Positions 1 to 64,000 of a stretch of 64,000 nucleotides of DNA are shown piece after piece (position 1 is the stretch's first letter; every line of letters starts with the position of its first letter). This stretch comes from Nitrospirota bacterium. Lineage in GTDB: Bacteria; Nitrospirota; JACRHJ01. The notes under the pieces were generated by a model. That model ran no database searches, was not told where the DNA came from, and saw only the letters and a list, made by a program, of their open reading frames with translations. The position numbers and the translations under genes are program-made. Where the stretch lies: contig JAJYHX010000001.1 of assembly GCA_021784575.1 (NCBI GenBank), positions 539,995 through 603,994 of the forward strand. Direction: 5' to 3'.

Positions 1-121
1 GATATAATCGATGCGCGGTTCCTTGTGCCGGCGTTTACAAACGCCGTCCCTTCCATCCCCGACATATACGAGACGAAGATAAGGAGAACGGCGGCTGTTA
101 ATCTTTTGACCGCGGACGCTT

Positions 122-787
122 TCACGAAGCCCTCTCAAGCCTCCCGGCGGACATCCTGTAGCGGGATTTCGCCTCGGCGGCAAGCGAACTGTTATGCGTC
201 ACGATGATGAACGTCGTTCCCTCGGCGCATTTTTTCTTGAATATCTCCATTATCTCCGACTCCGTGGCCTCGTCGAGGTCGCCGGTCGGCTCGTCCGCGA
301 GGATGACCTTTGGCGAGTTTATGAACGCCCTGGCGATGGCGACCCTCCTCTGCTGTCCGCCGGAGAGCCGCGAAGGATAGCTTTGCATCTTGTCCTTCAG
401 GCCGACCATCTCGAGGAGCGAGCGGGCGTATTCCACGAGCCCGTCCCCGGATTTTCCGAAGGCCGTGGGAAGGAGCACGTTCTCAAGACACGTGAGAGTC
501 GGCACGAGGCTTGCGAACTGGAAGATGAAGTTCACGTTCTTGTTGCGGAAGGCCGACAGATCGTCGTCCGGCAGTGACCATATCTCCGTTCCGCCGATGG
601 TTACGGAGCCGGACTGGGGTTTTGTAAGGCCGCCCATAAGGGACAGGAGAGTGGTCTTGCCGCTCCCGGAGTGGCCTACGACGCTGACAAAATCGCCCGC
701 TTCGACCTCCATGGAAACGCCGTCCACGGCATGGACGAGTTGGTCGCCGTCCTTGTAAGTCTTGGAAACGTCCCGCAAGCTGATCAT
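122..787 (-). CDS. ABC transporter ATP-binding protein (MacB/LolD/FtsE-like)
   Basis: 221-aa ORF with Walker A GHSGSGKTT, ABC signature LSGGQQRRV and Walker B ILADEPTGDLD. Its start abuts the stop of the upstream permease gene. Confidence 0.9.
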   Translation of the reverse strand: MISLRDVSKTYKDGDQLVHAVDGVSMEVEAGDFVSVVGHSGSGKTTLLSLMGGLTKPQSGSVTIGGTEIWSLPDDDLSAFRNKNVNFIFQFASLVPTLTCLENVLLPTAFGKSGDGLVEYARSLLEMVGLKDKMQSYPSRLSGGQQRRVAIARAFINSPKVILADEPTGDLDEATESEIMEIFKKKCAEGTTFIIVTHNSSLAAEAKSRYRMSAGRLERAS

Positions 788-1993
788 TTACTCCCCTTTG
801 CGGATCGCTTCGTATGGCTCCATCCTCGCGGAGATGGAGGCCGGATACAGCGCCGCGGCGATGCCGGTGATGGTGGAGACGACTATGCACCCGACGAGAA
901 GCGCGATTATAAGGCCGGGCGAAGGCCACAGGTACGGCACGCTGAGTTCCTTCACCAGCAGGTTCTTGAACGAATAGACGACAATCCCGCCGCCCGCCAC
1001 GCCAAGGATGCCGCCGGCGGATGTCAGCATGGCCGCCTCGGTTATCAGGAGGCGGAACATGAAGCCCTTCGTCGCGCCCATCGCCCTCAGGAGGCCTATC
1101 TCCCTCTGGCGCTCGTTCACAATCATAGAGAAGACCACGCCTATGAGCAGGAGCGCCATAACCCAGACAATCCCGCCGACCGTCAGGAGGTATGCGAACA
1201 GCTTAGAGAGCTGGTCCTTTACCGTGGATATTACGTCGCTCGATGCGATGGCCTTGACGCCGTCCACCGCGAAGGATATTTTCACGGCCACTCTCTGGGG
1301 CGTGTAGCCGTCCTTTACCTTCACGAGGACGGTCGAAATCTCGTCCGGCGTCACGTTCACCTTCTTCAGGGCCTTGGTCCCGGACTGCGCGGCCATTTTA
1401 TACGCGGCGTTTAAGGTAATGAACGCGGAGTTGTCGAGGTATCTCATGCCGGTGCGGGCGAGGGTGCCCACGACGTTGAATTCCTGGCCGTAGAACTTGA
1501 GCGTCCTGCCGGTCATCGTCGGGACCTCGTCCCCGGCGATTATATCGTTGTTGTTGAAATTTTTCCCGGAGAAATCCGTAAGCCAGGGCGTAACGGAGAA
1601 GTCCGTTGACGGGTCGAAGCCGATAAGCAGGACGTTGGATACGCCGCAGCACGAAAGAGGAGATGATTTTATGAATACCTGCGGGGTGGCCTTTTCCACG
1701 CCCTCGACCTGCCGCACCTCATCAAGGACCTTGCTCGGCATGTAGTATTCCGAAGGCTGGCCGGATATAAGGGCGTCCCTCGCCTTGGACTCGTCCTGCG
1801 CGGGAACGACGAGCACATCGGCCCCAAGCCGGCCGGCCCCGACGGCGATGCTCCTCCTGACGCTGTAGATGACGAGCGTGGCGGAGAAGAGAGTGCCGGA
1901 CACCGCCGCGACGGAAAGGACTATGGACACCGTGCGGAAGAGCTTCCTCCTGATATTGCGGACTGCCAGGTGGTTTAGGCCCAGCTTCTTCAA
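788..1993 (-). CDS. ABC transporter permease, FtsX/MacB type
   Basis: 401-aa ORF with an N-terminal TM helix, a large periplasmic domain and a C-terminal FtsX-type helix bundle (ERQREIGLLRAMGATKG). It overlaps the upstream gene by 4 nt. Confidence 0.85.
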   Translation of the reverse strand: MKKLGLNHLAVRNIRRKLFRTVSIVLSVAAVSGTLFSATLVIYSVRRSIAVGAGRLGADVLVVPAQDESKARDALISGQPSEYYMPSKVLDEVRQVEGVEKATPQVFIKSSPLSCCGVSNVLLIGFDPSTDFSVTPWLTDFSGKNFNNNDIIAGDEVPTMTGRTLKFYGQEFNVVGTLARTGMRYLDNSAFITLNAAYKMAAQSGTKALKKVNVTPDEISTVLVKVKDGYTPQRVAVKISFAVDGVKAIASSDVISTVKDQLSKLFAYLLTVGGIVWVMALLLIGVVFSMIVNERQREIGLLRAMGATKGFMFRLLITEAAMLTSAGGILGVAGGGIVVYSFKNLLVKELSVPYLWPSPGLIIALLVGCIVVSTITGIAAALYPASISARMEPYEAIRKGE

Positions 1994-2385
1994 GATTCCA
2001 CCTCATCTTTCCTTGCCGCGAGAAAAATAATTATGGACAATAGCAGAATGGCGCCGCCGCAGAGCCTCCAGACCGGGAGGTCTCCATACGTGCAGGCCAT
2101 CATGGGGTTATTGCAGACACCGATTAAAAAAGACGGATAAAGTATGATAAGGACTCCGCCGACTGCGGTTATTACGGAGAGCATCCGGGGAGTTTCCATT
2201 TTCGATGAGATTATGGATAGAAATGCGGCGGCAATGACTACCGCACAGGCGCCGATGACGCCCATGTAGGTATGCGAGTCCTTGTCGGAACAGAGCGGGA
2301 AAACCGCCGGGGCGACAAGCGCGGCTGCGGAAACGGCCATTTCTCCGCCCGCGACTACGGCAATTAATTTTTTTCTTGCGCTCAA
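1990..2385 (-). CDS. small polytopic membrane protein, Cys-containing (possibly DUF4418-like)
   Basis: 131-aa ORF with a TTG start (an internal ATG is also possible), about four hydrophobic helices, and translational coupling to the permease. The family name is from memory only. Confidence 0.5.
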   Translation of the reverse strand: MSARKKLIAVVAGGEMAVSAAALVAPAVFPLCSDKDSHTYMGVIGACAVVIAAAFLSIISSKMETPRMLSVITAVGGVLIILYPSFLIGVCNNPMMACTYGDLPVWRLCGGAILLLSIIIFLAARKDEVES

Positions 2386-2494
2386 AACCTGCCCCCTGAA
2401 CTTTCAGAACGTCCCTGGTTGCCGTCTTACAATTTCATACGGCTCGTTTTATTTTTAATATATCACGGTTGACTGGTCTTCCGGTAAAATTTTA

Positions 2495-2531
2495 CTAAAA
2501 ACCGTCCCCTGGGCCTTTTGACCCAGGGGAC
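2495..2531 (-). terminator. rho-independent terminator of the beta-propeller gene
   Basis: The stem GTCCCCTGGG (2504-2513) pairs with CCCAGGGGAC (2522-2531) around an 8-nt loop. On the minus strand a GGTTTTT run follows. Confidence 0.65.
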
Positions 2532-2565
2532 ATGAGTCTTCCCTTGTTTAGGGGGGGCCGGGTAT

Positions 2566-3603
2566 CTATTCAGGGTTCTTTCCCCAGTCCACGGCTATGC
2601 CGCAGAGGAGGGGCGAACCGTTGTCTATCTTAATCTTCACGCCCGCCTCCTGATGACATCTCTTGCAGATGGACACTTCCTTGACGATCTTGTGCGTCTT
2701 GGCGTTCATGACGGCCAGTATCGAGTCGTCAGAGTATGTCCTGCAGGACACAAGCACCCATTTGCCGTCCGGCGTAAAGGCCAGGTCGTGCGGGAAGAGC
2801 TGGTCGTCCGTCACGTCAACCCTGTCCTTTATCTTCCTATTCTTCACGTCGATTATGACAATCTGGCTCTTGCCCTTGCCGGCGACGGAACTTGGCTGAG
2901 GGCCCTTGGCAGTAACGACGAACTCGTTCGGCGCGGTGCACCAAAGCTCGGTATGCGCCGGGTTCATGCGTATCTGGTGGATGAATGTGCCGATCTTAAT
3001 CGCGCCGATTTTCTTCTTGGTCTTCCAGTCAAGGATGAAAATCTTGCCCTGAACCATGTCGGAGACGAAGGCGGTCTTGCCGTCTTTTGTCCAGGCGATG
3101 CCGCATACGGACTTGCCGACCGGTATTACGTCCGCCTTCTTTTCCTTCTTGATGTTGAACTGGTATACGTTGCCGTTCGCCATGTCCTCATAGTAAATAT
3201 CCTTGCCGCCGGGGCCGGGGATGGCGCCGCAGAACTTCTCGCCAACCTGTCCCAGGTCGGTCAGTTTCTGGGTGTCGAGATTATATTTTTTAACCCGGCC
3301 GTCAAGAAGGCCGACGAAGAGATCGCGTCCGATAAGCGCCGCGCCGTGGGTGCCGCCGCCCGGCTTCTTGTGCGCGGCGTCCAGGTGCAGGCCCGCTATA
3401 ACGCCTTCGGTCTCGCTCCCGGCGTGGGTTATTACAATCCTGTCCAGATCCCACGTGGAAAGATTAATCACGGCCAGGTGCCCGCCGTGTCCCGCCACAT
3501 AAGCCGTGCCTTTCAGAAGCGGCGCGTCATCAGCCGCGGCAATCATGGCCGTGGCCATCAGCGCCACGGCGGCAAGAGCAATACAGAACATCATCTTCTT
3601 CAT
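2566..3603 (-). CDS. secreted beta-propeller protein (YVTN/lactonase-like) with a C-terminal CXXCH motif
   Basis: The ORF track entry 2566..3699 was trimmed to the ATG at 3603, which is preceded by GGAGG. The protein has the signal peptide MKKMMFCIALAAVALMATAMIAA and blade-like periodicity. CKRCH is encoded at 2653..2667. Confidence 0.7.
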   Translation of the reverse strand: MKKMMFCIALAAVALMATAMIAAADDAPLLKGTAYVAGHGGHLAVINLSTWDLDRIVITHAGSETEGVIAGLHLDAAHKKPGGGTHGAALIGRDLFVGLLDGRVKKYNLDTQKLTDLGQVGEKFCGAIPGPGGKDIYYEDMANGNVYQFNIKKEKKADVIPVGKSVCGIAWTKDGKTAFVSDMVQGKIFILDWKTKKKIGAIKIGTFIHQIRMNPAHTELWCTAPNEFVVTAKGPQPSSVAGKGKSQIVIIDVKNRKIKDRVDVTDDQLFPHDLAFTPDGKWVLVSCRTYSDDSILAVMNAKTHKIVKEVSICKRCHQEAGVKIKIDNGSPLLCGIAVDWGKNPE

Positions 3604-3754
3604 GGCTTTTCCTCCAAGCTGTTTGCCATTTTTAATAGCCGGAATCCGCCGAGACCGGCTTTTCCCCAGTGATACATAGAAAAATCTCCCCTGCAACAAC
3701 CTAAAAAATAGCTTCCCGCAAATACCGCGTTCACCTCCTTTAAAAAAAATTCGA

Positions 3755-4876
3755 CTACTCTCTTATGAACAGGAAATAGACCATCGTCCAACTGCCGAGG
3801 ATTATGAATATTATCGATACCAGACTGCCCAGGGCCAGCGTGGAAAGGCCGGTGAGTCCGTGGCCGATGTTGCACCCGCCCGCAAGCGTTGCGCCGAAAC
3901 CCATGATAAGCCCGCCCGAGAACTGTGTCACGAGCGACTGGGCCTTGGGGGCGCGCCACGAGAACTCCTTGTTCCTGTATGCCGACAGAAACGAGCCCGC
4001 CACGAGTCCGAATATCATCCACACGCTCCATGTCATCGTCCCGAGCTTGCCTACCACGCCCGCCACGTCATCCGCCTGGGCCGCGACAGCCGTTTTCTTT
4101 ATCGCGGCGAACTTGGCCGCGCCGGTGAACCATGCGGACAACTCGTTTAAGGGGCCGGTAAAGGAAAGGCCCCTGGCATGCGGGAAGCCGCCCCAGACCT
4201 CGGAGGCATAGAAAGCCAGTGTGGCCACAAGGCCGACGATTATACCGGTAGACCACCAACTGAAGCCCTTTTGTCCGGCAGTCCTCTTGAAATTACCCTT
4301 GGCGATGAATATCAGGGCGGGGACGGCAAGCACGGCTATTACTAACCATCGGTTTACGCCGAGCACGCTGTATATGGTGACCGGCATGAGGTTGCCGTTT
4401 GTGTCCACTACTCCGTAAAAGAACTTCGCGCTGGCGAGGTTGGATGGATCGAACCCCGGGCCGAACCACAGGAACTTGGCGATGGGGTTAAGTACGCCCG
4501 AGAGCGTCGAGGCGGCTGTTAGCAGGAACCCCAGGGCGGCAAACCACGAGCCTATCATGCCCTCGCCCACCCTGTAGAGCGTCCCTGTCGCGCATCCGCC
4601 GGCCAGCACCATCCCGATGCCGAATATATACCCGCCCAGGACGTTGGCCAGCCAGGTGAAGGGAATAACCCGGAGCTTTATAATACCGGCGGCGTCCAGG
4701 CCGTTGGCGCCTATGATTAATATGATAAGCGCCAGGATGTATATCCTGAACACGGTGAAATCACGGGACAGGAGCACCTCCCGGAATGCGGTATTCATGC
4801 AGAATCGTCCGTGCTGGAGGGCCCATCCGAATATCAGCCCTACGCTAAGCCCGGAAATGATTAACGGCCAGTTCAT
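3755..4876 (-). CDS. YeeE/YedE-family sulfur-compound (thiosulfate-type) transporter
   Basis: Trimmed to the ATG at 4876, which is preceded by GGAGG. Polytopic membrane protein with the three conserved Cys loops HGRFCMNTAF, LAGGCATGTLY and LAGGCNIGHGL, typical of YeeE/TsuA. Confidence 0.8.
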   Translation of the reverse strand: MNWPLIISGLSVGLIFGWALQHGRFCMNTAFREVLLSRDFTVFRIYILALIILIIGANGLDAAGIIKLRVIPFTWLANVLGGYIFGIGMVLAGGCATGTLYRVGEGMIGSWFAALGFLLTAASTLSGVLNPIAKFLWFGPGFDPSNLASAKFFYGVVDTNGNLMPVTIYSVLGVNRWLVIAVLAVPALIFIAKGNFKRTAGQKGFSWWSTGIIVGLVATLAFYASEVWGGFPHARGLSFTGPLNELSAWFTGAAKFAAIKKTAVAAQADDVAGVVGKLGTMTWSVWMIFGLVAGSFLSAYRNKEFSWRAPKAQSLVTQFSGGLIMGFGATLAGGCNIGHGLTGLSTLALGSLVSIIFIILGSWTMVYFLFIRE

Positions 4877-4935
4877 TTCTTCGTTCCTCCTTCTATTTAT
4901 TGATATGGATTTAAACAACCGCCATTTTCCACAAG

Positions 4936-4951
4936 TGCAAAAGCTCTGCCA
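4936..4951 (-). promoter_or_regulatory. sigma-54 (-24/-12) promoter for the YeeE gene
   Basis: The minus strand reads TGGCAGAGCTTTTGCA, i.e. GG-N10-GC spacing with a TTGCA -12 box. It lies about 60 nt upstream of the ATG at 4876. Confidence 0.65.
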
Positions 4952-5166
4952 CCCCGTGCGCGGATTTTTGTCTTTTCGGGAACCATATGATTGAAAAAGG
5001 GAAAATGTTTATGAACTTTAAAATCCGGCATTTAATTGGCTGCTAAAATAATGCAAACTGGGACATCAGCGCCCCATTTATACCTTTTTTGTCCCAAAAG
5101 AAAGGGCTTTTATTCGGTTTTGCACTGTGATAAACTCCGGCAAGTGTCAGGATTGACCGCTTTCCA

Positions 5167-5182
5167 TGGCATGTTAATTGCA
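5167..5182 (+). promoter_or_regulatory. sigma-54 (-24/-12) promoter for the PhnD-like/TPR/YedE operon
   Basis: TGGCATGTTAATTGCA has correct GG-N10-GC spacing and lies about 77 nt upstream of the TTG start at 5259. Confidence 0.65.
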
Positions 5183-5258
5183 ATCATTATCTGTGTTGAT
5201 TAGACCCGCAACATCTGGTTAAAACAATAAAAACATTATTAATCAGGAGGGTAAGCAA

Positions 5259-6179
5259 TTGTCATCGAAAAGAGTTCTTTGCGTTCTGGGGGCGGTATTT
5301 TTGCTTTTTGCGGCATCCGGCTGCAACAAAAAGGCCCAAAGCGATACGGCGGGAAGGCCGACGATGCGGATTGGATTCATGATATGCAACAGCGAGGCAG
5401 AGACCATGTCCCGTTTTGCGCCTCTCTGCAAATATCTGTCTGAAAAGATGAATATCAATTTTGTCCCAGTCCCCATCAACACTATAGATTTCGAGCAGGC
5501 GGTCCGGGATAAGAAAGTGGACTTTACTCATACAAATTCCCTCTTGTATGTTATACTGAATAAGAATTACGGCGTCGATATACTGGCCGGAGACGTGCGG
5601 GGGCAGTACGGCAGGTTCTCCAGGGGGGCTATAATGGTCCGCAAGGACAGCCCCATAAAGACCATTGCCGACCTTAAGGACAAGCGTCTTGTTTTCGGGC
5701 CGGCGTTTGCGCCCACGGGTTATCTTTCTCAGTATTACCTGATGCTGAAGAACGGGTTCAACCCCGAAACCGGCCTAAGGTTCTATACGACGCCGCACGG
5801 CGCATACAAGCACGACAAGGTAATCTACGCCCTGATGTACGGGGCTTATGACGCAGCCGCCGTGCCGATGCTCGATTTCGAACTGCTGTCCAAAGAAGGC
5901 AGGATAGACCCTTCAGATTTTCGCATTATCGCCGAGGAAAAACTCATACCATACTGCGGTTTTGGAGTCTGTGAGAACGTAAAAGAGAACATTGCCGGCA
6001 AGTTCAAGAAAATCCTCCTGAACATAAAGCCTGGCGACACAGTGGATTACCAGGGCGAGCGCCTCAAGGTATTGAAGGCCGCATGGGTGGACGGTTTTGC
6101 GCAAGCGAAAGACTCTGATTACGACTTTGTAAGGGAGATGGCCAAGACGTGCAATATGCCGCCTTACCAGAAGTTCTGA
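5259..6179 (+). CDS. PhnD-like periplasmic substrate-binding lipoprotein
   Basis: 306 aa with a TTG start 8 nt after AGGAGG and the lipobox LFAASGC. The overall pattern resembles the phosphonate/PhnD SBP family (VDFTHTNSLLYV..., GAYDAAAVP). Confidence 0.65.
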   Translation: MSSKRVLCVLGAVFLLFAASGCNKKAQSDTAGRPTMRIGFMICNSEAETMSRFAPLCKYLSEKMNINFVPVPINTIDFEQAVRDKKVDFTHTNSLLYVILNKNYGVDILAGDVRGQYGRFSRGAIMVRKDSPIKTIADLKDKRLVFGPAFAPTGYLSQYYLMLKNGFNPETGLRFYTTPHGAYKHDKVIYALMYGAYDAAAVPMLDFELLSKEGRIDPSDFRIIAEEKLIPYCGFGVCENVKENIAGKFKKILLNIKPGDTVDYQGERLKVLKAAWVDGFAQAKDSDYDFVREMAKTCNMPPYQKF

Positions 6180-6180
6180 G

Positions 6181-6699
6181 ATGAAGCTCGACAGGTTTGA
6201 TCTCGTCGTCATTTCCGCCGCCGCGGCGCTGGCGGCCGGGGCTGTTTTTTATGGCGCCGCAGGCTACGGAACCCAGGAAAAGGCGGAGGCCGCGGCCAGG
6301 CAGGACCCGACGGTCGCCGCGCAGATGGCCCCGAAGATTATCGAAGCCAGGGCATTGATGAATTCCGGCCAGATGCGCCAGGCGGCCAGCGCCTGCAAGT
6401 CTGTATGCCTTGCCGACCCTGCGGACGCCTCGGCTCATGCGCTCTACGGCCAGGTGTGCTCCAGGCTTCAGGACTATCCGGATGCGGTAAAGGAGTTCCG
6501 GATGTGTCTCTCTCTCGATGCGGATTACGCCGACAGCAAATCGAGCAAGTTTATCGGCAAGATAATCAAGGCCACGATAAGAGAGTGCAAACCGCAGTTC
6601 ATGCTGGCGCTTTCAAAGAATCCGGGCGACAAGGAAGCGGCGGCGGACATGGAAAACGTCCATTACATCCAGAGGATGCTTGCGGGTGGCTGCGACTGA
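6181..6699 (+). CDS. TPR-repeat protein with N-terminal membrane anchor
   Basis: 172 aa with a hydrophobic N-terminus (VVISAAAALAAGAVFYGAAGYG) and TPR-like helices (AHALYGQVCSRLQDYPDAVKEFRMCLSLD). Confidence 0.6.
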   Translation: MKLDRFDLVVISAAAALAAGAVFYGAAGYGTQEKAEAAARQDPTVAAQMAPKIIEARALMNSGQMRQAASACKSVCLADPADASAHALYGQVCSRLQDYPDAVKEFRMCLSLDADYADSKSSKFIGKIIKATIRECKPQFMLALSKNPGDKEAAADMENVHYIQRMLAGGCD

Positions 6700-7759
6700 G
6701 TTTGTAAAAAAGCACAAGGAGACCCTTGTCGCCATCGCCGCCGGAGTGGCCATGGGGTGGGCCGGGGCGTGCCTCGCCTGTCTCGGCAACCCCAAGAATA
6801 CCGGCATATGCATATCCTGCTTCATGGAGAACCTTGCCGGTTCGCTGGGGCTTCACCATAACCTCAGAATGGCCTACATACGCCCGGAACTTGCCGGGTT
6901 TGTCCTGGGCGGCATGGCAGCCGCACTAATGGCCAGGGAATTCAGGCCGGAGGGCGGTTCTTCGCCGATGCTCCGCTTTTTTGCCGGCGTCCTCCTCATT
7001 GTCGGCTGCTCCATCTTCCTCGGATGTCCCATAAGGATGGTGCTAAGGCTGGCAAACGGGGACTTCACGGCGATTTCCGCGGTCGTGGGCCTTGTTGTTG
7101 GCGTATGGATAGGCTTTCAGTTTCTGAAGCGCGGGTTTTATCTCGGCGATATTTCGCCGATGCCGTTCTTAAACGGTCTTGTGATACCGGCGATATTCGG
7201 GCTACTTCTCCTGGGGCTTGCGTTCAGGCCCGATTTCCTGCGCTTTTCTAAGGTCGGCCCCGGGGCGATGGAGGCGCATATAAAGTTCTCGCTGACCGCC
7301 GGACTGGTTATAGGCTTCCTTGCGCAACGCTCGCGTTTTTGCATAACGGGCAGTATCGGGAATTTCATCGCATCAAGAGACAAAAAGGTAATCATAGCGC
7401 TTGTTGCGTTCGCGCTCACGGCCCTCGCGGTTAACCTCTACAAAGGCTTTTTTACGCCGGGATTTGAAGGCCAGCCCGGCTCGCACCTATCCTACGGCTG
7501 GAGTTTCATGGGTATGATGCTCGTCGGGATAGTGTCGGCGATGATAGGCGGGTGCCCGTTCAGGCAGCTTATCATGGCCGGCCAGGGCAGCACGGACGCC
7601 GGCGCGGCGGTGCTCGGCATGATTGCCGGCGGGGCCGTAGTCCAGGCATGGGATATAACCAGCTCGAACATGGGGCCGACAGTCTATGGCGAAGTGGCCA
7701 CGCTGGCCGGGCTTTCGCTGGTGCTGGCGGCGGGGCTTTTCCTGCGGGTGAGGGAATGA
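6680..7759 (+). CDS. YedE-family membrane protein (putative selenium/sulfur metabolism transporter)
   Basis: 359 aa and polytopic, with the Cys motifs CISCF, LGCPIRM, SRFCITG and GGCPFRQ, as in YedE-type proteins. Start is TTG or GTG and overlaps the TPR gene end. Confidence 0.7.
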   Translation: MRVAATEFVKKHKETLVAIAAGVAMGWAGACLACLGNPKNTGICISCFMENLAGSLGLHHNLRMAYIRPELAGFVLGGMAAALMAREFRPEGGSSPMLRFFAGVLLIVGCSIFLGCPIRMVLRLANGDFTAISAVVGLVVGVWIGFQFLKRGFYLGDISPMPFLNGLVIPAIFGLLLLGLAFRPDFLRFSKVGPGAMEAHIKFSLTAGLVIGFLAQRSRFCITGSIGNFIASRDKKVIIALVAFALTALAVNLYKGFFTPGFEGQPGSHLSYGWSFMGMMLVGIVSAMIGGCPFRQLIMAGQGSTDAGAAVLGMIAGGAVVQAWDITSSNMGPTVYGEVATLAGLSLVLAAGLFLRVRE

Positions 7760-7901
7760 AACACGTGATTTGTGCTTAGTGGAAAAGCCGCCGGGGCCCC
7801 GTTTAAAGGCCTCCGGGGGTGACAGGTTTTTAAATACAACGAACACGGGAACGAGCCACGAACACGGGTTTTACCGAGCGCCATGACAAACAGGACATTG
7901 A

Positions 7902-7931
7902 TTTAAAATATTCTTCAATTCCCGGTATAAT
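7902..7931 (+). promoter_or_regulatory. sigma-70-like promoter, possibly giving a leaderless mRNA
   Basis: TATAAT at 7926-7931 lies only 6 nt before the ATG at 7938, and there is no Shine-Dalgarno. The -35 (TTTAAA, 18-nt spacer) is weak. Confidence 0.35.
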
Positions 7932-7937
7932 AAAAAA

Positions 7938-9143
7938 ATGATATACCTCGACAACGCAGCCACGTCGCACCCGAAACCTGAATCCGTCTACAAACGGATA
8001 GACTTCGTCCTTCGGAACGCCTCCGCGAACCCCGGCCGCTCCGGCCACAGGATGGCCATAGAGGCAAACCGGGTAATCTTCGAGAGCAGAGAGAGCGTAG
8101 CGCGCCTGTTCAACATCAAACGCCCCGAAAGGATAATCTTTACCTGTAACGCGACGGCGGCCCTCAACCTCGCCCTTAAGGGGCTTCTTCAGCCGGGCGA
8201 CCACTGCGTGACGTCCGACATGGAGCACAACTCCATGGTCAGGCCGCTTAAGTTCCTCTCGCAGCAGGGCGTGAATGTTCACAGGGTGCAGGCGTCCAGG
8301 GAAGGGAGCCTCGACCCGGACGAGGTGTCTTCGGCCATAACCTGCGAGACCAGGCTCATAGCCGTAACGCACGCCTCGAACGTCATAGGCACGATTACGC
8401 CGATAGACGCCATAATCAGGGCCGCGCATAATAAAGAAGTGCCCGTCCTCATCGACGCCGCACAGACCGCGGGGTCCGTCCCGATAGACGTCGAGGCGCT
8501 TGACGTGGACATGCTCGCCTGTCCCGGCCACAAGGGGCTGTTCGGCCCGCAGGGGACGGGGTTTTTATATGTATCCCCGAAGATAAACCTGAACCCTACC
8601 GTGTTCGGCGGAACCGGTTCGCGCTCGGACCTCGACAGGATGCCGGATTTCCTGCCTGACCGTTACGAGGCCGGGACTCTGAATACGCCGGGCATCGCGG
8701 GCCTTGGAGCAGGCGCGGAATTTATATCCTCGGAAGGTGTCGATGCCATACGCGCACACGAAAAACATATGCTTTCCCGCCTGATAGACGGCCTGTTACG
8801 GGTTTTGGGGGTGAGGGTTTACGGGACGGGGGACATCGAGCGGCGCGCGGCTGTCGTGTCTTTTACAATCGAAGGCATGGACCCGGCTGTCATCGGGGAC
8901 AGGCTCGATACGGATTTTGGAATAGGCGTGCGCGTGGGGATACACTGCGCCCCGGACGCCCACAAGGTAATCGGGAGCTACCCGAAGGGCACGGTGCGGA
9001 TGAGCCCGGGATATTTTACGACGCCGGAAGATATAGACCGGGCGATAGAGGCGGTAGGCGTAATCGCAGCCGACCGGGACAACCGCCGGCATGTCCCTGT
9101 CTCCGCCCCGCGTCCCGCCCTCCCGCGCGGATGGGGAGAATAA
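7938..9143 (+). CDS. class V aminotransferase: cysteine desulfurase / selenocysteine lyase family
   Basis: 401 aa with a PLP-lysine context (ACPGHKGLFGPQGTGFLY) and an active-site Cys context (RVGIHCAPDAH). Confidence 0.85.
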   Translation: MIYLDNAATSHPKPESVYKRIDFVLRNASANPGRSGHRMAIEANRVIFESRESVARLFNIKRPERIIFTCNATAALNLALKGLLQPGDHCVTSDMEHNSMVRPLKFLSQQGVNVHRVQASREGSLDPDEVSSAITCETRLIAVTHASNVIGTITPIDAIIRAAHNKEVPVLIDAAQTAGSVPIDVEALDVDMLACPGHKGLFGPQGTGFLYVSPKINLNPTVFGGTGSRSDLDRMPDFLPDRYEAGTLNTPGIAGLGAGAEFISSEGVDAIRAHEKHMLSRLIDGLLRVLGVRVYGTGDIERRAAVVSFTIEGMDPAVIGDRLDTDFGIGVRVGIHCAPDAHKVIGSYPKGTVRMSPGYFTTPEDIDRAIEAVGVIAADRDNRRHVPVSAPRPALPRGWGE

Positions 9144-9199
9144 TGGGTAACGGTTGTTTCGGGGCCTGGTACAGATAGGGCAACGCGCGGGGCTGATAA

Positions 9200-9418
9200 A
9201 TGGAAGAGCAATATAAAATCTTTGTATTCAAAAGCACGTACCTCACCTTCAAGGCGGAGCGGGCGCTGAAGGGCGCGCATGTGTCGTGCAAGGTGGTAAC
9301 AAAGCCGCGCGACATAAGCTCGGACTGCGGGCTTGCCATACGCGTCGGCGCGTCGGACGAACAGACAGCCTCCAAAATAATGGGCGATTCAGGCATCACA
9401 AGCCTTGGGGTTTGGTAG
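9200..9418 (+). CDS. DUF3343-like small protein (putative S/Se carrier)
   Basis: 72 aa. The pattern (IFVFKSTYLTFKAERALKGAHVSCKVVTKPRDISSDCGLAIRV) is as I remember DUF3343, and the gene sits next to YedE and the desulfurase. Confidence 0.55.
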   Translation: MEEQYKIFVFKSTYLTFKAERALKGAHVSCKVVTKPRDISSDCGLAIRVGASDEQTASKIMGDSGITSLGVW

Positions 9419-9422
9419 GTTC

Positions 9423-9438
9423 TGGTATGATTCTTGCT
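9423..9438 (+). promoter_or_regulatory. sigma-54 (-24/-12) promoter for the AAA+-like gene
   Basis: TGGTATGATTCTTGCT has GG-N10-GC spacing and lies 43 nt upstream of the ATG at 9481. Confidence 0.55.
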
Positions 9439-9480
9439 CTATTTTCCCTGTAAATTATCCACTATCCGGAGAATCGCCTG

Positions 9481-10371
9481 ATGCACAAGCTCTTGTCGAA
9501 CATATATTACGAAGTCCGCGAGCCGAGGATGAAGTGGGACGATATAGGCGGTTTCGAGGACGTGAAGGCCATATTGAAAGAGATGGTCTGCCTGCCGCTC
9601 ACGAAGGGGCCGGAACTTCTCGATATGAACGTCGAGATCCCTTCCGGAGTTATGATATGGGGGCCTCTCGGAGTCGGCATAACTATGCTTGCGGAGGCCT
9701 GCGCGTCGGAGGCAGGCGTCGGATATGTCTACATTTCCGGGCAGGAGATGCTCGGCAAGCCGGAGGCCCTGAGGCGCGCGTTCCACGAGGCCCGGCACGA
9801 GGCCCCGTGCGTCCTTTTCATCTCCGATACGGAGTGGCTCTGCCCACGGAAGGGCGCCGACTACGAGTGGGAGGCCGGGAATTTCCGCGGGATTCCGCCT
9901 ACTTTTGCCGACAAGGAGCTCTCCGAGACGTTTATACAGGAGATAGACCGGCTCCACGGCGTCCGGGATGTCGCGCTGGTCGGCTCCTGCTACAGGATAG
10001 ACACGGTAGACCAGGCGATTATCAAGGAAAAACGCAGGTTTAACCGCAAGGTGTTCATGCACCCGCCAACGGTGGACGACAGGAAGGGCATCCTGAACGT
10101 ATACTTTGAGAAAATGAAGCTTTACGAGAAGGTGGAAGACGACGTGACCATAGCCCGTCTGTCTGAATTGACGGAGGGTTACGTCGGATGGGACATCGAA
10201 TCTCTCTGCAAGCGCGCGGGGCTTTCCGCCGTGAAATCCGGCGAACGGGTAATAGGCATGAGGCATTTCGAGGCCGCGCTGAAGGAGATTGAACCTTGGC
10301 TTTCCCCCGGCATGAACAGGAAATATTACGAGCTTCGGGACAGGGATTGCCCGCACCACTACGCCTTCTGA
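9481..10371 (+). CDS. AAA+ (CDC48/FtsH-type) domain protein with degenerate Walker A and B
   Basis: 296 aa with AAA+ architecture (WDDIGGFEDVK..., C-terminal helical lid). Walker A reads GPLGVGIT (no Lys) and Walker B reads VLFISDTEW. Confidence 0.7.
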   Translation: MHKLLSNIYYEVREPRMKWDDIGGFEDVKAILKEMVCLPLTKGPELLDMNVEIPSGVMIWGPLGVGITMLAEACASEAGVGYVYISGQEMLGKPEALRRAFHEARHEAPCVLFISDTEWLCPRKGADYEWEAGNFRGIPPTFADKELSETFIQEIDRLHGVRDVALVGSCYRIDTVDQAIIKEKRRFNRKVFMHPPTVDDRKGILNVYFEKMKLYEKVEDDVTIARLSELTEGYVGWDIESLCKRAGLSAVKSGERVIGMRHFEAALKEIEPWLSPGMNRKYYELRDRDCPHHYAF

Positions 10372-10610
10372 GCGGCAAAAAAACGGTCCGGTTTTTCTTT
10401 GCGCGCTTTCTTTTCACCCGGAAAGAAAGTAAGTTTTTGCCAGGATAGACAATATCTTGTCACCGGGGCGAGGGGCGCGGGAGGCCCGGTCACTGTGCAA
10501 AAACGCGCAGCTGTTGCGGGAATTTCATCAGTTTCAATGCGGCGGACGTGGCCGAGTTCCGTATCTGGTTGATAATAAAGGCTTAAATAAATCCGGCGCG
10601 TATCCCATAT

Positions 10611-10626
10611 TGGTTCGATTTTTGCA
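10611..10626 (+). promoter_or_regulatory. sigma-54 (-24/-12) promoter at the head of the paralogue array
   Basis: TGGTTCGATTTTTGCA has GG-N10-GC spacing and a TTGCAT -12 box. It sits in a 289-bp intergenic region. Confidence 0.6.
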
Positions 10627-10659
10627 TAATGCTCGGAAGGGAGCAGTTTATCTTAGTGA

Positions 10660-11505
10660 TTGACGAGTAAGGCCGCTTCTGTTAACAATATAAGAATCAA
10701 CGGGGTAGAGATAGTGAAGAGTCAGGTGAAGTGGGGTGTTGTTCGCTTCAAGATCGCCGCTTATGTCGCTGTTGCGGCGGTTGTTGTCCTTGCGTTAATC
10801 GGTCTTGGCGGCTGTGCGACTTCCGCCGGCAGGTCTGCCGGCTCGGCCTCCGCTTCCGGCGTCCGGGGCGTTGTGACGACGCCTGTCGAGGGCGCATACA
10901 TATTCGTCTACGAGAAGGGCGCGGAGCCTCACGGCCCGCCTTATGTCATGTCCGAGCCCACGAAGGCCGACGGCAGTTTTGAGGTCGGTCTCCCCGACGG
11001 CGAGTATACGATAGTCGCCCGCAAGCACAAGGACGGCGAGCCGGGAAGCCCGCTCAGGGAAGGCGTGGACAAGAAAAGCCCGATGGCGGATATTATCGTG
11101 AAAAAAGGCGTTATCCAGACGCAGAACTTCGTCATCAGGACGAAGGAGGACGACAAGAAATATTTCGGCGCCTGGGCGCCCTCCGATACGTCCATATCCG
11201 GGAAGATACTCGACAGCGACGGCAACCCCATGAAGAACTTCCGCGTGCAGGTATACACATACGCGCAGATGTCGGAGAGGCCGAAGTACGTATCCGACAA
11301 GACCGGGCCGGACGGCAAATTCGTCGTATACCTCCCGAAGGGCGGGACTTATTACCTCCAGGCGCGGGATACTTTCGGAGGCCCCCCGAAGGTGGGCGAT
11401 TTTTATGGCAGGTACGACGAAGGGACGGTTGACCCGTCGGGTGTTATGCTGAGGAAGGGTCAGAAGATAAAGGACATAGATATAACGGTGCACAAGGTCT
11501 GGTAA
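10660..11505 (+). CDS. lipoprotein with 2 transthyretin/CarboxypepD_reg-like repeats
   Basis: Lipobox LIGLGGC. Repeats are seen in GVRGVVTTPVEGAYIFVY...DGSFEV..GEYTIVARKH and ISGKILDSDGNPMKNFRVQVY...DGKFVVYLPKGGTYYLQAR. The start is uncertain (TTG 10660, GTG 10714 or GTG 10726). Confidence 0.7.
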   Translation: MTSKAASVNNIRINGVEIVKSQVKWGVVRFKIAAYVAVAAVVVLALIGLGGCATSAGRSAGSASASGVRGVVTTPVEGAYIFVYEKGAEPHGPPYVMSEPTKADGSFEVGLPDGEYTIVARKHKDGEPGSPLREGVDKKSPMADIIVKKGVIQTQNFVIRTKEDDKKYFGAWAPSDTSISGKILDSDGNPMKNFRVQVYTYAQMSERPKYVSDKTGPDGKFVVYLPKGGTYYLQARDTFGGPPKVGDFYGRYDEGTVDPSGVMLRKGQKIKDIDITVHKVW

Positions 11506-11532
11506 TTTTTTAAATCCTGAAAGGAGGGTTTT

Positions 11533-13185
11533 ATGAAGGTTATCGGCAGGTTTGCGATGCTGGCCCTGCTGGTCGGGCTGGTCATCTATGCCGCATCCGC
11601 CAATGCGGCAAAGAACTTCCACTTCTTCCGGAACGTGGCGAAAGAGGCGGGGGTTGACGACAACGGGCACGGCAAGGGCGTGATACTGTTCGACTACGAC
11701 GGCGATGGACGGCCCGATATTTTCAAGTCCAACAAGGGCGGCCATAACGTCCTTTATCACAACGACGGCAACGGCCATTTCTCCAATGTAACCGTGAAGG
11801 CCGGGTTGTGGGACACCGGTTTCTCGATGGGTTCCGTGATGGGCGACCTCACTAACGACGGCCACGAGGACTTAATCGTCGCCAAGGGCGGCAGGTACGA
11901 GGTTGATTCCGTAAGGGTCTACAAGGGCCTGGGGGGCGGCAAGTTCAAGGACGTTACAGAGTCCTCGGGTCTCGCCGGCTACAAGGACTTCACCTACGGC
12001 GCGCTCCTTTGCGACTTCGACCACGACGGTAAGCTCGACCTCTTCCTCTCCAACTACGGCGTGCACAGCGAGGACAGGCTCTTCCATAACGAGTCCACCC
12101 CCGGCCACATCAAGTTCCGGGACGTAACGAAGCAGGCCGGACTCGGCAAGGTGCGCGGCTGGAGCTGGAGCGCGCAGGCGGTGGACGTTAACGAGGACGG
12201 CTGGGACGACCTCTACGTCTGCCGGGGCCGCTATCCCGCGGGCGAGCCGAACAAGCTCTACTTAAACGTCAGCACGCCCGGTCATATCAGGTTTGCGGAC
12301 TACTCCAAACAGTCCGGGCTTGACGACCCGAACTGGACCCTCGGCGCGGCCTGGGCGGACTACGACCACTCCGGCCACATGAGCGTCTACATCTCTAATT
12401 ATGTCGGCCCCAACAGGCTTATGAAGGGCGACGGCACCGGGCACTTCACGGACGTTACCCACTTCGCCGGGCTCGACGACAAGCCCGACCACTGGGGAAA
12501 AGGCCCGTGCTGGGTGGACATCAACAACTCCGGCTACCCCTCTCTATACGAGGCGGACTGCAAGTTCGCAAGCCAGCTCTACTTAAACGACCGTAACGGC
12601 AAGTTCACGAACATTACGGAGCAGAACCCGGATTGCAAGATGACGGCCTTCCGCAAGAAAGGCGTGGCCTGCGGAGACCTCTTCGGCAACGGCTCTCTCG
12701 ACCTCTACGTCGTCAACTGGGCCGAGCCTGCCGCGCTTCTTAAGAACCTGAACGTCAACAAGAACTGGATAGAAGTTGACGCCAAAGGCACTGTCAGCAA
12801 CATGGACGGCGTAGGCACCATGGTGCGCGTCTTCGATGCCGGGCACATGGGCGACATGAGGCACTACAGGGGCGAGAGCGAAGTCCAGACCGCGACCGGC
12901 TTCTGCGCCCAGAACCCACTTACCCAGCACTTCGGCGTAAACCACAGGCGCAACTACGACATCGAGGCGGTATTCCCGAGCGGGCTTATAGCCTACAGAC
13001 TGAATGTCCACACCGCCCAGAGGATAAAGATAGTAGAGCCAGGCTCCCTGGCCATGCAGAAGAAGCTCTACCCGATGGCCCTGGCGTCCAATGGTCTTCG
13101 CTATCCGCTCTCCGTGGCCGTGGCCTCTCCCTATAACCCCGGCATGAGCGACGTGTTCAATGCGAGCGCCTGCGCGAAATACTAA
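11533..13185 (+). CDS. FG-GAP/VCBS repeat protein with ASPIC/UnbV C-terminus (CRTAC1-like)
   Basis: 550 aa with a signal peptide and repeated DxDGDGxxD(I/L)(F/Y) motifs (DYDGDGRPDIF, DFDHDGKLDLF, NEDGWDDLYV). The C-terminus reads NWIEVDAKG...DGVGTMVRVF. Confidence 0.8.
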   Translation: MKVIGRFAMLALLVGLVIYAASANAAKNFHFFRNVAKEAGVDDNGHGKGVILFDYDGDGRPDIFKSNKGGHNVLYHNDGNGHFSNVTVKAGLWDTGFSMGSVMGDLTNDGHEDLIVAKGGRYEVDSVRVYKGLGGGKFKDVTESSGLAGYKDFTYGALLCDFDHDGKLDLFLSNYGVHSEDRLFHNESTPGHIKFRDVTKQAGLGKVRGWSWSAQAVDVNEDGWDDLYVCRGRYPAGEPNKLYLNVSTPGHIRFADYSKQSGLDDPNWTLGAAWADYDHSGHMSVYISNYVGPNRLMKGDGTGHFTDVTHFAGLDDKPDHWGKGPCWVDINNSGYPSLYEADCKFASQLYLNDRNGKFTNITEQNPDCKMTAFRKKGVACGDLFGNGSLDLYVVNWAEPAALLKNLNVNKNWIEVDAKGTVSNMDGVGTMVRVFDAGHMGDMRHYRGESEVQTATGFCAQNPLTQHFGVNHRRNYDIEAVFPSGLIAYRLNVHTAQRIKIVEPGSLAMQKKLYPMALASNGLRYPLSVAVASPYNPGMSDVFNASACAKY

Positions 13186-13303
13186 TAGGGGCAGGTGGTC
13201 AAGCGGGTGGAGGTGCGAGACTGGAAGGATGGGGGGAAGGCAATTTGACGCCCGGAGAAATGGAGAGCCGCCTTCCCCGGTTTGGACATGATTAAATAAA
13301 TCA

Positions 13304-13345
13304 GCCGCCTATGGGTAAGTTCAGCCCGTAGGCGGCCTGTTTTTG
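13304..13345 (+). terminator. rho-independent terminator
   Basis: GCCGCCTATGGG (13304-13315) pairs with CCCGTAGGCGGC (13325-13336) with one G-T pair, followed by CTGTTTTT. Confidence 0.7.
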
Positions 13346-13376
13346 TAACGCCGGCACTATAACGGCCCGGAGCAAT

Positions 13377-14483
13377 ATGAGAGTCTCAGCGATAAAAAAC
13401 GCGGTATTGGTTTTCCTGATATGCGCCCTGTGTTGTCTTGTTTTTCCAGCCGCCTCTTCCGCCGCACAGACAGGCTTTGTCACGGGCAGGGTCATGTTCC
13501 ACGCGAAGCCTATGCCGGGCGCTTCGGTATATGCATATACCGACCCGGCAGACCTCTTCAGAAAGGAGTCCGCGCCGTCCGTGATAAGCGGCCCCGACGG
13601 CACGTTCAAAATGAAGCTCGCACGCGGGTCTTTTTATCTCGCGGCAATGAAAAAACTTACCGGGCCCGGCAAGGATGCCGCCGGTCGACCTGTCCCAGGG
13701 GATCTCTACGCCTTCTACGGCGGGAACCCCGTCATGATCGACCCGTTCAGGACTGCGAAGATAACCATAAACCTGATGGTAAAACCGAAAAACCGGAAAT
13801 CCGCGCCTTGCGAATTAAAAGGAAAAGGCGGCGTCGAGGGAACCGTCACGCTCGACGGCAAACCTCTCGACGGCGTTACGCTTTACATTTACCTCGACTC
13901 CAACAGCTCCTTCAGGGGCCTCGGATATTACATGTCCCCGCCTACCGGCGTGGATGGCCGCTTCAAAATGAGGATGAACGAGGGGACGTATTACCTTGTG
14001 GCGAGGAAGCGGATGAACAGGGAGGTTACGGGCCCGCTTAAGGCGGGGGATTACTACGGCTATCTGGATACGAACCCCCTCGTGGTGCGCAAGGGAAAGG
14101 TGTTGCGCGTCGAGTTCCCGGTGATGATGAAAGTGGAAAAGGCCGCGCCGGGCGGGCAGGGCTTTACCATCGTCTCCGGGACCATAAAGGACAAAAGCGG
14201 GAAGCCGCTTAAAGGTATGTACGCCTGCCTGTATAAGAACGACACGATGACCAACCGGCCAGCGATAGTCTCCGGCAAGACCGGCGCGGACGGGGTTTTT
14301 CGCCTGGAAGTGCCGTTTTCCGGCAAATATTATCTCGGTGCAAGGAGTGTCCTCGGCAAGCCCGTTGACAACGGCCAGTACTGGGGGCGCTACGACGGAA
14401 ACCCCGACCATTCCGTGGTCATCGTAGCCGGGAAGACGGTCGGCGGCCTCGACATAACGGCAGACATTGTGGGCGGGAAATGA
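13377..14483 (+). CDS. exported protein with 3 transthyretin/CarboxypepD_reg-like repeats
   Basis: 368 aa with a signal peptide and three ~110-aa units, each with a G.V...GKP..G..VY.Y core plus YYLVARKR...GPL.AGDYYGY..NP. Confidence 0.75.
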   Translation: MRVSAIKNAVLVFLICALCCLVFPAASSAAQTGFVTGRVMFHAKPMPGASVYAYTDPADLFRKESAPSVISGPDGTFKMKLARGSFYLAAMKKLTGPGKDAAGRPVPGDLYAFYGGNPVMIDPFRTAKITINLMVKPKNRKSAPCELKGKGGVEGTVTLDGKPLDGVTLYIYLDSNSSFRGLGYYMSPPTGVDGRFKMRMNEGTYYLVARKRMNREVTGPLKAGDYYGYLDTNPLVVRKGKVLRVEFPVMMKVEKAAPGGQGFTIVSGTIKDKSGKPLKGMYACLYKNDTMTNRPAIVSGKTGADGVFRLEVPFSGKYYLGARSVLGKPVDNGQYWGRYDGNPDHSVVIVAGKTVGGLDITADIVGGK

Positions 14484-16474
14484 CAGGTGCGGGACGACAA
14501 TCATTAACGACATGGATGTTCGTAATATTTTTCGCCTTTTCCCTTCCGCTTTCCGCGTCTGCCGCGGGACCTGCCGTATATAATAAATCCAATTCCACCA
14601 TAACAAAAGATACCACCTGGAGCGGGACGGTTCTGGTGGATTGCGTGGTGTTCGTGCCGGATGGCGTGACGCTGAAAGTCGCGCCCGGAACCACCGTGCT
14701 CTTCAAAAAAATCGCCGCGCCGCCCGGAAACGCCCGGGAATCGTCCCGGATTCTAATTCCCGGAAGCGGTATACGGGTCGAAGGGAAGATTATAGCCGAG
14801 GGCGAAAAAGGCAGGGAAATAACCCTTACCTCCGCCGAGAAGACGCCCAAACCGGGCGACTGGGGCTGTGTTTTTATTGACCACTCCGCGGGAAATGTTT
14901 TTTCCCGGTGCCGGTTTATGTATTCCGCGTATACGATTCACGCGCACTTCTCGCGCCTGTCCGTTTCCCGCTGTGTCATCACGAAAAACATCGACGGGAG
15001 CCGCCTTGGAATTTGCAGGGCGAGCTTCGATCACTGCAACATAAAAAATAACTCCGGCAAGGGGCTGAACTTCTGGCAATCGAAGGTCGATGTGACATTC
15101 TGTAACATTACGGGCAACTGGGACGGGATATTTTTAAACGCAAAGGACTCCGCCTGCAACATCGAGCACAATAATATCTGCGGCAATCGCGGGATGAATT
15201 TGCGTCTTGGGGATTTCCACAAGGACAACATAAAGCTCTCCGAGGACTGGTGGGGGGCGGCGGATCCGGCGAAAATCAGAAAGAAAATCTACGACAAGGC
15301 CCAAGACCCGGCGGTAGGCAGGGCGGATATTATACTTCCGCTCTCGCGGGAAGTCCTTGGCGCGGGGCCTGACGGGCCCGGGATAAAAATAAAGTGGAAG
15401 TTCAAGGCCGGTGCATATGTCGACGGCGGCGCGGTGGAGGCTAACGGCGCGGTATATTTCGGCTCGTGGGACAAAAACTTCTATGCCGTCCGCGCGGACG
15501 ACGGCAGGTTAATCTGGAAATTCGACGCCGGGGACTGCGTGGACTCTACCCCGGCGATTGCGGACGGGAATGTCTATTTCGGTTCCTGGAACCGGTATAT
15601 CTACTGCCTGAACGAAAAAAACGGGAAACTTGTCTGGAAATTCCGCATGCCGCCAAGCAACTTCGACGACCATCGGCAGGCGTCGCCGGTTGTTTATGAC
15701 AACGTGGTTTATATGGGCGGGTTCAATGGGGTTATTTACGCCCTGAATGCCGAAACCGGCGGGAAAATATGGGAATTCAAAACCCACGGGCCTGTCCGGA
15801 GCAGGCTTCTTCTGTCTTCGTGGGCGTCGCCCGGCATTAAGCCGCAAGGCAAGCTTCCATGTATTTATTTCGGTTCCGGCGACAAGTTCTTGTATTCGCT
15901 TGGGCTTGCCGACGCTCATGTGTGCCGGGAGATCAAAACCGGCGGCGCCGTTCTCAGCTCTCCCGCCTTCGACAACACGAAAACCACGGCCTCCTGCGTT
16001 TATTTCGGCTCCGCGGACGGCAAAGTCTATTGTTTTAACGAGGTTACCGGGCAAATCCTATGGGAATACGACACCCACTCCATAATTGTATATTCCTCTC
16101 CTTTAATCCTCGCCAATCTCGTCTGCATCGGCGATTGCGCCGGGACACTCAACGCCGTGGATAAAAATACCGGCAAGGCTGTCTGGAAATTCACCGGAGG
16201 GGGTGTCATATATTCGTCACCCGTGGCGGCCCGGGCTGGTCGACCGGCGGCGGGGGCCACATCGGGCCGTGCTGTCGAAGTGGCTTCAGGAGCGAAAATA
16301 CTTTACGGAGACAACTCCGGCGATGTATACTGTCTCAATCCTAACACCGGGGGATTGCTGGCTTTTTTCAAGGCCGGCAACGCCGTGCAGAACATTACGG
16401 CCAGCCCCGGCGGGGCTACGGTATACGCTTCTTCCCGTGACGGTTATCTCTATGCCCTGACGGTTTTGGAGTAG
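14480..16474 (+). CDS. exported fusion protein: NosD-like right-handed beta-helix + PQQ/BamB-like beta-propeller
   Basis: 664 aa, with an ATGA overlap with the previous gene and a signal peptide. The N-terminal module is TTWSGTVLV...LKVAPGTTVLF...PGDWG, followed by beta-helix turns and DWWGAADPAKIRKKIYDK. The C-terminal repeats are of the GAVYFGSWDKNFYAV..DGRLIWKF type. Confidence 0.75.
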   Translation: MTGAGRQSLTTWMFVIFFAFSLPLSASAAGPAVYNKSNSTITKDTTWSGTVLVDCVVFVPDGVTLKVAPGTTVLFKKIAAPPGNARESSRILIPGSGIRVEGKIIAEGEKGREITLTSAEKTPKPGDWGCVFIDHSAGNVFSRCRFMYSAYTIHAHFSRLSVSRCVITKNIDGSRLGICRASFDHCNIKNNSGKGLNFWQSKVDVTFCNITGNWDGIFLNAKDSACNIEHNNICGNRGMNLRLGDFHKDNIKLSEDWWGAADPAKIRKKIYDKAQDPAVGRADIILPLSREVLGAGPDGPGIKIKWKFKAGAYVDGGAVEANGAVYFGSWDKNFYAVRADDGRLIWKFDAGDCVDSTPAIADGNVYFGSWNRYIYCLNEKNGKLVWKFRMPPSNFDDHRQASPVVYDNVVYMGGFNGVIYALNAETGGKIWEFKTHGPVRSRLLLSSWASPGIKPQGKLPCIYFGSGDKFLYSLGLADAHVCREIKTGGAVLSSPAFDNTKTTASCVYFGSADGKVYCFNEVTGQILWEYDTHSIIVYSSPLILANLVCIGDCAGTLNAVDKNTGKAVWKFTGGGVIYSSPVAARAGRPAAGATSGRAVEVASGAKILYGDNSGDVYCLNPNTGGLLAFFKAGNAVQNITASPGGATVYASSRDGYLYALTVLE

Positions 16475-16482
16475 TAATTTCA

Positions 16483-16498
16483 GGGCACGGAAATTGCA
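16483..16498 (+). promoter_or_regulatory. sigma-54 (-24/-12) promoter
   Basis: GGGCACGGAAATTGCA is a near-consensus GGCACG-N4-TTGCA. It lies 72 nt upstream of the ATG at 16570. Confidence 0.7.
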
Positions 16499-16569
16499 TT
16501 TCACGATAGAGTTGGCGTGTTCTGGAAGAAACATTTGAAGAAACATTTAAGGTATAAGCGGGCTTTTTT

Positions 16570-17970
16570 ATGGATTTCCGGTTTTTAAAATTTTCTTTTG
16601 CCGCGGCGGGGTTTGTTGCGGCATTAATTTCCTCTTCTGCCGCCGCGGACATGGCGGTAAACCAGCCTATTGTTTTAAGCAAGGATACAGTCTGGTCGGG
16701 GAGGGTGAGCGTCGTGCAGGCGGTGAAAGTGCCCAAGAAGGTTAAGCTAAGGATAATGCCGGGGACGATGATAAAGTTCGGCGACAAGGCGGGGCTGACC
16801 GTCGAAGGAGTCCTGAAGGCGGCGGGGACGAAGTCCGCTCCGATTACCTTCACGTCTGTGGACAAGTCCCCAGTGGATGGGTGCTGGCCGGGCATAAACT
16901 TCAGCGAATCTGGAAAAGGCTCCGAGCTTAAGAGGTGCGTAATCTCCTATGCCGCTTCGATAAGCATAGACTCCTGCTCGCCGGAGATTAAAAACTGCAC
17001 GATTACACAGGGCCGGCAGGGAATAGAGCTTGCGAGAAAGGCAAAGCCGGTGATTTCCGGGAATACCATCCGGGACATTGCCGGATCTGGCATAAGCTGC
17101 CAGATGGGCTCATTCCCGACCATAGCCGGGAACACCATAGCCGGGTGCAGGCAATACGGCATTTTTTCTTCCCAGAATGCGGAGCCGCTTATAAAAAACA
17201 ATACCATTACCGGCTGCGATACCGGAATATCCGTCCAGGCGGCCCAGATCATAGAGGGAAACGTAATAAAAGACAGCAAGTGCGGCCTGTTCGCCAGCAT
17301 CGCCGGGAATGTCTTTGCCATCAAGGGCAACCGTTTCATAAACAGCGTAACGGGCGCGGTATGCCAGCAGTATACCTCTCCGGTATTCGAGAAAAACGAG
17401 TTTACGGGGAACAAGGAGGGCCTGGTGTGCTTCCGGGCGTCCAGCCCTCTTGTAAAAAACAACGATTTTTACAAGAACAAGAAAGCGATTCTCTGCATCC
17501 AGATATCCCACCCGACCATCACCGCCAACAACATACACGACAACGGCAAAGGGATATACCTGCATCTCTCATCCTACGCCCTGATAAACGGCAATAACAT
17601 CTGGGACAACAAAATCCAGGTGGAGCTCGGCAACATGTCGTCGGACTGGGAGCGCCGGGTCAAGAATAAGCCGACAAGGGGGCGCCAGGCCCAGAATATC
17701 AACATGGTAAGCCGGGCAAAGGCGGTGCCTGAAAAGCTGAGCGACGGGGCGAAGATAATGGGCAGCGTGGACGCCACCGGCAACTGGTGGGGCGCGGACG
17801 TTACGCGGGAAATGGACAGCAAGGGGCCGCAGGCAAACATAAAAAGCCTCATAGACGGTTACGACCGCCCGACGCGCACCTACAAAGGCTACTCCGGCGT
17901 ATACCTCGAAGACCGCATAAATTACAGAGGCTGGAAAAAGACAAGAATAAAAGACGCCGGGATTAATTAG
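16570..17970 (+). CDS. exported right-handed parallel beta-helix (NosD-like) protein
   Basis: 466 aa with a signal peptide, the shared N-terminal module (DTVWSGRVSV...LRIMPGTMIKF...ITFTS), many ~23-aa beta-helix turns (I.GN.I...) and NWWGADV near the C-terminus. Confidence 0.8.
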   Translation: MDFRFLKFSFAAAGFVAALISSSAAADMAVNQPIVLSKDTVWSGRVSVVQAVKVPKKVKLRIMPGTMIKFGDKAGLTVEGVLKAAGTKSAPITFTSVDKSPVDGCWPGINFSESGKGSELKRCVISYAASISIDSCSPEIKNCTITQGRQGIELARKAKPVISGNTIRDIAGSGISCQMGSFPTIAGNTIAGCRQYGIFSSQNAEPLIKNNTITGCDTGISVQAAQIIEGNVIKDSKCGLFASIAGNVFAIKGNRFINSVTGAVCQQYTSPVFEKNEFTGNKEGLVCFRASSPLVKNNDFYKNKKAILCIQISHPTITANNIHDNGKGIYLHLSSYALINGNNIWDNKIQVELGNMSSDWERRVKNKPTRGRQAQNINMVSRAKAVPEKLSDGAKIMGSVDATGNWWGADVTREMDSKGPQANIKSLIDGYDRPTRTYKGYSGVYLEDRINYRGWKKTRIKDAGIN

Positions 17971-18002
17971 AAAAATTGGGTCATTCCGAAAGGGGTTTAT
18001 TG

Positions 18003-19076
18003 ATGAGACGCTTCCTGTTTTTTTGCGCCGCCCTGTTTTTGCTGCCCTGCAACTCCTTTGCCGCGGGCATGATAAGCGGGAAGGTAAACTGCGAGGGAAA
18101 ACCGCTTGACGGGGCGTATGTATATCTCTACTCGAAGTCTGATACCGGGTTTAAGGGGCCGGCGGATTACAAGGCCGGGCCGACCAAGAACAAAGGCTCT
18201 TTCAGCATCTCCGCGGCCAAGGGCAGATACTACCTCATCGCAAAGAAACCGGTAAACGGGACGCTGGATAACCCCGCCGACGGGGATTACTACGCCTACT
18301 ACGGCGGGAATCCGGTGGTAGTCGGCGACGGCGAGACGATTAACATCGGCATAAACTGCTCGCCAATCCTTGCTGCTGCCGCAAAAAAGCCCGGCGGCAC
18401 GGGCATCCGGGGCCAGGTCTTCTTCGGCGGCAAGCCCCTCGACCGGGCGCGCGTTACGCTCTACCAGGACGACAGCACAATATTCCGGGGCATCGGCTAC
18501 GCCTCCATCCTCACTAACCAGAAAGGCCAGTTCGCCTTCTCGCTTGGGCCCGGAGCTTATTACGTCGTCGCGAGGAAACGCTTGGCAGGGGACAGCATGG
18601 GCCCGCTTGGCGTGGGCGACCAGTTCGGGTTCTCTCCGGATAACCCCGTGACGGTGGAAAAGGGAAGCTATACCATCATATCCATAAACTGCGTCAAAAA
18701 GCTTGTGAAAGTCAAAAAAGGCGGGCAGGAACTTACGCTCGGCGGGACGGTGAAGTCCGGCGAGACGGTGGTGCAAGGCAGGATTACCGACAAGAGCGGG
18801 AAACCTGTCGCCGGGGTATATGCGAGCGCGTACAGGGACTCGATGATGACCATGAAGCCGGACTTCATATCGAAGATGACAGGCCCGGACGGGATGTATT
18901 CCATAAGCCTCTCCGGGGGCGGCGTTTATTATATCGGCGCGCGCAACACCATAGGCGGCCCCGCCGAAAAAGGAGACCTCCTGGGGCGCTACGCCGGAAA
19001 CGACGACCACTCCGTAAAACTGAAGACCGGGGACAAGCTAAATAACATAGACATCGTCGTGGAGAAAGTTCAATAG
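18003..19076 (+). CDS. exported protein with 3 transthyretin/CarboxypepD_reg-like repeats
   Basis: Trimmed to the ATG at 18003 (MRRFLFFCAALFLLPCNSFAAG). Three repeat units carry YYLIAKK / YYVVARKR / YYIGARN and GD.Y(A/G).YGGNP-type motifs. Confidence 0.75.
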   Translation: MRRFLFFCAALFLLPCNSFAAGMISGKVNCEGKPLDGAYVYLYSKSDTGFKGPADYKAGPTKNKGSFSISAAKGRYYLIAKKPVNGTLDNPADGDYYAYYGGNPVVVGDGETINIGINCSPILAAAAKKPGGTGIRGQVFFGGKPLDRARVTLYQDDSTIFRGIGYASILTNQKGQFAFSLGPGAYYVVARKRLAGDSMGPLGVGDQFGFSPDNPVTVEKGSYTIISINCVKKLVKVKKGGQELTLGGTVKSGETVVQGRITDKSGKPVAGVYASAYRDSMMTMKPDFISKMTGPDGMYSISLSGGGVYYIGARNTIGGPAEKGDLLGRYAGNDDHSVKLKTGDKLNNIDIVVEKVQ

Positions 19077-19083
19077 GGGCTAT

Positions 19084-20241
19084 ATGAATAAATATCTCGT
19101 TTTTGCTCTGGCCGCTTTCTTCATGGTCCTGCCGTCCGCGGCCCTTGCGGGCACGGCGCCGAAACCGGACAGCTGGACAGGCTTCGAGGGCCGCGTGGTG
19201 TGCGACAGCCAGGTGTTCCAGGGCGCGCGCGTATATGTCTACAAGAGCTTCAAAGACATGCTGGCAGACAAGCCCACGGCCGTTTCCGCCCCGACGAAAG
19301 AAGACGGAAGCTGGAAGATGGACTGCCCGCCCGGGACATACTATCTCGCGGCCAAGCAGCTCGCCAAAGCCCCCGCAACCGGCGCGCCTGCCGCGGGAAA
19401 CTCCGGCGAAGTCCTTGGATACGATGGGCCGCTTTCCGTCGGGGACTACTTCTGTTTCCAGGGCAGCAACCCCATAACGGCGGTGCGGGGGAAATACACG
19501 CATGTCGGCTTTGCGCTCGTGAAATATGCGGCATCCGTCTCGTATTCGGATTCGAGCGACAAGGACAACGGCACCCTTACCGGCACCGTTACATGGAGCG
19601 GGCAGCCCCTCAAGGGCGCGATAGTCACGCTTTATATGGACGACAAGGACAACTTCCGGGGCCAGGGTTATTCCGCCTCGCCCCCGACCGGGAAAGACGG
19701 CAAATTCGACATGGAATTCCTGCCGGACACCGATTACTTCCTTATAGCCAGAAAACGGCAGAACGGCAAGAAGGCAGGCCCGTTGAAGGAAGGTGATTAC
19801 TTCGGATATTACGTTGCGAACCCGGTACACGTAAAGGCCGGCAAGGTGGCAACGGTTGATTTCGGAGTAATATCCAAGGCCGGTGAGATAGGCAGGGAAG
19901 ACAGCCTGTTCAGGGATACCGGGACGCATATCACCGGCAGGATACTGGACGACAAGGGCAGGCCGGTCAAGGGAGTTTATGCCTTCGCATACGTGGAGAA
20001 GGTGATGGCGCACAAGAGGCCGGAATTCATCTCCAGGCCCGCGGATAAAAGTGGAGTATACGTCCTGAACATCTCCAAGGGCGGGACATATTACATAGGC
20101 GCCCGTTCGAGATACGGCGGCACGCCCTCCTTCGGCGAGTGGTACGGCTGCTACGAAGGCGCAGGCGACCATCACGTGAATATAAAGACCGGCCAGGTTC
20201 TGAAGGGTATAGACATCCCCGTGGAGAAAATACCTCAATGA
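19084..20241 (+). CDS. exported protein with 3 transthyretin/CarboxypepD_reg-like repeats
   Basis: 385 aa with a signal peptide, paralogous to 13377..14483 and 18003..19076 (YFLIARKRQNGKKAGPLKEGDYFGYYVANPV). Confidence 0.75.
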   Translation: MNKYLVFALAAFFMVLPSAALAGTAPKPDSWTGFEGRVVCDSQVFQGARVYVYKSFKDMLADKPTAVSAPTKEDGSWKMDCPPGTYYLAAKQLAKAPATGAPAAGNSGEVLGYDGPLSVGDYFCFQGSNPITAVRGKYTHVGFALVKYAASVSYSDSSDKDNGTLTGTVTWSGQPLKGAIVTLYMDDKDNFRGQGYSASPPTGKDGKFDMEFLPDTDYFLIARKRQNGKKAGPLKEGDYFGYYVANPVHVKAGKVATVDFGVISKAGEIGREDSLFRDTGTHITGRILDDKGRPVKGVYAFAYVEKVMAHKRPEFISRPADKSGVYVLNISKGGTYYIGARSRYGGTPSFGEWYGCYEGAGDHHVNIKTGQVLKGIDIPVEKIPQ

Positions 20242-21101
20242 AATCAGCCGCCGCGGCGTTCATAATGCTGGCGCTTTTCGCCGGACAGGCCTGTTTGCAG
20301 GAATCGGCCGAGGCGGCTCCGACGGTCTACAACAAGGCATACATCCAGCACGACGAGACCTGGAGCGGAGAAATAAGGTTGATAGGACAGAACGTCGTGA
20401 AACGCGGATGCACCCTTACAATACTCCCCGGCACGATAATAAAATTCCCGTGGATTGACGAAGATAAAAATAATATAGGCGACGGGGAACTGACAATCGA
20501 GGGACGGATTATCGCCAAGGGCACGAAGGACAAGCCCATAGTGTTCACCTCCGCGCAGCCGAAGCCGAAGATGAAGGACTGGACGTTCGTGCAGATTGCC
20601 ATGAGCAGGAACTCCATCGTGGAATATTGCAAGTTCGAGTACGCCTTTACCGGGCTACAGGTGCATTACTCCACGGGGACGATAAAAGACAACCTCTTTA
20701 AAAACAACTTCGAGGGCATGAGGTTCTCTACGACGGATGTCCTTATAGAACATAACGACTTCATAGACAACGACTTCGGTATCCGATGCGAGGCTCTGGG
20801 CTCCCGCACGACCATCAGGAACAACCTCTTCCGGGGAAACGGGCAGACCTTCTTCCCGGTCCGTAATACATGGAACACTGTAAAGATATACGACAACAAC
20901 ATACTTGACAGTCGGGAATACGCCGTAAACTTCGGGCTGAGCCAGAAGCAGGATATAGATTTCACAAATAACTGGTGGGGCACCGCGGACGCCTCGGCCA
21001 TCGAGGCCCTGATATACGACAAGTCCAAGGATGATACCCTCGGCAAGGCGGATTTTATTCCGTTCCTTAAAGAGCCGGTGAAGGACTGCGGGATAGAATA
21101 A
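20238..21101 (+). CDS. exported beta-helix (NosD-like) protein, short form
   Basis: Trimmed to the ATG at 20238 (ATGA overlap with the upstream stop). It has a signal peptide, the N-terminal module ETWSGEIRL...LTILPGTIIKF...PIVFTSA, and the C-terminal NNWWGTADASAIEALIYDKSKDDTLGKADFIPFL. Confidence 0.75.
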   Translation: MKSAAAAFIMLALFAGQACLQESAEAAPTVYNKAYIQHDETWSGEIRLIGQNVVKRGCTLTILPGTIIKFPWIDEDKNNIGDGELTIEGRIIAKGTKDKPIVFTSAQPKPKMKDWTFVQIAMSRNSIVEYCKFEYAFTGLQVHYSTGTIKDNLFKNNFEGMRFSTTDVLIEHNDFIDNDFGIRCEALGSRTTIRNNLFRGNGQTFFPVRNTWNTVKIYDNNILDSREYAVNFGLSQKQDIDFTNNWWGTADASAIEALIYDKSKDDTLGKADFIPFLKEPVKDCGIE

Positions 21102-21132
21102 TATCTGTAGGGGCTCAATTTATTGAGCCCAT

Positions 21133-21156
21133 GGGCGCGATGAATCACGCCCCTAC
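21133..21156. repeat. REP-like palindromic element, family 1 (GGGCGC-N-GCGCCCCTAC)
   Basis: GGGCGCGATGAATCACGCCCCTAC has a second copy at 52677-52702. It is preceded by the perfect hairpin GGGCTCAAT-TT-ATTGAGCCC. Confidence 0.55.
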
Positions 21157-21170
21157 TTTAGGAGGAGACT

Positions 21171-22103
21171 GTGAAAAAGTTCGGCAGGCGCGATTTTATA
21201 AAAGGCGCGGCGTCCTGTTCCGCCGCCGCGGGACTGAACCTTATCGAGGGCATAGACCCGCTCGGCCTGGTGTCGGAGGCGTTCGCGGGGACGGTCAGGC
21301 CCGTGATAGCAGTGGCGTCTAATAAGACGCCGGAGGCCCTGACGCGCGCGGCGGTAAACGCTATAGGAGGGATGGGAAAATTTGTAAAGCGCGGCGAGGT
21401 GGTCGTTGTAAAGCCGAATATCGGCTGGGACAGGGTCCCGGCGCAGGCGGCCAATACAAACCCTGACGTCGTGAAGACCGTAGTCATGATGTGCCTTGAG
21501 GCCGGGGCGAAAAAGGTGCGCGTGTTCGACAGGCCGTGCAACGACCCCCGCCGGTGCTACTACAGAAGCGGCATACAGGGCGCTGTGGAGTCCATTGGGA
21601 ATCCGGCTGCGGTAATCGAATTCGTGGACGACAGGAAGTTCGAGATACTCCCCATAAAGAACAGCACGACAATTCCGAGCTGGTCGTTCTATAAGCCCGC
21701 GTTTGAGGCGGACAAACTGATAAACGTGCCGATTGCCAAGCACCATAACGCCGCCCGGCTCACCATGACCCTGAAGAACGTGATGGGGCTTCTCGGCGGG
21801 AACAGGGGGAACATACACCACGACCTTGACATCGATATAGCCGAACTGAATACCGTCGTAAAGTTCAACCTCCATATCCTCGACGCCGTGAGGATTCTTA
21901 CGGCAAACGGCCCTCAGGGCGGACGCCTTCGGGATGTTAAGGCAATGAACAAGGTTATGGCGGGCACGGACCCCGTGGCTGTCGACTCTTACGGCGCGAC
22001 CCTCTTCGGCATAACGGGATACGACGTGCCGCACGTTGTGTATGCGCACAAGCTGGGAGAGGGAGAGATTGACCTGAAAAAGGTCCGGGTGATAAACGTC
22101 TGA
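21171..22103 (+). CDS. Tat-exported DUF362 domain protein
   Basis: 310 aa with a GTG start after GGAGGAG and the twin-arginine signal GRRDFIKGAA. The DUF362-like core is VVVKPNIGWDR...NTNPDVV...VFDRPCND. Confidence 0.7.
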   Translation: MKKFGRRDFIKGAASCSAAAGLNLIEGIDPLGLVSEAFAGTVRPVIAVASNKTPEALTRAAVNAIGGMGKFVKRGEVVVVKPNIGWDRVPAQAANTNPDVVKTVVMMCLEAGAKKVRVFDRPCNDPRRCYYRSGIQGAVESIGNPAAVIEFVDDRKFEILPIKNSTTIPSWSFYKPAFEADKLINVPIAKHHNAARLTMTLKNVMGLLGGNRGNIHHDLDIDIAELNTVVKFNLHILDAVRILTANGPQGGRLRDVKAMNKVMAGTDPVAVDSYGATLFGITGYDVPHVVYAHKLGEGEIDLKKVRVINV

Positions 22104-23653
22104 TGTCCGTGTCTTTTGTCGCGGCGTTTATCTTTGCGGTCGCAGCCGCGGTCCCGGCTCAGACGGTGCTGGCGCATAATCCGGCTAAAACCCTGGGCGA
22201 AGGGCAGATAAACAAGGCGCATAACCTGCGTCAGGGAAGCGAGGAAAGACGGCCGAAATCCCTGAAGGGCGCCTGGTTCGAGGACGTGACAGAGAAGTCC
22301 GGCATACCGCCGCTTAAGTATTCCGAGGGCGTAAATTTCTGCGATCCGGAGGGCGGCGGCCTGCCAGATTTGTTCACCCCGGTCGTTAAAGGAAAGGACC
22401 GGCTGTTTCGGAACAAGGGCAATTTCAGGTTCGAGGATATAACAGACGCCGCCGGGATAAAAGGCAAGGGCGGAAAAGACGGCATCGGCGCGGTATTTGC
22501 GGATTTTATGGGAAACGGTCTCGAAGACCTCTATATCGTAAAGGGCGCCTATCCATACGGTGACAACGTGATGTATCTCCGGAAGCCGGACGGCGCGTTC
22601 CGGGACGTAAGCGCGAAAGCGGGAGTAGTGAACAGAAAAAACGGCATATCGGCGGTTGCGGCTGATTTCTTCGGTTCAGGGAGGCCGGACATCTTCGTCT
22701 GCAACTGGGGGATGAACACGTTCTTCAGGAACGTCAGCGCAGGCGGGAAGCTGAAGTTCAGGGACGATACCGTTAAGGCCGGGCTTGGTAAAAAGGGCAT
22801 GAGCTGGGCGGCCGTAGTGGCGGATTTCAATGGCGACGGCAGACCGGATATCTTCGTATGCCGCGGCGGATACGGCAAGCCCGAGTCTCCAAAACTATAC
22901 ATGAATAACGGGGACGGGACGTTTACCGACAGGACAGCCCAGTCCGGCATAAGCGGCATAGACTGGTCCCTTGGCGCGGTATCGGCGGATTTCAATAACG
23001 ACGGCCTGCCGGACCTGTTTGTAACGAGCTACGACGGCCGGGACAGGCTCTATATGAACCTGGGCGGGGGCAGGTTCAGGGACGTAACCGAAACATCCGG
23101 GATAGACACCGGCCATTCGGTCGGCGCGGCGGCGGCGGACATTGACGGAGATGGTCTGACCGACCTCGTCGTGGCGCAGTTCGCGGGGCCGGTAAAGGTA
23201 TTTAAAAACCTGGGGGGCGGCAAGTTCAGGGAGATAAAAAAATCCGGGATAGGGGCGTGGAGCAGGAATGAAGGCGTAGCCCTCGCGGATGTGGACGGCG
23301 ACGGCGCCCCGGATATTTACGTGTCCAACTACGACGGACACAACAGGCTCTACCGTAACCTTACGGGCGGCAGACGCCTGTCGATAGCGATAACGGGCGC
23401 GCGGGGCGCCGGGACGGAGGCGAGACTCTACGAGACGGAGGGGGGCAAAAGGAGCCTTGCCGCATTCCAGGAACTGCCCGGCGTATCCGGTTTTTGTTCG
23501 CAGGCCCCGGACGAGTTCCTTTTTGCGCTGCCGGAAAAGAATGCGCGGTATGATGTCGAGATTATTTTTCCGGGCGGAGGCAAGAAGATGCTTTGTAATG
23601 TAAGGCCGGGCAGGTTGAAAGTAAAAAGCCAGGCAAAGGGTAAAAATCAATAA
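22103..23653 (+). CDS. FG-GAP/VCBS repeat protein with ASPIC/UnbV C-terminus (CRTAC1-like)
   Basis: 516 aa with a signal peptide, the repeats DFNGDGRPDIFV, DFNNDGLPDLFV, DIDGDGLTDLVV and DVDGDGAPDIYV, and an ASPIC-like tail. Confidence 0.8.
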   Translation: MSVSFVAAFIFAVAAAVPAQTVLAHNPAKTLGEGQINKAHNLRQGSEERRPKSLKGAWFEDVTEKSGIPPLKYSEGVNFCDPEGGGLPDLFTPVVKGKDRLFRNKGNFRFEDITDAAGIKGKGGKDGIGAVFADFMGNGLEDLYIVKGAYPYGDNVMYLRKPDGAFRDVSAKAGVVNRKNGISAVAADFFGSGRPDIFVCNWGMNTFFRNVSAGGKLKFRDDTVKAGLGKKGMSWAAVVADFNGDGRPDIFVCRGGYGKPESPKLYMNNGDGTFTDRTAQSGISGIDWSLGAVSADFNNDGLPDLFVTSYDGRDRLYMNLGGGRFRDVTETSGIDTGHSVGAAAADIDGDGLTDLVVAQFAGPVKVFKNLGGGKFREIKKSGIGAWSRNEGVALADVDGDGAPDIYVSNYDGHNRLYRNLTGGRRLSIAITGARGAGTEARLYETEGGKRSLAAFQELPGVSGFCSQAPDEFLFALPEKNARYDVEIIFPGGGKKMLCNVRPGRLKVKSQAKGKNQ

Positions 23654-23666
23654 CAGGAGGCCAGCC

Positions 23667-24272
23667 ATGCGCAGGAATTTTACACTCTTTATTTTGACGG
23701 CAATATTCTCAGCCGTTATGTCTATGCCGGCTTTTGCATGTGTCGGGAAGACGCTGATTATCGGGGCCGTCAACAGGCCGGACATGAACACGATGTCCCA
23801 GATGCTCAGCATACTCATAAACGAGCGAACCGGCACGACCGTCATATCGAAGTCGTTCAACAGCTTCCCAGCGCTGATGGACGCGATGAAGAACGGCAAG
23901 ATAGACATAATGCTCGACTACTCCGGCAGGTGCTATATAGACGTGCTGGGAAACAAGCCGGAAAGCAGCGCGCAAAAGGTGTTCGCCGCCGTTAAGGAAG
24001 TATACCAGCGCGAAAAGAACCAGATATGGCTCCCGCCTTTCGGGTTCTCCGAGAAGGGGGTTATTACCGGCAACTGCGGCGCAACCCCGGCCGTCGCCGC
24101 CCCGGTCTTGCGGAGGAGCACGCTTGAGAAATTCCCGGCCCTGCCGCGCGTGCTGGAGAAGCTTGCCGGGAAGATAAATAATGCGACCATCACCCGCCTT
24201 TCCAACGAGAGCCGCCACGGGAACGTCAAGGAGATTACAAGGAAGTTCCTGAAAGAAAACAGATTGATATGA
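23667..24272 (+). CDS. short OpuAC-like (glycine-betaine type) periplasmic binding-domain protein
   Basis: 201 aa with a signal peptide. The pattern LIIGAVNRPDMNTMSQMLSILINERTG...ALMDAMKNGKIDIMLDYSG and the tail ...EITRKFLKENRLI resemble the OpuAC family, but the protein is about one third shorter. Confidence 0.5.
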   Translation: MRRNFTLFILTAIFSAVMSMPAFACVGKTLIIGAVNRPDMNTMSQMLSILINERTGTTVISKSFNSFPALMDAMKNGKIDIMLDYSGRCYIDVLGNKPESSAQKVFAAVKEVYQREKNQIWLPPFGFSEKGVITGNCGATPAVAAPVLRRSTLEKFPALPRVLEKLAGKINNATITRLSNESRHGNVKEITRKFLKENRLI

Positions 24273-25174
24273 ACCGGAGAGGTTTCTTAAAGACCACCGC
24301 GATTGCCGGAGCCGGCGCGGTAATCGCCCCCTCTTTCATAGAAGAGGCCCTTGCGTTTGAAGGCCCGCTCGTTTCGATGGCGAAAGGGACGCCGCCTGCA
24401 AGGATTACAAGGGCGGCTGTTGACGCGCTGGGCGGGATGAGCGCATTTGTCAGAAAAGGGGATGTCGTGGTGGTGAAGCCGAACATAGGCTGGGACAGGA
24501 ACCCGGCACAGGCGGCGGATACGAACCCGGAGGTCGTAACCGAGGTGATAAGGATGTGCCTTGATGCGGGCGCCCGGAAGGTGAAGGTGTTCGACCGCAC
24601 ATGCAACGACGCGCGCCGGTGTTACGAGAACAGCGGCATAGGCCCCGCGGTCGAGGGCATTAAAGACCCGCGTGTGGAGCTTTCTTTCGTGGACGAGAGA
24701 AAATACAAGATGGTGGACATCCCGGCGGGCAAGCTGATAAGGAGATGGCCGATATATGAGGAAGCCCTGAATGCGGACAAGTTCATAAACGTCCCCGTCG
24801 CCAAGCACCACAGCGCCGCGCTCCTTACGATGGGCATGAAGAACGTCATGGGCGTAATCGGCTCGAACCGCGCCGTGCTGCACAGGGAAATCAACGACGC
24901 CCTGCCGGACTTGAACCGGGTTATAAAGACCAGCCTTGCGATAATCGACGCGACGCGGATACTGGTCGCCAACGGGCCGCAGGGCGGAAGTCTCAAGGAC
25001 GTGCGCCAGACGAAGACCGTAATCGCCTCGGCGGATGTTGTCGCGGCGGATACCGTCGCGGCGACTCTCTTCGGCAAGACGCCAAGCGAGGTGCGTTACC
25101 TTAAGCTTGCGCAGGACGCCGGCCTTGGGGTCGCGGATATAAACAGGATAAGATTGAAAAAGGTTTCGGTATAG
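24269..25174 (+). CDS. Tat-exported DUF362 domain protein (paralogue of 21171..22103)
   Basis: 301 aa with the twin-arginine signal NRRGFLKTTA. It aligns along its full length with the first DUF362 protein (VVVKPNIGWDRNPAQAADTNPEVV...VFDRTCNDARRCY). Confidence 0.7.
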   Translation: MNRRGFLKTTAIAGAGAVIAPSFIEEALAFEGPLVSMAKGTPPARITRAAVDALGGMSAFVRKGDVVVVKPNIGWDRNPAQAADTNPEVVTEVIRMCLDAGARKVKVFDRTCNDARRCYENSGIGPAVEGIKDPRVELSFVDERKYKMVDIPAGKLIRRWPIYEEALNADKFINVPVAKHHSAALLTMGMKNVMGVIGSNRAVLHREINDALPDLNRVIKTSLAIIDATRILVANGPQGGSLKDVRQTKTVIASADVVAADTVAATLFGKTPSEVRYLKLAQDAGLGVADINRIRLKKVSV

Positions 25175-25179
25175 GAGCG

Positions 25180-26736
25180 ATGAGAGTATTACGAAGGCTT
25201 TCGCAGGTTTTGGTATTCCTTGTTTTCGTGTTCCTTTTCCTGAATACGGAATACAAGGACAACGACGTTCTACCCTACGCCGTAAACGTGTTCCTGCGCA
25301 TGGACCCGCTTGTGGCGGGCGCGGCAACCCTCGCGGGCAGGGCTGTGATAAACCTCCTCTGGCCTGCGCTTGCCGTGGCCGGGATAACGCTCTTTTTCGG
25401 GAGGTTCTTCTGCGGCTGGGTATGCCCGATGGGCGCGATTCTGGACTTTGCGGACGCGTCAATCTTCAGGAAACTCAAGAGAAGGGTGAAGCTCCCTGCA
25501 AACCTTCCGAGGCTTAAATATTTTATTCTGTTCTTTCTTGCGGCGTCATCTCTTTTCACGCTCCAGATGGTTTTTCTGTTCGACCCCATAAGCATACTTA
25601 TACGCTCGCTCACAATATCCATCTTTCCCGGCATCAACATGGCGATAAACTCGCTTTTCGATGCGCTGTATTTCACCAACATCCACGCCGTAACCAGGGT
25701 CTCCGAACCTGTTTTCAGCTTTCTTAAGAATCACTTCCTCGCGTTCGAGCAGCCGCAGTTTCGCCTGGCCGCGCTGGTCGGCTCGATATTCCTTCTGATA
25801 ATCTCGGCGGAATATTTCCAGAGGCGGTTCTGGTGCAGGAACCTCTGCCCGCTCGGCGCTCTGCTGGGGCTTCTGGGACGTTTCGGCCTGACCAGGAGGC
25901 GGGTCGGGGATTCATGCATCTCCTGCGGGAAGTGCGAGCGGGACTGCCGGATGGGAGCGATAGGCGGCGACTTCAAATCCACCAACGCGAGCGAGTGCGT
26001 AGAGTGCCTTGACTGCCGCAGCATATGCCCGGAAAAAGCCGTGCATTTCGTCGGGCGCGGCAGGCCGGAGCTTTTGCCGGTAAACGCGGGCCGTCGCGGA
26101 GTCATTACATCGCTGGCCGTCGGCGCGGTGGCGGCGCCGATATTCCTTTCCGAGGGATACAGGAAGGTCTCCGACCCGTCCCTTATCCGCCCTCCAGGCG
26201 CGCTCTCCGAGGAGAAGTTCCTGGACAGATGCACCAGGTGCGGCGAGTGCATGAGGGTATGCACCGCAAACGGCCTCCAGCCGGCTTTATTCGAGGCGGG
26301 GCTTAGCGGTCTCTGGAGCCCGATACTGGTGCCCAGGATGGGCTACTGCGAGTTTAACTGCACGCTCTGCGGGCAGGTCTGCCCGACCGGCGCGATAAAG
26401 CGCCTCAGCCCCCGCGAGAAAAGGAAGACGAAGCTCGGACTTGCGGAATTCGACAGGAGCCGGTGCATCCCCTGGAAGGGCGAGTCGAACTGCATAGTCT
26501 GCGAAGAGCACTGTCCTACGCCGGTGAAGGCCATCAGGCTCCGGGAGGAGCAGGTAACGACATTGTCGGGCGAGGTCATCAGAATTAAAAGGCCGTATGT
26601 GGACGAGAACCTCTGCGTGGGCTGCGGGATATGTGAAAACAAGTGCCCACTTACGGGGCATCCGGGGATAAAATGCACGTCCCGAGGCGAATCCCGCGCA
26701 CAGGGGGCTGAGCTTCTGACCACGGACGAAGGATAG
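25180..26736 (+). CDS. membrane-bound polyferredoxin, NapH/NosR/MauN-like
   Basis: 518 aa. The TM helices carry two CX3CP motifs (FFCGWVCPMG, FWCRNLCPLG). The C-terminal half has about six Fe-S cluster motifs (CISCGKCERDC, CVECLDCRSICP, CTRCGECMRVC, CTLCGQVCP, CIVCEEHCP, CVGCGICENKCP). Confidence 0.8.
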   Translation: MRVLRRLSQVLVFLVFVFLFLNTEYKDNDVLPYAVNVFLRMDPLVAGAATLAGRAVINLLWPALAVAGITLFFGRFFCGWVCPMGAILDFADASIFRKLKRRVKLPANLPRLKYFILFFLAASSLFTLQMVFLFDPISILIRSLTISIFPGINMAINSLFDALYFTNIHAVTRVSEPVFSFLKNHFLAFEQPQFRLAALVGSIFLLIISAEYFQRRFWCRNLCPLGALLGLLGRFGLTRRRVGDSCISCGKCERDCRMGAIGGDFKSTNASECVECLDCRSICPEKAVHFVGRGRPELLPVNAGRRGVITSLAVGAVAAPIFLSEGYRKVSDPSLIRPPGALSEEKFLDRCTRCGECMRVCTANGLQPALFEAGLSGLWSPILVPRMGYCEFNCTLCGQVCPTGAIKRLSPREKRKTKLGLAEFDRSRCIPWKGESNCIVCEEHCPTPVKAIRLREEQVTTLSGEVIRIKRPYVDENLCVGCGICENKCPLTGHPGIKCTSRGESRAQGAELLTTDEG

Positions 26737-26931
26737 GTTGCCAGGAAAAATCAAGCGATGAATCATTCCCGCCCACTCGGCTTCCCCGTTCGCTTCGCTC
26801 AGGGCTACGGCTTATCAGGGCAGGCAAGAGCGGGAATCCGGAGACTTTCAAAGCGGGGCATAACGGTTTATAAATCTTGAAATTATGAGTCGTTATATGT
26901 TATTTTATATGCGCCACCCGGAGGACGCCCG

Positions 26932-27840
26932 ATGAAGAAAGCCCTGCCGATTTTCCTTATGTTGTCCCTGCTCACTTTCCCCGCCTGCTCCACGCAAAAA
27001 ACCGCGCTTACCGGCAGCCAGATACAGGGACTGCCGGCGAACACAAGGACGGTCGACCTGCTGATAGAGCAGCTGAAATCCCCGCGCCCGCAGAGGGACA
27101 TGGCGTATAAAAGGCTTATCGAGATAGGGGAGCCCGCCGTGCCGAAGCTGCTCAAGCTTCTGAACAGCGGCGACCCGGACATGCGCGAGTATGCCGCCGC
27201 GATTCTCGGCTCCATCGACGACAAAAGGGCCATAAAGCCGCTCATAGCCATGCTTCAGGGGCACAGGCGCAGGCGATATATCGCGGCCTGGGCGCTGGGG
27301 CAGATGAGGGCGAAACAGGCGATTGCGCCGCTTGTGGACGCCCTGTCCGTGAAGAACGACGCAATCCAGAAGGAGGCCACGCGCGCCCTGATTAACCTGG
27401 GGCCGGACGCCGTGCCCGCGCTTATCGCGGCCCTAAAAAGCCCCGACGTGGATACAAGGGAGTTTTCAATCCGGGCGCTTGGAGAGATAGAGGACAAGCG
27501 GGCGGAGAAGCCGATTATCGGGCTTTTAAACGATAAAAATAACGGGGTCACGGAGGTCGCGGCGCTCGCTCTGGGGAGCGTGGGGACCGGAAAATCCATA
27601 CCTCCGCTAATCAAAACCCTGGGTTCGGAAGACGTTACGACCAAGGTTAACGCCTCGATTTCACTGGGACAATTGGGGGCGAAGGCCGCGATCCCCACGT
27701 TGACGGCGATGCTGAAGACCGACAAGGATTCCTACGTGCGGCAGTGGTGCGCCAGGGCGCTTGAGAACATTACCGGCAGGAAATACAAGTATAAAAACGA
27801 GAATGGCGTCATGGTCTTTCCCTATAACCTCTACAGGTAA
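26932..27840 (+). CDS. HEAT-repeat (PBS-lyase type) lipoprotein
   Basis: 302 aa with the lipobox LLTFPAC and repeated ~31-aa units (D..VR..AA.ALG.I.D.RA..PLI..L). Confidence 0.75.
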   Translation: MKKALPIFLMLSLLTFPACSTQKTALTGSQIQGLPANTRTVDLLIEQLKSPRPQRDMAYKRLIEIGEPAVPKLLKLLNSGDPDMREYAAAILGSIDDKRAIKPLIAMLQGHRRRRYIAAWALGQMRAKQAIAPLVDALSVKNDAIQKEATRALINLGPDAVPALIAALKSPDVDTREFSIRALGEIEDKRAEKPIIGLLNDKNNGVTEVAALALGSVGTGKSIPPLIKTLGSEDVTTKVNASISLGQLGAKAAIPTLTAMLKTDKDSYVRQWCARALENITGRKYKYKNENGVMVFPYNLYR

Positions 27841-27866
27841 TGGGCGTTTTGCGGGAAGATTTTTCG

Positions 27867-27901
27867 GAGGCAGGTGGGAGAGGTTCCATCTGCCTCTTTT
27901 T
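27867..27901 (+). terminator. rho-independent terminator
   Basis: GAGGCAG (27867-27873) pairs with CTGCCTC (27890-27896), followed by TTTTT. Confidence 0.6.
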
Positions 27902-27920
27902 GCAAGCATGAAGGGAAAAT

Positions 27921-28673
27921 ATGAAAAAACACCTGTTCCTGGCGGCCGCGGTTTTGCTTGTTATTTCCGCCTGCGCGCATAAAAACGATCTCTACGGCAT
28001 GAGACGTCCGGGGGTTGTAAAAGGAGCGCTTACGGACGAGGCCGGGAAGCCGCTCGCGGGAGCGGAGGTATATTTTTATGTCAGTTCGGAGCGCAAGTTC
28101 AGAAGCCCGGCTGATTTCATGGCGGAACCGACGGGGCCGGACGGCGAATATTACACGGAGGTGCCTCCTGGAAAGTATTATGTCGTCGCCAGGAAACGCA
28201 TGTCCGGGAGCATGTCCGGGAACCTCAAGAAAGGAGACTTGTATACCCCGGACGCAGTCCGGATTGATGTCCGTCAAGGGGGAACCTATAAGATAGACCT
28301 CTCCCTGTATGTTTTCTCCGGAAACATGCTCTTCTCCGGCAGCGTCGGAAGGCAGGGCATACGCGGCATTATAACGGACAGGAGCGGGAAGCCGTTCAGC
28401 CAGGCGTATGCCTTTGCATACAAGGACGCGAGGATGGTGGGCAGGCCGGATTTCGTCTCAGGATGGAGCAGGAAGGACGGGAAGTTCGTGATATACGTGG
28501 ACAAGCCCGGAAAATATTATATCGGCGCGCGCACCGGTCTGATGGGCGCGCCGGGGCCGGACGAGCCTTACGGTAAATACAGGGGAAGCCGCGACCACTC
28601 CGTAACCGTCAAGGACGGCGCCTTCACGGGCGGGATAAATATCAGGCTCGGCAGGTTTTCGGATGAGAGATAG
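27921..28673 (+). CDS. lipoprotein with 2 transthyretin/CarboxypepD_reg-like repeats
   Basis: 250 aa with the lipobox LLVISAC. It carries YYVVARKRMSGSMSGNLKKGDLY and a terminal repeat of the same subtype as the other four paralogues (GIITDRSGKPFSQAYAFAYKD...GKYYIGAR...YGKYRGSRDHSVTVKDG). Confidence 0.75.
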   Translation: MKKHLFLAAAVLLVISACAHKNDLYGMRRPGVVKGALTDEAGKPLAGAEVYFYVSSERKFRSPADFMAEPTGPDGEYYTEVPPGKYYVVARKRMSGSMSGNLKKGDLYTPDAVRIDVRQGGTYKIDLSLYVFSGNMLFSGSVGRQGIRGIITDRSGKPFSQAYAFAYKDARMVGRPDFVSGWSRKDGKFVIYVDKPGKYYIGARTGLMGAPGPDEPYGKYRGSRDHSVTVKDGAFTGGINIRLGRFSDER

Positions 28674-29984
28674 ATGGAACCCATAACCCGCATATGGGGC
28701 GCGGGCAGGAGGTTCTTCTCCTCGCTTCGCCTTGCGGTATTCCTGCTCATCATGCTTGCGGTGGTGTCCGTTTTCGGGACATTCCTGCCGCAGGGGCAGG
28801 CCCCGTCTTTTTATATCGGCAAATACGGCGTCCACGGTTACAAATACCTGAAACTCCTCGGCGTGATAGACCTCTATCACTCCTGGGGTTTCCGCGCGAT
28901 TATGTCCATGCTTGCCGTAAACCTCCTGGTGTGCAGCATGGGCAGGCTTAAACGGCTTATGCAAAGGACGCTTAAACCAAATGCCGAAAAAACCGGCGGC
29001 GACATAAAAAACCTCAGGATACACAACGAACTGCCCGCAACGTCCGGGGCGGAGATACTTGAACGCTCCCTGAGGGACAGAAAATACAGCGTAATCAAGC
29101 GCGGGCGCTGTATTTACGGCTTCAAGGGGAAACTTGGCCCCTGGGGAGACATGGTAACACATGCGAGCATCCTGCTTGTTCTCATCGGCGGCCTTATCGG
29201 CAGCATGGGTATGGTGGGCACGGTCAATATCTACGCAGGAGATTATGCGGACAGGTTCTACGACTGGGGCTCCGGGAAAGAAAAGCCGCTGAATTTCAGG
29301 CTGTACGTGGATAAGTTCACACTGGAGCATTACCCGGTGGGGATGAAGGTGAACGTGCGGGACAGCAATACCGGCGCGATGCTCGGGACGTTCAATGCGA
29401 TAGAAGGCAAGTTCTTCTCCATACCCGGCACGAAGTTAAAGATAAAGCCGAAGAACGCGGACATGGAGAGACGCGAGGCAATCCTTGACATCTACAACGG
29501 GGAAAACTTCCTGGGTTCTTACGATACCGGCGCGCCCGACGGCGGACTCGCCGCGCCTCCGAGCCTGGGATATATCTTTACCGTAGGCTCTTTCAACGGG
29601 CCGGTGCTCAAGAATATAGCGAGCAGTGTCCGGATAGTGAAAGACGGCAGGGAAGCGGACCGGGCAGTGATAGAGATAAACAACCCCATGGAATACGACG
29701 GTATGACCATATACCAGACGTCATACGCGCGTGATGCGCTCGGCAGATACTATTCCGGTTTTCAACTGGTGGAGGACCCGGGAGTCCCGGTCGTCTGGGC
29801 CGGGTTTATCCTTCTCCTGGCGGGACTGTTCCTCTCGTTTTTCTTTTATCACAGACAGATATGGATAACCGTCGAGGACGGGCGTATATTCATCGGCGGG
29901 ACATCCAACAAGGACATACAGGGTTTCATGCGCGAATACGGCGGGATAATCAAGAGCTTTATGCAGGAAGTTGAGCCGGTTTGA
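28674..29984 (+). CDS. ResB/CcsB-like cytochrome c biogenesis family protein
   Basis: 436 aa with a ResB-type N-terminus (FFSSLRLAVFLLIMLAVVSVFGTFLPQ), a large periplasmic domain and a C-terminal TM helix. No CcsA/ResC gene is adjacent. Confidence 0.7.
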   Translation: MEPITRIWGAGRRFFSSLRLAVFLLIMLAVVSVFGTFLPQGQAPSFYIGKYGVHGYKYLKLLGVIDLYHSWGFRAIMSMLAVNLLVCSMGRLKRLMQRTLKPNAEKTGGDIKNLRIHNELPATSGAEILERSLRDRKYSVIKRGRCIYGFKGKLGPWGDMVTHASILLVLIGGLIGSMGMVGTVNIYAGDYADRFYDWGSGKEKPLNFRLYVDKFTLEHYPVGMKVNVRDSNTGAMLGTFNAIEGKFFSIPGTKLKIKPKNADMERREAILDIYNGENFLGSYDTGAPDGGLAAPPSLGYIFTVGSFNGPVLKNIASSVRIVKDGREADRAVIEINNPMEYDGMTIYQTSYARDALGRYYSGFQLVEDPGVPVVWAGFILLLAGLFLSFFFYHRQIWITVEDGRIFIGGTSNKDIQGFMREYGGIIKSFMQEVEPV

Positions 29985-31522
29985 TGCATTTCGGCCTCAG
30001 GACCAAGGTAATAACGTTCGCATCCTGCCTGGTTGTCGCGATAATCGGGATAAACGCGGCGGTAATGCTCCATACCGAGAAGACCGACAGCAAAAAACAG
30101 CTCGAGGAGCAGGGGAAACTCTTCGCCAAGCTTACCGCCACGGAAGTCGTCCATACTTACGGCTCGCTGTCCTGGGAATCCGGCGGAAAGCAGGACGTCC
30201 GGACGCAGATGCTGAAGTTCTTCAGATACTACCCGGACCTTGTCCGGCTCACGATTATCAGCCAGTCCGGGCTTATACTATGGGATTCGGGCGGCGCTCC
30301 GGGACATACCCCGGTTGTGGACGAAGCGCTCCTGAAAAGGCTTCCCTCGAACGGGATCGATACTGAAAAATACTACGGGCCGGACGGCGAGGAGTATATG
30401 GATATCCTGGCCCCCGCCGCGGAAAACGGCGGGCCGCAGTTCCTGAAGGTCAGGTATATCATATCCTACCGTTCGCTGAAACAACGGCTTGTAGGCATAA
30501 GGAAGCAGTTCCTGCTCCTGACCGTTATCTTCATGTTCGTTGGCGTGTTTACGGCGGCTGCCTTTGCGGCAAAGCTCATAAACCCGATACTTGCCCTGAA
30601 GGAAAGCGCCCGCGCGATAGAAGGAGGCGACCTGGACCAGGCGGTTGAGCTTGACCGCGAGGACGAGCTCGGCGAGCTTGGCCGGTCGTTTAATTCTATG
30701 GCAGGCGCGTTGAAGGGGCACAGGCGCGACCTGGAGGAGGCGAACAGGAACCTCCTGGCCGCGAACGAGGAGCTGAGGCTCCTCCAGACGGAGCTTGTCC
30801 GCTCCGAGAGGATGGCCGCGGTGGGCCAGCTTGCGGCGGGGCTTTCCCACGAGATAGACAACCCTATCGGCGTGATAATGGGTTTTGCGGAGCTTTTGCT
30901 GGAAGACACGCCTCCTGAAGACCCAAGGCGCGAAGACCTTGCCAGGATACTGGACGAGAGCAGGCGCTGCAAACGCATTGTCAGGGGACTGCTCGATTTC
31001 TCTCGCCCTCCGGCCCTCGGAGTCGTGCCGACCGACCTTGCGGAGGCGCTTGGCCAGACGGTCGAAGCCGCGAAGACACAGAGACTTTTTCGGGATGTGA
31101 GGATAAACCTTGATAGTTCCCCCGTCCCGAAAGTAATGGCCGACCCGGACAGGCTGAGGCAGGTATTTATGAACCTTATGATAAACTCCGCCCAGGCGAT
31201 GCCGGACGGCGGGAATATAGACATAAAACTCCGGCATGAGGAGGCGGCGGGTGAAGTGCGGATATCTTTCTGCGACAGCGGCCCCGGAATAAGTCCCGAA
31301 AACATGGAAAGGATTTTCGAGCCTTTCTATACCACCAAACGACCGGGCGAGGGAACGGGGCTGGGGCTTCCGATATGCGTCCGGCTCCTTGAAGAGCATG
31401 GAGGCAGGGTTTGGGTGGAAAGCGCCTCCGGGAAGGGCGCGACATTCACCGTTTCGCTCCCGGACGGGCAGATTTCCGATGAAGTCCCCGGAGAGACTGA
31501 CGGAACAGGCGAAAATTCTTGA
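29984..31522 (+). CDS. sensor histidine kinase (periplasmic sensor, HAMP, HisKA, HATPase)
   Basis: Start is the ATG at 29984 (or TTG at 29981), overlapping the ResB stop. It has two TM helices, a HAMP domain, the H-box SHEIDNPIGVI, the N-box NLMINSAQAM, and the G-boxes DSGPGI and GTGLGLPI. Confidence 0.85.
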   Translation: MHFGLRTKVITFASCLVVAIIGINAAVMLHTEKTDSKKQLEEQGKLFAKLTATEVVHTYGSLSWESGGKQDVRTQMLKFFRYYPDLVRLTIISQSGLILWDSGGAPGHTPVVDEALLKRLPSNGIDTEKYYGPDGEEYMDILAPAAENGGPQFLKVRYIISYRSLKQRLVGIRKQFLLLTVIFMFVGVFTAAAFAAKLINPILALKESARAIEGGDLDQAVELDREDELGELGRSFNSMAGALKGHRRDLEEANRNLLAANEELRLLQTELVRSERMAAVGQLAAGLSHEIDNPIGVIMGFAELLLEDTPPEDPRREDLARILDESRRCKRIVRGLLDFSRPPALGVVPTDLAEALGQTVEAAKTQRLFRDVRINLDSSPVPKVMADPDRLRQVFMNLMINSAQAMPDGGNIDIKLRHEEAAGEVRISFCDSGPGISPENMERIFEPFYTTKRPGEGTGLGLPICVRLLEEHGGRVWVESASGKGATFTVSLPDGQISDEVPGETDGTGENS

Positions 31523-31545
31523 GCGCCGCCCGGAATTGAAATATA

Positions 31546-31644
31546 ATGGGAAAGCTTAAAAGGCGCTGTGGTTATAAAACCTGTATTTGCAGAATATGTG
31601 ATTGCAATTTGCTTTGCCCGCGCAGAACGAGAAAGCTGAATTAA
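31546..31644 (+). CDS. candidate 32-aa basic, six-cysteine peptide (below the ORF-track threshold)
   Basis: The ATG..TAA ORF reads MGKLKRRCGYKTCICRICDCNLLCPRRTRKLN and fills 99 of the 126 intergenic nt. Its stop lies 4 nt before the regulator ATG, which has no SD of its own. The ORF itself has no clear SD. Confidence 0.35.
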   Translation: MGKLKRRCGYKTCICRICDCNLLCPRRTRKLN

Positions 31645-31648
31645 TTAA

Positions 31649-33034
31649 ATGCCTGACATAAGGATACTGGTCGTAGACGACGAGCCTGGAATGCGCAGCC
31701 TGCTGAGCCGGGTGCTGGCCAAGAGCGGGTATTCCGTAAGCGCGTTCGAGAAAGGGGCGGATGCGCTCGAATCCATAAACTCGGAAGACTATGATCTTGC
31801 AATCCTCGATATCGAGATGCCGTCCATGAACGGCATCGAGCTTTTAAAGAAAATCAAGATAAAAGACCCGTCCCTGTCCGTCGTGATGATAACCGCCTAC
31901 GGCTCGCTCCAGTCCGCCGTGGAGGCGATGCGTCTGGGGGCGTACGATTACTTGAGCAAGCCCTTCGAGATGGAGGAGATAAAGCACGTAGTCGGGAAGG
32001 CTCTGGAGCGCGAGCGGCTGATACGGGAGAACCGTGAGCTTCACAAGGAACTGGAGGAACAATACCGTTTTACGGGCATAGTGGGCAAAAGCCCCAGGAT
32101 GGAAGAGGTCTACGAGCTTGTAAACCAGGTGGCGGCGACCAACGCAAGCGTCCTGATACAGGGCGAATCCGGCACCGGCAAGGAGCTCGTGGCCCGCTCT
32201 ATTCATTACAACAGCAGGCGGAAGGGCCAGCCGCTCGTGATACTCAACTGCGCCGCGCTCGCCGAGGGGGTGCTGGAATCAGAGCTTTTCGGCCATGAAA
32301 AGGGCGCCTTTACGGGCGCGATAAAGCGAAAGGCCGGGCGTTTCGAGCTGGCGCACGAAGGCACGATTTTCCTGGACGAGATAGGCGAGATACCGATTTC
32401 CACGCAGTTGAAGCTCCTCAGGGTATTGCAGGAGCACGAGTTCGAGCGGGTAGGCGGAGAGAAGACGATAAAGGTTGACGTCCGGATTATCGCCGCGACG
32501 AACAAGGACCTCATGGAGGCCGTAAAAGAGGGACGTTTCCGGGAAGACCTGTACTACCGCCTGAATGTCGTAAACATAAGCATCCCGCCGCTCAGGGAGA
32601 GGAAAGACGACATCCCCGGTCTTGCCGAGCACTTTCTTGCGAAGTTTTCCGGGGAGACGGGCAAGAAAGTCGAAGGCATAGAACCCGCCGCCATGGACAT
32701 GCTTACGCGCTACGACTGGCCTGGAAACGTCCGGGAACTGGAGAACATAATAGAGCGCGCGGTGGTGCTCGAAAAGAGCGAGACGGTTACTCCTTCGAGC
32801 CTGCCTCTTACGCTTCGCCATGAGGCCGGGGACGCGGACGTCGTAAAGCTTCCGGAAGGCGGCGGGACACTGACCGATGTCCTGGAGGAACTCGAAAGAC
32901 AGCTTATTGTCAAGGCTCTGAAAGAAAAAAGCGGCTCGCAGACCGCGGCGGCGGCGGCCCTGGGTCTTAAACGCAGCACGCTTCGCTATAAACTGGAAAA
33001 ATACGGGCTTGTATCGGCGGAACTCTCTGAATAG
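31649..33034 (+). CDS. sigma-54-dependent response regulator (NtrC family)
   Basis: 461 aa with an REC domain (ILVVDDEPG, DLAILDIEMP), an AAA+ domain with GESGTGKE and the GAFTGA loop (ELFGHEKGAFTGA), and a C-terminal HTH (AAAALGLKRSTLRYKLEKYGL). Confidence 0.9.
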   Translation: MPDIRILVVDDEPGMRSLLSRVLAKSGYSVSAFEKGADALESINSEDYDLAILDIEMPSMNGIELLKKIKIKDPSLSVVMITAYGSLQSAVEAMRLGAYDYLSKPFEMEEIKHVVGKALERERLIRENRELHKELEEQYRFTGIVGKSPRMEEVYELVNQVAATNASVLIQGESGTGKELVARSIHYNSRRKGQPLVILNCAALAEGVLESELFGHEKGAFTGAIKRKAGRFELAHEGTIFLDEIGEIPISTQLKLLRVLQEHEFERVGGEKTIKVDVRIIAATNKDLMEAVKEGRFREDLYYRLNVVNISIPPLRERKDDIPGLAEHFLAKFSGETGKKVEGIEPAAMDMLTRYDWPGNVRELENIIERAVVLEKSETVTPSSLPLTLRHEAGDADVVKLPEGGGTLTDVLEELERQLIVKALKEKSGSQTAAAAALGLKRSTLRYKLEKYGLVSAELSE

Positions 33035-33048
33035 GAACGGAATTTGCA
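33033..33048 (+). promoter_or_regulatory. sigma-54 (-24/-12) promoter for the beta-helix / transporter / rSAM operon
   Basis: AGGAACGGAATTTGCA has GG-N10-GC spacing and a TTGCAT -12 box. About 21 of 26 nt are identical to the promoter at 16483. It lies very close to the ATG at 33067/33073. Confidence 0.55.
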
Positions 33049-33066
33049 TTTTACTATATCGTACGA

Positions 33067-33735
33067 ATGCGGATGAAACCCATTAAATTTTTTACAATCG
33101 GTTTTATTCTCGCCCTTATTGTTTCCTCGCGCGCCCTTGGCAGCGACAGGCCAATGCAGGTGGAGGGAGTGATAAAAAAGAGCGCAGAATGGTCGGGAAC
33201 TATACTAATAACCGGCGATACGCTTGTGCCTGAAGGCGTAACGCTGAAGATAGCTCCGGGCGCCAAGGTCTTGTTCGTCTCAAGCGAAAGCTCGAAGATT
33301 GAGCCCCTGTATCTTTCGATGCAGACCGAGCTCCTTGTCCGGGGCAGACTCCTGGCAAAGGGCACGGAGAAGGCGCCGATAATCTTCGGTTCCGCGGGCC
33401 GGGACGAGGATGGAGACAGTATAAAGCCCAAAAAGGGCTGCTGGGCCGGCCTGATATTCGACGGCCCGGACTCGTCCGACAGCGTTGTCTCTCATGCGTC
33501 CATCAGGTTCGCGGATTCGGCGATAACGACAATAAATTCTTCGCCGGTCTTTAGTTTCTGCGACCTCACGGACGGCAATTACGGTATCTCCTGCCTCGGC
33601 GAATCATGGCCCATGGTCTATTCCTGCAACATTGCCGGGAACGACTTCGGGGTGTTGTCGGGCAAAGGGGCCGAAGCGGGGATTGACCACACGAAGGTGG
33701 AAAATAACAAGGTGGATTTTATTACGAGGCAATGA
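33067..33735 (+). CDS. exported beta-helix family protein, short (N-terminal module only plus a few turns)
   Basis: 222 aa with a signal peptide and the shared module AEWSGTILITGDTLVPEGVTLKIAPGAKVLF...APIIFGSA...GCWAGLIF. There is no NWWG tail. Confidence 0.65.
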   Translation: MRMKPIKFFTIGFILALIVSSRALGSDRPMQVEGVIKKSAEWSGTILITGDTLVPEGVTLKIAPGAKVLFVSSESSKIEPLYLSMQTELLVRGRLLAKGTEKAPIIFGSAGRDEDGDSIKPKKGCWAGLIFDGPDSSDSVVSHASIRFADSAITTINSSPVFSFCDLTDGNYGISCLGESWPMVYSCNIAGNDFGVLSGKGAEAGIDHTKVENNKVDFITRQ

Positions 33736-33738
33736 TCC

Positions 33739-34653
33739 ATGGTACAGGACTTCTTGAGCAACTTGCAGGGCAGTGGTATGGCGGGGTTTTATATCGCGGC
33801 GTTTATCCTGGGCGCATTTCACGCGCTCGAACCCGGGCACGGGAAGACCGTTGTCGCGGCGTATCTCATCGGCTCAAAGGCGAAGGTTTACGAGGCGTTT
33901 GTGCTCGGAGTCATTGTAACCTTCACGCATACCTTCAGCATAATTGTCCTGGCAATCCTGGCGAGGTTTTTCGCCGAGAGGTTCACCGGTCTGCAACTGC
34001 ATATTTATCTTGGTTTTGCCGCGGCGGCCATGATACTCGGCGTCGGCCTCTCCATGATATGGACACGTTTCCGGGCCTTGAGAAGGCATATACGTCACCG
34101 CAATGAACATGCCGACGCCCATGACCATGAACACGAGCATGACCATGATCACGAGCATGACCACGAACACGAGCACGTGCATGATGAACATTCTCATATG
34201 CATTCCGACCATTACCATGACCACGACCATGACCACGACCATGACCATGAGCATGACCATGAGCACGACCACGAGCATCCTCATGCGCATTCCCACGGAG
34301 GGTTTTCCCATACGCACTATGTTCCGGGGCCGGGCGAGGAACCCTCGCTATGGAAGCTGTTTCTGCTTGGCATATCAGGCGGCATCGTGCCCTGTCCTGC
34401 GGCCTTCGCCCTTCTTCTCGCGGCTGTTTCCGCAGGCGCCGTTGCCAAAGGCTTAAGCCTCGTGATAGTCTTTTCGCTCGGCCTGGCGTTTGCGCTGATT
34501 ACCATAGGCGTAGGCGTTGTCAAGACGGCGGGGTTTGCCGGCAGGTTCATGGATATGGAAAAGGCGGCGCCGTACATATCGCTTGCGAGCGCCGTGCTTG
34601 TGACGCTTATAGGCGTCGCGACATTGTACGGCTCGATAATGCATGTAATTTAA
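33739..34653 (+). CDS. RcnA/NicO-like nickel/cobalt-type transporter with a His-rich loop
   Basis: 304 aa with the signature FHALEPGHGK in TM1, a central loop of about 79 aa holding about 34 His (HDHEHEHDHDHEHDHEHEH...), and further TM helices including GGIVPCPAA. Confidence 0.75.
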   Translation: MVQDFLSNLQGSGMAGFYIAAFILGAFHALEPGHGKTVVAAYLIGSKAKVYEAFVLGVIVTFTHTFSIIVLAILARFFAERFTGLQLHIYLGFAAAAMILGVGLSMIWTRFRALRRHIRHRNEHADAHDHEHEHDHDHEHDHEHEHVHDEHSHMHSDHYHDHDHDHDHDHEHDHEHDHEHPHAHSHGGFSHTHYVPGPGEEPSLWKLFLLGISGGIVPCPAAFALLLAAVSAGAVAKGLSLVIVFSLGLAFALITIGVGVVKTAGFAGRFMDMEKAAPYISLASAVLVTLIGVATLYGSIMHVI

Positions 34654-34667
34654 GAAACTGCGCTATT

Positions 34668-35786
34668 ATGAATAAGGTCTTGTTTATATTAATTTTACTC
34701 TTTCCCGGGGCCGCGCTCGCAAGCGGCGGCATACTGCGCCTGCACGACCAGACGTATAATATCGACCAGACCTGGAGCGGCAAGGTTATAATCGACGGTG
34801 TTATTCAATTCGGGCCGAAGGCGACCCTTACGGTCCTGCCCGGGACGAAAGTCGAGTTTACAAGGAACGACGCCCACGGCATCGGCATTGGCGAGAACGA
34901 GATATACATCCAGGGCAGGCTTGTCGCAAAGGGGACAGCGGACAAACCGATAGTGTTCACTTCGGCCGAAAAAACCAAAAGGCCGGGGGACTGGGGCGCG
35001 GTGAATATAATGGTGAGCCAGGGCAAGATAAACAGGCTTTCCCATTGCATAATCGAGTATGGTTATCGCGGCTTTCACATGCATTTCTCCAAAGCGTCGA
35101 TAACCGATTCCAGTCTCAGGCACAATTACATGGGCATTCAATGCCAGGACTCGTCTCTCGACATTGAGCGCTGCGAGATAAACGATAACGAATGCGGGGC
35201 GATAGTCTTTAGAGACTCCAGGCTCAAGATACGCGACTGCAACATACACGACAACCCCTGGGGGATAAGGTTCCTTTACGGCAGGGCGGATATTACGGGC
35301 AACGTATTGACGGGGAACATCTTAAACGGGATTACGTTCAGCGGGGCGAAGGTAAGGGTATCAGGCAATATCCTGCGCGGAAACAGGAAAGGAATCTCGG
35401 CGGATAAATCCCGGGTCGAGATAACAGGCAACGTGCTGGCGGAAAACTACGAAAGCGGGCTGTACCTTAAACGCTCGAAGGGCGTTGTTACCGGCAACCA
35501 GATTACCGGGAACGGCTATACCGGAATATCCGTTACGGATTCGGACGTGAAAATAACCGGGAACAACATAAGGGCGAACTGCATCTGGGCGATAGACAAC
35601 GGCGGCAAACAGGACGTGGATGCGGCAGGCAACTGGTTCGGGCCTTCCTTCAGGGTGGACCCGGCGAGGCTATTGTACGACAGAGGCAGGGATGCGGCCC
35701 TGGGAAAGGTGACCATCCTCCCCCAGGCGGACAGGCCTTTTATAATAACGCCCGATGTTTCCGTTCCGGCGGGCAGGCATGAATAA
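34668..35786 (+). CDS. exported right-handed beta-helix (NosD-like) protein
   Basis: Trimmed to the ATG at 34668 (MNKVLFILILLFPGAALA). It has the module QTWSGKVIIDG...LTVLPGTKVEF...PIVFTSAEKTKRPGDWG, beta-helix turns (ITGN.L.GN...) and GNWFGPSF...LLYDRGRDAALGKVTILP. Confidence 0.8.
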   Translation: MNKVLFILILLFPGAALASGGILRLHDQTYNIDQTWSGKVIIDGVIQFGPKATLTVLPGTKVEFTRNDAHGIGIGENEIYIQGRLVAKGTADKPIVFTSAEKTKRPGDWGAVNIMVSQGKINRLSHCIIEYGYRGFHMHFSKASITDSSLRHNYMGIQCQDSSLDIERCEINDNECGAIVFRDSRLKIRDCNIHDNPWGIRFLYGRADITGNVLTGNILNGITFSGAKVRVSGNILRGNRKGISADKSRVEITGNVLAENYESGLYLKRSKGVVTGNQITGNGYTGISVTDSDVKITGNNIRANCIWAIDNGGKQDVDAAGNWFGPSFRVDPARLLYDRGRDAALGKVTILPQADRPFIITPDVSVPAGRHE

Positions 35787-35809
35787 GGGAGGGTCGGACT
35801 TAGATTTTT

Positions 35810-36205
35810 ATGAGATTAATCTTTCTTCTGTTTTTTATTCTGACGTTAATACCTGCTCCGGCCTTCGCGCACTATACTGGGGAGCTGCTGCCGGATTCGG
35901 TCGCGGTCATGGAATATCAGATGATTATCAGTATGCAGCCGAACGACATGTTGACCAGGAACAAGCTTGGTATGGTGTATCTCAGGCAGAACAAGCTGGA
36001 TAAGGCAAAAGAGCAATTTCTGGAAATATTGAAGATAGACCCGAAAAATTTCGACGCCCTGGACAGCCTCGGCATTGTCTCAAGCAGGCTTGGAGACCCT
36101 TCGCAGGCGGTGGCTTGGTACGAAAGGGCGCTCAAGATAAAGAACGACAATGGTTGCAGGCAGCGGTTCCTGGCGGAAAAGGCCTTGCTGAAGGCGAAAA
36201 AATAA
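35810..36205 (+). CDS. exported TPR-repeat protein
   Basis: 131 aa with a signal peptide and TPR helices (NKLGMVYLRQNKLDKAKEQFLEILKIDPKNFDALDSLGIV...AVAWYERALKI). Confidence 0.7.
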   Translation: MRLIFLLFFILTLIPAPAFAHYTGELLPDSVAVMEYQMIISMQPNDMLTRNKLGMVYLRQNKLDKAKEQFLEILKIDPKNFDALDSLGIVSSRLGDPSQAVAWYERALKIKNDNGCRQRFLAEKALLKAKK

Positions 36206-36216
36206 GGAGGCTACTT

Positions 36217-37215
36217 TTGAGAAAGATATTACTTTCATCGATTCTTCTGGTTATGCTGACCTCTCTTGCGTCGTGCGCGGAGGTAAAGCCGATTGCGAAA
36301 TCCGAGCTCCATGAGAAAAGACTCGGGCTCTATACCATGATGAAGGATGCCACGTGGGAAGGCCGGATAAGGATAACGGGCGACGTATACGTGAAAAAGG
36401 GTGCGACGCTTACAATAAAGCCGGGGACGGTTATAAGGTTCGACACGATCGCGCCCAGGCTTGAGTCTCAGGGCGGAAGGAACATGTTCAGCGTCGGCGG
36501 CCCCGGAATCCCGTATTTCCCCGGCGCGGAGATAATCGTCCGGGGGAGGATAATCGCCGTGGGCACGAAGGACAGGCCGATAATCTTCACTTCCGACGAT
36601 CCATCTCCCAGGCCGGGGATATGGGGAGCGGTAAACCTCCTCGGCTCGAACGGCGACGTATTCAAATACTGTCGCATATCCTATGCCTACAACGGCATAC
36701 ACAACCACGCCTCCCACGCGAAGGTGACGAAGTGCATATTCCATGACAACGGGACGGCGCTGTCGTTTATGAAAGCGAATTTCAACAACACCTGCGTAAT
36801 GGACATAGAGGACAACACCATTGTGGGCAATCTCTCCGGCATTTCCGCCAGGTATGCGCACATAACGATTCTCCATAACGACATATCGAACAACAAGTTC
36901 TACGGCATCTGGCTGCACGAGGGCGATAAAGGCAAGATCGCCTACAACGACATAATGAGAAACGGCAAGGGCATCTTTCTTTTCAGGGCGGCGCCGTTGA
37001 AGGTGCATTGGAACAACATAGCCCATAACAGGGAATATAACATTGCGCTGGCCGTGGAGACCCCCAATAATGTAGACGCCGCGGACAACTGGTGGGGCAC
37101 CATCGACCCGGTAAAGATTAAGGCCAGGTTTTACGACAAAAGGACGGACGACAGCCTTGGGCTGGTCAATTTCAGGCCATTCCTCAAGAAAAGGGTGCCC
37201 GACACAGTGAAATGA
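36217..37215 (+). CDS. beta-helix (NosD-like) lipoprotein
   Basis: Trimmed to the TTG at 36217, 6 nt after AAGGAGG. It has the lipobox LTSLASC, the module ATWEGRIRITGDVYV...LTIKPGTVIRF...PIIFTSDDPSPRPGIWG, and the tail DNWWGTIDPVKIKARFYDKRTDDSLGLVNFRPFL. Confidence 0.75.
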   Translation: MRKILLSSILLVMLTSLASCAEVKPIAKSELHEKRLGLYTMMKDATWEGRIRITGDVYVKKGATLTIKPGTVIRFDTIAPRLESQGGRNMFSVGGPGIPYFPGAEIIVRGRIIAVGTKDRPIIFTSDDPSPRPGIWGAVNLLGSNGDVFKYCRISYAYNGIHNHASHAKVTKCIFHDNGTALSFMKANFNNTCVMDIEDNTIVGNLSGISARYAHITILHNDISNNKFYGIWLHEGDKGKIAYNDIMRNGKGIFLFRAAPLKVHWNNIAHNREYNIALAVETPNNVDAADNWWGTIDPVKIKARFYDKRTDDSLGLVNFRPFLKKRVPDTVK

Positions 37216-38009
37216 AAAAGATCGCAATCATAGCGGCTGTCGTCGCCGCAGTCTTGTTCTCCGCGCGGGTCCGCGCAGGTACGCTTGAGGCGAACGCCGT
37301 CTGGACGGGAACGGTAAAGGTGTCGGGCCGGTTATTGGTGAAGCCCGGCGTGACCCTTAAAATCGAGCCGGGGACGGTTGTGAAATTTGTCCCGGCGAAG
37401 CCGGACGATACCGGGCTCGCGCAGTGCGGTATGCTGATACTTGGGACGATAATAGCGGACGGACGGCCCGGCGCGAGGATAAGATTTACCTCGGCGGCGC
37501 AAAGGCCCAGGCCGGGAGACTGGGGAGAGATCCAGATTATAAGGAGCAAGGGAAGCTCTTTTACGGACTGCGACTTCCGCTTTGGCGGATGGGGACTTCA
37601 TATGCATCACACGAAGATAAAAATCTCCGGCTGCACCTTCATGCGCAACCGTTTCGGAGGCATTCGCGGAAAGGGCGGCAGGGTTGAGATTGCCGGCTGC
37701 ATACTCAAGGGGATGCACATAGGCATACGTTACCTAAGCGGCGGGCCGTATATCCACAACAGCGATATAACGGACGACAGGACCGGGATATTCTGGCGCC
37801 AGGGATGCAATCCAAGGATCAAATATAATAACTTCCAGGGCAACAGGGATTACGACATAAAGCTCGGCGAGTTGCAGTCCGGCAATATAGACGCCCGCCT
37901 GAACTGGTGGGGAGACGGAAGACCGAAGCTCTACGACCGTCATCGGGAGAGTTATATCGGCAGGGTCATTACGAAACCGGCGCTTTCGGCCAGGGCAAAA
38001 ATAAACTGA
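37212..38009 (+). CDS. exported beta-helix (NosD-like) protein, short form
   Basis: 265 aa with an ATGA overlap and a signal peptide. It has the module AVWTGTVKVSG...LKIEPGTVVKF...IRFTSAAQRPRPGDWG and the tail LNWWGDGRPKLYDRHRESYIGRVITKP. Confidence 0.75.
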   Translation: MKKIAIIAAVVAAVLFSARVRAGTLEANAVWTGTVKVSGRLLVKPGVTLKIEPGTVVKFVPAKPDDTGLAQCGMLILGTIIADGRPGARIRFTSAAQRPRPGDWGEIQIIRSKGSSFTDCDFRFGGWGLHMHHTKIKISGCTFMRNRFGGIRGKGGRVEIAGCILKGMHIGIRYLSGGPYIHNSDITDDRTGIFWRQGCNPRIKYNNFQGNRDYDIKLGELQSGNIDARLNWWGDGRPKLYDRHRESYIGRVITKPALSARAKIN

Positions 38010-38023
38010 GGCAGGGGATTGCA

Positions 38024-38335
38024 ATGCGGAATATCAGGCGGAACCCGGACATAATCTGGCGCGAGGAGGAAGAGGCCAGGGAAGAAGCCGTCAAGGCTAT
38101 GGAGCGCGGCGATGACGCGTCCGGGGAAGGGACGGCGCTGCTTGTGGAATCCGGGATGATGCACCAGCTTAACCTCCTTGGCGGCGAGATATGGAAGCTC
38201 CTCGACGGTATCGACGAAGAAGCCCTTGTGGACAGGCTCGCGGAGGTATTCGACGTGGACAGGGAGACGCTCTCGCGCGACGTCCGGGACTTCCTTATCG
38301 ACATTGACAGGAGGGGCTGGCTGGTCCATGAGTAG
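38024..38335 (+). CDS. PqqD-family protein (RiPP-recognition-element-like peptide chaperone)
   Basis: 103 aa from the ATG at 38024. The pattern is NPDIIWRE...GTALLVESGMMHQLNLLGGEIWKLLDG...LVDRLAEVFDVDRETLSRDVRDFLIDIDRRGWL. Confidence 0.75.
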   Translation: MRNIRRNPDIIWREEEEAREEAVKAMERGDDASGEGTALLVESGMMHQLNLLGGEIWKLLDGIDEEALVDRLAEVFDVDRETLSRDVRDFLIDIDRRGWLVHE

Positions 38336-39326
38336 AATACCTTTTTCGCCCATAACGATCAACTGGACTCTTACCTTCCGGTGCAACTTCAACTGCCGCC
38401 ACTGCTACTCCAGGCCGGAGAAAGCGCCTGAGCTGCCGACGGAACAGGTGAAGGAGATAATGGCGAAGGTTGCAAAATATAAAGTTCCGTTTATAAATTA
38501 CGGCGGAGGAGAACCGCTCCTCAGGAGCGACCTCTTCGAGCTTACCGGGTATGCGGCGGCCCTCGGCTTCAACGTCTCCATGAACACCAACGGGTTTCTG
38601 ATGACGGAAGAGAAGGCGGCCCTGGCCAAAGAGTCCGGTTTTAAGACCGTCGGCGTATCCATAGACAGCACAAGGCCCGAAGCGCACGACGACTTCCGCA
38701 ACACAAAAGGCAGCCACAATAAGGCCGTGAGCGCGGCGAAGTTCCTGAAAGATAAGGGCGTGCGCCTTACAATATCCTCCGTCATATGCCGGATAAATTA
38801 TACTGAGTTCGAGGACCTCGTGCGCCAGGCGAGAGACCTCGGCGCGGAGCAGATTTCGCTGCACAACTACAAATGCGCCGGGATGGGTTTCACCAACAGG
38901 GACGAGCTCGACCTCTCGCCCGCGGAGTGGAAGGAATTTTACCTGAAGGCCATCGCGCTCAGAGAGAAGGTAACGGATATAAGAATATCGATGGACGACC
39001 CCATCACGGCGACGATACACAAGGCCCCGGAGCAGGCGATTGTAAAGGGAAGCACATGCGGGAAGTTGTCTCTCAATATCCGCGCGAACGGCGACGTTAC
39101 GCCGTGCGGTTTTATTCCTGTTGTCATAGGCAACCTGCTCACGGACGACCTGAAAGACCTCTGGGACAACTCGAAAGTCCTTGAGAAGATGCGCAACAAA
39201 AAACCGAAGGAGAAATGCCTTACCTGCAAGCACTACGAGGACTGCCTCGGCGGCTGCACCGCCCGCGCCTACGCCACCACCGGCGACTTCAACTCCCCCG
39301 ACCCGCACTGCTGGGTGGCGAAATAA
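38328..39326 (+). CDS. radical SAM enzyme with SPASM domain
   Basis: 332 aa, with the ATG at 38328 overlapping the PqqD gene by 8 nt. It has CNFNCRHC (CX3CX2C), GGGEPLL, and the SPASM cysteines CGKLSLNIRANGDVTPCG ... CLTCKHYEDCLGGC ... HC. Confidence 0.85.
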   Translation: MSRIPFSPITINWTLTFRCNFNCRHCYSRPEKAPELPTEQVKEIMAKVAKYKVPFINYGGGEPLLRSDLFELTGYAAALGFNVSMNTNGFLMTEEKAALAKESGFKTVGVSIDSTRPEAHDDFRNTKGSHNKAVSAAKFLKDKGVRLTISSVICRINYTEFEDLVRQARDLGAEQISLHNYKCAGMGFTNRDELDLSPAEWKEFYLKAIALREKVTDIRISMDDPITATIHKAPEQAIVKGSTCGKLSLNIRANGDVTPCGFIPVVIGNLLTDDLKDLWDNSKVLEKMRNKKPKEKCLTCKHYEDCLGGCTARAYATTGDFNSPDPHCWVAK

Positions 39327-39431
39327 CCAGCAGGTATTTATGCTGATACGGGTGTCGGCAGGATAAGACTTCACACTTTTCTTTTCCTCTCCCGGTTGAC
39401 CATATATATTATTCAATCTATCCTTTTTTTT

Positions 39432-40505
39432 ATGCGCACCATCCTCCATATCGACATGGACGCCTTCTTTGCGGCGATAGAGGAGCTCCGGCATCCGGAG
39501 CTTAAGGGCAGGCCGCTTGTCGTCGGCGGGAACGGAGACCCGAACACGAGAGGCGTCGTCTCCACCGCGAACTACGCCGCGAGGAAGTTCGGCATCCGGT
39601 CCGCGATGCCGCTCAAGGAGGCATACCGCCGGTGTCCTTCGTGCGTCTTTTTGCCCGTGGACTATGCCGAATATTCCCGCGTATCGAAGGAGATGATGGA
39701 GGTCCTGAGGGAGTTCGGCTGCACAATCGAGGAGGTCGGCATCGACGAGGCGTTCATGGATATAACGGACTGCCCGCTTGGAACACCCGAAGAAATCGGC
39801 AGGAAGCTGAAGGAGCGCATCAGGGAGAAGACGGGTCTCACGGCGTCTGCCGGGATTGCGCCGAACAAGCTCGTTGCGAAGATTGCATCCGACCTTGAGA
39901 AGCCGGACGGGCTTACGATAATCCCGGATGGCAAGGTGCGCGAGAGACTTGCTCCGCTTCCGGCGGACAGGGTCTGGGGCGTAGGCGAGGTGACGTATGC
40001 CCGGCTCCTCAATATGGGGATAAAGACGCTGGGCGACCTTGCGGAAGCGGACGACGGGAAGCTTGCCGCGGAGTTCGGAGAGAACTGGGGACGAAGCCTT
40101 AAAGCGCGCGCACGCGGGATAGACGACTCCGAGCTTGTTACGGAGTGGGAGCCGAGATCGCTGTCGAGAGAGACGACATTCGAGCGGGACACCGCGAAGA
40201 TGCTTGAGATAAAGAAGGAGTTCGAGTGGATGGCGGAAGACCTGGAGCATCGGCTGAAGAAGCGGAATTTCCTTGCCAGGACGGTTACCGTGAAACTGAG
40301 GTATTCGGACTTCACCACCCTCACGCGGGCGAAGACGATGGAGCGTCCTACGGCGGAGCGCGAGCCTATAATGCGCGCGGGGCTGGGGCTTCTGCACAAG
40401 TTCCCGCGGGAGCGCCCGGTGCGGCTTGTGGGGCTTCGTGTGTCGAACTTCGTCGCGGACGGGCAGCCGCAGGACCCGCCGCCGGACGCCGCCCTTTTTG
40501 ATTGA
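39432..40505 (+). CDS. dinB: DNA polymerase IV
   Basis: Trimmed to the ATG at 39432. Y-family motifs are present: ILHIDMDAFFAAIEE, VVSTANYAARKFGIRSAMP and SAGIAPNKLVAKIASD. Confidence 0.9.
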   Translation: MRTILHIDMDAFFAAIEELRHPELKGRPLVVGGNGDPNTRGVVSTANYAARKFGIRSAMPLKEAYRRCPSCVFLPVDYAEYSRVSKEMMEVLREFGCTIEEVGIDEAFMDITDCPLGTPEEIGRKLKERIREKTGLTASAGIAPNKLVAKIASDLEKPDGLTIIPDGKVRERLAPLPADRVWGVGEVTYARLLNMGIKTLGDLAEADDGKLAAEFGENWGRSLKARARGIDDSELVTEWEPRSLSRETTFERDTAKMLEIKKEFEWMAEDLEHRLKKRNFLARTVTVKLRYSDFTTLTRAKTMERPTAEREPIMRAGLGLLHKFPRERPVRLVGLRVSNFVADGQPQDPPPDAALFD

Positions 40506-40522
40506 AAAGTTTTTTTATTGGC

Positions 40523-40551
40523 TTGACAGGGTCGGAGCGGCCGGATATTAT
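40523..40551 (+). promoter_or_regulatory. sigma-70-type promoter upstream of arsR
   Basis: TTGACA (40523-40528), a 17-nt spacer, then TATTAT (40546-40551). Confidence 0.55.
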
Positions 40552-40641
40552 TCATAAAGGCATTTAAATATTTTTATTCGGGCAGGGGATAAGGTATAGT
40601 CCTCGCGGTTTGTTCTTTGCGTTAAAAGGGAGGGCAGGGAA

Positions 40642-41079
40642 GTGGAAAAGCTTATACCGGTATTCAAGGCGATGGCGGACGAAACGAGGCTCAGGATATT
40701 AAAGCTCCTTTCCTGCGGAGACGAGATATGCGTGTGCGACCTCACGGAGGCCCTGGAGATGACGCAGCCGAATATCTCGTTCCACCTGGGCATACTCAGG
40801 GAAGCGGGACTCATAAAAGACAGGCGCGAGGGGCGCTGGAGTTTCTATCAGCTCGACACGGGCGACATGTTAAACCGCTCGCTCGTTCCCGCTTCTCTTG
40901 AGAGGGTTGCCGGCAGAAAGCTCGACGGCGACAAGAAGCGCCTCGAAGCTGCGCGCAAGGCAAAGGAAACCGCAAAGGCGGCCAGAGCCAAGGCCGATAA
41001 ACCAAAGCTTAAAAAAGGCCGTAAACCGGGCGCCGCCGGGGCGAAATCCGTGTCGAAAAGAAGGTCTGTGGAGGCGTGA
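40642..41079 (+). CDS. arsR: ArsR/SmtB-family metalloregulator with a Lys/Ala-rich C-terminal tail
   Basis: GTG start after GGGAGGG. It has the ELCVCDL-type site (DEICVCDLTEAL), the HTH QPNISFHLGILREAGLI, and a roughly 50-aa basic K/A/R tail. Confidence 0.8.
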   Translation: MEKLIPVFKAMADETRLRILKLLSCGDEICVCDLTEALEMTQPNISFHLGILREAGLIKDRREGRWSFYQLDTGDMLNRSLVPASLERVAGRKLDGDKKRLEAARKAKETAKAARAKADKPKLKKGRKPGAAGAKSVSKRRSVEA

Positions 41080-41086
41080 CGTGGTT

Positions 41087-41920
41087 ATGGATAAGAAAAT
41101 AAAACTCAGCGTGCGGAAGACGTACTCCGGCATTGCGAAGGGCGAGTCCGGCAGTTGCTGCGGCTCAACAAAACCGAAGTTCGCGCACGAGGAAAATATC
41201 GGTTACGACATGAAAGAGCTTCTGGGCCTGCCTGAAGGCGCGATTCTCGGCGTCGGCTGCGGCAACCCTGTAGCCCTCGCCTCGCTTAAGGCGGGCGAGA
41301 CAGCGCTTGACCTCGGCTCCGGCGCGGGTATCGACGTATTCCTTGCCGCCGGCAGGGTCGGGCCTTCCGGCAGGGTGATAGGCGTGGACATGACGCCCGA
41401 GATGCTCGCCCGCGCGAAGAAGAACGCCGAGGACGGGAAGTTCACGAACGTCGAGTTCCGACAGGGCGAAGTGGAAAACCTGCCGGTGGAAGACTCTTCC
41501 ATAGACTGCGTGATAAGCAACTGCGTCATAAACCTCTCCGTGGACAAGGACAGGACATTCTCCGAGGCGTTCCGCGTCCTGAAGAGCGGCGGGCGGCTTA
41601 TGGTGTCGGACATCGTGCTTACGAAAGACCTGCCGCGCGCCGTGGTGGAGAATGTCGAGGCGTATACCGGGTGCGTCTCCGGGGCTGTGAAGCACGACGA
41701 GTATATCGCGGCTGTAAGGCGAGCCGGGTTTGAAGACATTACCGTCCTCTCGCTCGACGACGCCTCTTTTCTCGCGGAGACGACATGCGGCTGCGGGATT
41801 GTCACAAAGGACAACGTCAGCGACCTTGGCCTTCGGAGCATAAAACTCCTTGCAAAGAAGGGCGGCCAAAGCGACTTTGGCGGGCCGGAATCCTGCGGCG
41901 GGGACTGCTGTGGCGATTAA
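41087..41920 (+). CDS. arsM: arsenite S-adenosylmethionine methyltransferase-like protein
   Basis: Trimmed to the ATG at 41087. It has the SAM motif LDLGSGAGIDVF and the ArsM-type cysteines (GSCCGS, VGCGNP, SNCVINL, YTGCVSGA), and it follows arsR. Confidence 0.75.
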   Translation: MDKKIKLSVRKTYSGIAKGESGSCCGSTKPKFAHEENIGYDMKELLGLPEGAILGVGCGNPVALASLKAGETALDLGSGAGIDVFLAAGRVGPSGRVIGVDMTPEMLARAKKNAEDGKFTNVEFRQGEVENLPVEDSSIDCVISNCVINLSVDKDRTFSEAFRVLKSGGRLMVSDIVLTKDLPRAVVENVEAYTGCVSGAVKHDEYIAAVRRAGFEDITVLSLDDASFLAETTCGCGIVTKDNVSDLGLRSIKLLAKKGGQSDFGGPESCGGDCCGD

Positions 41921-42163
41921 CATATTAAAATAACAGGGATTATTCCCGTTGGGCCATCTTGCCTTCCCTTGTCGATGTTCGTGCATAATCCGTCGGTAAT
42001 CATAGCTTATAACCTCCAGGCTCAAGCGGCAGCCCCGCCGCTTCTTGCCAATAAGCCCGCCCCGGGTTTCCGTCAAAGGCCGTTACATCCGCGGCAGATA
42101 GCGTAAAAGCACAATCTTTATAGATAGTTGCGCTGTATGGTTACCGTTATGTTATAAAAAGAC

Positions 42164-42192
42164 TTGACAATATTATACTAAAGTAACATAAT
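42164..42192 (+). promoter_or_regulatory. sigma-70-type promoter of the hsp20-dnaJ-hspR-clpB unit, bracketed by an inverted repeat
   Basis: TTGACA (42164-42169), a 17-nt spacer, then CATAAT (42187-42192). It is flanked by TTGCGCTGT (42128-42136) and ACAGCGCAA (42197-42205). Confidence 0.55.
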
Positions 42193-42237
42193 CAGAACAG
42201 CGCAACACTATGCCACCTTACCGGAGGGACCTCGAAA

Positions 42238-42660
42238 ATGAAGATAATAAAATGGGATCCGTTCAAGGATATGATGATGGTGGAAGAGTTCTTCGATCCC
42301 GCAAAGCGTCTGCGCGGGGTGGATAAGCCGTCCACATGGTCTCCGGCGGTGGACGTTTATGAGACGGAGAACGAGATAGTCCTGACGGCGGAGCTTCCGG
42401 GGATGAACCAGGAAGACATAACGCTGACCGTCCAGGACAACGTCCTGGCGCTTAAGGGAGACAGGCTTTTCGAGAGGGATGTGAAGCACGAGAACTTCTA
42501 CCGCATAGAGAGGAACTACGGCCACTTCAACAGGAAGTTTTCCATGCCCTGCGACGTCGATACGGAAAGAACCCTGGCCAATTTCAACGACGGCCTGCTG
42601 AGAGTGGTAATACCTAAAAAGGACAAGGTCAAAAAGGTGCATGTCAAGGTGGAAAGATAA
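42238..42660 (+). CDS. small heat-shock protein (Hsp20/alpha-crystallin family)
   Basis: 140 aa with an alpha-crystallin domain (PAVDVYETENEIVLTAELPGMNQEDITLTV...FNDGLLRVVIPK). Confidence 0.9.
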   Translation: MKIIKWDPFKDMMMVEEFFDPAKRLRGVDKPSTWSPAVDVYETENEIVLTAELPGMNQEDITLTVQDNVLALKGDRLFERDVKHENFYRIERNYGHFNRKFSMPCDVDTERTLANFNDGLLRVVIPKKDKVKKVHVKVER

Positions 42661-43869
42661 ATGACCGGGAAAAGGGATTATTACGAGGTCCTTGGAGTCC
42701 CGAAGACCGCGGACGAAAAGGAGATAAAAAAGGCATACAGGAAGCTTGCCCGTAAATTTCACCCGGACGTCAACCCCGGCGACAAGGATGCGGAGCGCAA
42801 GTTCAAGGAAATAGGCGAGGCGTACGACATCCTCTCCGACCCCAAGAAGCGCGGCATGTACGACCAGTTCGGCCACGCGGCCTTCGATCAGGGCCAATCG
42901 GCCGGCTTCAGGCCGGGGGCAGGCGCGGGGCCTGGAGGTTTCCGGTATGAATACAGACCCGGCGGCTTCGGGCCGGAAAACTTCGAGGGCTTTGCCCACG
43001 GAGGCCGGTCTGCCGGTTTCGGCGCGGGGGAATTCGAGGACATGGTCTCCGGCCTGTTTGGAGGCCGTTCTGCCGGCTTCGGGCCTTCCGGGCCTGTGAA
43101 GGGCGAGGATACGTCCACCACGATGGAAGTGGACTTCGAGGACGCCCTTTTCGGGACGACCGCACAGCTTAACCTGCGGCGCGAAGTCCCATGCGCCTCC
43201 TGCGGCGGCACGGGGACACAGCCCGGAACCCGGCCCGGAACCTGCCCGGACTGCGGCGGCGCAGGGCAGACCAAGGCCGGGCGCGGGATGTTCAGCATAA
43301 ACAGGACGTGCCCGCGCTGCGGCGGCAGCGGCAAGGTGCAGGAGCCTTGCCGGACGTGCGGCGGCAGCGGCTATGTCCCGAAGACGGAGAACCTTACGGT
43401 AAAGATACCGCCGGGAGTGGACGATGGCTCGAAAGTCCGGCTCCCCGGCATGGGCGGCCCCGGCATGAACGGCGGCCCTCCGGGCGATTTGTATATCATA
43501 ACCAGGGTCCGCCGGCATCCGTATTTTGAAAGGCGCGGCGACGACCTCTACAGCGAAATACCAATAACTTTTTCCGAGGCCGCGCTGGGCGCAAAGGTTG
43601 ACGTGCCCACGAGGGACGGGATTGTAACCATGACCATCCCGCCGGGGACGCAGTCCGGCCAGGAATTCCGCCTGCGTGGAAAGGGCGCGCCTCGCCTCGG
43701 CAAGACGGGCTCCGGAGACCATTACGTCCGGGTGAAGGTGGCTGTGCCGTCTTCCTTGAGCGAGCAGGCGAAATCGGCCCTCATGGATTTTGTGAGGCAT
43801 AATCCGCAGAACCCGCGCGCAGGCATCGGCTTCGGCGGGTTCAGGCGCGGCGGGAGGGGCGCGGCATGA
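42661..43869 (+). CDS. dnaJ: DnaJ-class molecular chaperone
   Basis: J domain with HPD ([19 protein letters not shown]), a G/F region and four CxxCxGxG zinc-finger motifs. Confidence 0.9.
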
Positions 43870-44252
43870 CAAGAAAACAGACCGCCGTATACATGATAAG
43901 CGTCGTCTCCGAGATGCTCGGTGTGCACCCGCAGACGCTTAGGCTCTATGAGCGCGAGGGTTTCGTGCATCCCTCGCGGCGCGCCGGCGTAAGGATATAT
44001 TCCGAGGATGACGTTGAGCGCATCCGGGCGATAATTAATCTTACCCGCGACATGGGCGTGAACCTCGCGGGCGTCGAGGTCATACTCTCGATGCGCGAGA
44101 GGATGCAGAAGCTCCAGGACGAAATGGAGCACATGATGTTCGAGATGCGCGAGGAGTTCATGCGGGAGCTTTCGCGCCGCGAGGCGGAGATGAAACACCC
44201 CCTGGCCAAGGTGCCCGAGGGGAAGATTATAAAAGTGAGGAAGATGCGGTAA
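43866..44252 (+). CDS. hspR: MerR-family heat-shock repressor, HspR-like
   Basis: 128 aa with the MerR HTH ([30 protein letters not shown]). It sits between dnaJ and clpB, as in HspR regulons. Confidence 0.75.
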
Positions 44253-44257
44253 TCAAC

Positions 44258-44313
44258 CTGTCATTCTGAGCGGAGCGAAAAGTCCGGGGCAGTCGAAGGG
44301 TTCAGAATGACAG
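44258..44313. repeat. 12-bp-stem hairpin containing REP-like element family 2 (TGTCATTCTGAGCG...)
   Basis: CTGTCATTCTGA (44258-44269) pairs with TCAGAATGACAG (44302-44313). The left arm plus loop matches 63878-63903 at 23 of 26 nt. Confidence 0.6.
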
Positions 44314-44334
44314 TAAATGTTGGTCGGAGGTTTT

Positions 44335-46944
44335 ATGCGGCTCGATAAATTCACGGTAAAGGCGCAGGAGGCCATGCTTGCCGCGCAGGACGAGGCGGGC
44401 AGGCGCGGGCATCAGCAGGTGGACGCGGAGCATCTGCTGCTGGCCCTCCTTAGGCAGGAAGAAGGTGTTGTGCCGCCGATACTCAAGAGACTCGGTGCGG
44501 ACGTGAAGGCGCTTGAAGGCGGAGTAATCTCGGAGCTTGAGCGGATGCCGAAAGTCGAAGGCTCCAGCGCGATGGGGCAGGTATACGTTACGCAAGGGCT
44601 GAACGGGATTCTTGAGCGCGCGGCGCGCGAGATGGACGGCCTGAAGGACGAGTACGTCTCGACGGAACACCTGCTCCTTGCAATGGCGGAAGACGACGGC
44701 GCGGCGGGCAGACTCCTTAAAGGCGCCGGCGCAAAGAGGGACGGAATACTAAGGGCGTTGAAGGAAATCCGGGGTTCCGAGCGTGTTACCGACCAGAACC
44801 CGGAAGGGAAGTATGAGGCGCTTGCGAAATACGGCAGGGACTTGACAGACCTTGCGCGGAGAGGGAAGCTCGACCCGGTGATAGGCCGGGACGAGGAGGT
44901 GCGCCGGGTTATACAGGTGCTCTCCCGCAGGACGAAGAACAACCCCGTCCTGATAGGCGAGCCGGGCGTCGGCAAGACCGCGATTGTCGAGGGCCTCGCC
45001 CAGAGGATAATCGCCGGAGACGTGCCGGAGGGCCTGAAGGACAAGCGCGTTGTCGCGCTCGACATGGGCGCGCTTATCGCCGGGGCGAAGTTCCGGGGCG
45101 AGTTCGAGGACAGGCTGAAAGCCGTCCTGAAGGCCGTGGAGGAATCCCAGGGGAGGATTGTTCTTTTTATCGACGAGATGCATACGCTTGTCGGAGCGGG
45201 CGCGGCGGAAGGCGCGGTGGACGCCTCTAACATGCTGAAACCCGCCCTTGCCAGGGGAGAGCTTCGGTGCGTCGGCGCGACGACCATAGACGAATACAGG
45301 AAGCACATAGAGAAAGACCCGGCCCTTGAGCGGCGCTTCCAGCCGGTGATGGTGCAGGAGCCGGACGTTGATGATACCATCTCGATACTCAGGGGCCTGA
45401 AGGAGCGCTACGAAGTCCACCACGGCGTGCGCATAAAGGATTCCGCGCTCATAGCGGCGGCGATGCTTTCCAACCGCTACATAACCGACCGCTTCCTGCC
45501 GGACAAGGCCATAGACTTAATCGACGAGGCGGCGTCCAGGCTCCGCATGGAGATAGACTCCATGCCCACGGAGCTCGACGAGCTCGACAGGACGATAAGA
45601 CGGCTCCAGATAGAGCGGCAGGCGGTAAAAAAGGAAAAAGACCAGGCGTCGAAGGAGCGGCTAAGCGGCATAGAGAAGGAGATTTCCGGGCTTTCCGAGA
45701 AGCGCTCCGGGCTTCATGCCCGGTGGATGAACGAGAAAGATGCAATCAAAAGAATACGCGGGCTCAAGGAGAAGCTGGAGCAGGCCAAAAGCGATGCGGA
45801 GCGCGCAGAGCGGGAGGGGAACCTGGGCCGCGCGGCGGAGCTTCGCTACGGGACTATCGTGGAGCTGGACAAGGGTCTTCAGAGGCAGAACGAGGCGCTG
45901 GCGGCTCTCCAGGAGCAAGGGACTCTTCTGAAGGAAGAAGTCGATGAGGAGGACATAGCCAGGATTGTCTCGAAGTGGACGGGCGTGCCGGTATCGAAAA
46001 TGCTTGAAGGCGAGGCGGCAAAGCTCACGAGGATGGAAGAGCGGCTTCGTGAGAGGATTGTCGGGCAGGAGGAGGCTGTCGCCGCCGTGTCGGACGCCGT
46101 GCGCCGGGCGAGGGCGGGGATACAGGACCCCGGGAGGCCGATTGGCTCGTTCATATTCCTTGGGCCGACGGGCGTCGGCAAGACGGAGCTTGCGCGCGCG
46201 CTGGCCGAGTTCCTTTTCGACGACGAGAAGGCGATGGTCAGGATAGACATGTCCGAGTATCAGGAGAAGCATACCGTGTCGAGGCTTATCGGCGCGCCTC
46301 CGGGATACGTGGGTTTCGAGGAGGGCGGCCAGCTGACGGAGGCGGTGCGCAGGAGGCCCTATTCCGTCATACTCTTCGACGAGATAGAGAAGGCGCACCC
46401 GGAGGTGTTCAACGTGCTGTTGCAGCTTCTCGAGGACGGCCGGCTCACGGACGGGCACGGGCGCACGGTTGACTGCAGGAACACCGTCGTCATCATGACC
46501 TCCAACATCGGGGGAAGCATCATACAGGAGGCGAAGACCGAGGACGAGATGCGAAGGCTTGTATCAGATGCCCTGAAGGGCCATTTCAAGCCGGAGTTCT
46601 TAAACCGCATAGACGACATAATAATATTCCACCCGCTCTCCGGGGAGCAGTTGAAAAGGATAGTGGACATTCAGCTTGGGCTCCTCCAGAGGCATATCGC
46701 CCAGAAGAAGCTGAACATAGTATTGACCCCGGCGGCAAGGGAGATGCTTGTGACGATGGGATACGACCCGGCATACGGCGCAAGGCCGCTTAAACGCGCC
46801 ATCCAGAGGGAGATACTGAACCCGCTCGCCATGAAGATACTCGAGGGGCAGTTCAAGGAGGGCGATACGGTGCAGGCGGACTTTGAAGGCGGGCGGCTCG
46901 CCTTCCGCCGGATGTCCGAGGCCGGGGCGGCGCCTTTATCTTGA
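44335..46944 (+). CDS. clpB: ATP-dependent chaperone ClpB
   Basis: Trimmed to the ATG at 44335 after GGAGG. It has a Clp N domain, two AAA+ modules ([18 protein letters not shown]) and a long coiled-coil middle domain. Confidence 0.95.
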
Positions 46945-47002
46945 ATTTTCGCGCCGGAAATGATACAAATACAATAGAATACGGTTAGCTTGGAGGCAGG
47001 TT

Positions 47003-47521
47003 TTGGCTGTTCTTGAAATAAGAAAATATCCCGACCCCGCTCTCCGGAGGAAATCGAGGCCGGTGCCCGAAATAACCCCGGAAATCCGGGAGCTTATAGA
47101 CGACATGATAGAGACCATGTACGCGGCGCCGGGTGTGGGGCTGGCCGCTCCGCAGGTGGGTATACCGCTCAGGCTCGCGGTTATCGACGTGTCCACTAAG
47201 GACGAGAAGTCTCCGCTCCTGGTGCTTGTGAATCCGGAAATAATCTCCACGGAAGGCGAACTGAACGAGGAAGAAGGGTGTCTGAGCGTAAAGGACTTCC
47301 AGTCCGTCGTTACCCGCTTTGCCAGGGTCCGCGTCAGGGCTATTGACAGGGACGGCAAGCCCTACGAGGCGGAAGGCGAAGGACTTCTTGCCCGCGCCTT
47401 CCAGCACGAGATAGACCACTTAAACGGCGTGCTGTTCATAGACCGTATAAGCCCACTGAAACGCAATCTGTTCAAGCGACGGGTCAGGAAAAACCTGAAA
47501 GAAGACAAGGCGGCCATTTGA
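47003..47521 (+). CDS. def: peptide deformylase
   Basis: TTG start after GGAGG, with the motifs GVGLAAPQ, EGCLS and QHEIDHLNG. Confidence 0.9.
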   Translation: MAVLEIRKYPDPALRRKSRPVPEITPEIRELIDDMIETMYAAPGVGLAAPQVGIPLRLAVIDVSTKDEKSPLLVLVNPEIISTEGELNEEEGCLSVKDFQSVVTRFARVRVRAIDRDGKPYEAEGEGLLARAFQHEIDHLNGVLFIDRISPLKRNLFKRRVRKNLKEDKAAI

Positions 47522-48456
47522 GAATAGTCTTCATGGGGACGCCCGGCTTCGCCGTGCCTGCGCTTCGCGCCCTTGTGAAGGCGGGGCATGAAATCCCGCT
47601 CGTGGTAACCCGGCCGGACAGGCCGAAGGGCCGGAGCAAAAAGCCAGTCCCGCCGCCGGTGAAGGAACTGGCCGTCTCCCTTGGTCTCCCGGTCTTTCAG
47701 CCGGAAAGAGTAAGGACTCCGGAGGCGATGGAGGAAATAAGGAAGCGCCGCCCGGACGCGCTTGTCGTGGCCGCATTCGGACAGATACTCCCGGGGGCCC
47801 TCCTCGACGTCCCAAGGCTCGGCTGTTTCAATGTCCACGCATCGCTCCTCCCGGCATACAGGGGGGCCGCGCCGATTAACTGGGCAATAATAAACGGCGG
47901 CGATATGACCGGAATAACCATCATGCTGATGGACGAGGGGATGGATACGGGGGCTATACTGACGTCCGAAGAAGAGCCGATACTGCCGGAAGACACCGCG
48001 GGGACGCTGACGGAGAGGCTTTCGCATATTGGGGCCGGATTGATTGTGAAGGCCCTTGCCGAGTTCGAGGCGGGGCGGATAAAACCGATAAGCCAGGACG
48101 GCTCGCGGGCGACATATGCGCCCATACTTAAAAAAGAAACGGGAAAGATCGACTGGAGCAAATCCGCGCGGGAGATTGAAAGAATGGTTCGCGGGCTTGA
48201 CCCCTGGCCCGGCGCGTATACATACCGGGCGGGCAGGTTGCTGAGGATCTGGAAGACGGGGGCTTCGCCCTCTCCACGGCCATCCGCCACCAGGGGAGAG
48301 GGTGAGGTTATCTCCGCCGATAAGAGCGGCATAGTCGCCGCCGCCGGGGAAGGCGCGGTTATTATTCATGAGCTTCAGCCGGAGGGCGGGCGCAGGATGA
48401 AGGCGTCCGAATACCTCGCGGGACATAAAATATCGCCGGGCGAGCGTTTGGGATGA
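47518..48456 (+). CDS. fmt: methionyl-tRNA formyltransferase
   Basis: TTG start overlapping the def stop, with the motifs RIVFMGTPGFA and NVHASLLPAYRGAAPINWAI. Confidence 0.9.
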   Translation: MRIVFMGTPGFAVPALRALVKAGHEIPLVVTRPDRPKGRSKKPVPPPVKELAVSLGLPVFQPERVRTPEAMEEIRKRRPDALVVAAFGQILPGALLDVPRLGCFNVHASLLPAYRGAAPINWAIINGGDMTGITIMLMDEGMDTGAILTSEEEPILPEDTAGTLTERLSHIGAGLIVKALAEFEAGRIKPISQDGSRATYAPILKKETGKIDWSKSAREIERMVRGLDPWPGAYTYRAGRLLRIWKTGASPSPRPSATRGEGEVISADKSGIVAAAGEGAVIIHELQPEGGRRMKASEYLAGHKISPGERLG

Positions 48457-49214
48457 AAGAGCCGAAGAAGCGCGTATTCATTGTTCTTCTCTTTATAACG
48501 ATGGGCCTGCTCTCGGGGGCGGGCTGGCTTTTGTGGTATATCCCGCAGGTGGGCCTCAGGAACATAAATCCCTTCCTCCCGGTTGTCCTGACGGTGATTA
48601 TCTTCGGCGCTATCGGCGTCGTGGCCTTCGGAGTTTTCCTCCTCATCCTCACGCTTATCAGGGGGCACGAGATATTCCTGGCCCAGCGCCTGAGGTTCGT
48701 GGTTATAAAAGTGCTCTTCCCCATGATGGTCCTTGTCGGGAAGCTCCTTGGCATCTCGCGGGACAGGGTGCAACAGTCCTTCATAGCCGTCAATAACCAG
48801 CTCGTCCGCTCGAACGTGGGGAAGGTCAGGCCGGACAGGCTGCTGATACTCCTGCCGCACTGCATACAGATAAACGAGTGCAACATAAAGATAACCGGCG
48901 ACGTGCACAGGTGCAAGGGCTGCGGGAAGTGCGAGATTAAGGAGCTTGTCGCCATTGCCGACAAATACAGCGTAGACCTCTCCGTCGCCACGGGCGGGAC
49001 GCTGGCCAGGAGGATAATCAGGGACAAGCGCCCGAAGGCCATAATAGCCGTCGCATGCGAGAGGGACCTGACGAGCGGCATAGTGGACAGCTATCCGCTG
49101 CCCGTGATAGGTATACTGAACGACCGCCCGTTCGGGCCGTGCATGAACACGCGCGTGGACATGAACGATGTGAAGGAGGCGCTCGAAACCTTCATTTCGC
49201 CCGCCAATGCGTAG
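48453..49214 (+). CDS. DUF116-family membrane protein
   Basis: 253 aa with N-terminal TM helices and a Cys-rich core (LLPHCIQINECNIKITGDVHRCKGCGKCEI...IAVACERDL). Its position between fmt and rsmB is typical. Confidence 0.65.
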   Translation: MKEPKKRVFIVLLFITMGLLSGAGWLLWYIPQVGLRNINPFLPVVLTVIIFGAIGVVAFGVFLLILTLIRGHEIFLAQRLRFVVIKVLFPMMVLVGKLLGISRDRVQQSFIAVNNQLVRSNVGKVRPDRLLILLPHCIQINECNIKITGDVHRCKGCGKCEIKELVAIADKYSVDLSVATGGTLARRIIRDKRPKAIIAVACERDLTSGIVDSYPLPVIGILNDRPFGPCMNTRVDMNDVKEALETFISPANA

Positions 49215-50676
49215 CGCGCGCGACGCCGCTCTATATGTCATCTCCCGCGTGCCCCCGGCGCGCGCCGAAACCCTGCTCAAGGAATCTTTCCGTAAATACT
49301 CCCTCGACAGCCGGGACAGGCGCCTTGTGACAGAGCTTGTCTACGGCGTCATAAGAAACCTTATAACGCTCGACCATTCCCTCTCGTTCTACATAAAACA
49401 GCCTAAAAAAGTCCGGCCGGAGGCGCGCAATATCCTGAGGCTTGCGGCCTACCAGATACTTTACCTGGACAAAATCCCCCCGCGCGCGGCTGTGGACGAG
49501 GCGGTGGAGCAGGCCAAAGGTGTGGCGGGAAAGTGCATGACCGGATATGGTCATGTCCGAAGCCGGTCTACCGGCTCGACCGGCCCCCGGCTCGCCGCCG
49601 CCGGTTTCGTTAACGCCGTGCTCCGGAACATGCTGAGGGCACCGGAGAAGGTTATATTCCCATGCCCGGAGAAAAGTCCTCTCGATTACCTTTCCCTGAA
49701 GCTCTCGTACCCGAAGTGGCTTGTCGAGCGCTGGACGGGGCGTTTCGGCTTTGAAGGCGCGAAGGCCCTCATGGAGGCCGGGAACGATGTCCCGCCGCTC
49801 GTTTTAAGGGTTGACAGCCGCCGCCCGCGAGACGAGTTGATTAGACTTTTCAAAGAAGGCGGGATTGAGGCGGAGCCTGGAAGATACGCTCCGGACGCGC
49901 TTGTCGTGCGCTCGCGCAGGCCAGTTACGGAGCTTCCGGGATATGACGAAGGGCTGTTTTCCGTGCAGGACGAGGCGGCGCAGCTCGTGTCGCTCCTCGC
50001 CGCCCCGGAACCGGGCGAGGTTATCCTCGACGCCTGCGCCGCGCCCGGCGGCAAGAGCGCGCACCTCTCGTCCATTTCCGGCGGACTTGCCCGTATAGTT
50101 TCAATGGACATCTCCCTTGACAAACTCGCGGTTCTGAAAGAAAATAGTCTGCGGCTCAAAACGCCGGACATATTTTCCGTCGCTGCGGACGCGGCGGGTG
50201 AGTTGCCCTTCAAGGGGAAGGCCGCCGGTTTTGTCCATGCCGGGGCAGGCTCCGGTCGGGCGGGGGCCGGGGGTTGGTCCGGGTTCGACCGCATACTCCT
50301 CGACGCGCCCTGCACCGCGCTCGGCATAGTCCGGCGGCGGCCTGAGATAAAATATGCAAGGGGGCCCGCGGACATCGCGCGGATGGCCGTGATGCAGTTA
50401 TCGATGATCGAGAACGTCTCCGGGCTTCTGAAGCCGGGCGGGACGCTGGTATATTCCGTCTGTTCCACGGAGCCCGAGGAAGGCGAGGGCGTCGTGGGAA
50501 GATTCCTCTCGCGCCATGCGGAGTTCAGGCTCGACGACCCGCGCCCGTTTCTGCCTCAGCCGGTTGACCGGCCCGGCGGCGCGGCGCATGGTTTGGTTAT
50601 GGATAATTTCATCCGGACGTTCCCGCACCTGCACGGGACGGACGGGTTTTTCATGGCAAGGATGATGCGCCGGTGA
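49207..50676 (+). CDS. rsmB: 16S rRNA (cytosine967-C5)-methyltransferase
   Basis: N-terminal NusB-like domain, the SAM motif DACAAPGGKS, and the catalytic contexts LLDAPCTALG and LVYSVCS. Confidence 0.85.
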   Translation: MRSARDAALYVISRVPPARAETLLKESFRKYSLDSRDRRLVTELVYGVIRNLITLDHSLSFYIKQPKKVRPEARNILRLAAYQILYLDKIPPRAAVDEAVEQAKGVAGKCMTGYGHVRSRSTGSTGPRLAAAGFVNAVLRNMLRAPEKVIFPCPEKSPLDYLSLKLSYPKWLVERWTGRFGFEGAKALMEAGNDVPPLVLRVDSRRPRDELIRLFKEGGIEAEPGRYAPDALVVRSRRPVTELPGYDEGLFSVQDEAAQLVSLLAAPEPGEVILDACAAPGGKSAHLSSISGGLARIVSMDISLDKLAVLKENSLRLKTPDIFSVAADAAGELPFKGKAAGFVHAGAGSGRAGAGGWSGFDRILLDAPCTALGIVRRRPEIKYARGPADIARMAVMQLSMIENVSGLLKPGGTLVYSVCSTEPEEGEGVVGRFLSRHAEFRLDDPRPFLPQPVDRPGGAAHGLVMDNFIRTFPHLHGTDGFFMARMMRR

Positions 50677-51467
50677 CGATGAAAAAATTCTTTCAGATTA
50701 TGCTTGCCGCGCTGGTGTTTTTTGGTCTGGCGATGGTCTCGGCGTTCATAACCATGAAGGCCGTGACATGGAGCCGGACCGTGGCCGTTCCCGATGTGCG
50801 GGACATGAGCCTGCCCGTGGCCATAAACCTCATAAGGAACGCCGGGCTTAACATAAAGGTGGAGCGCGAGGAGCACCATCCGACCGTGCCGCAGAACTAC
50901 ATCGTCGGCCAGAACCCCGCGCCGGGCGAGCGCGTGAAGAGCGGCAGGGACGTCATGGTCGTCGTGAGCCTCGGCTCGCAGGAAGTGACGGTGCCGCAGG
51001 TGACTGGCGAGGTGTTCCGGCTTGCGCAGGTTACGCTCAGGCAGGCCGGGCTGAACCTTGGCGAGACGGCGCGGGTCAGCTCGCCGTCTCCTGTCGATTC
51101 GGTGATTTTGCAGTCCCCGACGCAGGGAACCGTGGTGCAGAAGGATTCCGCGGTGGATATGCTCGTGAGCGGCGGCAGGGAGGCGGTTCGTTACGTAACG
51201 CCGGATTTGAGGGGAATGACGCTTCCGCAGGCCGGAGACGCGGTGAGGCCGATGGGCGGGAAAGTGCTTTATTCCGGGAAGGGCGCCGTGATTGCGTATC
51301 AGCAGCCGAAGGCCGGGTTCCGGCTGCCCGCGAACGGGCAGATAATCGTCGCGCTCGGCGCGCCCAGGCCGGGCAAGGTTCCCGCGCCGCAAAAGCCGAC
51401 GCCGGGCAGCCAGGGGCCGGGAACCGGTGTTCAGGGGCCGGAGACAACGCCCCAAATCCCTAATTAA
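50673..51467 (+). CDS. membrane-anchored PASTA-domain protein (no kinase or PBP domain)
   Basis: GTG at 50673 or ATG at 50679. It has an N-terminal TM helix, three PASTA-like units (VPDVRDMSL..., VPQVTGEVF..., TPDLRGMTL...) and a Pro/Gly-rich tail. Confidence 0.7.
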   Translation: MTMKKFFQIMLAALVFFGLAMVSAFITMKAVTWSRTVAVPDVRDMSLPVAINLIRNAGLNIKVEREEHHPTVPQNYIVGQNPAPGERVKSGRDVMVVVSLGSQEVTVPQVTGEVFRLAQVTLRQAGLNLGETARVSSPSPVDSVILQSPTQGTVVQKDSAVDMLVSGGREAVRYVTPDLRGMTLPQAGDAVRPMGGKVLYSGKGAVIAYQQPKAGFRLPANGQIIVALGAPRPGKVPAPQKPTPGSQGPGTGVQGPETTPQIPN

Positions 51468-51484
51468 TCAAGGAGGTTATACAC

Positions 51485-52153
51485 GTGATAAGTATTGCGC
51501 CGTCCATACTTTCAGCGGATTTCGGTAGGCTTGCGGAAGAGATAAAGGCGGTCGAGAAGGCGGGGGCGGACATCATACATGTGGACGTGATGGACGGGCG
51601 GTTTGTCCCGAATATCACCATCGGACCGAAGGTGGTCCAGGCGGCGAGGAAGGCCACGTCGCTCCCCATAGACGTCCACCTGATGATAGTGGAACCGGAG
51701 AGATTTATTCATGATTTTGCACATGCCGGGGCGGATTACCTTACCGTCCACGCCGAGGCCTCCGTGCATTTAAACCGCACCCTCGCGGCCATACGCGAGC
51801 AGGGGGTGAAGGCCGGAGTCGCGCTTAACCCCTCGACATCGTTGAGTTCTCTGGACTGGGTCTGGGAGTATATCGACCTGCTTCTGATAATGTCGGTAAA
51901 CCCCGGTTTCGGCGGGCAGGAGTTCATCCCGAACTGCATGGACAAGCTCTCCGGAGCCAGGGTGGAAATAGACATGAGGGGCCTGGACGCGCTGCTGGAG
52001 GTGGACGGCGGGATAAAGGTGTCCAATGCGAAGGAAGCGGCCCTCGCAGGCGCGGATATACTCGTCGCCGGGAGCGCGATATTCGGCGCAACCGATTATA
52101 AAAAAACGATAAAACAGTTTAAGAACGCGGTCAAGGGCGTGCGCGAGGAGTAG
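51485..52153 (+). CDS. rpe: ribulose-phosphate 3-epimerase
   Basis: GTG start after AAGGAGG, with the motifs IAPSILSADF, HVDVMDGRFVPN and MSVNPGFGGQ. Confidence 0.9.
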   Translation: MISIAPSILSADFGRLAEEIKAVEKAGADIIHVDVMDGRFVPNITIGPKVVQAARKATSLPIDVHLMIVEPERFIHDFAHAGADYLTVHAEASVHLNRTLAAIREQGVKAGVALNPSTSLSSLDWVWEYIDLLLIMSVNPGFGGQEFIPNCMDKLSGARVEIDMRGLDALLEVDGGIKVSNAKEAALAGADILVAGSAIFGATDYKKTIKQFKNAVKGVREE

Positions 52154-52467
52154 CCGCCTCCTCCGATGAACCGGGCCTGTCCCGAGCCCGTTTTGCTCGG
52201 AAATCGCACTGTTCCCGTTCCCTTTTTTTTGCCCGGAAATACTCCTTCCCCGCACCCCGTTTTTGGCCAGAAATTGCCCCAAAACGGCCCGTTTTCGAGC
52301 CGCTTTCGATGCCGCCCGAAAAACTCTATTTTAACTTATTTTTTCTTTAATAATCAGTTTGTTGTGTAGTTAATCCGGAATAACCACTAACAATGAATTT
52401 CGCCTACCGATGAGGATTGCTCAAGGGCGTTCAGGTCGAAGTATTAGTAAATAGCATCGCCATTCAT

Positions 52468-52702
52468 CCCCCTCTTAAGATAAGAGGGGGAACGAGGGGG
52501 CGTTATGACAACCGTGGATGGCGGCGAACCCTCTCCCGGCCTGTGGCCACCCTCTCCCATGAAAGGGCGAGGGATGAACTGTCTTTACCCTCCCCCGCCA
52601 CTGGGGGAGGGAGAACCGGCTCCTGCCGGTGGGAGAGGGCTGACTTTCGAGCGCCGGCGGGAGAGGGCTGAGGGGCGGGCGCAAGTGAACTCGCGCCCCT
52701 AC
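52468..52702. repeat. cluster of G/C-rich REP-like hairpins (nested palindromes)
   Basis: There are three hairpin sets: CCCCCTCTTA-AGA-TAAGAGGGGG (52468-52490); CCCTCCCCC-GCCACT-GGGGGAGGG (52588-52611); and CCCTCTCCC(GGC) copies at 52529 and 52550 facing GCCGG.GGGAGAGGG copies at 52625 and 52653. A family-1 element lies at 52677-52702. Confidence 0.6.
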
Positions 52703-52780
52703 GATACTGGCAGCAGGCACGGAAATGGCTGGCGTTACGCCCCATATCAGGACATATTACAAACAATCATTCGGCTTTCC

Positions 52781-52809
52781 TTGACGGCCTTCGGGCCCTG
52801 TGTTATATT
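52781..52809 (+). promoter_or_regulatory. sigma-70-type promoter of the CheY-like regulator gene
   Basis: TTGACG (52781-52786), a 17-nt spacer, then TATATT (52804-52809). Confidence 0.5.
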
Positions 52810-52844
52810 CTAAGAAATCTAAAAATTTCGAGGGGGTATAAGTT

Positions 52845-53240
52845 TTGGAGAGTATTGGACTAACGGCTTCCATTCTCGTGGTTGACGACGAGGAAAACGC
52901 GCGCGAAGGTTTATCTAAGATCCTTTCCAAGGAAGGCTACCGGGTCGAAACCGCTGCAAACGGCAAAGAGGCGATAGACACTTTGAAGCGTCAGCGTTAC
53001 GACCTTGTCATAACCGACATGCGCATGCCGCTCATGGACGGATTCGAGGTCCTGCGCGAGATCAAGAAAATGGACGAAAACACAGGAGTAATAATGATTA
53101 CCGCCTATGGCGAGGTGGAGTCGTATCTCGAAGCCATGAACATGGGCGTATTCGAGTACATCAACAAACCTGTGCGCGTCAACGAGCTGAAAAGGGTAAT
53201 ATCCAAAATCCTGGAAGCACGGCTTAAAAAGCCCGCCTGA
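52845..53240 (+). CDS. single-domain response regulator (CheY-like receiver)
   Basis: TTG start after GAGGGGG, with the motifs ILVVDDEENA, DLVITDMRMPLMDG and ITAYG. Confidence 0.85.
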   Translation: MESIGLTASILVVDDEENAREGLSKILSKEGYRVETAANGKEAIDTLKRQRYDLVITDMRMPLMDGFEVLREIKKMDENTGVIMITAYGEVESYLEAMNMGVFEYINKPVRVNELKRVISKILEARLKKPA

Positions 53241-53257
53241 CGAACCTCTACTTTCGC

Positions 53258-53599
53258 ATGAACCATCCACAGGAAACCGGGCCGCGGGTATTGGACGCAA
53301 ACGAGGAAAGCTTCCATAATCTCGTAATCCACTCCCCTCTGCCCGTGGTGCTGGAGTTCTGGTCGCCCGAGTGTTCCTTCTGCATGAAGATGGCGAAGGT
53401 GCTGGACGCCCTCGCGTCGGAGATGTCGGGGCGCTGCAGGGTCGTCAGGATGAACGTGCTCGAAAACCATTATACGCCCAATAACTTCGGCGTGACGGGC
53501 ATCCCGGCGTTTTTCAGGATAGAGGACGGCAAAGTTGTCGGCAGGGCCGAGGGCGCGATGTCCAAGGGGAGGCTCAAGAAGGCGCTCGGAATACTTTAA
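53258..53599 (+). CDS. thioredoxin-family protein, cytoplasmic, CSFC active site
   Basis: 113 aa with a thioredoxin fold pattern (PVVLEFWSPECSFCMKMAKVLD...GIPAFFRIEDGKVV). Confidence 0.8.
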   Translation: MNHPQETGPRVLDANEESFHNLVIHSPLPVVLEFWSPECSFCMKMAKVLDALASEMSGRCRVVRMNVLENHYTPNNFGVTGIPAFFRIEDGKVVGRAEGAMSKGRLKKALGIL

Positions 53600-53612
53600 G
53601 ACGGGGGGAGAG

Positions 53613-54011
53613 ATGAAAAAATCGTTTCTTACGATTGTTCTAGCCGCGGCGCTCCTTTTCATGGCGCTTGCTTTCGGACAGGCGATGGCGGCCACGGGCG
53701 CCCCGATAAACATATCGGACAGCGAATTCAGTCGGGCCGTGCTTCGCTGTGCTTCACCGGTCGTGGTGGAGTTCTGGTCTCCCAAATGCCCGCACTGTCT
53801 GAGGATGGCGGGCAAGGTCGATGCGCTTGCGAGCGATCTTGCGGGAAGGGTGAAGGTCGCAAAGGTAAACGTGCTCGAAAACCGGTGGCTGACAAGGGAA
53901 TACGGCGTGGAGGTTGTCCCGACTTTCCTGCTTTTTAAAAACGGCAGTGTCGCGGCGAAGGCCTCCGGCGAGATGGAAGAGGCCGACCTGAAAAAGGCGT
54001 TAGGGATATAA
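53613..54011 (+). CDS. thioredoxin-family protein, exported, CPHC active site
   Basis: Trimmed to the ATG at 53613. It has the signal peptide MKKSFLTIVLAAALLFMALAFGQAMA and is paralogous to the upstream gene (PVVVEFWSPKCPHCLRMAGKVD). Confidence 0.8.
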   Translation: MKKSFLTIVLAAALLFMALAFGQAMAATGAPINISDSEFSRAVLRCASPVVVEFWSPKCPHCLRMAGKVDALASDLAGRVKVAKVNVLENRWLTREYGVEVVPTFLLFKNGSVAAKASGEMEEADLKKALGI

Positions 54012-54218
54012 TATTTTAAACGGTATCTCTTCCGAAAGCGCGCCGGCGAGGCCCATGAAATCGGCCTTTAAATCCGGCGCGACAAGGACTTCGAGCAGGC
54101 CGCTTTCAGGGTCCGCCGTCCGCACGACGCCGATGCCGTCGTACGCCTCGATTATGAAGCTCGCGTAGGCTATGCTGCGCTTCTCCGTCTTTACGGTTAT
54201 GACGAGGGAGTCAGGCAT
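54000..54218 (-). CDS. small conserved hypothetical protein (possibly DUF4911-like)
   Basis: 72-aa ORF coupled to accA by an 8-nt overlap. The composition looks protein-like. The family assignment is from memory only. Confidence 0.45.
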   Translation of the reverse strand: MPDSLVITVKTEKRSIAYASFIIEAYDGIGVVRTADPESGLLEVLVAPDLKADFMGLAGALSEEIPFKILYP

Positions 54219-55185
54219 TCTTCGCGCCCGGAGGTGACGTGAGCGAGCCGATGGCGCGGAATTTTGCGTAGCGGTTTGCCGCGAGCTCGTCCGGGGACAT
54301 CGCGCTCAGTTCCGAGAGGTGCTTCTTAAGGGCCTTTTCGATGTTCTTTGCCGCAAGCTCGTAGTCTCTGTGCGCCCCGCCTACCGGTTCCTTTATCACC
54401 TCGTCGATTATGCCGAGCTTCAGGCTGTCCTGCGCGGTGAGCCTCAGTAGCTCCGCCGCGTCGGGGGCCTTCGAGCCGTCCTTCCAGAGGATGGAGGCGC
54501 AGCCCTCCGGCGAGATGACGGAATAAATCGCGTGTTCGAGCATAAGCACGCGGTTTGCGACGCCTATCGCAAGCGCCCCGCCGCTTCCGCCCTCGCCGAT
54601 GACGACCGACACCACCGGCACGCGAAGGCCCGACATGACAAGCAGGTTCCGCGCGATGGCCTCGCTCTGTCCGCGCTCCTCCGCGCCTATGCCGGGATAC
54701 GCGCCCACGGTATCGATTAAGGTGATGATGGGCCGGCCAAACTTTTCGGCGAACTGCATGATCCGAAGCGCCTTTCTGTAACCTTCCGGGAGGGGCTGGC
54801 CGAAGTTCCGCTTCAGCCTGTCCTTGGTTGTCCTGCCCTTGTTGTGGCCGATTATCACCACGGGTGAGCCGTCGAACCACGCCATGCCGCCGATTATCGC
54901 CGGGTCTTCGGCAAATAACCTGTCTCCGTGCATCTCCGTGAAGCCCTGGGTCAGAAGACCTATGTAGTCCTCGGTGTTCGGCCTGTCCTGGTGCCTTGCC
55001 ACCTGGGTCTTCTGCCAGGCGTTAAGGCCGGAGAATATCTTCTCCCGAAGCTCGTCCGCTTTTTTGGAGAGCCTCTTTATCTCGTCTTCCGCGTCCACCT
55101 GTCCGCCCGCGGCCAGCCGGAGGTCCTCTATGCGGCTCTCAAGCTCCGCAAGAGGCTTTTCAAATTCCAGGAAGTTGTATGCCAT
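54211..55185 (-). CDS. accA: acetyl-CoA carboxylase carboxyltransferase subunit alpha
   Basis: 324 aa with LDFEKPLAELE-type N-terminus (FLEFEKPLAELESRIEDL), GRPIITLIDTVGAYPG and VVSVVIGEGGSGGALA. Confidence 0.9.
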   Translation of the reverse strand: MAYNFLEFEKPLAELESRIEDLRLAAGGQVDAEDEIKRLSKKADELREKIFSGLNAWQKTQVARHQDRPNTEDYIGLLTQGFTEMHGDRLFAEDPAIIGGMAWFDGSPVVIIGHNKGRTTKDRLKRNFGQPLPEGYRKALRIMQFAEKFGRPIITLIDTVGAYPGIGAEERGQSEAIARNLLVMSGLRVPVVSVVIGEGGSGGALAIGVANRVLMLEHAIYSVISPEGCASILWKDGSKAPDAAELLRLTAQDSLKLGIIDEVIKEPVGGAHRDYELAAKNIEKALKKHLSELSAMSPDELAANRYAKFRAIGSLTSPPGAKNA

Positions 55186-55192
55186 AATTCTC

Positions 55193-58100
55193 CTATGCGA
55201 ACGATACCGCGCCCGCCCCGAGAAGCCCTTCCACTTCGTCCACCAGAAGCTCCGTCGGGGAGACGGAGAGCTCGCCGCCCGTCTTGAGCGAAAGCGCCGC
55301 GTTCCCGTGCCTGGGCATGTCTATTTTCAGGTAAAGCGGACAGCTGCCTTTGTGCCGGAGGATTACCTCACGGAGCTTTATAAGGTCGTCAGCCGTGGCG
55401 CCTGTCGCGGAGAGCCTTATGTCCACCCTCGTCGTCATCCTCTCGCGGACTTCCGACAGAGGGAGTATCTTCATCGCCCGCAGCTTCACGCCCTTCTCGC
55501 CCCTGTCCACCGTGCCGGTTATGAGAAGCGGGGCGTCTCCTGAAATAAGCGCCTCCGATGCCCTGTACTGTTCCGGAAAGACGATTACCTCCACCGTGCC
55601 CTGGAGGTCTTCCACGGTGAGGTTCGCCATTCTGTCGCCCTTTTTGGTCGTGGCGACTTTCCTTGTCCGCACGACGCACATTATCGCCGTCTCGCGCCCG
55701 TCCGGAAGCTCGGGCAGCTCGGAGCTTGTGTTCCGGGCGAATTTCTTCGCCTCGGCCTCGTACCGCGCAAGGGGATGCCCGGTTACATAAAACCCCATCG
55801 TCTCCTTCTCGAAGGCGAGGAGCGCCGCCTCGTTCCACTCCGCGGCTGCGGGATATTCCTCGTCATTTATTTTCGCTGGGCCGGAGTCCTCAAGCATCAT
55901 GTCGAACATGGAGGTCTGCCCGGCCTGGCGCTCCTTCGCGAGCTGGTTTGCGCCGTCCATAGCCTTGTCGAGCGCCGCCATCATCTTCGGGCGCGAGACG
56001 CCGGTAGAATCGAACGCGCCGCACTTGATAAGCCCCTCGATTACGCGCTTGTTCACCCTCCTTAAATCCACCTTGCGGCAGAAGTCGTAGAGAGACGAAA
56101 ACCCGCCCAGCTCGCTCCGCGCCTGCTTTATGGACTCTATGGCCGAATGGCCGACGTTCTTCACGGCGGCAAGGCCGAAGAGGATTTTACCTTCATCGAC
56201 GGTGAAATACGCGTCCGAGCGGTTCACGTCCGGCGGCATTACGGGTATGCCCATGTCCCGGCAGTCGGAGATATATTTCACGACCTTGTCGGTGTTGTCC
56301 ATCTCCGAGGACAGAAGCGCCGCCATGAACTCCACCTTGTAATGCGCCTTTAAGTATGCGGTCTGGTAGGTGATGAGGGCGTAGGCGGCGGCATGGGACT
56401 TGTTGAAGCCGTATTCGGCGAACTTCTCCATGTTCTCGAACACCGCCTCGGCCTTCTTCGCGGGGATTTTCTTGGCCGCAGCGCCCTGGAGGAACTGCTC
56501 CTTCATCTTCGCCATGACTTCGGGCTTCTTCTTGCCCATCGCCTTCCTTAGCGTATCCGCCTGGCCCAAGCTGAAGCCCGCGAGCTTCACGGCTATCTGC
56601 ATGACCTGTTCCTGGTAGACGATTACGCCGTAGTTGTTCTTCAGTATCTCTTCGAGCTCCGGTGGGTCGTACACTATCTGCTTCGCGCCCCGCCGCCGCT
56701 GGATGTAGTCGTCCACCATACCGCTCTGAAGAGGCCCTGGGCGGTAGAGCGCGTTGACGACTATCAGGTCCTCGAAGCGCTCCGGTTTCATCCTGATAAG
56801 GAGGTCGCGCATACCGGAGGATTCAAACTGGAAGACGCCGTCGGTGTCGCCGGAGGCCAGGAGCTTATATGTGTCCGGGTCCGGCTCGTCGAGCGAGAGA
56901 GACGAAAGCCCGAACGCCTCTTCTTCGGGCGCGCCACGGTTGATGAGCTTTACGGCATTGTCTATGACTGTAAGCGTCCGAAGCCCCAGGAAGTCGAACT
57001 TCACAAGGCCTATCTTCTCTATCTCGTCCTTGGCGTACTGCGTGACAATCGCGCCGTCGGCGTCGCGGTAGAGAGGCGTGTAGTCCGTTAGCGGTTCCTG
57101 AGAGATGACCACGCCGGCGGCGTGCTTCGAGGCATGGCGGGTAAGGCCTTCCAGCGAACCGGCAATCTCGAAGACCTGGGCTATGCGCTGGTCTTCCTTT
57201 ACAAGCTCCCTCAGGCGCGGCTCCTGTGCGAGGGCCTCCTTCAGTGTAATCTTGAGCGCGTCCGGGACGAGCTTTGCCACCTTGTCCACGTCCCCGTACG
57301 GGATGTCGAGCACGCGTCCCACGTCTCGTATTACCCCCTTGGCCAGCATGGTGCCGAAGGTTATTATCTGGGAGACGTGGTCTGCGCCGTATTTCTCCTT
57401 TACGTAACTTATGACCTCGTCCCGGCGGTCCATGCAGAAGTCCATGTCGATATCCGGCATGGATATGCGCTCCGGGTTCAAGAACCTCTCGAAGAGCAGG
57501 TTATACGGCAGAGGGTCTATATCGGTTATCTGAAGCGCGTATGCGGCTATGCTCCCGGCGGCGGAGCCCCTGCCCGGGCCGACGGGAATGCTCCTGCTCC
57601 TGGCGTAGTTTATGACGTCCCAGACAACAAGGAAGTAGCCCGCGAAACCCATGCTCTTGATTATCCGGAGCTCTTCTTCGAGGCGTTTCCAGTAGGCCGC
57701 CGTGTCGCCCTTGACGGTCTTGAGCCGCTTCTCCAGGCCCCGCCGGGCGAGCTCGTCCAGGTAGCCCTCTTTCGTATAGCCGTCCGGGACGACATAGTGC
57801 GGCAGGTGATACTGGTCGAAGTCGAGCTTCAGGTTGCAGCGTTCGGCGATTGTCACCGTGTTCCTTACCGCCTCCGGGTAGAACTCGAACGCGGACTCCA
57901 TCTCGGCGGGGGACTTGAAGTAGAACTCGTCCGTCTGGAAACGCATCCGGGACGGGTCGCTCATGGTCTTGCCGGTCTGGATGCAGAGAAGGGCCTCGTG
58001 GGCCCTGGAGTCGCTCTTTTTAAAATAGTGGCAGTCCGACGTGGCGGCGAGCGGGATGTTCAACTCATGGGAAAGCTCGGCCAGGAGCCGGTTTAGCTCT

Positions 58101-58657
58101 TTCTGTTCTTCGAGGCCGTTGTCCTGTATCTCGAGGTAGAAGTTCTCCGGCCCCAGGATTTCCCTGTATTCGAGCGCAGCCTCCCTTGCGCCGTCTTTGT
58201 CTTTGGCCAGAAGCTTCTTCGGGACCTCGCCCTTCAGGCACGCCGAGAGGCCTATAAGTCCGCCGGAATACTGCCTCAGGGCCTCCTTGTCGATACGGGG
58301 CTTGTAGTAGAAGCCCTCGGTGTATCCGAGGCTTACGAGGCGCATGAGGTTCCTGTAACCGTCGATGTTCCGGGTGAGGAGGATTAAATGATACGCGGAG
58401 TCGTGCGCCCCGCCGGTCTTTTCCGTCCTTGCATTCGGGGCGACATAGCACTCGCAGCCGATAATGGGCTTTACCCCGGCCTTCCGGGCCTTCTGGTAGA
58501 ACTCTATCGCCCCGAACATGTTGCCGTGGTCGGTAATGGCCAGGGCGGGCATACCGTATTCGACGGCGCTGGCTATCAGGTCGTCTATGCGGTTTGCGCC
58601 GTCGAGGAGGCTGTACTGGGTATGGATGTGAAGATGGACAAAGCCCGCGTGATGCAT
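55193..58657 (-). CDS. dnaE: DNA polymerase III subunit alpha
   Basis: Trimmed to the ATG at 58657. It has the PHP domain FVHLHIHTQYSLLDG, the polymerase core and a C-terminal OB-fold region. Confidence 0.95.
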   Translation of the reverse strand: MHHAGFVHLHIHTQYSLLDGANRIDDLIASAVEYGMPALAITDHGNMFGAIEFYQKARKAGVKPIIGCECYVAPNARTEKTGGAHDSAYHLILLTRNIDGYRNLMRLVSLGYTEGFYYKPRIDKEALRQYSGGLIGLSACLKGEVPKKLLAKDKDGAREAALEYREILGPENFYLEIQDNGLEEQKELNRLLAELSHELNIPLAATSDCHYFKKSDSRAHEALLCIQTGKTMSDPSRMRFQTDEFYFKSPAEMESAFEFYPEAVRNTVTIAERCNLKLDFDQYHLPHYVVPDGYTKEGYLDELARRGLEKRLKTVKGDTAAYWKRLEEELRIIKSMGFAGYFLVVWDVINYARSRSIPVGPGRGSAAGSIAAYALQITDIDPLPYNLLFERFLNPERISMPDIDMDFCMDRRDEVISYVKEKYGADHVSQIITFGTMLAKGVIRDVGRVLDIPYGDVDKVAKLVPDALKITLKEALAQEPRLRELVKEDQRIAQVFEIAGSLEGLTRHASKHAAGVVISQEPLTDYTPLYRDADGAIVTQYAKDEIEKIGLVKFDFLGLRTLTVIDNAVKLINRGAPEEEAFGLSSLSLDEPDPDTYKLLASGDTDGVFQFESSGMRDLLIRMKPERFEDLIVVNALYRPGPLQSGMVDDYIQRRRGAKQIVYDPPELEEILKNNYGVIVYQEQVMQIAVKLAGFSLGQADTLRKAMGKKKPEVMAKMKEQFLQGAAAKKIPAKKAEAVFENMEKFAEYGFNKSHAAAYALITYQTAYLKAHYKVEFMAALLSSEMDNTDKVVKYISDCRDMGIPVMPPDVNRSDAYFTVDEGKILFGLAAVKNVGHSAIESIKQARSELGGFSSLYDFCRKVDLRRVNKRVIEGLIKCGAFDSTGVSRPKMMAALDKAMDGANQLAKERQAGQTSMFDMMLEDSGPAKINDEEYPAAAEWNEAALLAFEKETMGFYVTGHPLARYEAEAKKFARNTSSELPELPDGRETAIMCVVRTRKVATTKKGDRMANLTVEDLQGTVEVIVFPEQYRASEALISGDAPLLITGTVDRGEKGVKLRAMKILPLSEVRERMTTRVDIRLSATGATADDLIKLREVILRHKGSCPLYLKIDMPRHGNAALSLKTGGELSVSPTELLVDEVEGLLGAGAVSFA

Positions 58658-58770
58658 AAAAAACCCCTTTTTTGAGCAGGTATATTTATACATCATCCGC
58701 GCGCTTTTATCAAGGGAGAGCGTCCCTAATTAATTTTTTTAAGCGGGCCGCGCCAATCCGGCTTTTTTGT

Positions 58771-58799
58771 TTGACTTTACGAATTGTCGGCCTTAATAT
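58771..58799 (+). promoter_or_regulatory. sigma-70-type promoter upstream of lipA
   Basis: TTGACT (58771-58776), a 17-nt spacer, then TAATAT (58794-58799). Confidence 0.5.
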
Positions 58800-58820
58800 A
58801 ATATTTTCAACAAGATAACC

Positions 58821-59681
58821 GTGATGGACGAGAGAATGCCCGCCTTCGCGCGGAAAAAATACAATATCGGAGATCTGGCGGATGTAAAGGCGAAGCTCCG
58901 CGGGCTTGGCCTGCACACGGTCTGCGAGTCCGCCCGGTGCCCCAATATCGGCGAGTGCTTCAAAAAGCCCACCGCGACGTTCATGATACTGGGGGAGGTC
59001 TGCACCCGCAGGTGCGGTTTCTGCTCGGTAAAAAAAGGGACCGCCGCGCCTCCCGACCCCTCGGAGCCCGAGAATATCGCCGTTGCGGCGGGCAGGCTCG
59101 GGCTAAGGCACGCCGTCATAACCTCCGTCACCAGGGACGACCTCCCCGACGGCGGCGCAGGGCAGTTCGAGGCGGTTATACGAATTTTAAAGAAGGAATT
59201 TCCGCAAATGATCGTCGAGGTCCTGACGCCGGATTTCGGCGGGGACGAAGCGGCGCTTTCGAAGGTGGTCGGGGCCGGGCCCCACATATTCAACCACAAC
59301 CTCGAGACGGTGCCGAGGCTCTATTCCCGCGTGCGGCCCCAGGCGCTCTACGCCCGTTCGCTCGCCGCGCTCAGGAATGCCAAGGCGATGCGCCCGGAGA
59401 TCTACACGAAGTCCGGGATAATGGCGGGCCTGGGCGAGACGGAGGACGAGGTCGTCTCCGTGATGCGGGACTTGAGGGGCGCCGGCTGCGACCTCCTTAC
59501 AATCGGCCAGTATCTAAGACCGTCGAAGGAGAACCTGCCCGTCGAGGAATATGTAAGCCCGGAGACTTTCGAAAGATACGCGGAGGCGGGCAGGCGCATG
59601 GGGTTTCTCTCCGTGGCATCCGCGCCGTTTGTCAGGAGCTCGTATAACGCGGAAGAGGTGTTTTCCGCAATAGGCGGATGA
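58821..59681 (+). CDS. lipA: lipoyl synthase
   Basis: CESARCPNIGECF auxiliary cluster motif and the radical SAM motif CTRRCGFC. Start is GTG 58821 or ATG 58824. Confidence 0.9.
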   Translation: MMDERMPAFARKKYNIGDLADVKAKLRGLGLHTVCESARCPNIGECFKKPTATFMILGEVCTRRCGFCSVKKGTAAPPDPSEPENIAVAAGRLGLRHAVITSVTRDDLPDGGAGQFEAVIRILKKEFPQMIVEVLTPDFGGDEAALSKVVGAGPHIFNHNLETVPRLYSRVRPQALYARSLAALRNAKAMRPEIYTKSGIMAGLGETEDEVVSVMRDLRGAGCDLLTIGQYLRPSKENLPVEEYVSPETFERYAEAGRRMGFLSVASAPFVRSSYNAEEVFSAIGG

Positions 59682-59871
59682 TAAGGATGTATGTTTCCCA
59701 GGTTTATCATCTCACGCTTGGCGTTATAATCGCCCTCGTCGCCGTATTGATTATAGCGAAGAGGTTCGGCGGGAAGGGCGGCGGCGCCGGGAAAGGCGCC
59801 GGGAAAAGAAGCGATAATAACAGGAACAGGGACAGGAACAGGAACAGAAGGAGATAACCGGAGGTGTTGTT

Positions 59872-61044
59872 TTGTACGAGTTCCAGAGGATAAAACGGCT
59901 GCCGCCATACGTCTTCGCCATCGTGAACCAGATGAAGATGGAGGCCAGGAAGCGCGGCGAGGACATAATAGATTTCGGCATGGGCAACCCGGACATGGGC
60001 ACGCCCCAGCACATCGTGGACAAGCTCGTCGAGGCGGCTTACAACCCGAAGAACCACCGCTATTCCGCGAGCCGCGGCATCCCGAAGCTCAGGGCCGCGA
60101 TAGCCGGCTGGTACGGGCGCAGATACGGCGTGGACATCGACCCTGAGACGGAGGCCATCGCGACGATGGGCGCGAAAGAGGGACTCAGCCATCTTGCCCT
60201 CGCGACGATAGAACCCGGCGACATAGTCCTGTCCCCGTCTCCCGCGTACCCGATACACCCGTATTCGGTGGTAATCGCGGGCGGCGAGGTGCGGCACATA
60301 CCGCTTCGGCGGGACTCAGACTTCTTCGAGGACATGCAGGCCGCGTTCCGCCAGGCGTGGCCCGCGCCGAAGATGCTGATAATAAGCTTCCCGAACAACC
60401 CGACCACGGCGACGGTGGATTTGGAGTTCTTCCAGAAGGTTGTCGATTTCGCAAGGGAGCACAAGGTCATGGTAATCCACGACCTCGCGTATGCGGACCT
60501 CGTTTTCGACGGCTACACGGCGCCGAGCTTTCTTCAGGCGAAAGGGGCGAAGGACGTCGGCGTCGAGTTTTTCTCGATGTCCAAGAGCTACAACATGCCG
60601 GGGTGGCGCGTCGGTTTCTGCTGCGGGAACAGGGAGATTGTCGGCGCGCTCCAGAAGATAAAAAGCTATCTCGACTACGGCATGTTCCAGCCTATTCAGA
60701 TAGCCTCGATTGCCGCGCTTAACGGCCCGCAGGACTGTGTCGATGAGATATGCGGCGTCTACAAAAGCCGCCGGGACGCCCTGGTTGACGGGCTTAACAA
60801 AATCGGCTGGGAGATACCGAAGCCGCTCGCGACGATGTTCGTCTGGGCGAGGATACCGAAGAAGTTTGAGCACATGGGCTCGCTCGAGTTCTCGAAGATG
60901 CTCATCGCAAAGGCGAAGGTCGCGGTCTCGCCCGGCATCGGCTTCGGCGAATACGGCGAAGGACGCGTGCGCTTCGCGCTAATCGAGAACGAGCATCGAA
61001 CGAGGCAGGCGATAAAAGGGCTGAAGAAGGCGCTGGGGGAATGA
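59872..61044 (+). CDS. class I/II PLP-dependent aminotransferase (alanine/aspartate aminotransferase-like)
   Basis: TTG start, with [22 protein letters not shown] and the PLP lysine in [16 protein letters not shown]. Confidence 0.85.
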
Positions 61045-62348
61045 AAAAAATCGGTATCGGATTAATCGGTCTCGGGACGGTCGGCTCCGGGGTGGTGAAG
61101 CTCCTCGGGGAGAACGCCGGCATCATCTCCCGGCGGCTGGGCGCGGAGGTAACGCTCGTCAAGGCGGCGGACCTCGACGCCTCGCGCGCGAAGGCTTTGA
61201 GAATATCCCATGATGTTTATACGAAAGACGCCCGCAAGGTAATAGACAGTCCCGGCGTGGACATCGTAATCGAGCTTATCGGCGGATACAACCCGGCGAA
61301 GGAGTTCATACTCTCCGCGCTAAAGAACAAAAAGCCCGTCGTCACGGCGAACAAGGCCCTGCTTGCAATGCACGGGGAGGAGATATTCTCCGCGTCGGAG
61401 AAGGCGGGCGCGCCGGTGGGCTTCGAGGCGTCGGTCGGCGGCGGCATACCCATCATAGGCGCGATAAAACAGGGCATCGCGGCGAATAATATCGAATCCA
61501 TTTATGGAATCATAAACGGCACGTCGAACTATATCCTGACGAAGATGACGGACGAGGGGCGCGATTTCGACGACGTCCTCGAAGAAGCCAAGGCCCTGGG
61601 ATATGCCGAGGCGGACCCGACCTTCGACGTGGAGGGAATCGACCCGGCGCACAAGCTCGCGATACTAGCCAACATCGCCTACGGCACGCCGATAAATTTA
61701 CCGGACATCTACACGGAAGGTATCTCGAATATCCTGCCGGAGGACATACGCTACGCGCGTGAGCTCGGTTTCAAGATAAAACTCCTGGCGATTGCCAAAC
61801 TCAAAAACGGAGAGATAGAGGCGCGCGTCCACCCGACAATGCTCCCGGAGGATTATCTGATAGCCAAGGTGGACGGCGTTTTCAATGCGATCTACGTCGT
61901 CGGGGACGCCATGGGGCCGGCGATGTTCTACGGACGCGGCGCGGGCGACATGCCCACTGCCAGCGCAGTCGTGTCTGATATAATAGACATTTCCCGCGAC
62001 ATCCTCTGCGGCGGCATCGGCAGGATGCCCGTCGCGTCGTTTCGGAAAGGTAACAGAAAAAAGCTGTCCGTTATGCCGATAGACAAGGTCCGGTGCCGGT
62101 ATTACATGCGTTTCTCGGCGCTCGACCACCCCGGCGTGCTCTCGAAGATTTCCGGTATCCTCGGCAGGCACGACATCAGCATATCGTCCGTAATCCAGCA
62201 CGGGCGCGGCGCGGGGAGCGCGGTTCCCATTGTCGTTATGACGCACGGGGCGGTCGAGATGAACGTCAGGAAGGCGCTCGGGAAGATCGACGAACTGGAC
62301 GTAATCTCCGCGAAGACGGCGGTGATAAGGGTGGAAGGGGAAGAGTGA
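61041..62348 (+). CDS. hom: homoserine dehydrogenase
   Basis: NAD motif [12 protein letters not shown], the catalytic domain, and a C-terminal ACT domain ([19 protein letters not shown]). Confidence 0.9.
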
Positions 62349-62370
62349 ACAAACACATGAGACGGAAGAG

Positions 62371-62775
62371 GTGAGCGATATGCCGGCCAAACGCGGGACC
62401 GGAAGCGGCTATGTCCTGATTATCATATCCGCCGTTACGGCGTACGTGCTCAAGACGCGCGTCGAGAATATCTTCGGCTACAGGTATTTTGTCCTGTCCG
62501 GCCATAATATATTCGACCGGCACGGCTTTCGCATCGGCGGCGGGACCTATACGTTTTTATGGGTTGCCGTCATCGTGGTATTTATTGCCGGAATAGGGAT
62601 GATAACAGGCACAATCGGCGGCAGGCCGCCGGCGAATGCCTGGACATCGGACGAAACCTCCGGCGGCGCAAAGAAATGTCCGATGTGCGCCGAGACGGTC
62701 AAGGCCGAGGCCCTTAAATGCAGGCATTGCGGCCATATGTTCGAGATTAGCAAAGACAAACCCGGAGAAAAGTAA
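62371..62775 (+). CDS. membrane protein with C-terminal zinc-ribbon motif
   Basis: 134 aa (GTG 62371 or ATG 62380) with two hydrophobic helices, then [24 protein letters not shown]. Confidence 0.55.
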
Positions 62776-63830
62776 TGGCCTGGAGAGGGATAATAGAGGA
62801 ATACAGGGAGTTCATGCCGGTGACGGTCAACACGCCGGTGATTACGCTCCTTGAGGGCAATACGCCGCTCGTGCGGACGAGGAACCTCGCAAAGCTCATC
62901 AACCCGAAGCTCGATATTTACCTGAAGTTCGACGGGGCGAACCCGACGGGCTCCTTCAAGGACAGGGGCATGACGATGGCCATATCCAAGGCCGTCGAGG
63001 ACGGCTCCGGCGCGGTCATCTGCGCGTCAACGGGGAACACGTCCGCCGCCGCCGCCGCGTATGCCGCGCGGGCCGGGATAAAGGCCTTCGTGCTGATACC
63101 GGAGGGCAAGATCGCGCTTGGGAAGCTCGCGCAGGCCATGATGCACGGCGCGCGGGTGATACAGATCGAAGGCAATTTCGACGAGGCCCTGAGAATCGTG
63201 CGGGAGGTGTCCGCGAAGTATCCGATTACGCTCGTGAACTCCGTCAACCCGTACCGCATCGAGGGCCAGACGTCTGCGGCATACGAGATTTGTGACGCCC
63301 TCGGCGGCCCGCCGGACTTTCACGCCCTGCCTGTCGGAAACGCGGGAAACATCAGCGCGTACTGGAAGGGTTACAAAAGATACAGGGATGCGGGGAAGAT
63401 AAACTCGCTGCCGGTAATGACCGGTTTCCAGGCGGCGGGCGCCGCGCCGATTGTCATTGGCCGTCCGGTCGAGAAGCCGGAGACCATAGCCACCGCGATA
63501 CGCATAGGCAACCCGGCGTCGTGGAAGACGGCGGAGGCCGCGAGAGACGAGTCCGGCGGCGTAATCGACATGGTTACGGACGACGAGATTATCGAGGCGT
63601 ATAAACTCGTTGCGGCCACGGAAGGCATATTCTGCGAGCCGGCTTCCGCCGCGAGTATCGCGGGCGTGATAAAACTGAACAACCTCGGCTACTACAAGGG
63701 CGAGGCGCGCATCGTCTGCACGCTCACCGGCCACGGCCTGAAGGACCCGGACACGGCGATAAAGGTATCCGCCAAGCCGCTTTCCATCAAGGGGACGATG
63801 GACGAGGTGATGAAGGCGCTGGGATACTAA
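62775..63830 (+). CDS. thrC: threonine synthase
   Basis: 351 aa with the PLP lysine in [11 protein letters not shown] and [14 protein letters not shown]. It overlaps the upstream stop (TAATG). Confidence 0.9.
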
Positions 63831-63877
63831 TTACATAAAGGCGCCGCTCTGGAAGGTGTCACTCTGAAATAAAAGGA

Positions 63878-63903
63878 TGTCATTCTGAGCGCAGCGAAGA
63901 ATC
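63878..63903. repeat. REP-like element family 2 copy
   Basis: TGTCATTCTGAGCGCAGCGAAGAATC matches 44259-44284 at 23 of 26 nt. A partial direct copy TGTCACTCTGA lies about 20 nt upstream. Confidence 0.55.
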
Positions 63904-64000
63904 TGGTTGTAATTTTTGCCGTATTTTTGTTGCCCGTTTCCGCTGTTGCAGGGCAGGAGAAGACTCTTTTCGATGCCGTCAGGGCGGGAGACGTTGCGGG

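Follow-up and report, generated by a model that had tools for sequence, protein, structure and literature searches.

When a radical SAM enzyme and its chaperone are encoded with no precursor gene beside them, what do they act on? This question is raised by two overlapping genes in the 64,000-nucleotide stretch of Nitrospirota DNA analysed here, which we refer to as the window. Features lie on its + strand unless stated otherwise, and related loci used for comparison carry L numbers.

A GeoRSP-type gene pair

The first gene (38024-38335) encodes a PqqD family peptide chaperone of 103 aa and the second (38328-39326) a radical SAM/SPASM enzyme of 332 aa, both from an ATG start. Their open reading frames overlap by 8 nt (ATGAGTAG), as had already been noticed in a sequence-only reading of this DNA. 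That reading had called the chaperone a stand-alone PqqD/RRE-type protein and the enzyme a compact radical SAM/SPASM protein, and both calls held in HMM searches. The chaperone matches PF05402 (57.8 bits, cut-off 23.4) and TIGR04302, and the enzyme matches Radical_SAM (PF04055, 101.4 bits), SPASM (PF13186, 40 bits) and TIGR04303. The CNFNCRHC and GGGEPLL motifs picked out earlier are indeed present, as C19-x3-C23-x2-C26 and at residues 59-65, with G59-G61-E62 as the SAM-binding GGE motif, giving the CX3CX2C plus GGE signature. The SPASM cysteine set is also complete (C244-x10-G-x4-C260, C297-x2-C300-x5-C306-x3-C310 and C328) and follows the seven-cysteine pattern CX9-15GX4C ... CX2CX5CX3C ... 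C, where the glycine is G255; the first spacing is C-x15-C, not the C-x14-C first described. In a family alignment of 13 sequences these motif cysteines, C183 and G255 are invariant. A 700-aa open reading frame on the opposite strand (38295-40397, -) is a shadow ORF with zero Pfam matches.

Membership of the GeoRSP family had been suggested as a possibility, together with scoring against the NCBIfam models of SPASM subfamilies. In this scoring both proteins lie above the curated GeoRSP equivalog cut-offs, the chaperone at 107.9 bits for TIGR04302 (cut-off 100, residues 1-102) and the enzyme at 455 bits for TIGR04303 (cut-off 400, residues 7-329 on model positions 3-325). The enzyme falls below the cut-offs of AhbD (TIGR04545, 198.9 against 500), NirJ2 (TIGR04055, 186.2 against 500), MftC (TIGR03962, 174.8 against 265), NirJ (TIGR04051, 166.6 against 515), PqqE (TIGR02109, 147.9 against 381) and anSME (TIGR03942, 93.2 against 349). 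Homologues at 80% identity carry the GeoRSP name at both NCBI and JGI. Among solved structures the enzyme comes closest to three peptide maturases: PqqE (6c8v) is the best PDB sequence match (1.3e-23), and Foldseek ranks SkfB and SuiB highest. In the AlphaFold model of the enzyme the radical SAM core alone is confident, and the SPASM half, with pLDDT below 50 at residues 282-332, is not interpretable. The best PDB match of the chaperone is the lasso RRE TbiB1. On sequence grounds, we conclude that the two genes are an intact pair of GeoRSP, a named but uncharacterised radical-SAM/peptide-chaperone family.

A candidate substrate peptide in related loci

The comparison across the family covered 84 loci from related genomes and 120 from metagenomes. 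A neighbourhood search for conserved small ORFs, as proposed with the sequence-only reading, revealed in GeoRSP relatives a conserved ORF of 18-20 aa with the consensus MKKYxKPxVVGSSxVHPC, which we refer to as the VHPC peptide. The candidate substrate is MKKYMKPRVVGSSNVHPC and its variants, and the Nitrospirota variant ends ...KYVKPSVVGSSSVHPC. In unsupervised clustering of small ORFs this peptide ranked first (found in 38 loci, with a position near +1030 nt relative to the start of the radical SAM gene), and regular-expression and HMM searches recovered it at 40-44 of 74-84 loci. Its gene lies directly 3' of the radical SAM gene in 37 of 72 loci. The ORF is evidently coding: across 40 distinct nucleotide sequences the entropies of codon positions 1, 2 and 3 are 0.41, 0.34 and 1.28, compared to 1.78 and 1.81 in the flanks, and a Shine-Dalgarno GGAGG sits 6-9 nt upstream.

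The back-translated peptide pattern matched at least 120 metagenome contigs, and 120 of 120 were genuine family members. At 52 of the 72 evaluable metagenomic peptide loci no radical SAM gene lies directly upstream, and unlinked copies adjoin FG-GAP, DUF4198/CarbReg and NosD-like genes that are homologous to genes of the window. No NCBIfam model matched the peptide at E <= 10, and we found no paper that describes the peptide or its motif. Taken together, the previously unannotated VHPC peptide is the probable substrate of the GeoRSP family. Since this ORF is also found in front of unrelated-looking operons, it might alternatively encode an arrest peptide or a regulatory leader.

To look for members of the window's clade among the metagenomic peptide contigs, their tetranucleotide composition was compared with that of the window and of L201, giving r = 0.89-0.90 for L126 and 0.80-0.83 for L083, but the GC content of both is about 5 points higher.

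Substrate search in the window

The lack of a precursor gene beside the pair, already remarked on from the letters, was confirmed. The upstream gap is 14 nt, and the spacer 3' of the radical SAM gene (39327-39431) is non-coding, contains no conserved ORF and is not conserved among L001-L006. In many relatives this position is filled by the gene for the 18-aa VHPC peptide, followed by that of a SPASM-only partner (TIGR04304); here it is empty. A resemblance to a peptide-gene remnant in one frame of the spacer ('GVGRIRLHT') was rejected, being missing in L001-L006 and blank in the nucleotide HMM search. Throughout the 64-kb window the VHPC peptide was absent by strict and relaxed regular expressions, including a Sec-for-Cys ending, and the best E-values were 4.6 with the protein HMM and 1.5 with the nucleotide HMM. 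It was also not found within ±10 kb in ten relatives from the window's clade. The junction of the FG-GAP and DUF4198 genes (13186-13376), which carries the peptide gene in other organisms (e.g. L150, L162 and L085), holds only an intrinsic terminator here (13304-13336). No homologue of the SPASM-only partner was found window-wide apart from the enzyme's own SPASM domain, nor was one found in L201-L204, and an Rfam search of the window returned no riboswitches.

Three kinds of substrate had been proposed for the pair: a Cys-rich ORF at 31546, an unlinked peptide, or one of the proteins of the locus. The Cys-rich ORF (31546-31644, 32 aa) was rejected both as a gene and as the substrate, as a stop breaks its frame in L001 (82% nucleotide identity) and the region is replaced in L002. 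The unlinked peptide is the best supported of the three, since a conserved peptide that looks cognate occurs in the family and is often encoded away from the radical SAM gene. For the window lineage this substrate assignment is an extrapolation from relatives, because the VHPC peptide is absent both from the 64 kb and from the ±10 kb searched in the ten relatives.

Gene neighbourhood

As the sequence-only reading had stated, the pair closes a beta-helix operon at its 3' end, and the genes upstream encode NosD/Beta_helix proteins. Directly upstream lies a NosD-like beta-helix protein of 265 aa with a signal peptide (37212-38009; PF13229 38.5 bits, PF05048 21.1 bits), which is conserved in the type C relatives. 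It is preceded by a NosD-like beta-helix lipoprotein (36250-37215; PF13229 62.3 bits, PF05048 59.5 bits), a TPR protein (35810-36205; TPR Pfam families) and a further NosD-like beta-helix protein (34665-35786; PF13229 81.2 bits, PF05048 64.8 bits). Next comes a NicO/RcnA-like metal transporter (33739-34653) that has a long loop rich in His, Asp and Glu and matches PF03824 at 77.3 bits and NF007454 at 153 bits, under the cut-off of 195 for the latter. The short beta-helix-like secreted protein at 33067-33735 (222 aa) has homologues in 58 of 80 loci, with PF13229 detected in the L201/L203 orthologues. Further upstream a sigma-54-dependent response regulator (31649-33034) and a HAMP histidine kinase (29981-31522) were recognised from their translations and from Pfam matches of the L201/L203 orthologues. 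Candidate promoters, which this regulator may control, lie at 5167, 16483 and 33033. The segment at 26932-29984 encodes, by Pfam, a HEAT-repeat lipoprotein, a CarboxypepD_reg lipoprotein and a ResB-like membrane protein (the last at 28674-29984), families that also appear next to GeoRSP in other phyla.

A module of YedE, PhnD-like and desulfurase genes directly flanks the PqqD and radical SAM genes in most relatives and here lies 30 kb upstream (5259-9143). It encodes a PhnD-like binding protein, a TPR protein, a YedE-family putative selenium transporter and an SclA-like cysteine desulfurase, has 46-52% identity by tblastn to the neighbours in L080/L027, and scores 383.7 bits for TIGR04112 (cut-off 200) and 463.8 bits for TIGR01977 (cut-off 377). 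At loci outside the window clade the neighbours include NosD-like genes (46 of 48), YedE and PhnD-like genes (43 of 48 each) and the SPASM-only partner (61 of 64).

Selection on the pair and alternative explanations

The PqqD gene adjoins the radical SAM gene in all of 80 genome loci, and the 11-gene architecture around the pair is kept down to 77% identity. Compared with relatives, dN/dS is 0.04-0.11 for the radical SAM gene and 0.11-0.23 for the PqqD gene, at dS up to ~1.5, values that indicate strong purifying selection on both. Of the positions conserved across the family the chaperone keeps 26 of 28 and the enzyme 127 of 138, and clade-specific changes at conserved positions are C60L in the chaperone and D93T, L137A, I227T and G295E in the enzyme. 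The window shows a reduced two-gene GeoRSP variant that remains under selection. The locus has only two of the four usual components, and the pair might be read as what is left of a decaying GeoRSP system, functionless in this lineage after the loss of the peptide and the SPASM-only partner. The low dN/dS, the intact cluster ligands and the preserved architecture speak against decay, which we consider highly improbable.

Our preferred explanation, which we place only just on the probable side, is that the pair is functional, that the family substrate is the VHPC peptide and that the peptide gene is unlinked in the window lineage. It is also conceivable, if unlikely, that the pair has acquired a new target in the window clade, namely a protein encoded in its own operon. 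The NosD-like protein at 37212-38009, whose gene is translationally coupled, would be one candidate, and other secreted beta-helix or transthyretin-like proteins would be further ones. Such a protein would be modified in the cytoplasm ahead of Sec export, as happens when anSME acts on sulfatases and QhpD on QhpC. In favour of this, the pair closes a series of three NosD-like genes joined by a 14-nt gap or by overlaps. NosD-like genes accompany the family more constantly than any other neighbour (46 of 48 loci, against 37 of 72 for the adjacent peptide), and the clade has both lost the local peptide and the SPASM-only partner and acquired the substitutions listed above. However, the core-like motif G-S-x-x-V-H-x-C was not found in any frame of the window, most family-conserved residues are unchanged in both proteins, and many peptide genes of the family are unlinked. 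The usual partner of a PqqD-type chaperone is, moreover, a short leader peptide, which it normally binds. The sequence-only reading had also kept in view a tetrapyrrole role like that of NirJ or AhbD. In such a reading the enzyme would act on a tetrapyrrole or another small molecule, perhaps tied to the ResB-like heme-handling protein, and the PqqD protein would have a non-peptide role. AhbD, NirJ2 and NirJ are the next-best NCBIfam matches after GeoRSP, and some homologues are named 'AdoMet-dependent heme synthase' by JGI, but these scores are far under the curated cut-offs of 500-515 and the nearest solved structures are those of peptide maturases. With the obligate PqqD pairing, the conserved peptide adjacent at many loci, and no further genes for heme or heme d1 biosynthesis seen in the window, this role now appears improbable.

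Proposed function

Under the preferred explanation of an unlinked VHPC peptide, a stand-alone RRE/PqqD-type chaperone would work with a radical SAM enzyme that carries two SPASM auxiliary Fe-S clusters. Relatives suggest that the family naturally acts on a ribosomal peptide of 18-20 residues, M-K-K-Y-x-K-P-x-V-V-G-S-S-x-V-H-P-C-stop. The basic N-terminal segment of this peptide (KKYxKP) would be the site bound by the chaperone, and the 5'-deoxyadenosyl radical of the enzyme would modify the invariant C-terminal G-S-x-x-V-H-P-C. As to chemistry, we would guess first at a crosslink that involves the terminal Cys, for instance a thioether. The enzyme might alternatively form a His-Pro-Cys cyclophane or decarboxylate the C-terminus oxidatively, in the way of MftC. 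In the window lineage the peptide gene would lie outside these 64 kb and the pair would work without an adjacent SPASM-only partner, the absence of which could mean a changed reaction in this clade.

The conserved neighbours suggest that the product serves a periplasmic set of NosD-like beta-helix and transthyretin-like proteins, which appears to travel with chalcogen genes (YedE, SclA-like desulfurase and PhnD-like) and metal transporters (NicO and ArsP). Because of this association with chalcogen and metal transporter genes, the product is less likely to be an antibiotic than a small cofactor or a peptide that handles sulfur, selenium or metal. More tentatively, and somewhat short of what we would call probable, GeoRSP may mature 18-20-residue peptides (...KPxVVGSSxVHPC) into a new cofactor or a sulfur, selenium or metal ligand for a widespread periplasmic NosD-like/transthyretin-like/YedE/desulfurase system of Nitrospirota and Desulfuromonadales/Geobacterales. 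The window lineage would then be a minimal two-gene version, its peptide unlinked or the pair re-targeted to an operon protein.

Comparison with known systems

The named GeoRSP family has hundreds of members, most of them in anaerobes that cycle metals and sulfur, and in the literature searched on GeoRSP, TIGR04302-4 and YedE with PqqD we found no paper giving a substrate or function. The family comprises a PqqD-family chaperone (TIGR04302), a radical SAM/SPASM enzyme (TIGR04303) and a SPASM-domain protein (TIGR04304). The window shares the first two, above their cut-offs, adjacent and overlapping, along with the NosD-like, CarbReg and ResB-like neighbourhood. It differs in having no TIGR04304-type partner and no VHPC peptide gene, and in having a NicO transporter where relatives have YedE. 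We propose the VHPC peptide in the locus as an additional mark of GeoRSP, outside the NCBIfam definition and absent from the window. The family gains a concrete, synthesisable candidate substrate (MKKYMKPRVVGSSNVHPC and variants) and a consistent set of partner genes, namely NosD-like proteins, YedE, SclA-like desulfurase and metal transporters, and therefore its function becomes directly testable. The two-gene variant in the window is a natural test of the need for the SPASM-only partner and for a linked peptide gene.

AhbD and NirJ resemble the enzyme in length and SPASM architecture and are its second-best NCBIfam matches, but to our knowledge they have no PqqD partner and no peptide. The sacti-/ranthipeptide and streptide maturases SkfB, AlbA, PapB and SuiB share the fold and the auxiliary clusters, and the Cys-containing core of the peptide suggests thioether chemistry. 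In contrast, their RRE is a fused N-terminal domain whereas here it is a separate gene, and the window enzyme scores far below their cut-offs. Bacteriocin clusters typically include protease or exporter genes, and none were seen here. PqqD and PqqE likewise combine a stand-alone chaperone with a radical SAM/SPASM enzyme that modifies a very short peptide near its C-terminus, but no pqqA/B/C genes were found in the window and the VHPC peptide has no Glu...Tyr pair. MftB and MftC follow the same chaperone-plus-enzyme logic, and of the peptide-maturase models that of MftC is one of those with better scores. In mycofactocin biosynthesis, MftC modifies the very C-terminal end of a short peptide as the start of a redox cofactor. 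Here there is no MftA, with its C-terminal Val-Tyr, and no MftD/E/F, and the VHPC peptide ends in His-Pro-Cys. If its product were a new peptide-derived cofactor or chalcogen/metal carrier, GeoRSP would be a third PqqD-plus-radical-SAM system beside PQQ and mycofactocin.

Family membership of the gene pair

The PqqD-type ORF (38024-38335, + strand, 103 aa) and the radical SAM/SPASM ORF (38328-39326, + strand, 332 aa) share 8 nt, and our ORF calls returned exactly the positions and overlap given by the earlier, sequence-only reading. The genes 5′ of the pair encode NosD/Beta_helix proteins and either overlap or are separated by short gaps. The call of a stand-alone PqqD protein survived HMM search (Pfam PqqD, 57.8 bits), and the enzyme matched Radical_SAM (101.4 bits) and SPASM (40 bits). 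The radical SAM cluster motif CNFNCRHC supplies C19, C23 and C26, the enzyme also carries GGGEPLL, and its seven-cysteine SPASM set is complete (C244-x10-G255-x4-C260, C297-x2-C300-x5-C306-x3-C310, C328). This set is canonical, as first described, with the first spacing corrected from C-x14-C to C-x15-C. The radical SAM and SPASM motif residues do not vary across a 13-member family alignment. A 700-aa antisense ORF over the enzyme gave no domain match and was rejected as a shadow ORF.

Using the NCBIfam models we observed that both proteins exceed the equivalog cut-offs of the GeoRSP system, with the PqqD protein scoring 107.9 against TIGR04302 (cut-off 100) and the enzyme 455 against TIGR04303 (cut-off 400). 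The enzyme falls far under every curated cut-off for the characterised subfamilies AhbD (198.9, cut-off 500), NirJ2 (186.2, 500), MftC (174.8, 265), NirJ (166.6, 515), PqqE (147.9, 381) and anSME (93.2, 349). Membership of the GeoRSP family, raised by the sequence-only reading, is near-certain. A large protein database contains 762 homologues of the enzyme at E ≤ 1e-40; where a source is named it is mostly Nitrospirota, Geobacteraceae or Geopsychrobacter, and several entries already bear the name 'GeoRSP system radical SAM/SPASM protein'. A literature search on GeoRSP or its model accessions returned no paper, and no published substrate or function of the family was found.

Gene order among relatives

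In a comparative set of 80 genomic loci carrying relatives of the enzyme, the PqqD gene adjoins the radical SAM gene in every case. Together with four further loci of the window clade (L201-L204), these fall into three architectures by gene order. Type A, found in Desulfuromonadales such as Geothermobacter (for example L080), encodes a short beta-helix protein, a NosD-like protein, a PhnD-like binding protein and a 179-aa relative of the TPR proteins seen in types B and C, then YedE (TIGR04112, 401 bits), PqqD, radical SAM, SPASM-only protein and an SclA-like cysteine desulfurase (TIGR01977). In type B, from other Nitrospirota and Geobacter (for example L027), the order is NosD fusion, CarboxypepD_reg, OpuAC-like, ResB-like, PhnD-like, TPR, YedE, ArsP-type permease, cupin, PqqD, radical SAM and SPASM-only (TIGR04304, 273 bits). 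Type C comprises the window, L001-L006 and L201-L204, which are 77-95% identical, and runs HEAT, CarboxypepD_reg, ResB-like, histidine kinase, sigma-54 regulator, short beta-helix, NicO, NosD, TPR, NosD, NosD, PqqD and radical SAM, followed by unrelated, variable genes. Outside type C the usual neighbours are NosD-like (46/48), YedE (43/48), PhnD-like (43/48) and SPASM-only genes (61/64), the SPASM-only partner lacking the CX3CX2C motif. The window has no TIGR04304-like gene and represents the family in a reduced form.

A candidate peptide substrate

The neighbourhood comparison for conserved small ORFs, a check raised by the sequence-only reading, was productive. After masking recognised genes in all loci and clustering the leftover 18-110-aa ORFs, the biggest cluster comprised ORFs of 18-26 aa from 38 loci, encoded on the same strand as the operon ~1030 nt from the radical SAM start and so just past its stop codon, with the typical sequence MKKYMKPRVVGSSNVHPC. 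Regex and HMM searches place this peptide, named VHPC after its C-terminal motif, in 40-44 loci, and it lies directly 3′ of the radical SAM gene in 37 of the 72 loci with enough downstream sequence. These include L007 (11065-11145), the closest outgroup of the window clade; in L010 the ORF lies at 11023-11079. In the type B loci L059, L071 and L074 it lies 6-10 kb upstream (counted from the radical SAM start, L071 at -6998 and L074 at -9735 and at -6149), and only a few type B loci show it inside the fetched ±10 kb.

The ORF behaves like a translated gene, judging from its sequence diversity (40 distinct nucleotide sequences in 41 copies), the entropy of codon positions 1/2/3 (0.41/0.34/1.28, against 1.8 in the flanks), the unvarying residues Y4, P7, G11, V15, H16, P17 and C18, and a GGAGG site 6-9 nt upstream. 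A back-translated DNA pattern matched at least 120 metagenome contigs, and all 120 listed, L081-L200, encode the same kind of peptide. This family of 18-20-aa ORFs, with the consensus M-K-K-Y-x-K-P-x-V-V-G-S-S-x-V-H-P-C-stop, is widespread and apparently unannotated, with at least 152 distinct gene sequences and strong Shine-Dalgarno sites; no NCBIfam model matches it, and a literature search for the motif found no paper. At least 1.3 kb of upstream sequence is available for 72 metagenomic copies. A radical SAM gene precedes 20 of these; the remaining 52 lack one directly upstream, and many of them adjoin FG-GAP, DUF4198/CarboxypepD_reg or NosD-like genes; the peptide is thus often unlinked from the enzyme yet tied to the same gene families. 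DnaJ genes also occur among the neighbours, and DnaJ homologues precede one metagenome subgroup (L104, L123, L139, L165).

Within the 64-kb window neither strict nor relaxed regexes matched the peptide, even with a Sec-for-Cys ending allowed; the best E values were 4.6 with the protein HMM and 1.5 with a nucleotide HMM of 152 distinct gene sequences. No copy lies within the ±10 kb covered in L001-L006 or L201-L204, and the spacer 3′ of the window radical SAM gene is unconserved among close relatives. The FG-GAP/DUF4198 junction that holds the VHPC gene in three metagenome contigs (L150, L162, L085) spans 13186-13376 in the window and there contains only a strong terminator hairpin. The Cys-rich ORF at 31546, once suggested as a substrate, was set aside, being broken in L001 and missing from L002. 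Two VHPC contigs, L126 (Ga0214472_10005421) and L083 (Ga0334722_10009936), show tetranucleotide correlations of 0.80-0.90 with the window and L201, at a GC content ~5 points higher, and L083 shares its metagenome of origin with L201 and L203. Both contigs may represent peptide loci, unlinked from the enzyme, in related Nitrospirota.

Other genes in the window

The PhnD-YedE-desulfurase module, which directly flanks the pair in most relatives, lies 30 kb upstream in the window (5259-9143), where PhnD-like and TPR genes accompany a YedE-family putative selenium transporter (TIGR04112, 383.7 bits) and an SclA-like cysteine desulfurase (TIGR01977, 463.8 bits). Divergent from the PhnD-YedE operon is a second YeeE/YedE-family 'Sulf_transp' transporter, also full-length (3755-4918, - strand; PF04143, 239 bits), closely preceded by a sigma-54-like site (4936-4951, - strand). 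Between module and operon runs an array of secreted-protein genes of the same families as the operon (9481-26736, + strand): five CarboxypepD_reg/DUF4198, two FG-GAP, further NosD-like, DUF362, OpuAC-like and Tat-signal Npun_F2552-like genes, a NosD-like/beta-propeller fusion (14480-16474, + strand) and a 518-aa NapH/NapG/NosR-like polyferredoxin (25180-26736, + strand). An intrinsic terminator at 13304-13336 indicates more than one transcript.

Sigma-54 promoter-like GG-N10-GC elements on the + strand (5167-5182, 16483-16498, 33033-33048) precede three genes by 19-77 nt: the PhnD-like gene, one NosD-like gene and, in the PqqD/radical SAM operon, the first beta-helix gene. Their number, three against 1.3 expected, is not above chance, and only their positions suggest that the sigma-54 regulator (31649-33034) may control these genes. 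Weaker sites occur at 9423 and 10611. The NicO/RcnA-like transporter (33739-34653) has an unusually long cytoplasmic loop of ~70 residues, almost all His, Asp and Glu, with HDHEHEH-type repeats.

Directly 3′ of the operon is DNA polymerase IV (DinB, 39432-40505), the longer TTG-started ORF from 39396 probably being an over-extension, followed by an arsenite methyltransferase (40898-41920; NF008823, 310 bits). In the window clade the stretch just 3′ of the operon carries arsenic and metalloid resistance genes; L203 (11147-13556) and L201 (16675-20258) carry ArsR-type, Acr3/SBF-type, ArsP-type and low-molecular-weight-phosphatase-fold genes with thioredoxins. A heat-shock block (42661-46944) encodes DnaJ, a MerR/HspR-like regulator and an 875-aa ClpB counterpart, assigned by position and confirmed as ClpB only in L201.

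Discussion

A very short conserved ORF ahead of operons could be a regulatory leader. The VHPC ORF recurs within the PqqD-radical SAM-SPASM block, and this placement makes a precursor peptide the likelier role. For the window, an unlinked peptide is the best supported of the substrates first suggested, and we consider it on balance probable that the pair is a working GeoRSP chaperone and maturase whose peptide is encoded outside the window. The main alternative, which is less probable, is that the pair in this clade has come to act on a protein of its own operon; the loss of the linked peptide and the SPASM-only partner speaks for it, and it is compatible with the constant NosD-like association. 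A tetrapyrrole role is unlikely given the AhbD, NirJ2 and NirJ scores.

It is more unlikely still that the pair is a relic. The enzyme has dN/dS values of 0.04-0.11 and PqqD of 0.11-0.23, and the window clade keeps 127/138 and 26/28, respectively, of the positions conserved in the rest of the family, with notable changes at PqqD C60L and enzyme D93T, L137A, I227T and G295E. By these measures the pair is clearly maintained despite the missing peptide and SPASM-only partner.

The conserved partners (YedE, SclA-like desulfurase, PhnD-like and NosD-like proteins, NicO/ArsP permeases and a NapH/NosR-like electron-input protein) would, from gene neighbourhood, suggest a role in handling sulfur, selenium or metals in the periplasm, and not an antibiotic. 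The PhnD-like protein shows weak similarity to the selenate-binding-protein and TtrS-sensor models, with scores far under the cut-off in either case.

The pair belongs to an already named family and so is not a new kind of system; the main value of the comparison is a candidate peptide and partner set that make GeoRSP testable. Established radical SAM/SPASM chemistry includes crosslinks, cyclophanes and MftC-like C-terminal oxidative decarboxylation. By analogy, the enzyme may form a crosslink from the invariant terminal Cys of the peptide, or alternatively a His-Pro-Cys cyclophane, or may carry out an MftC-like C-terminal oxidative decarboxylation. Sequence comparison with solved structures placed the enzyme nearest to PqqE and SkfB, and the PqqD-type protein nearest to the lasso RRE TbiB1. 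A search with the AlphaFold model of the enzyme, in which confidence is limited to the radical SAM core, again ranked SkfB, SuiB and PqqE first.
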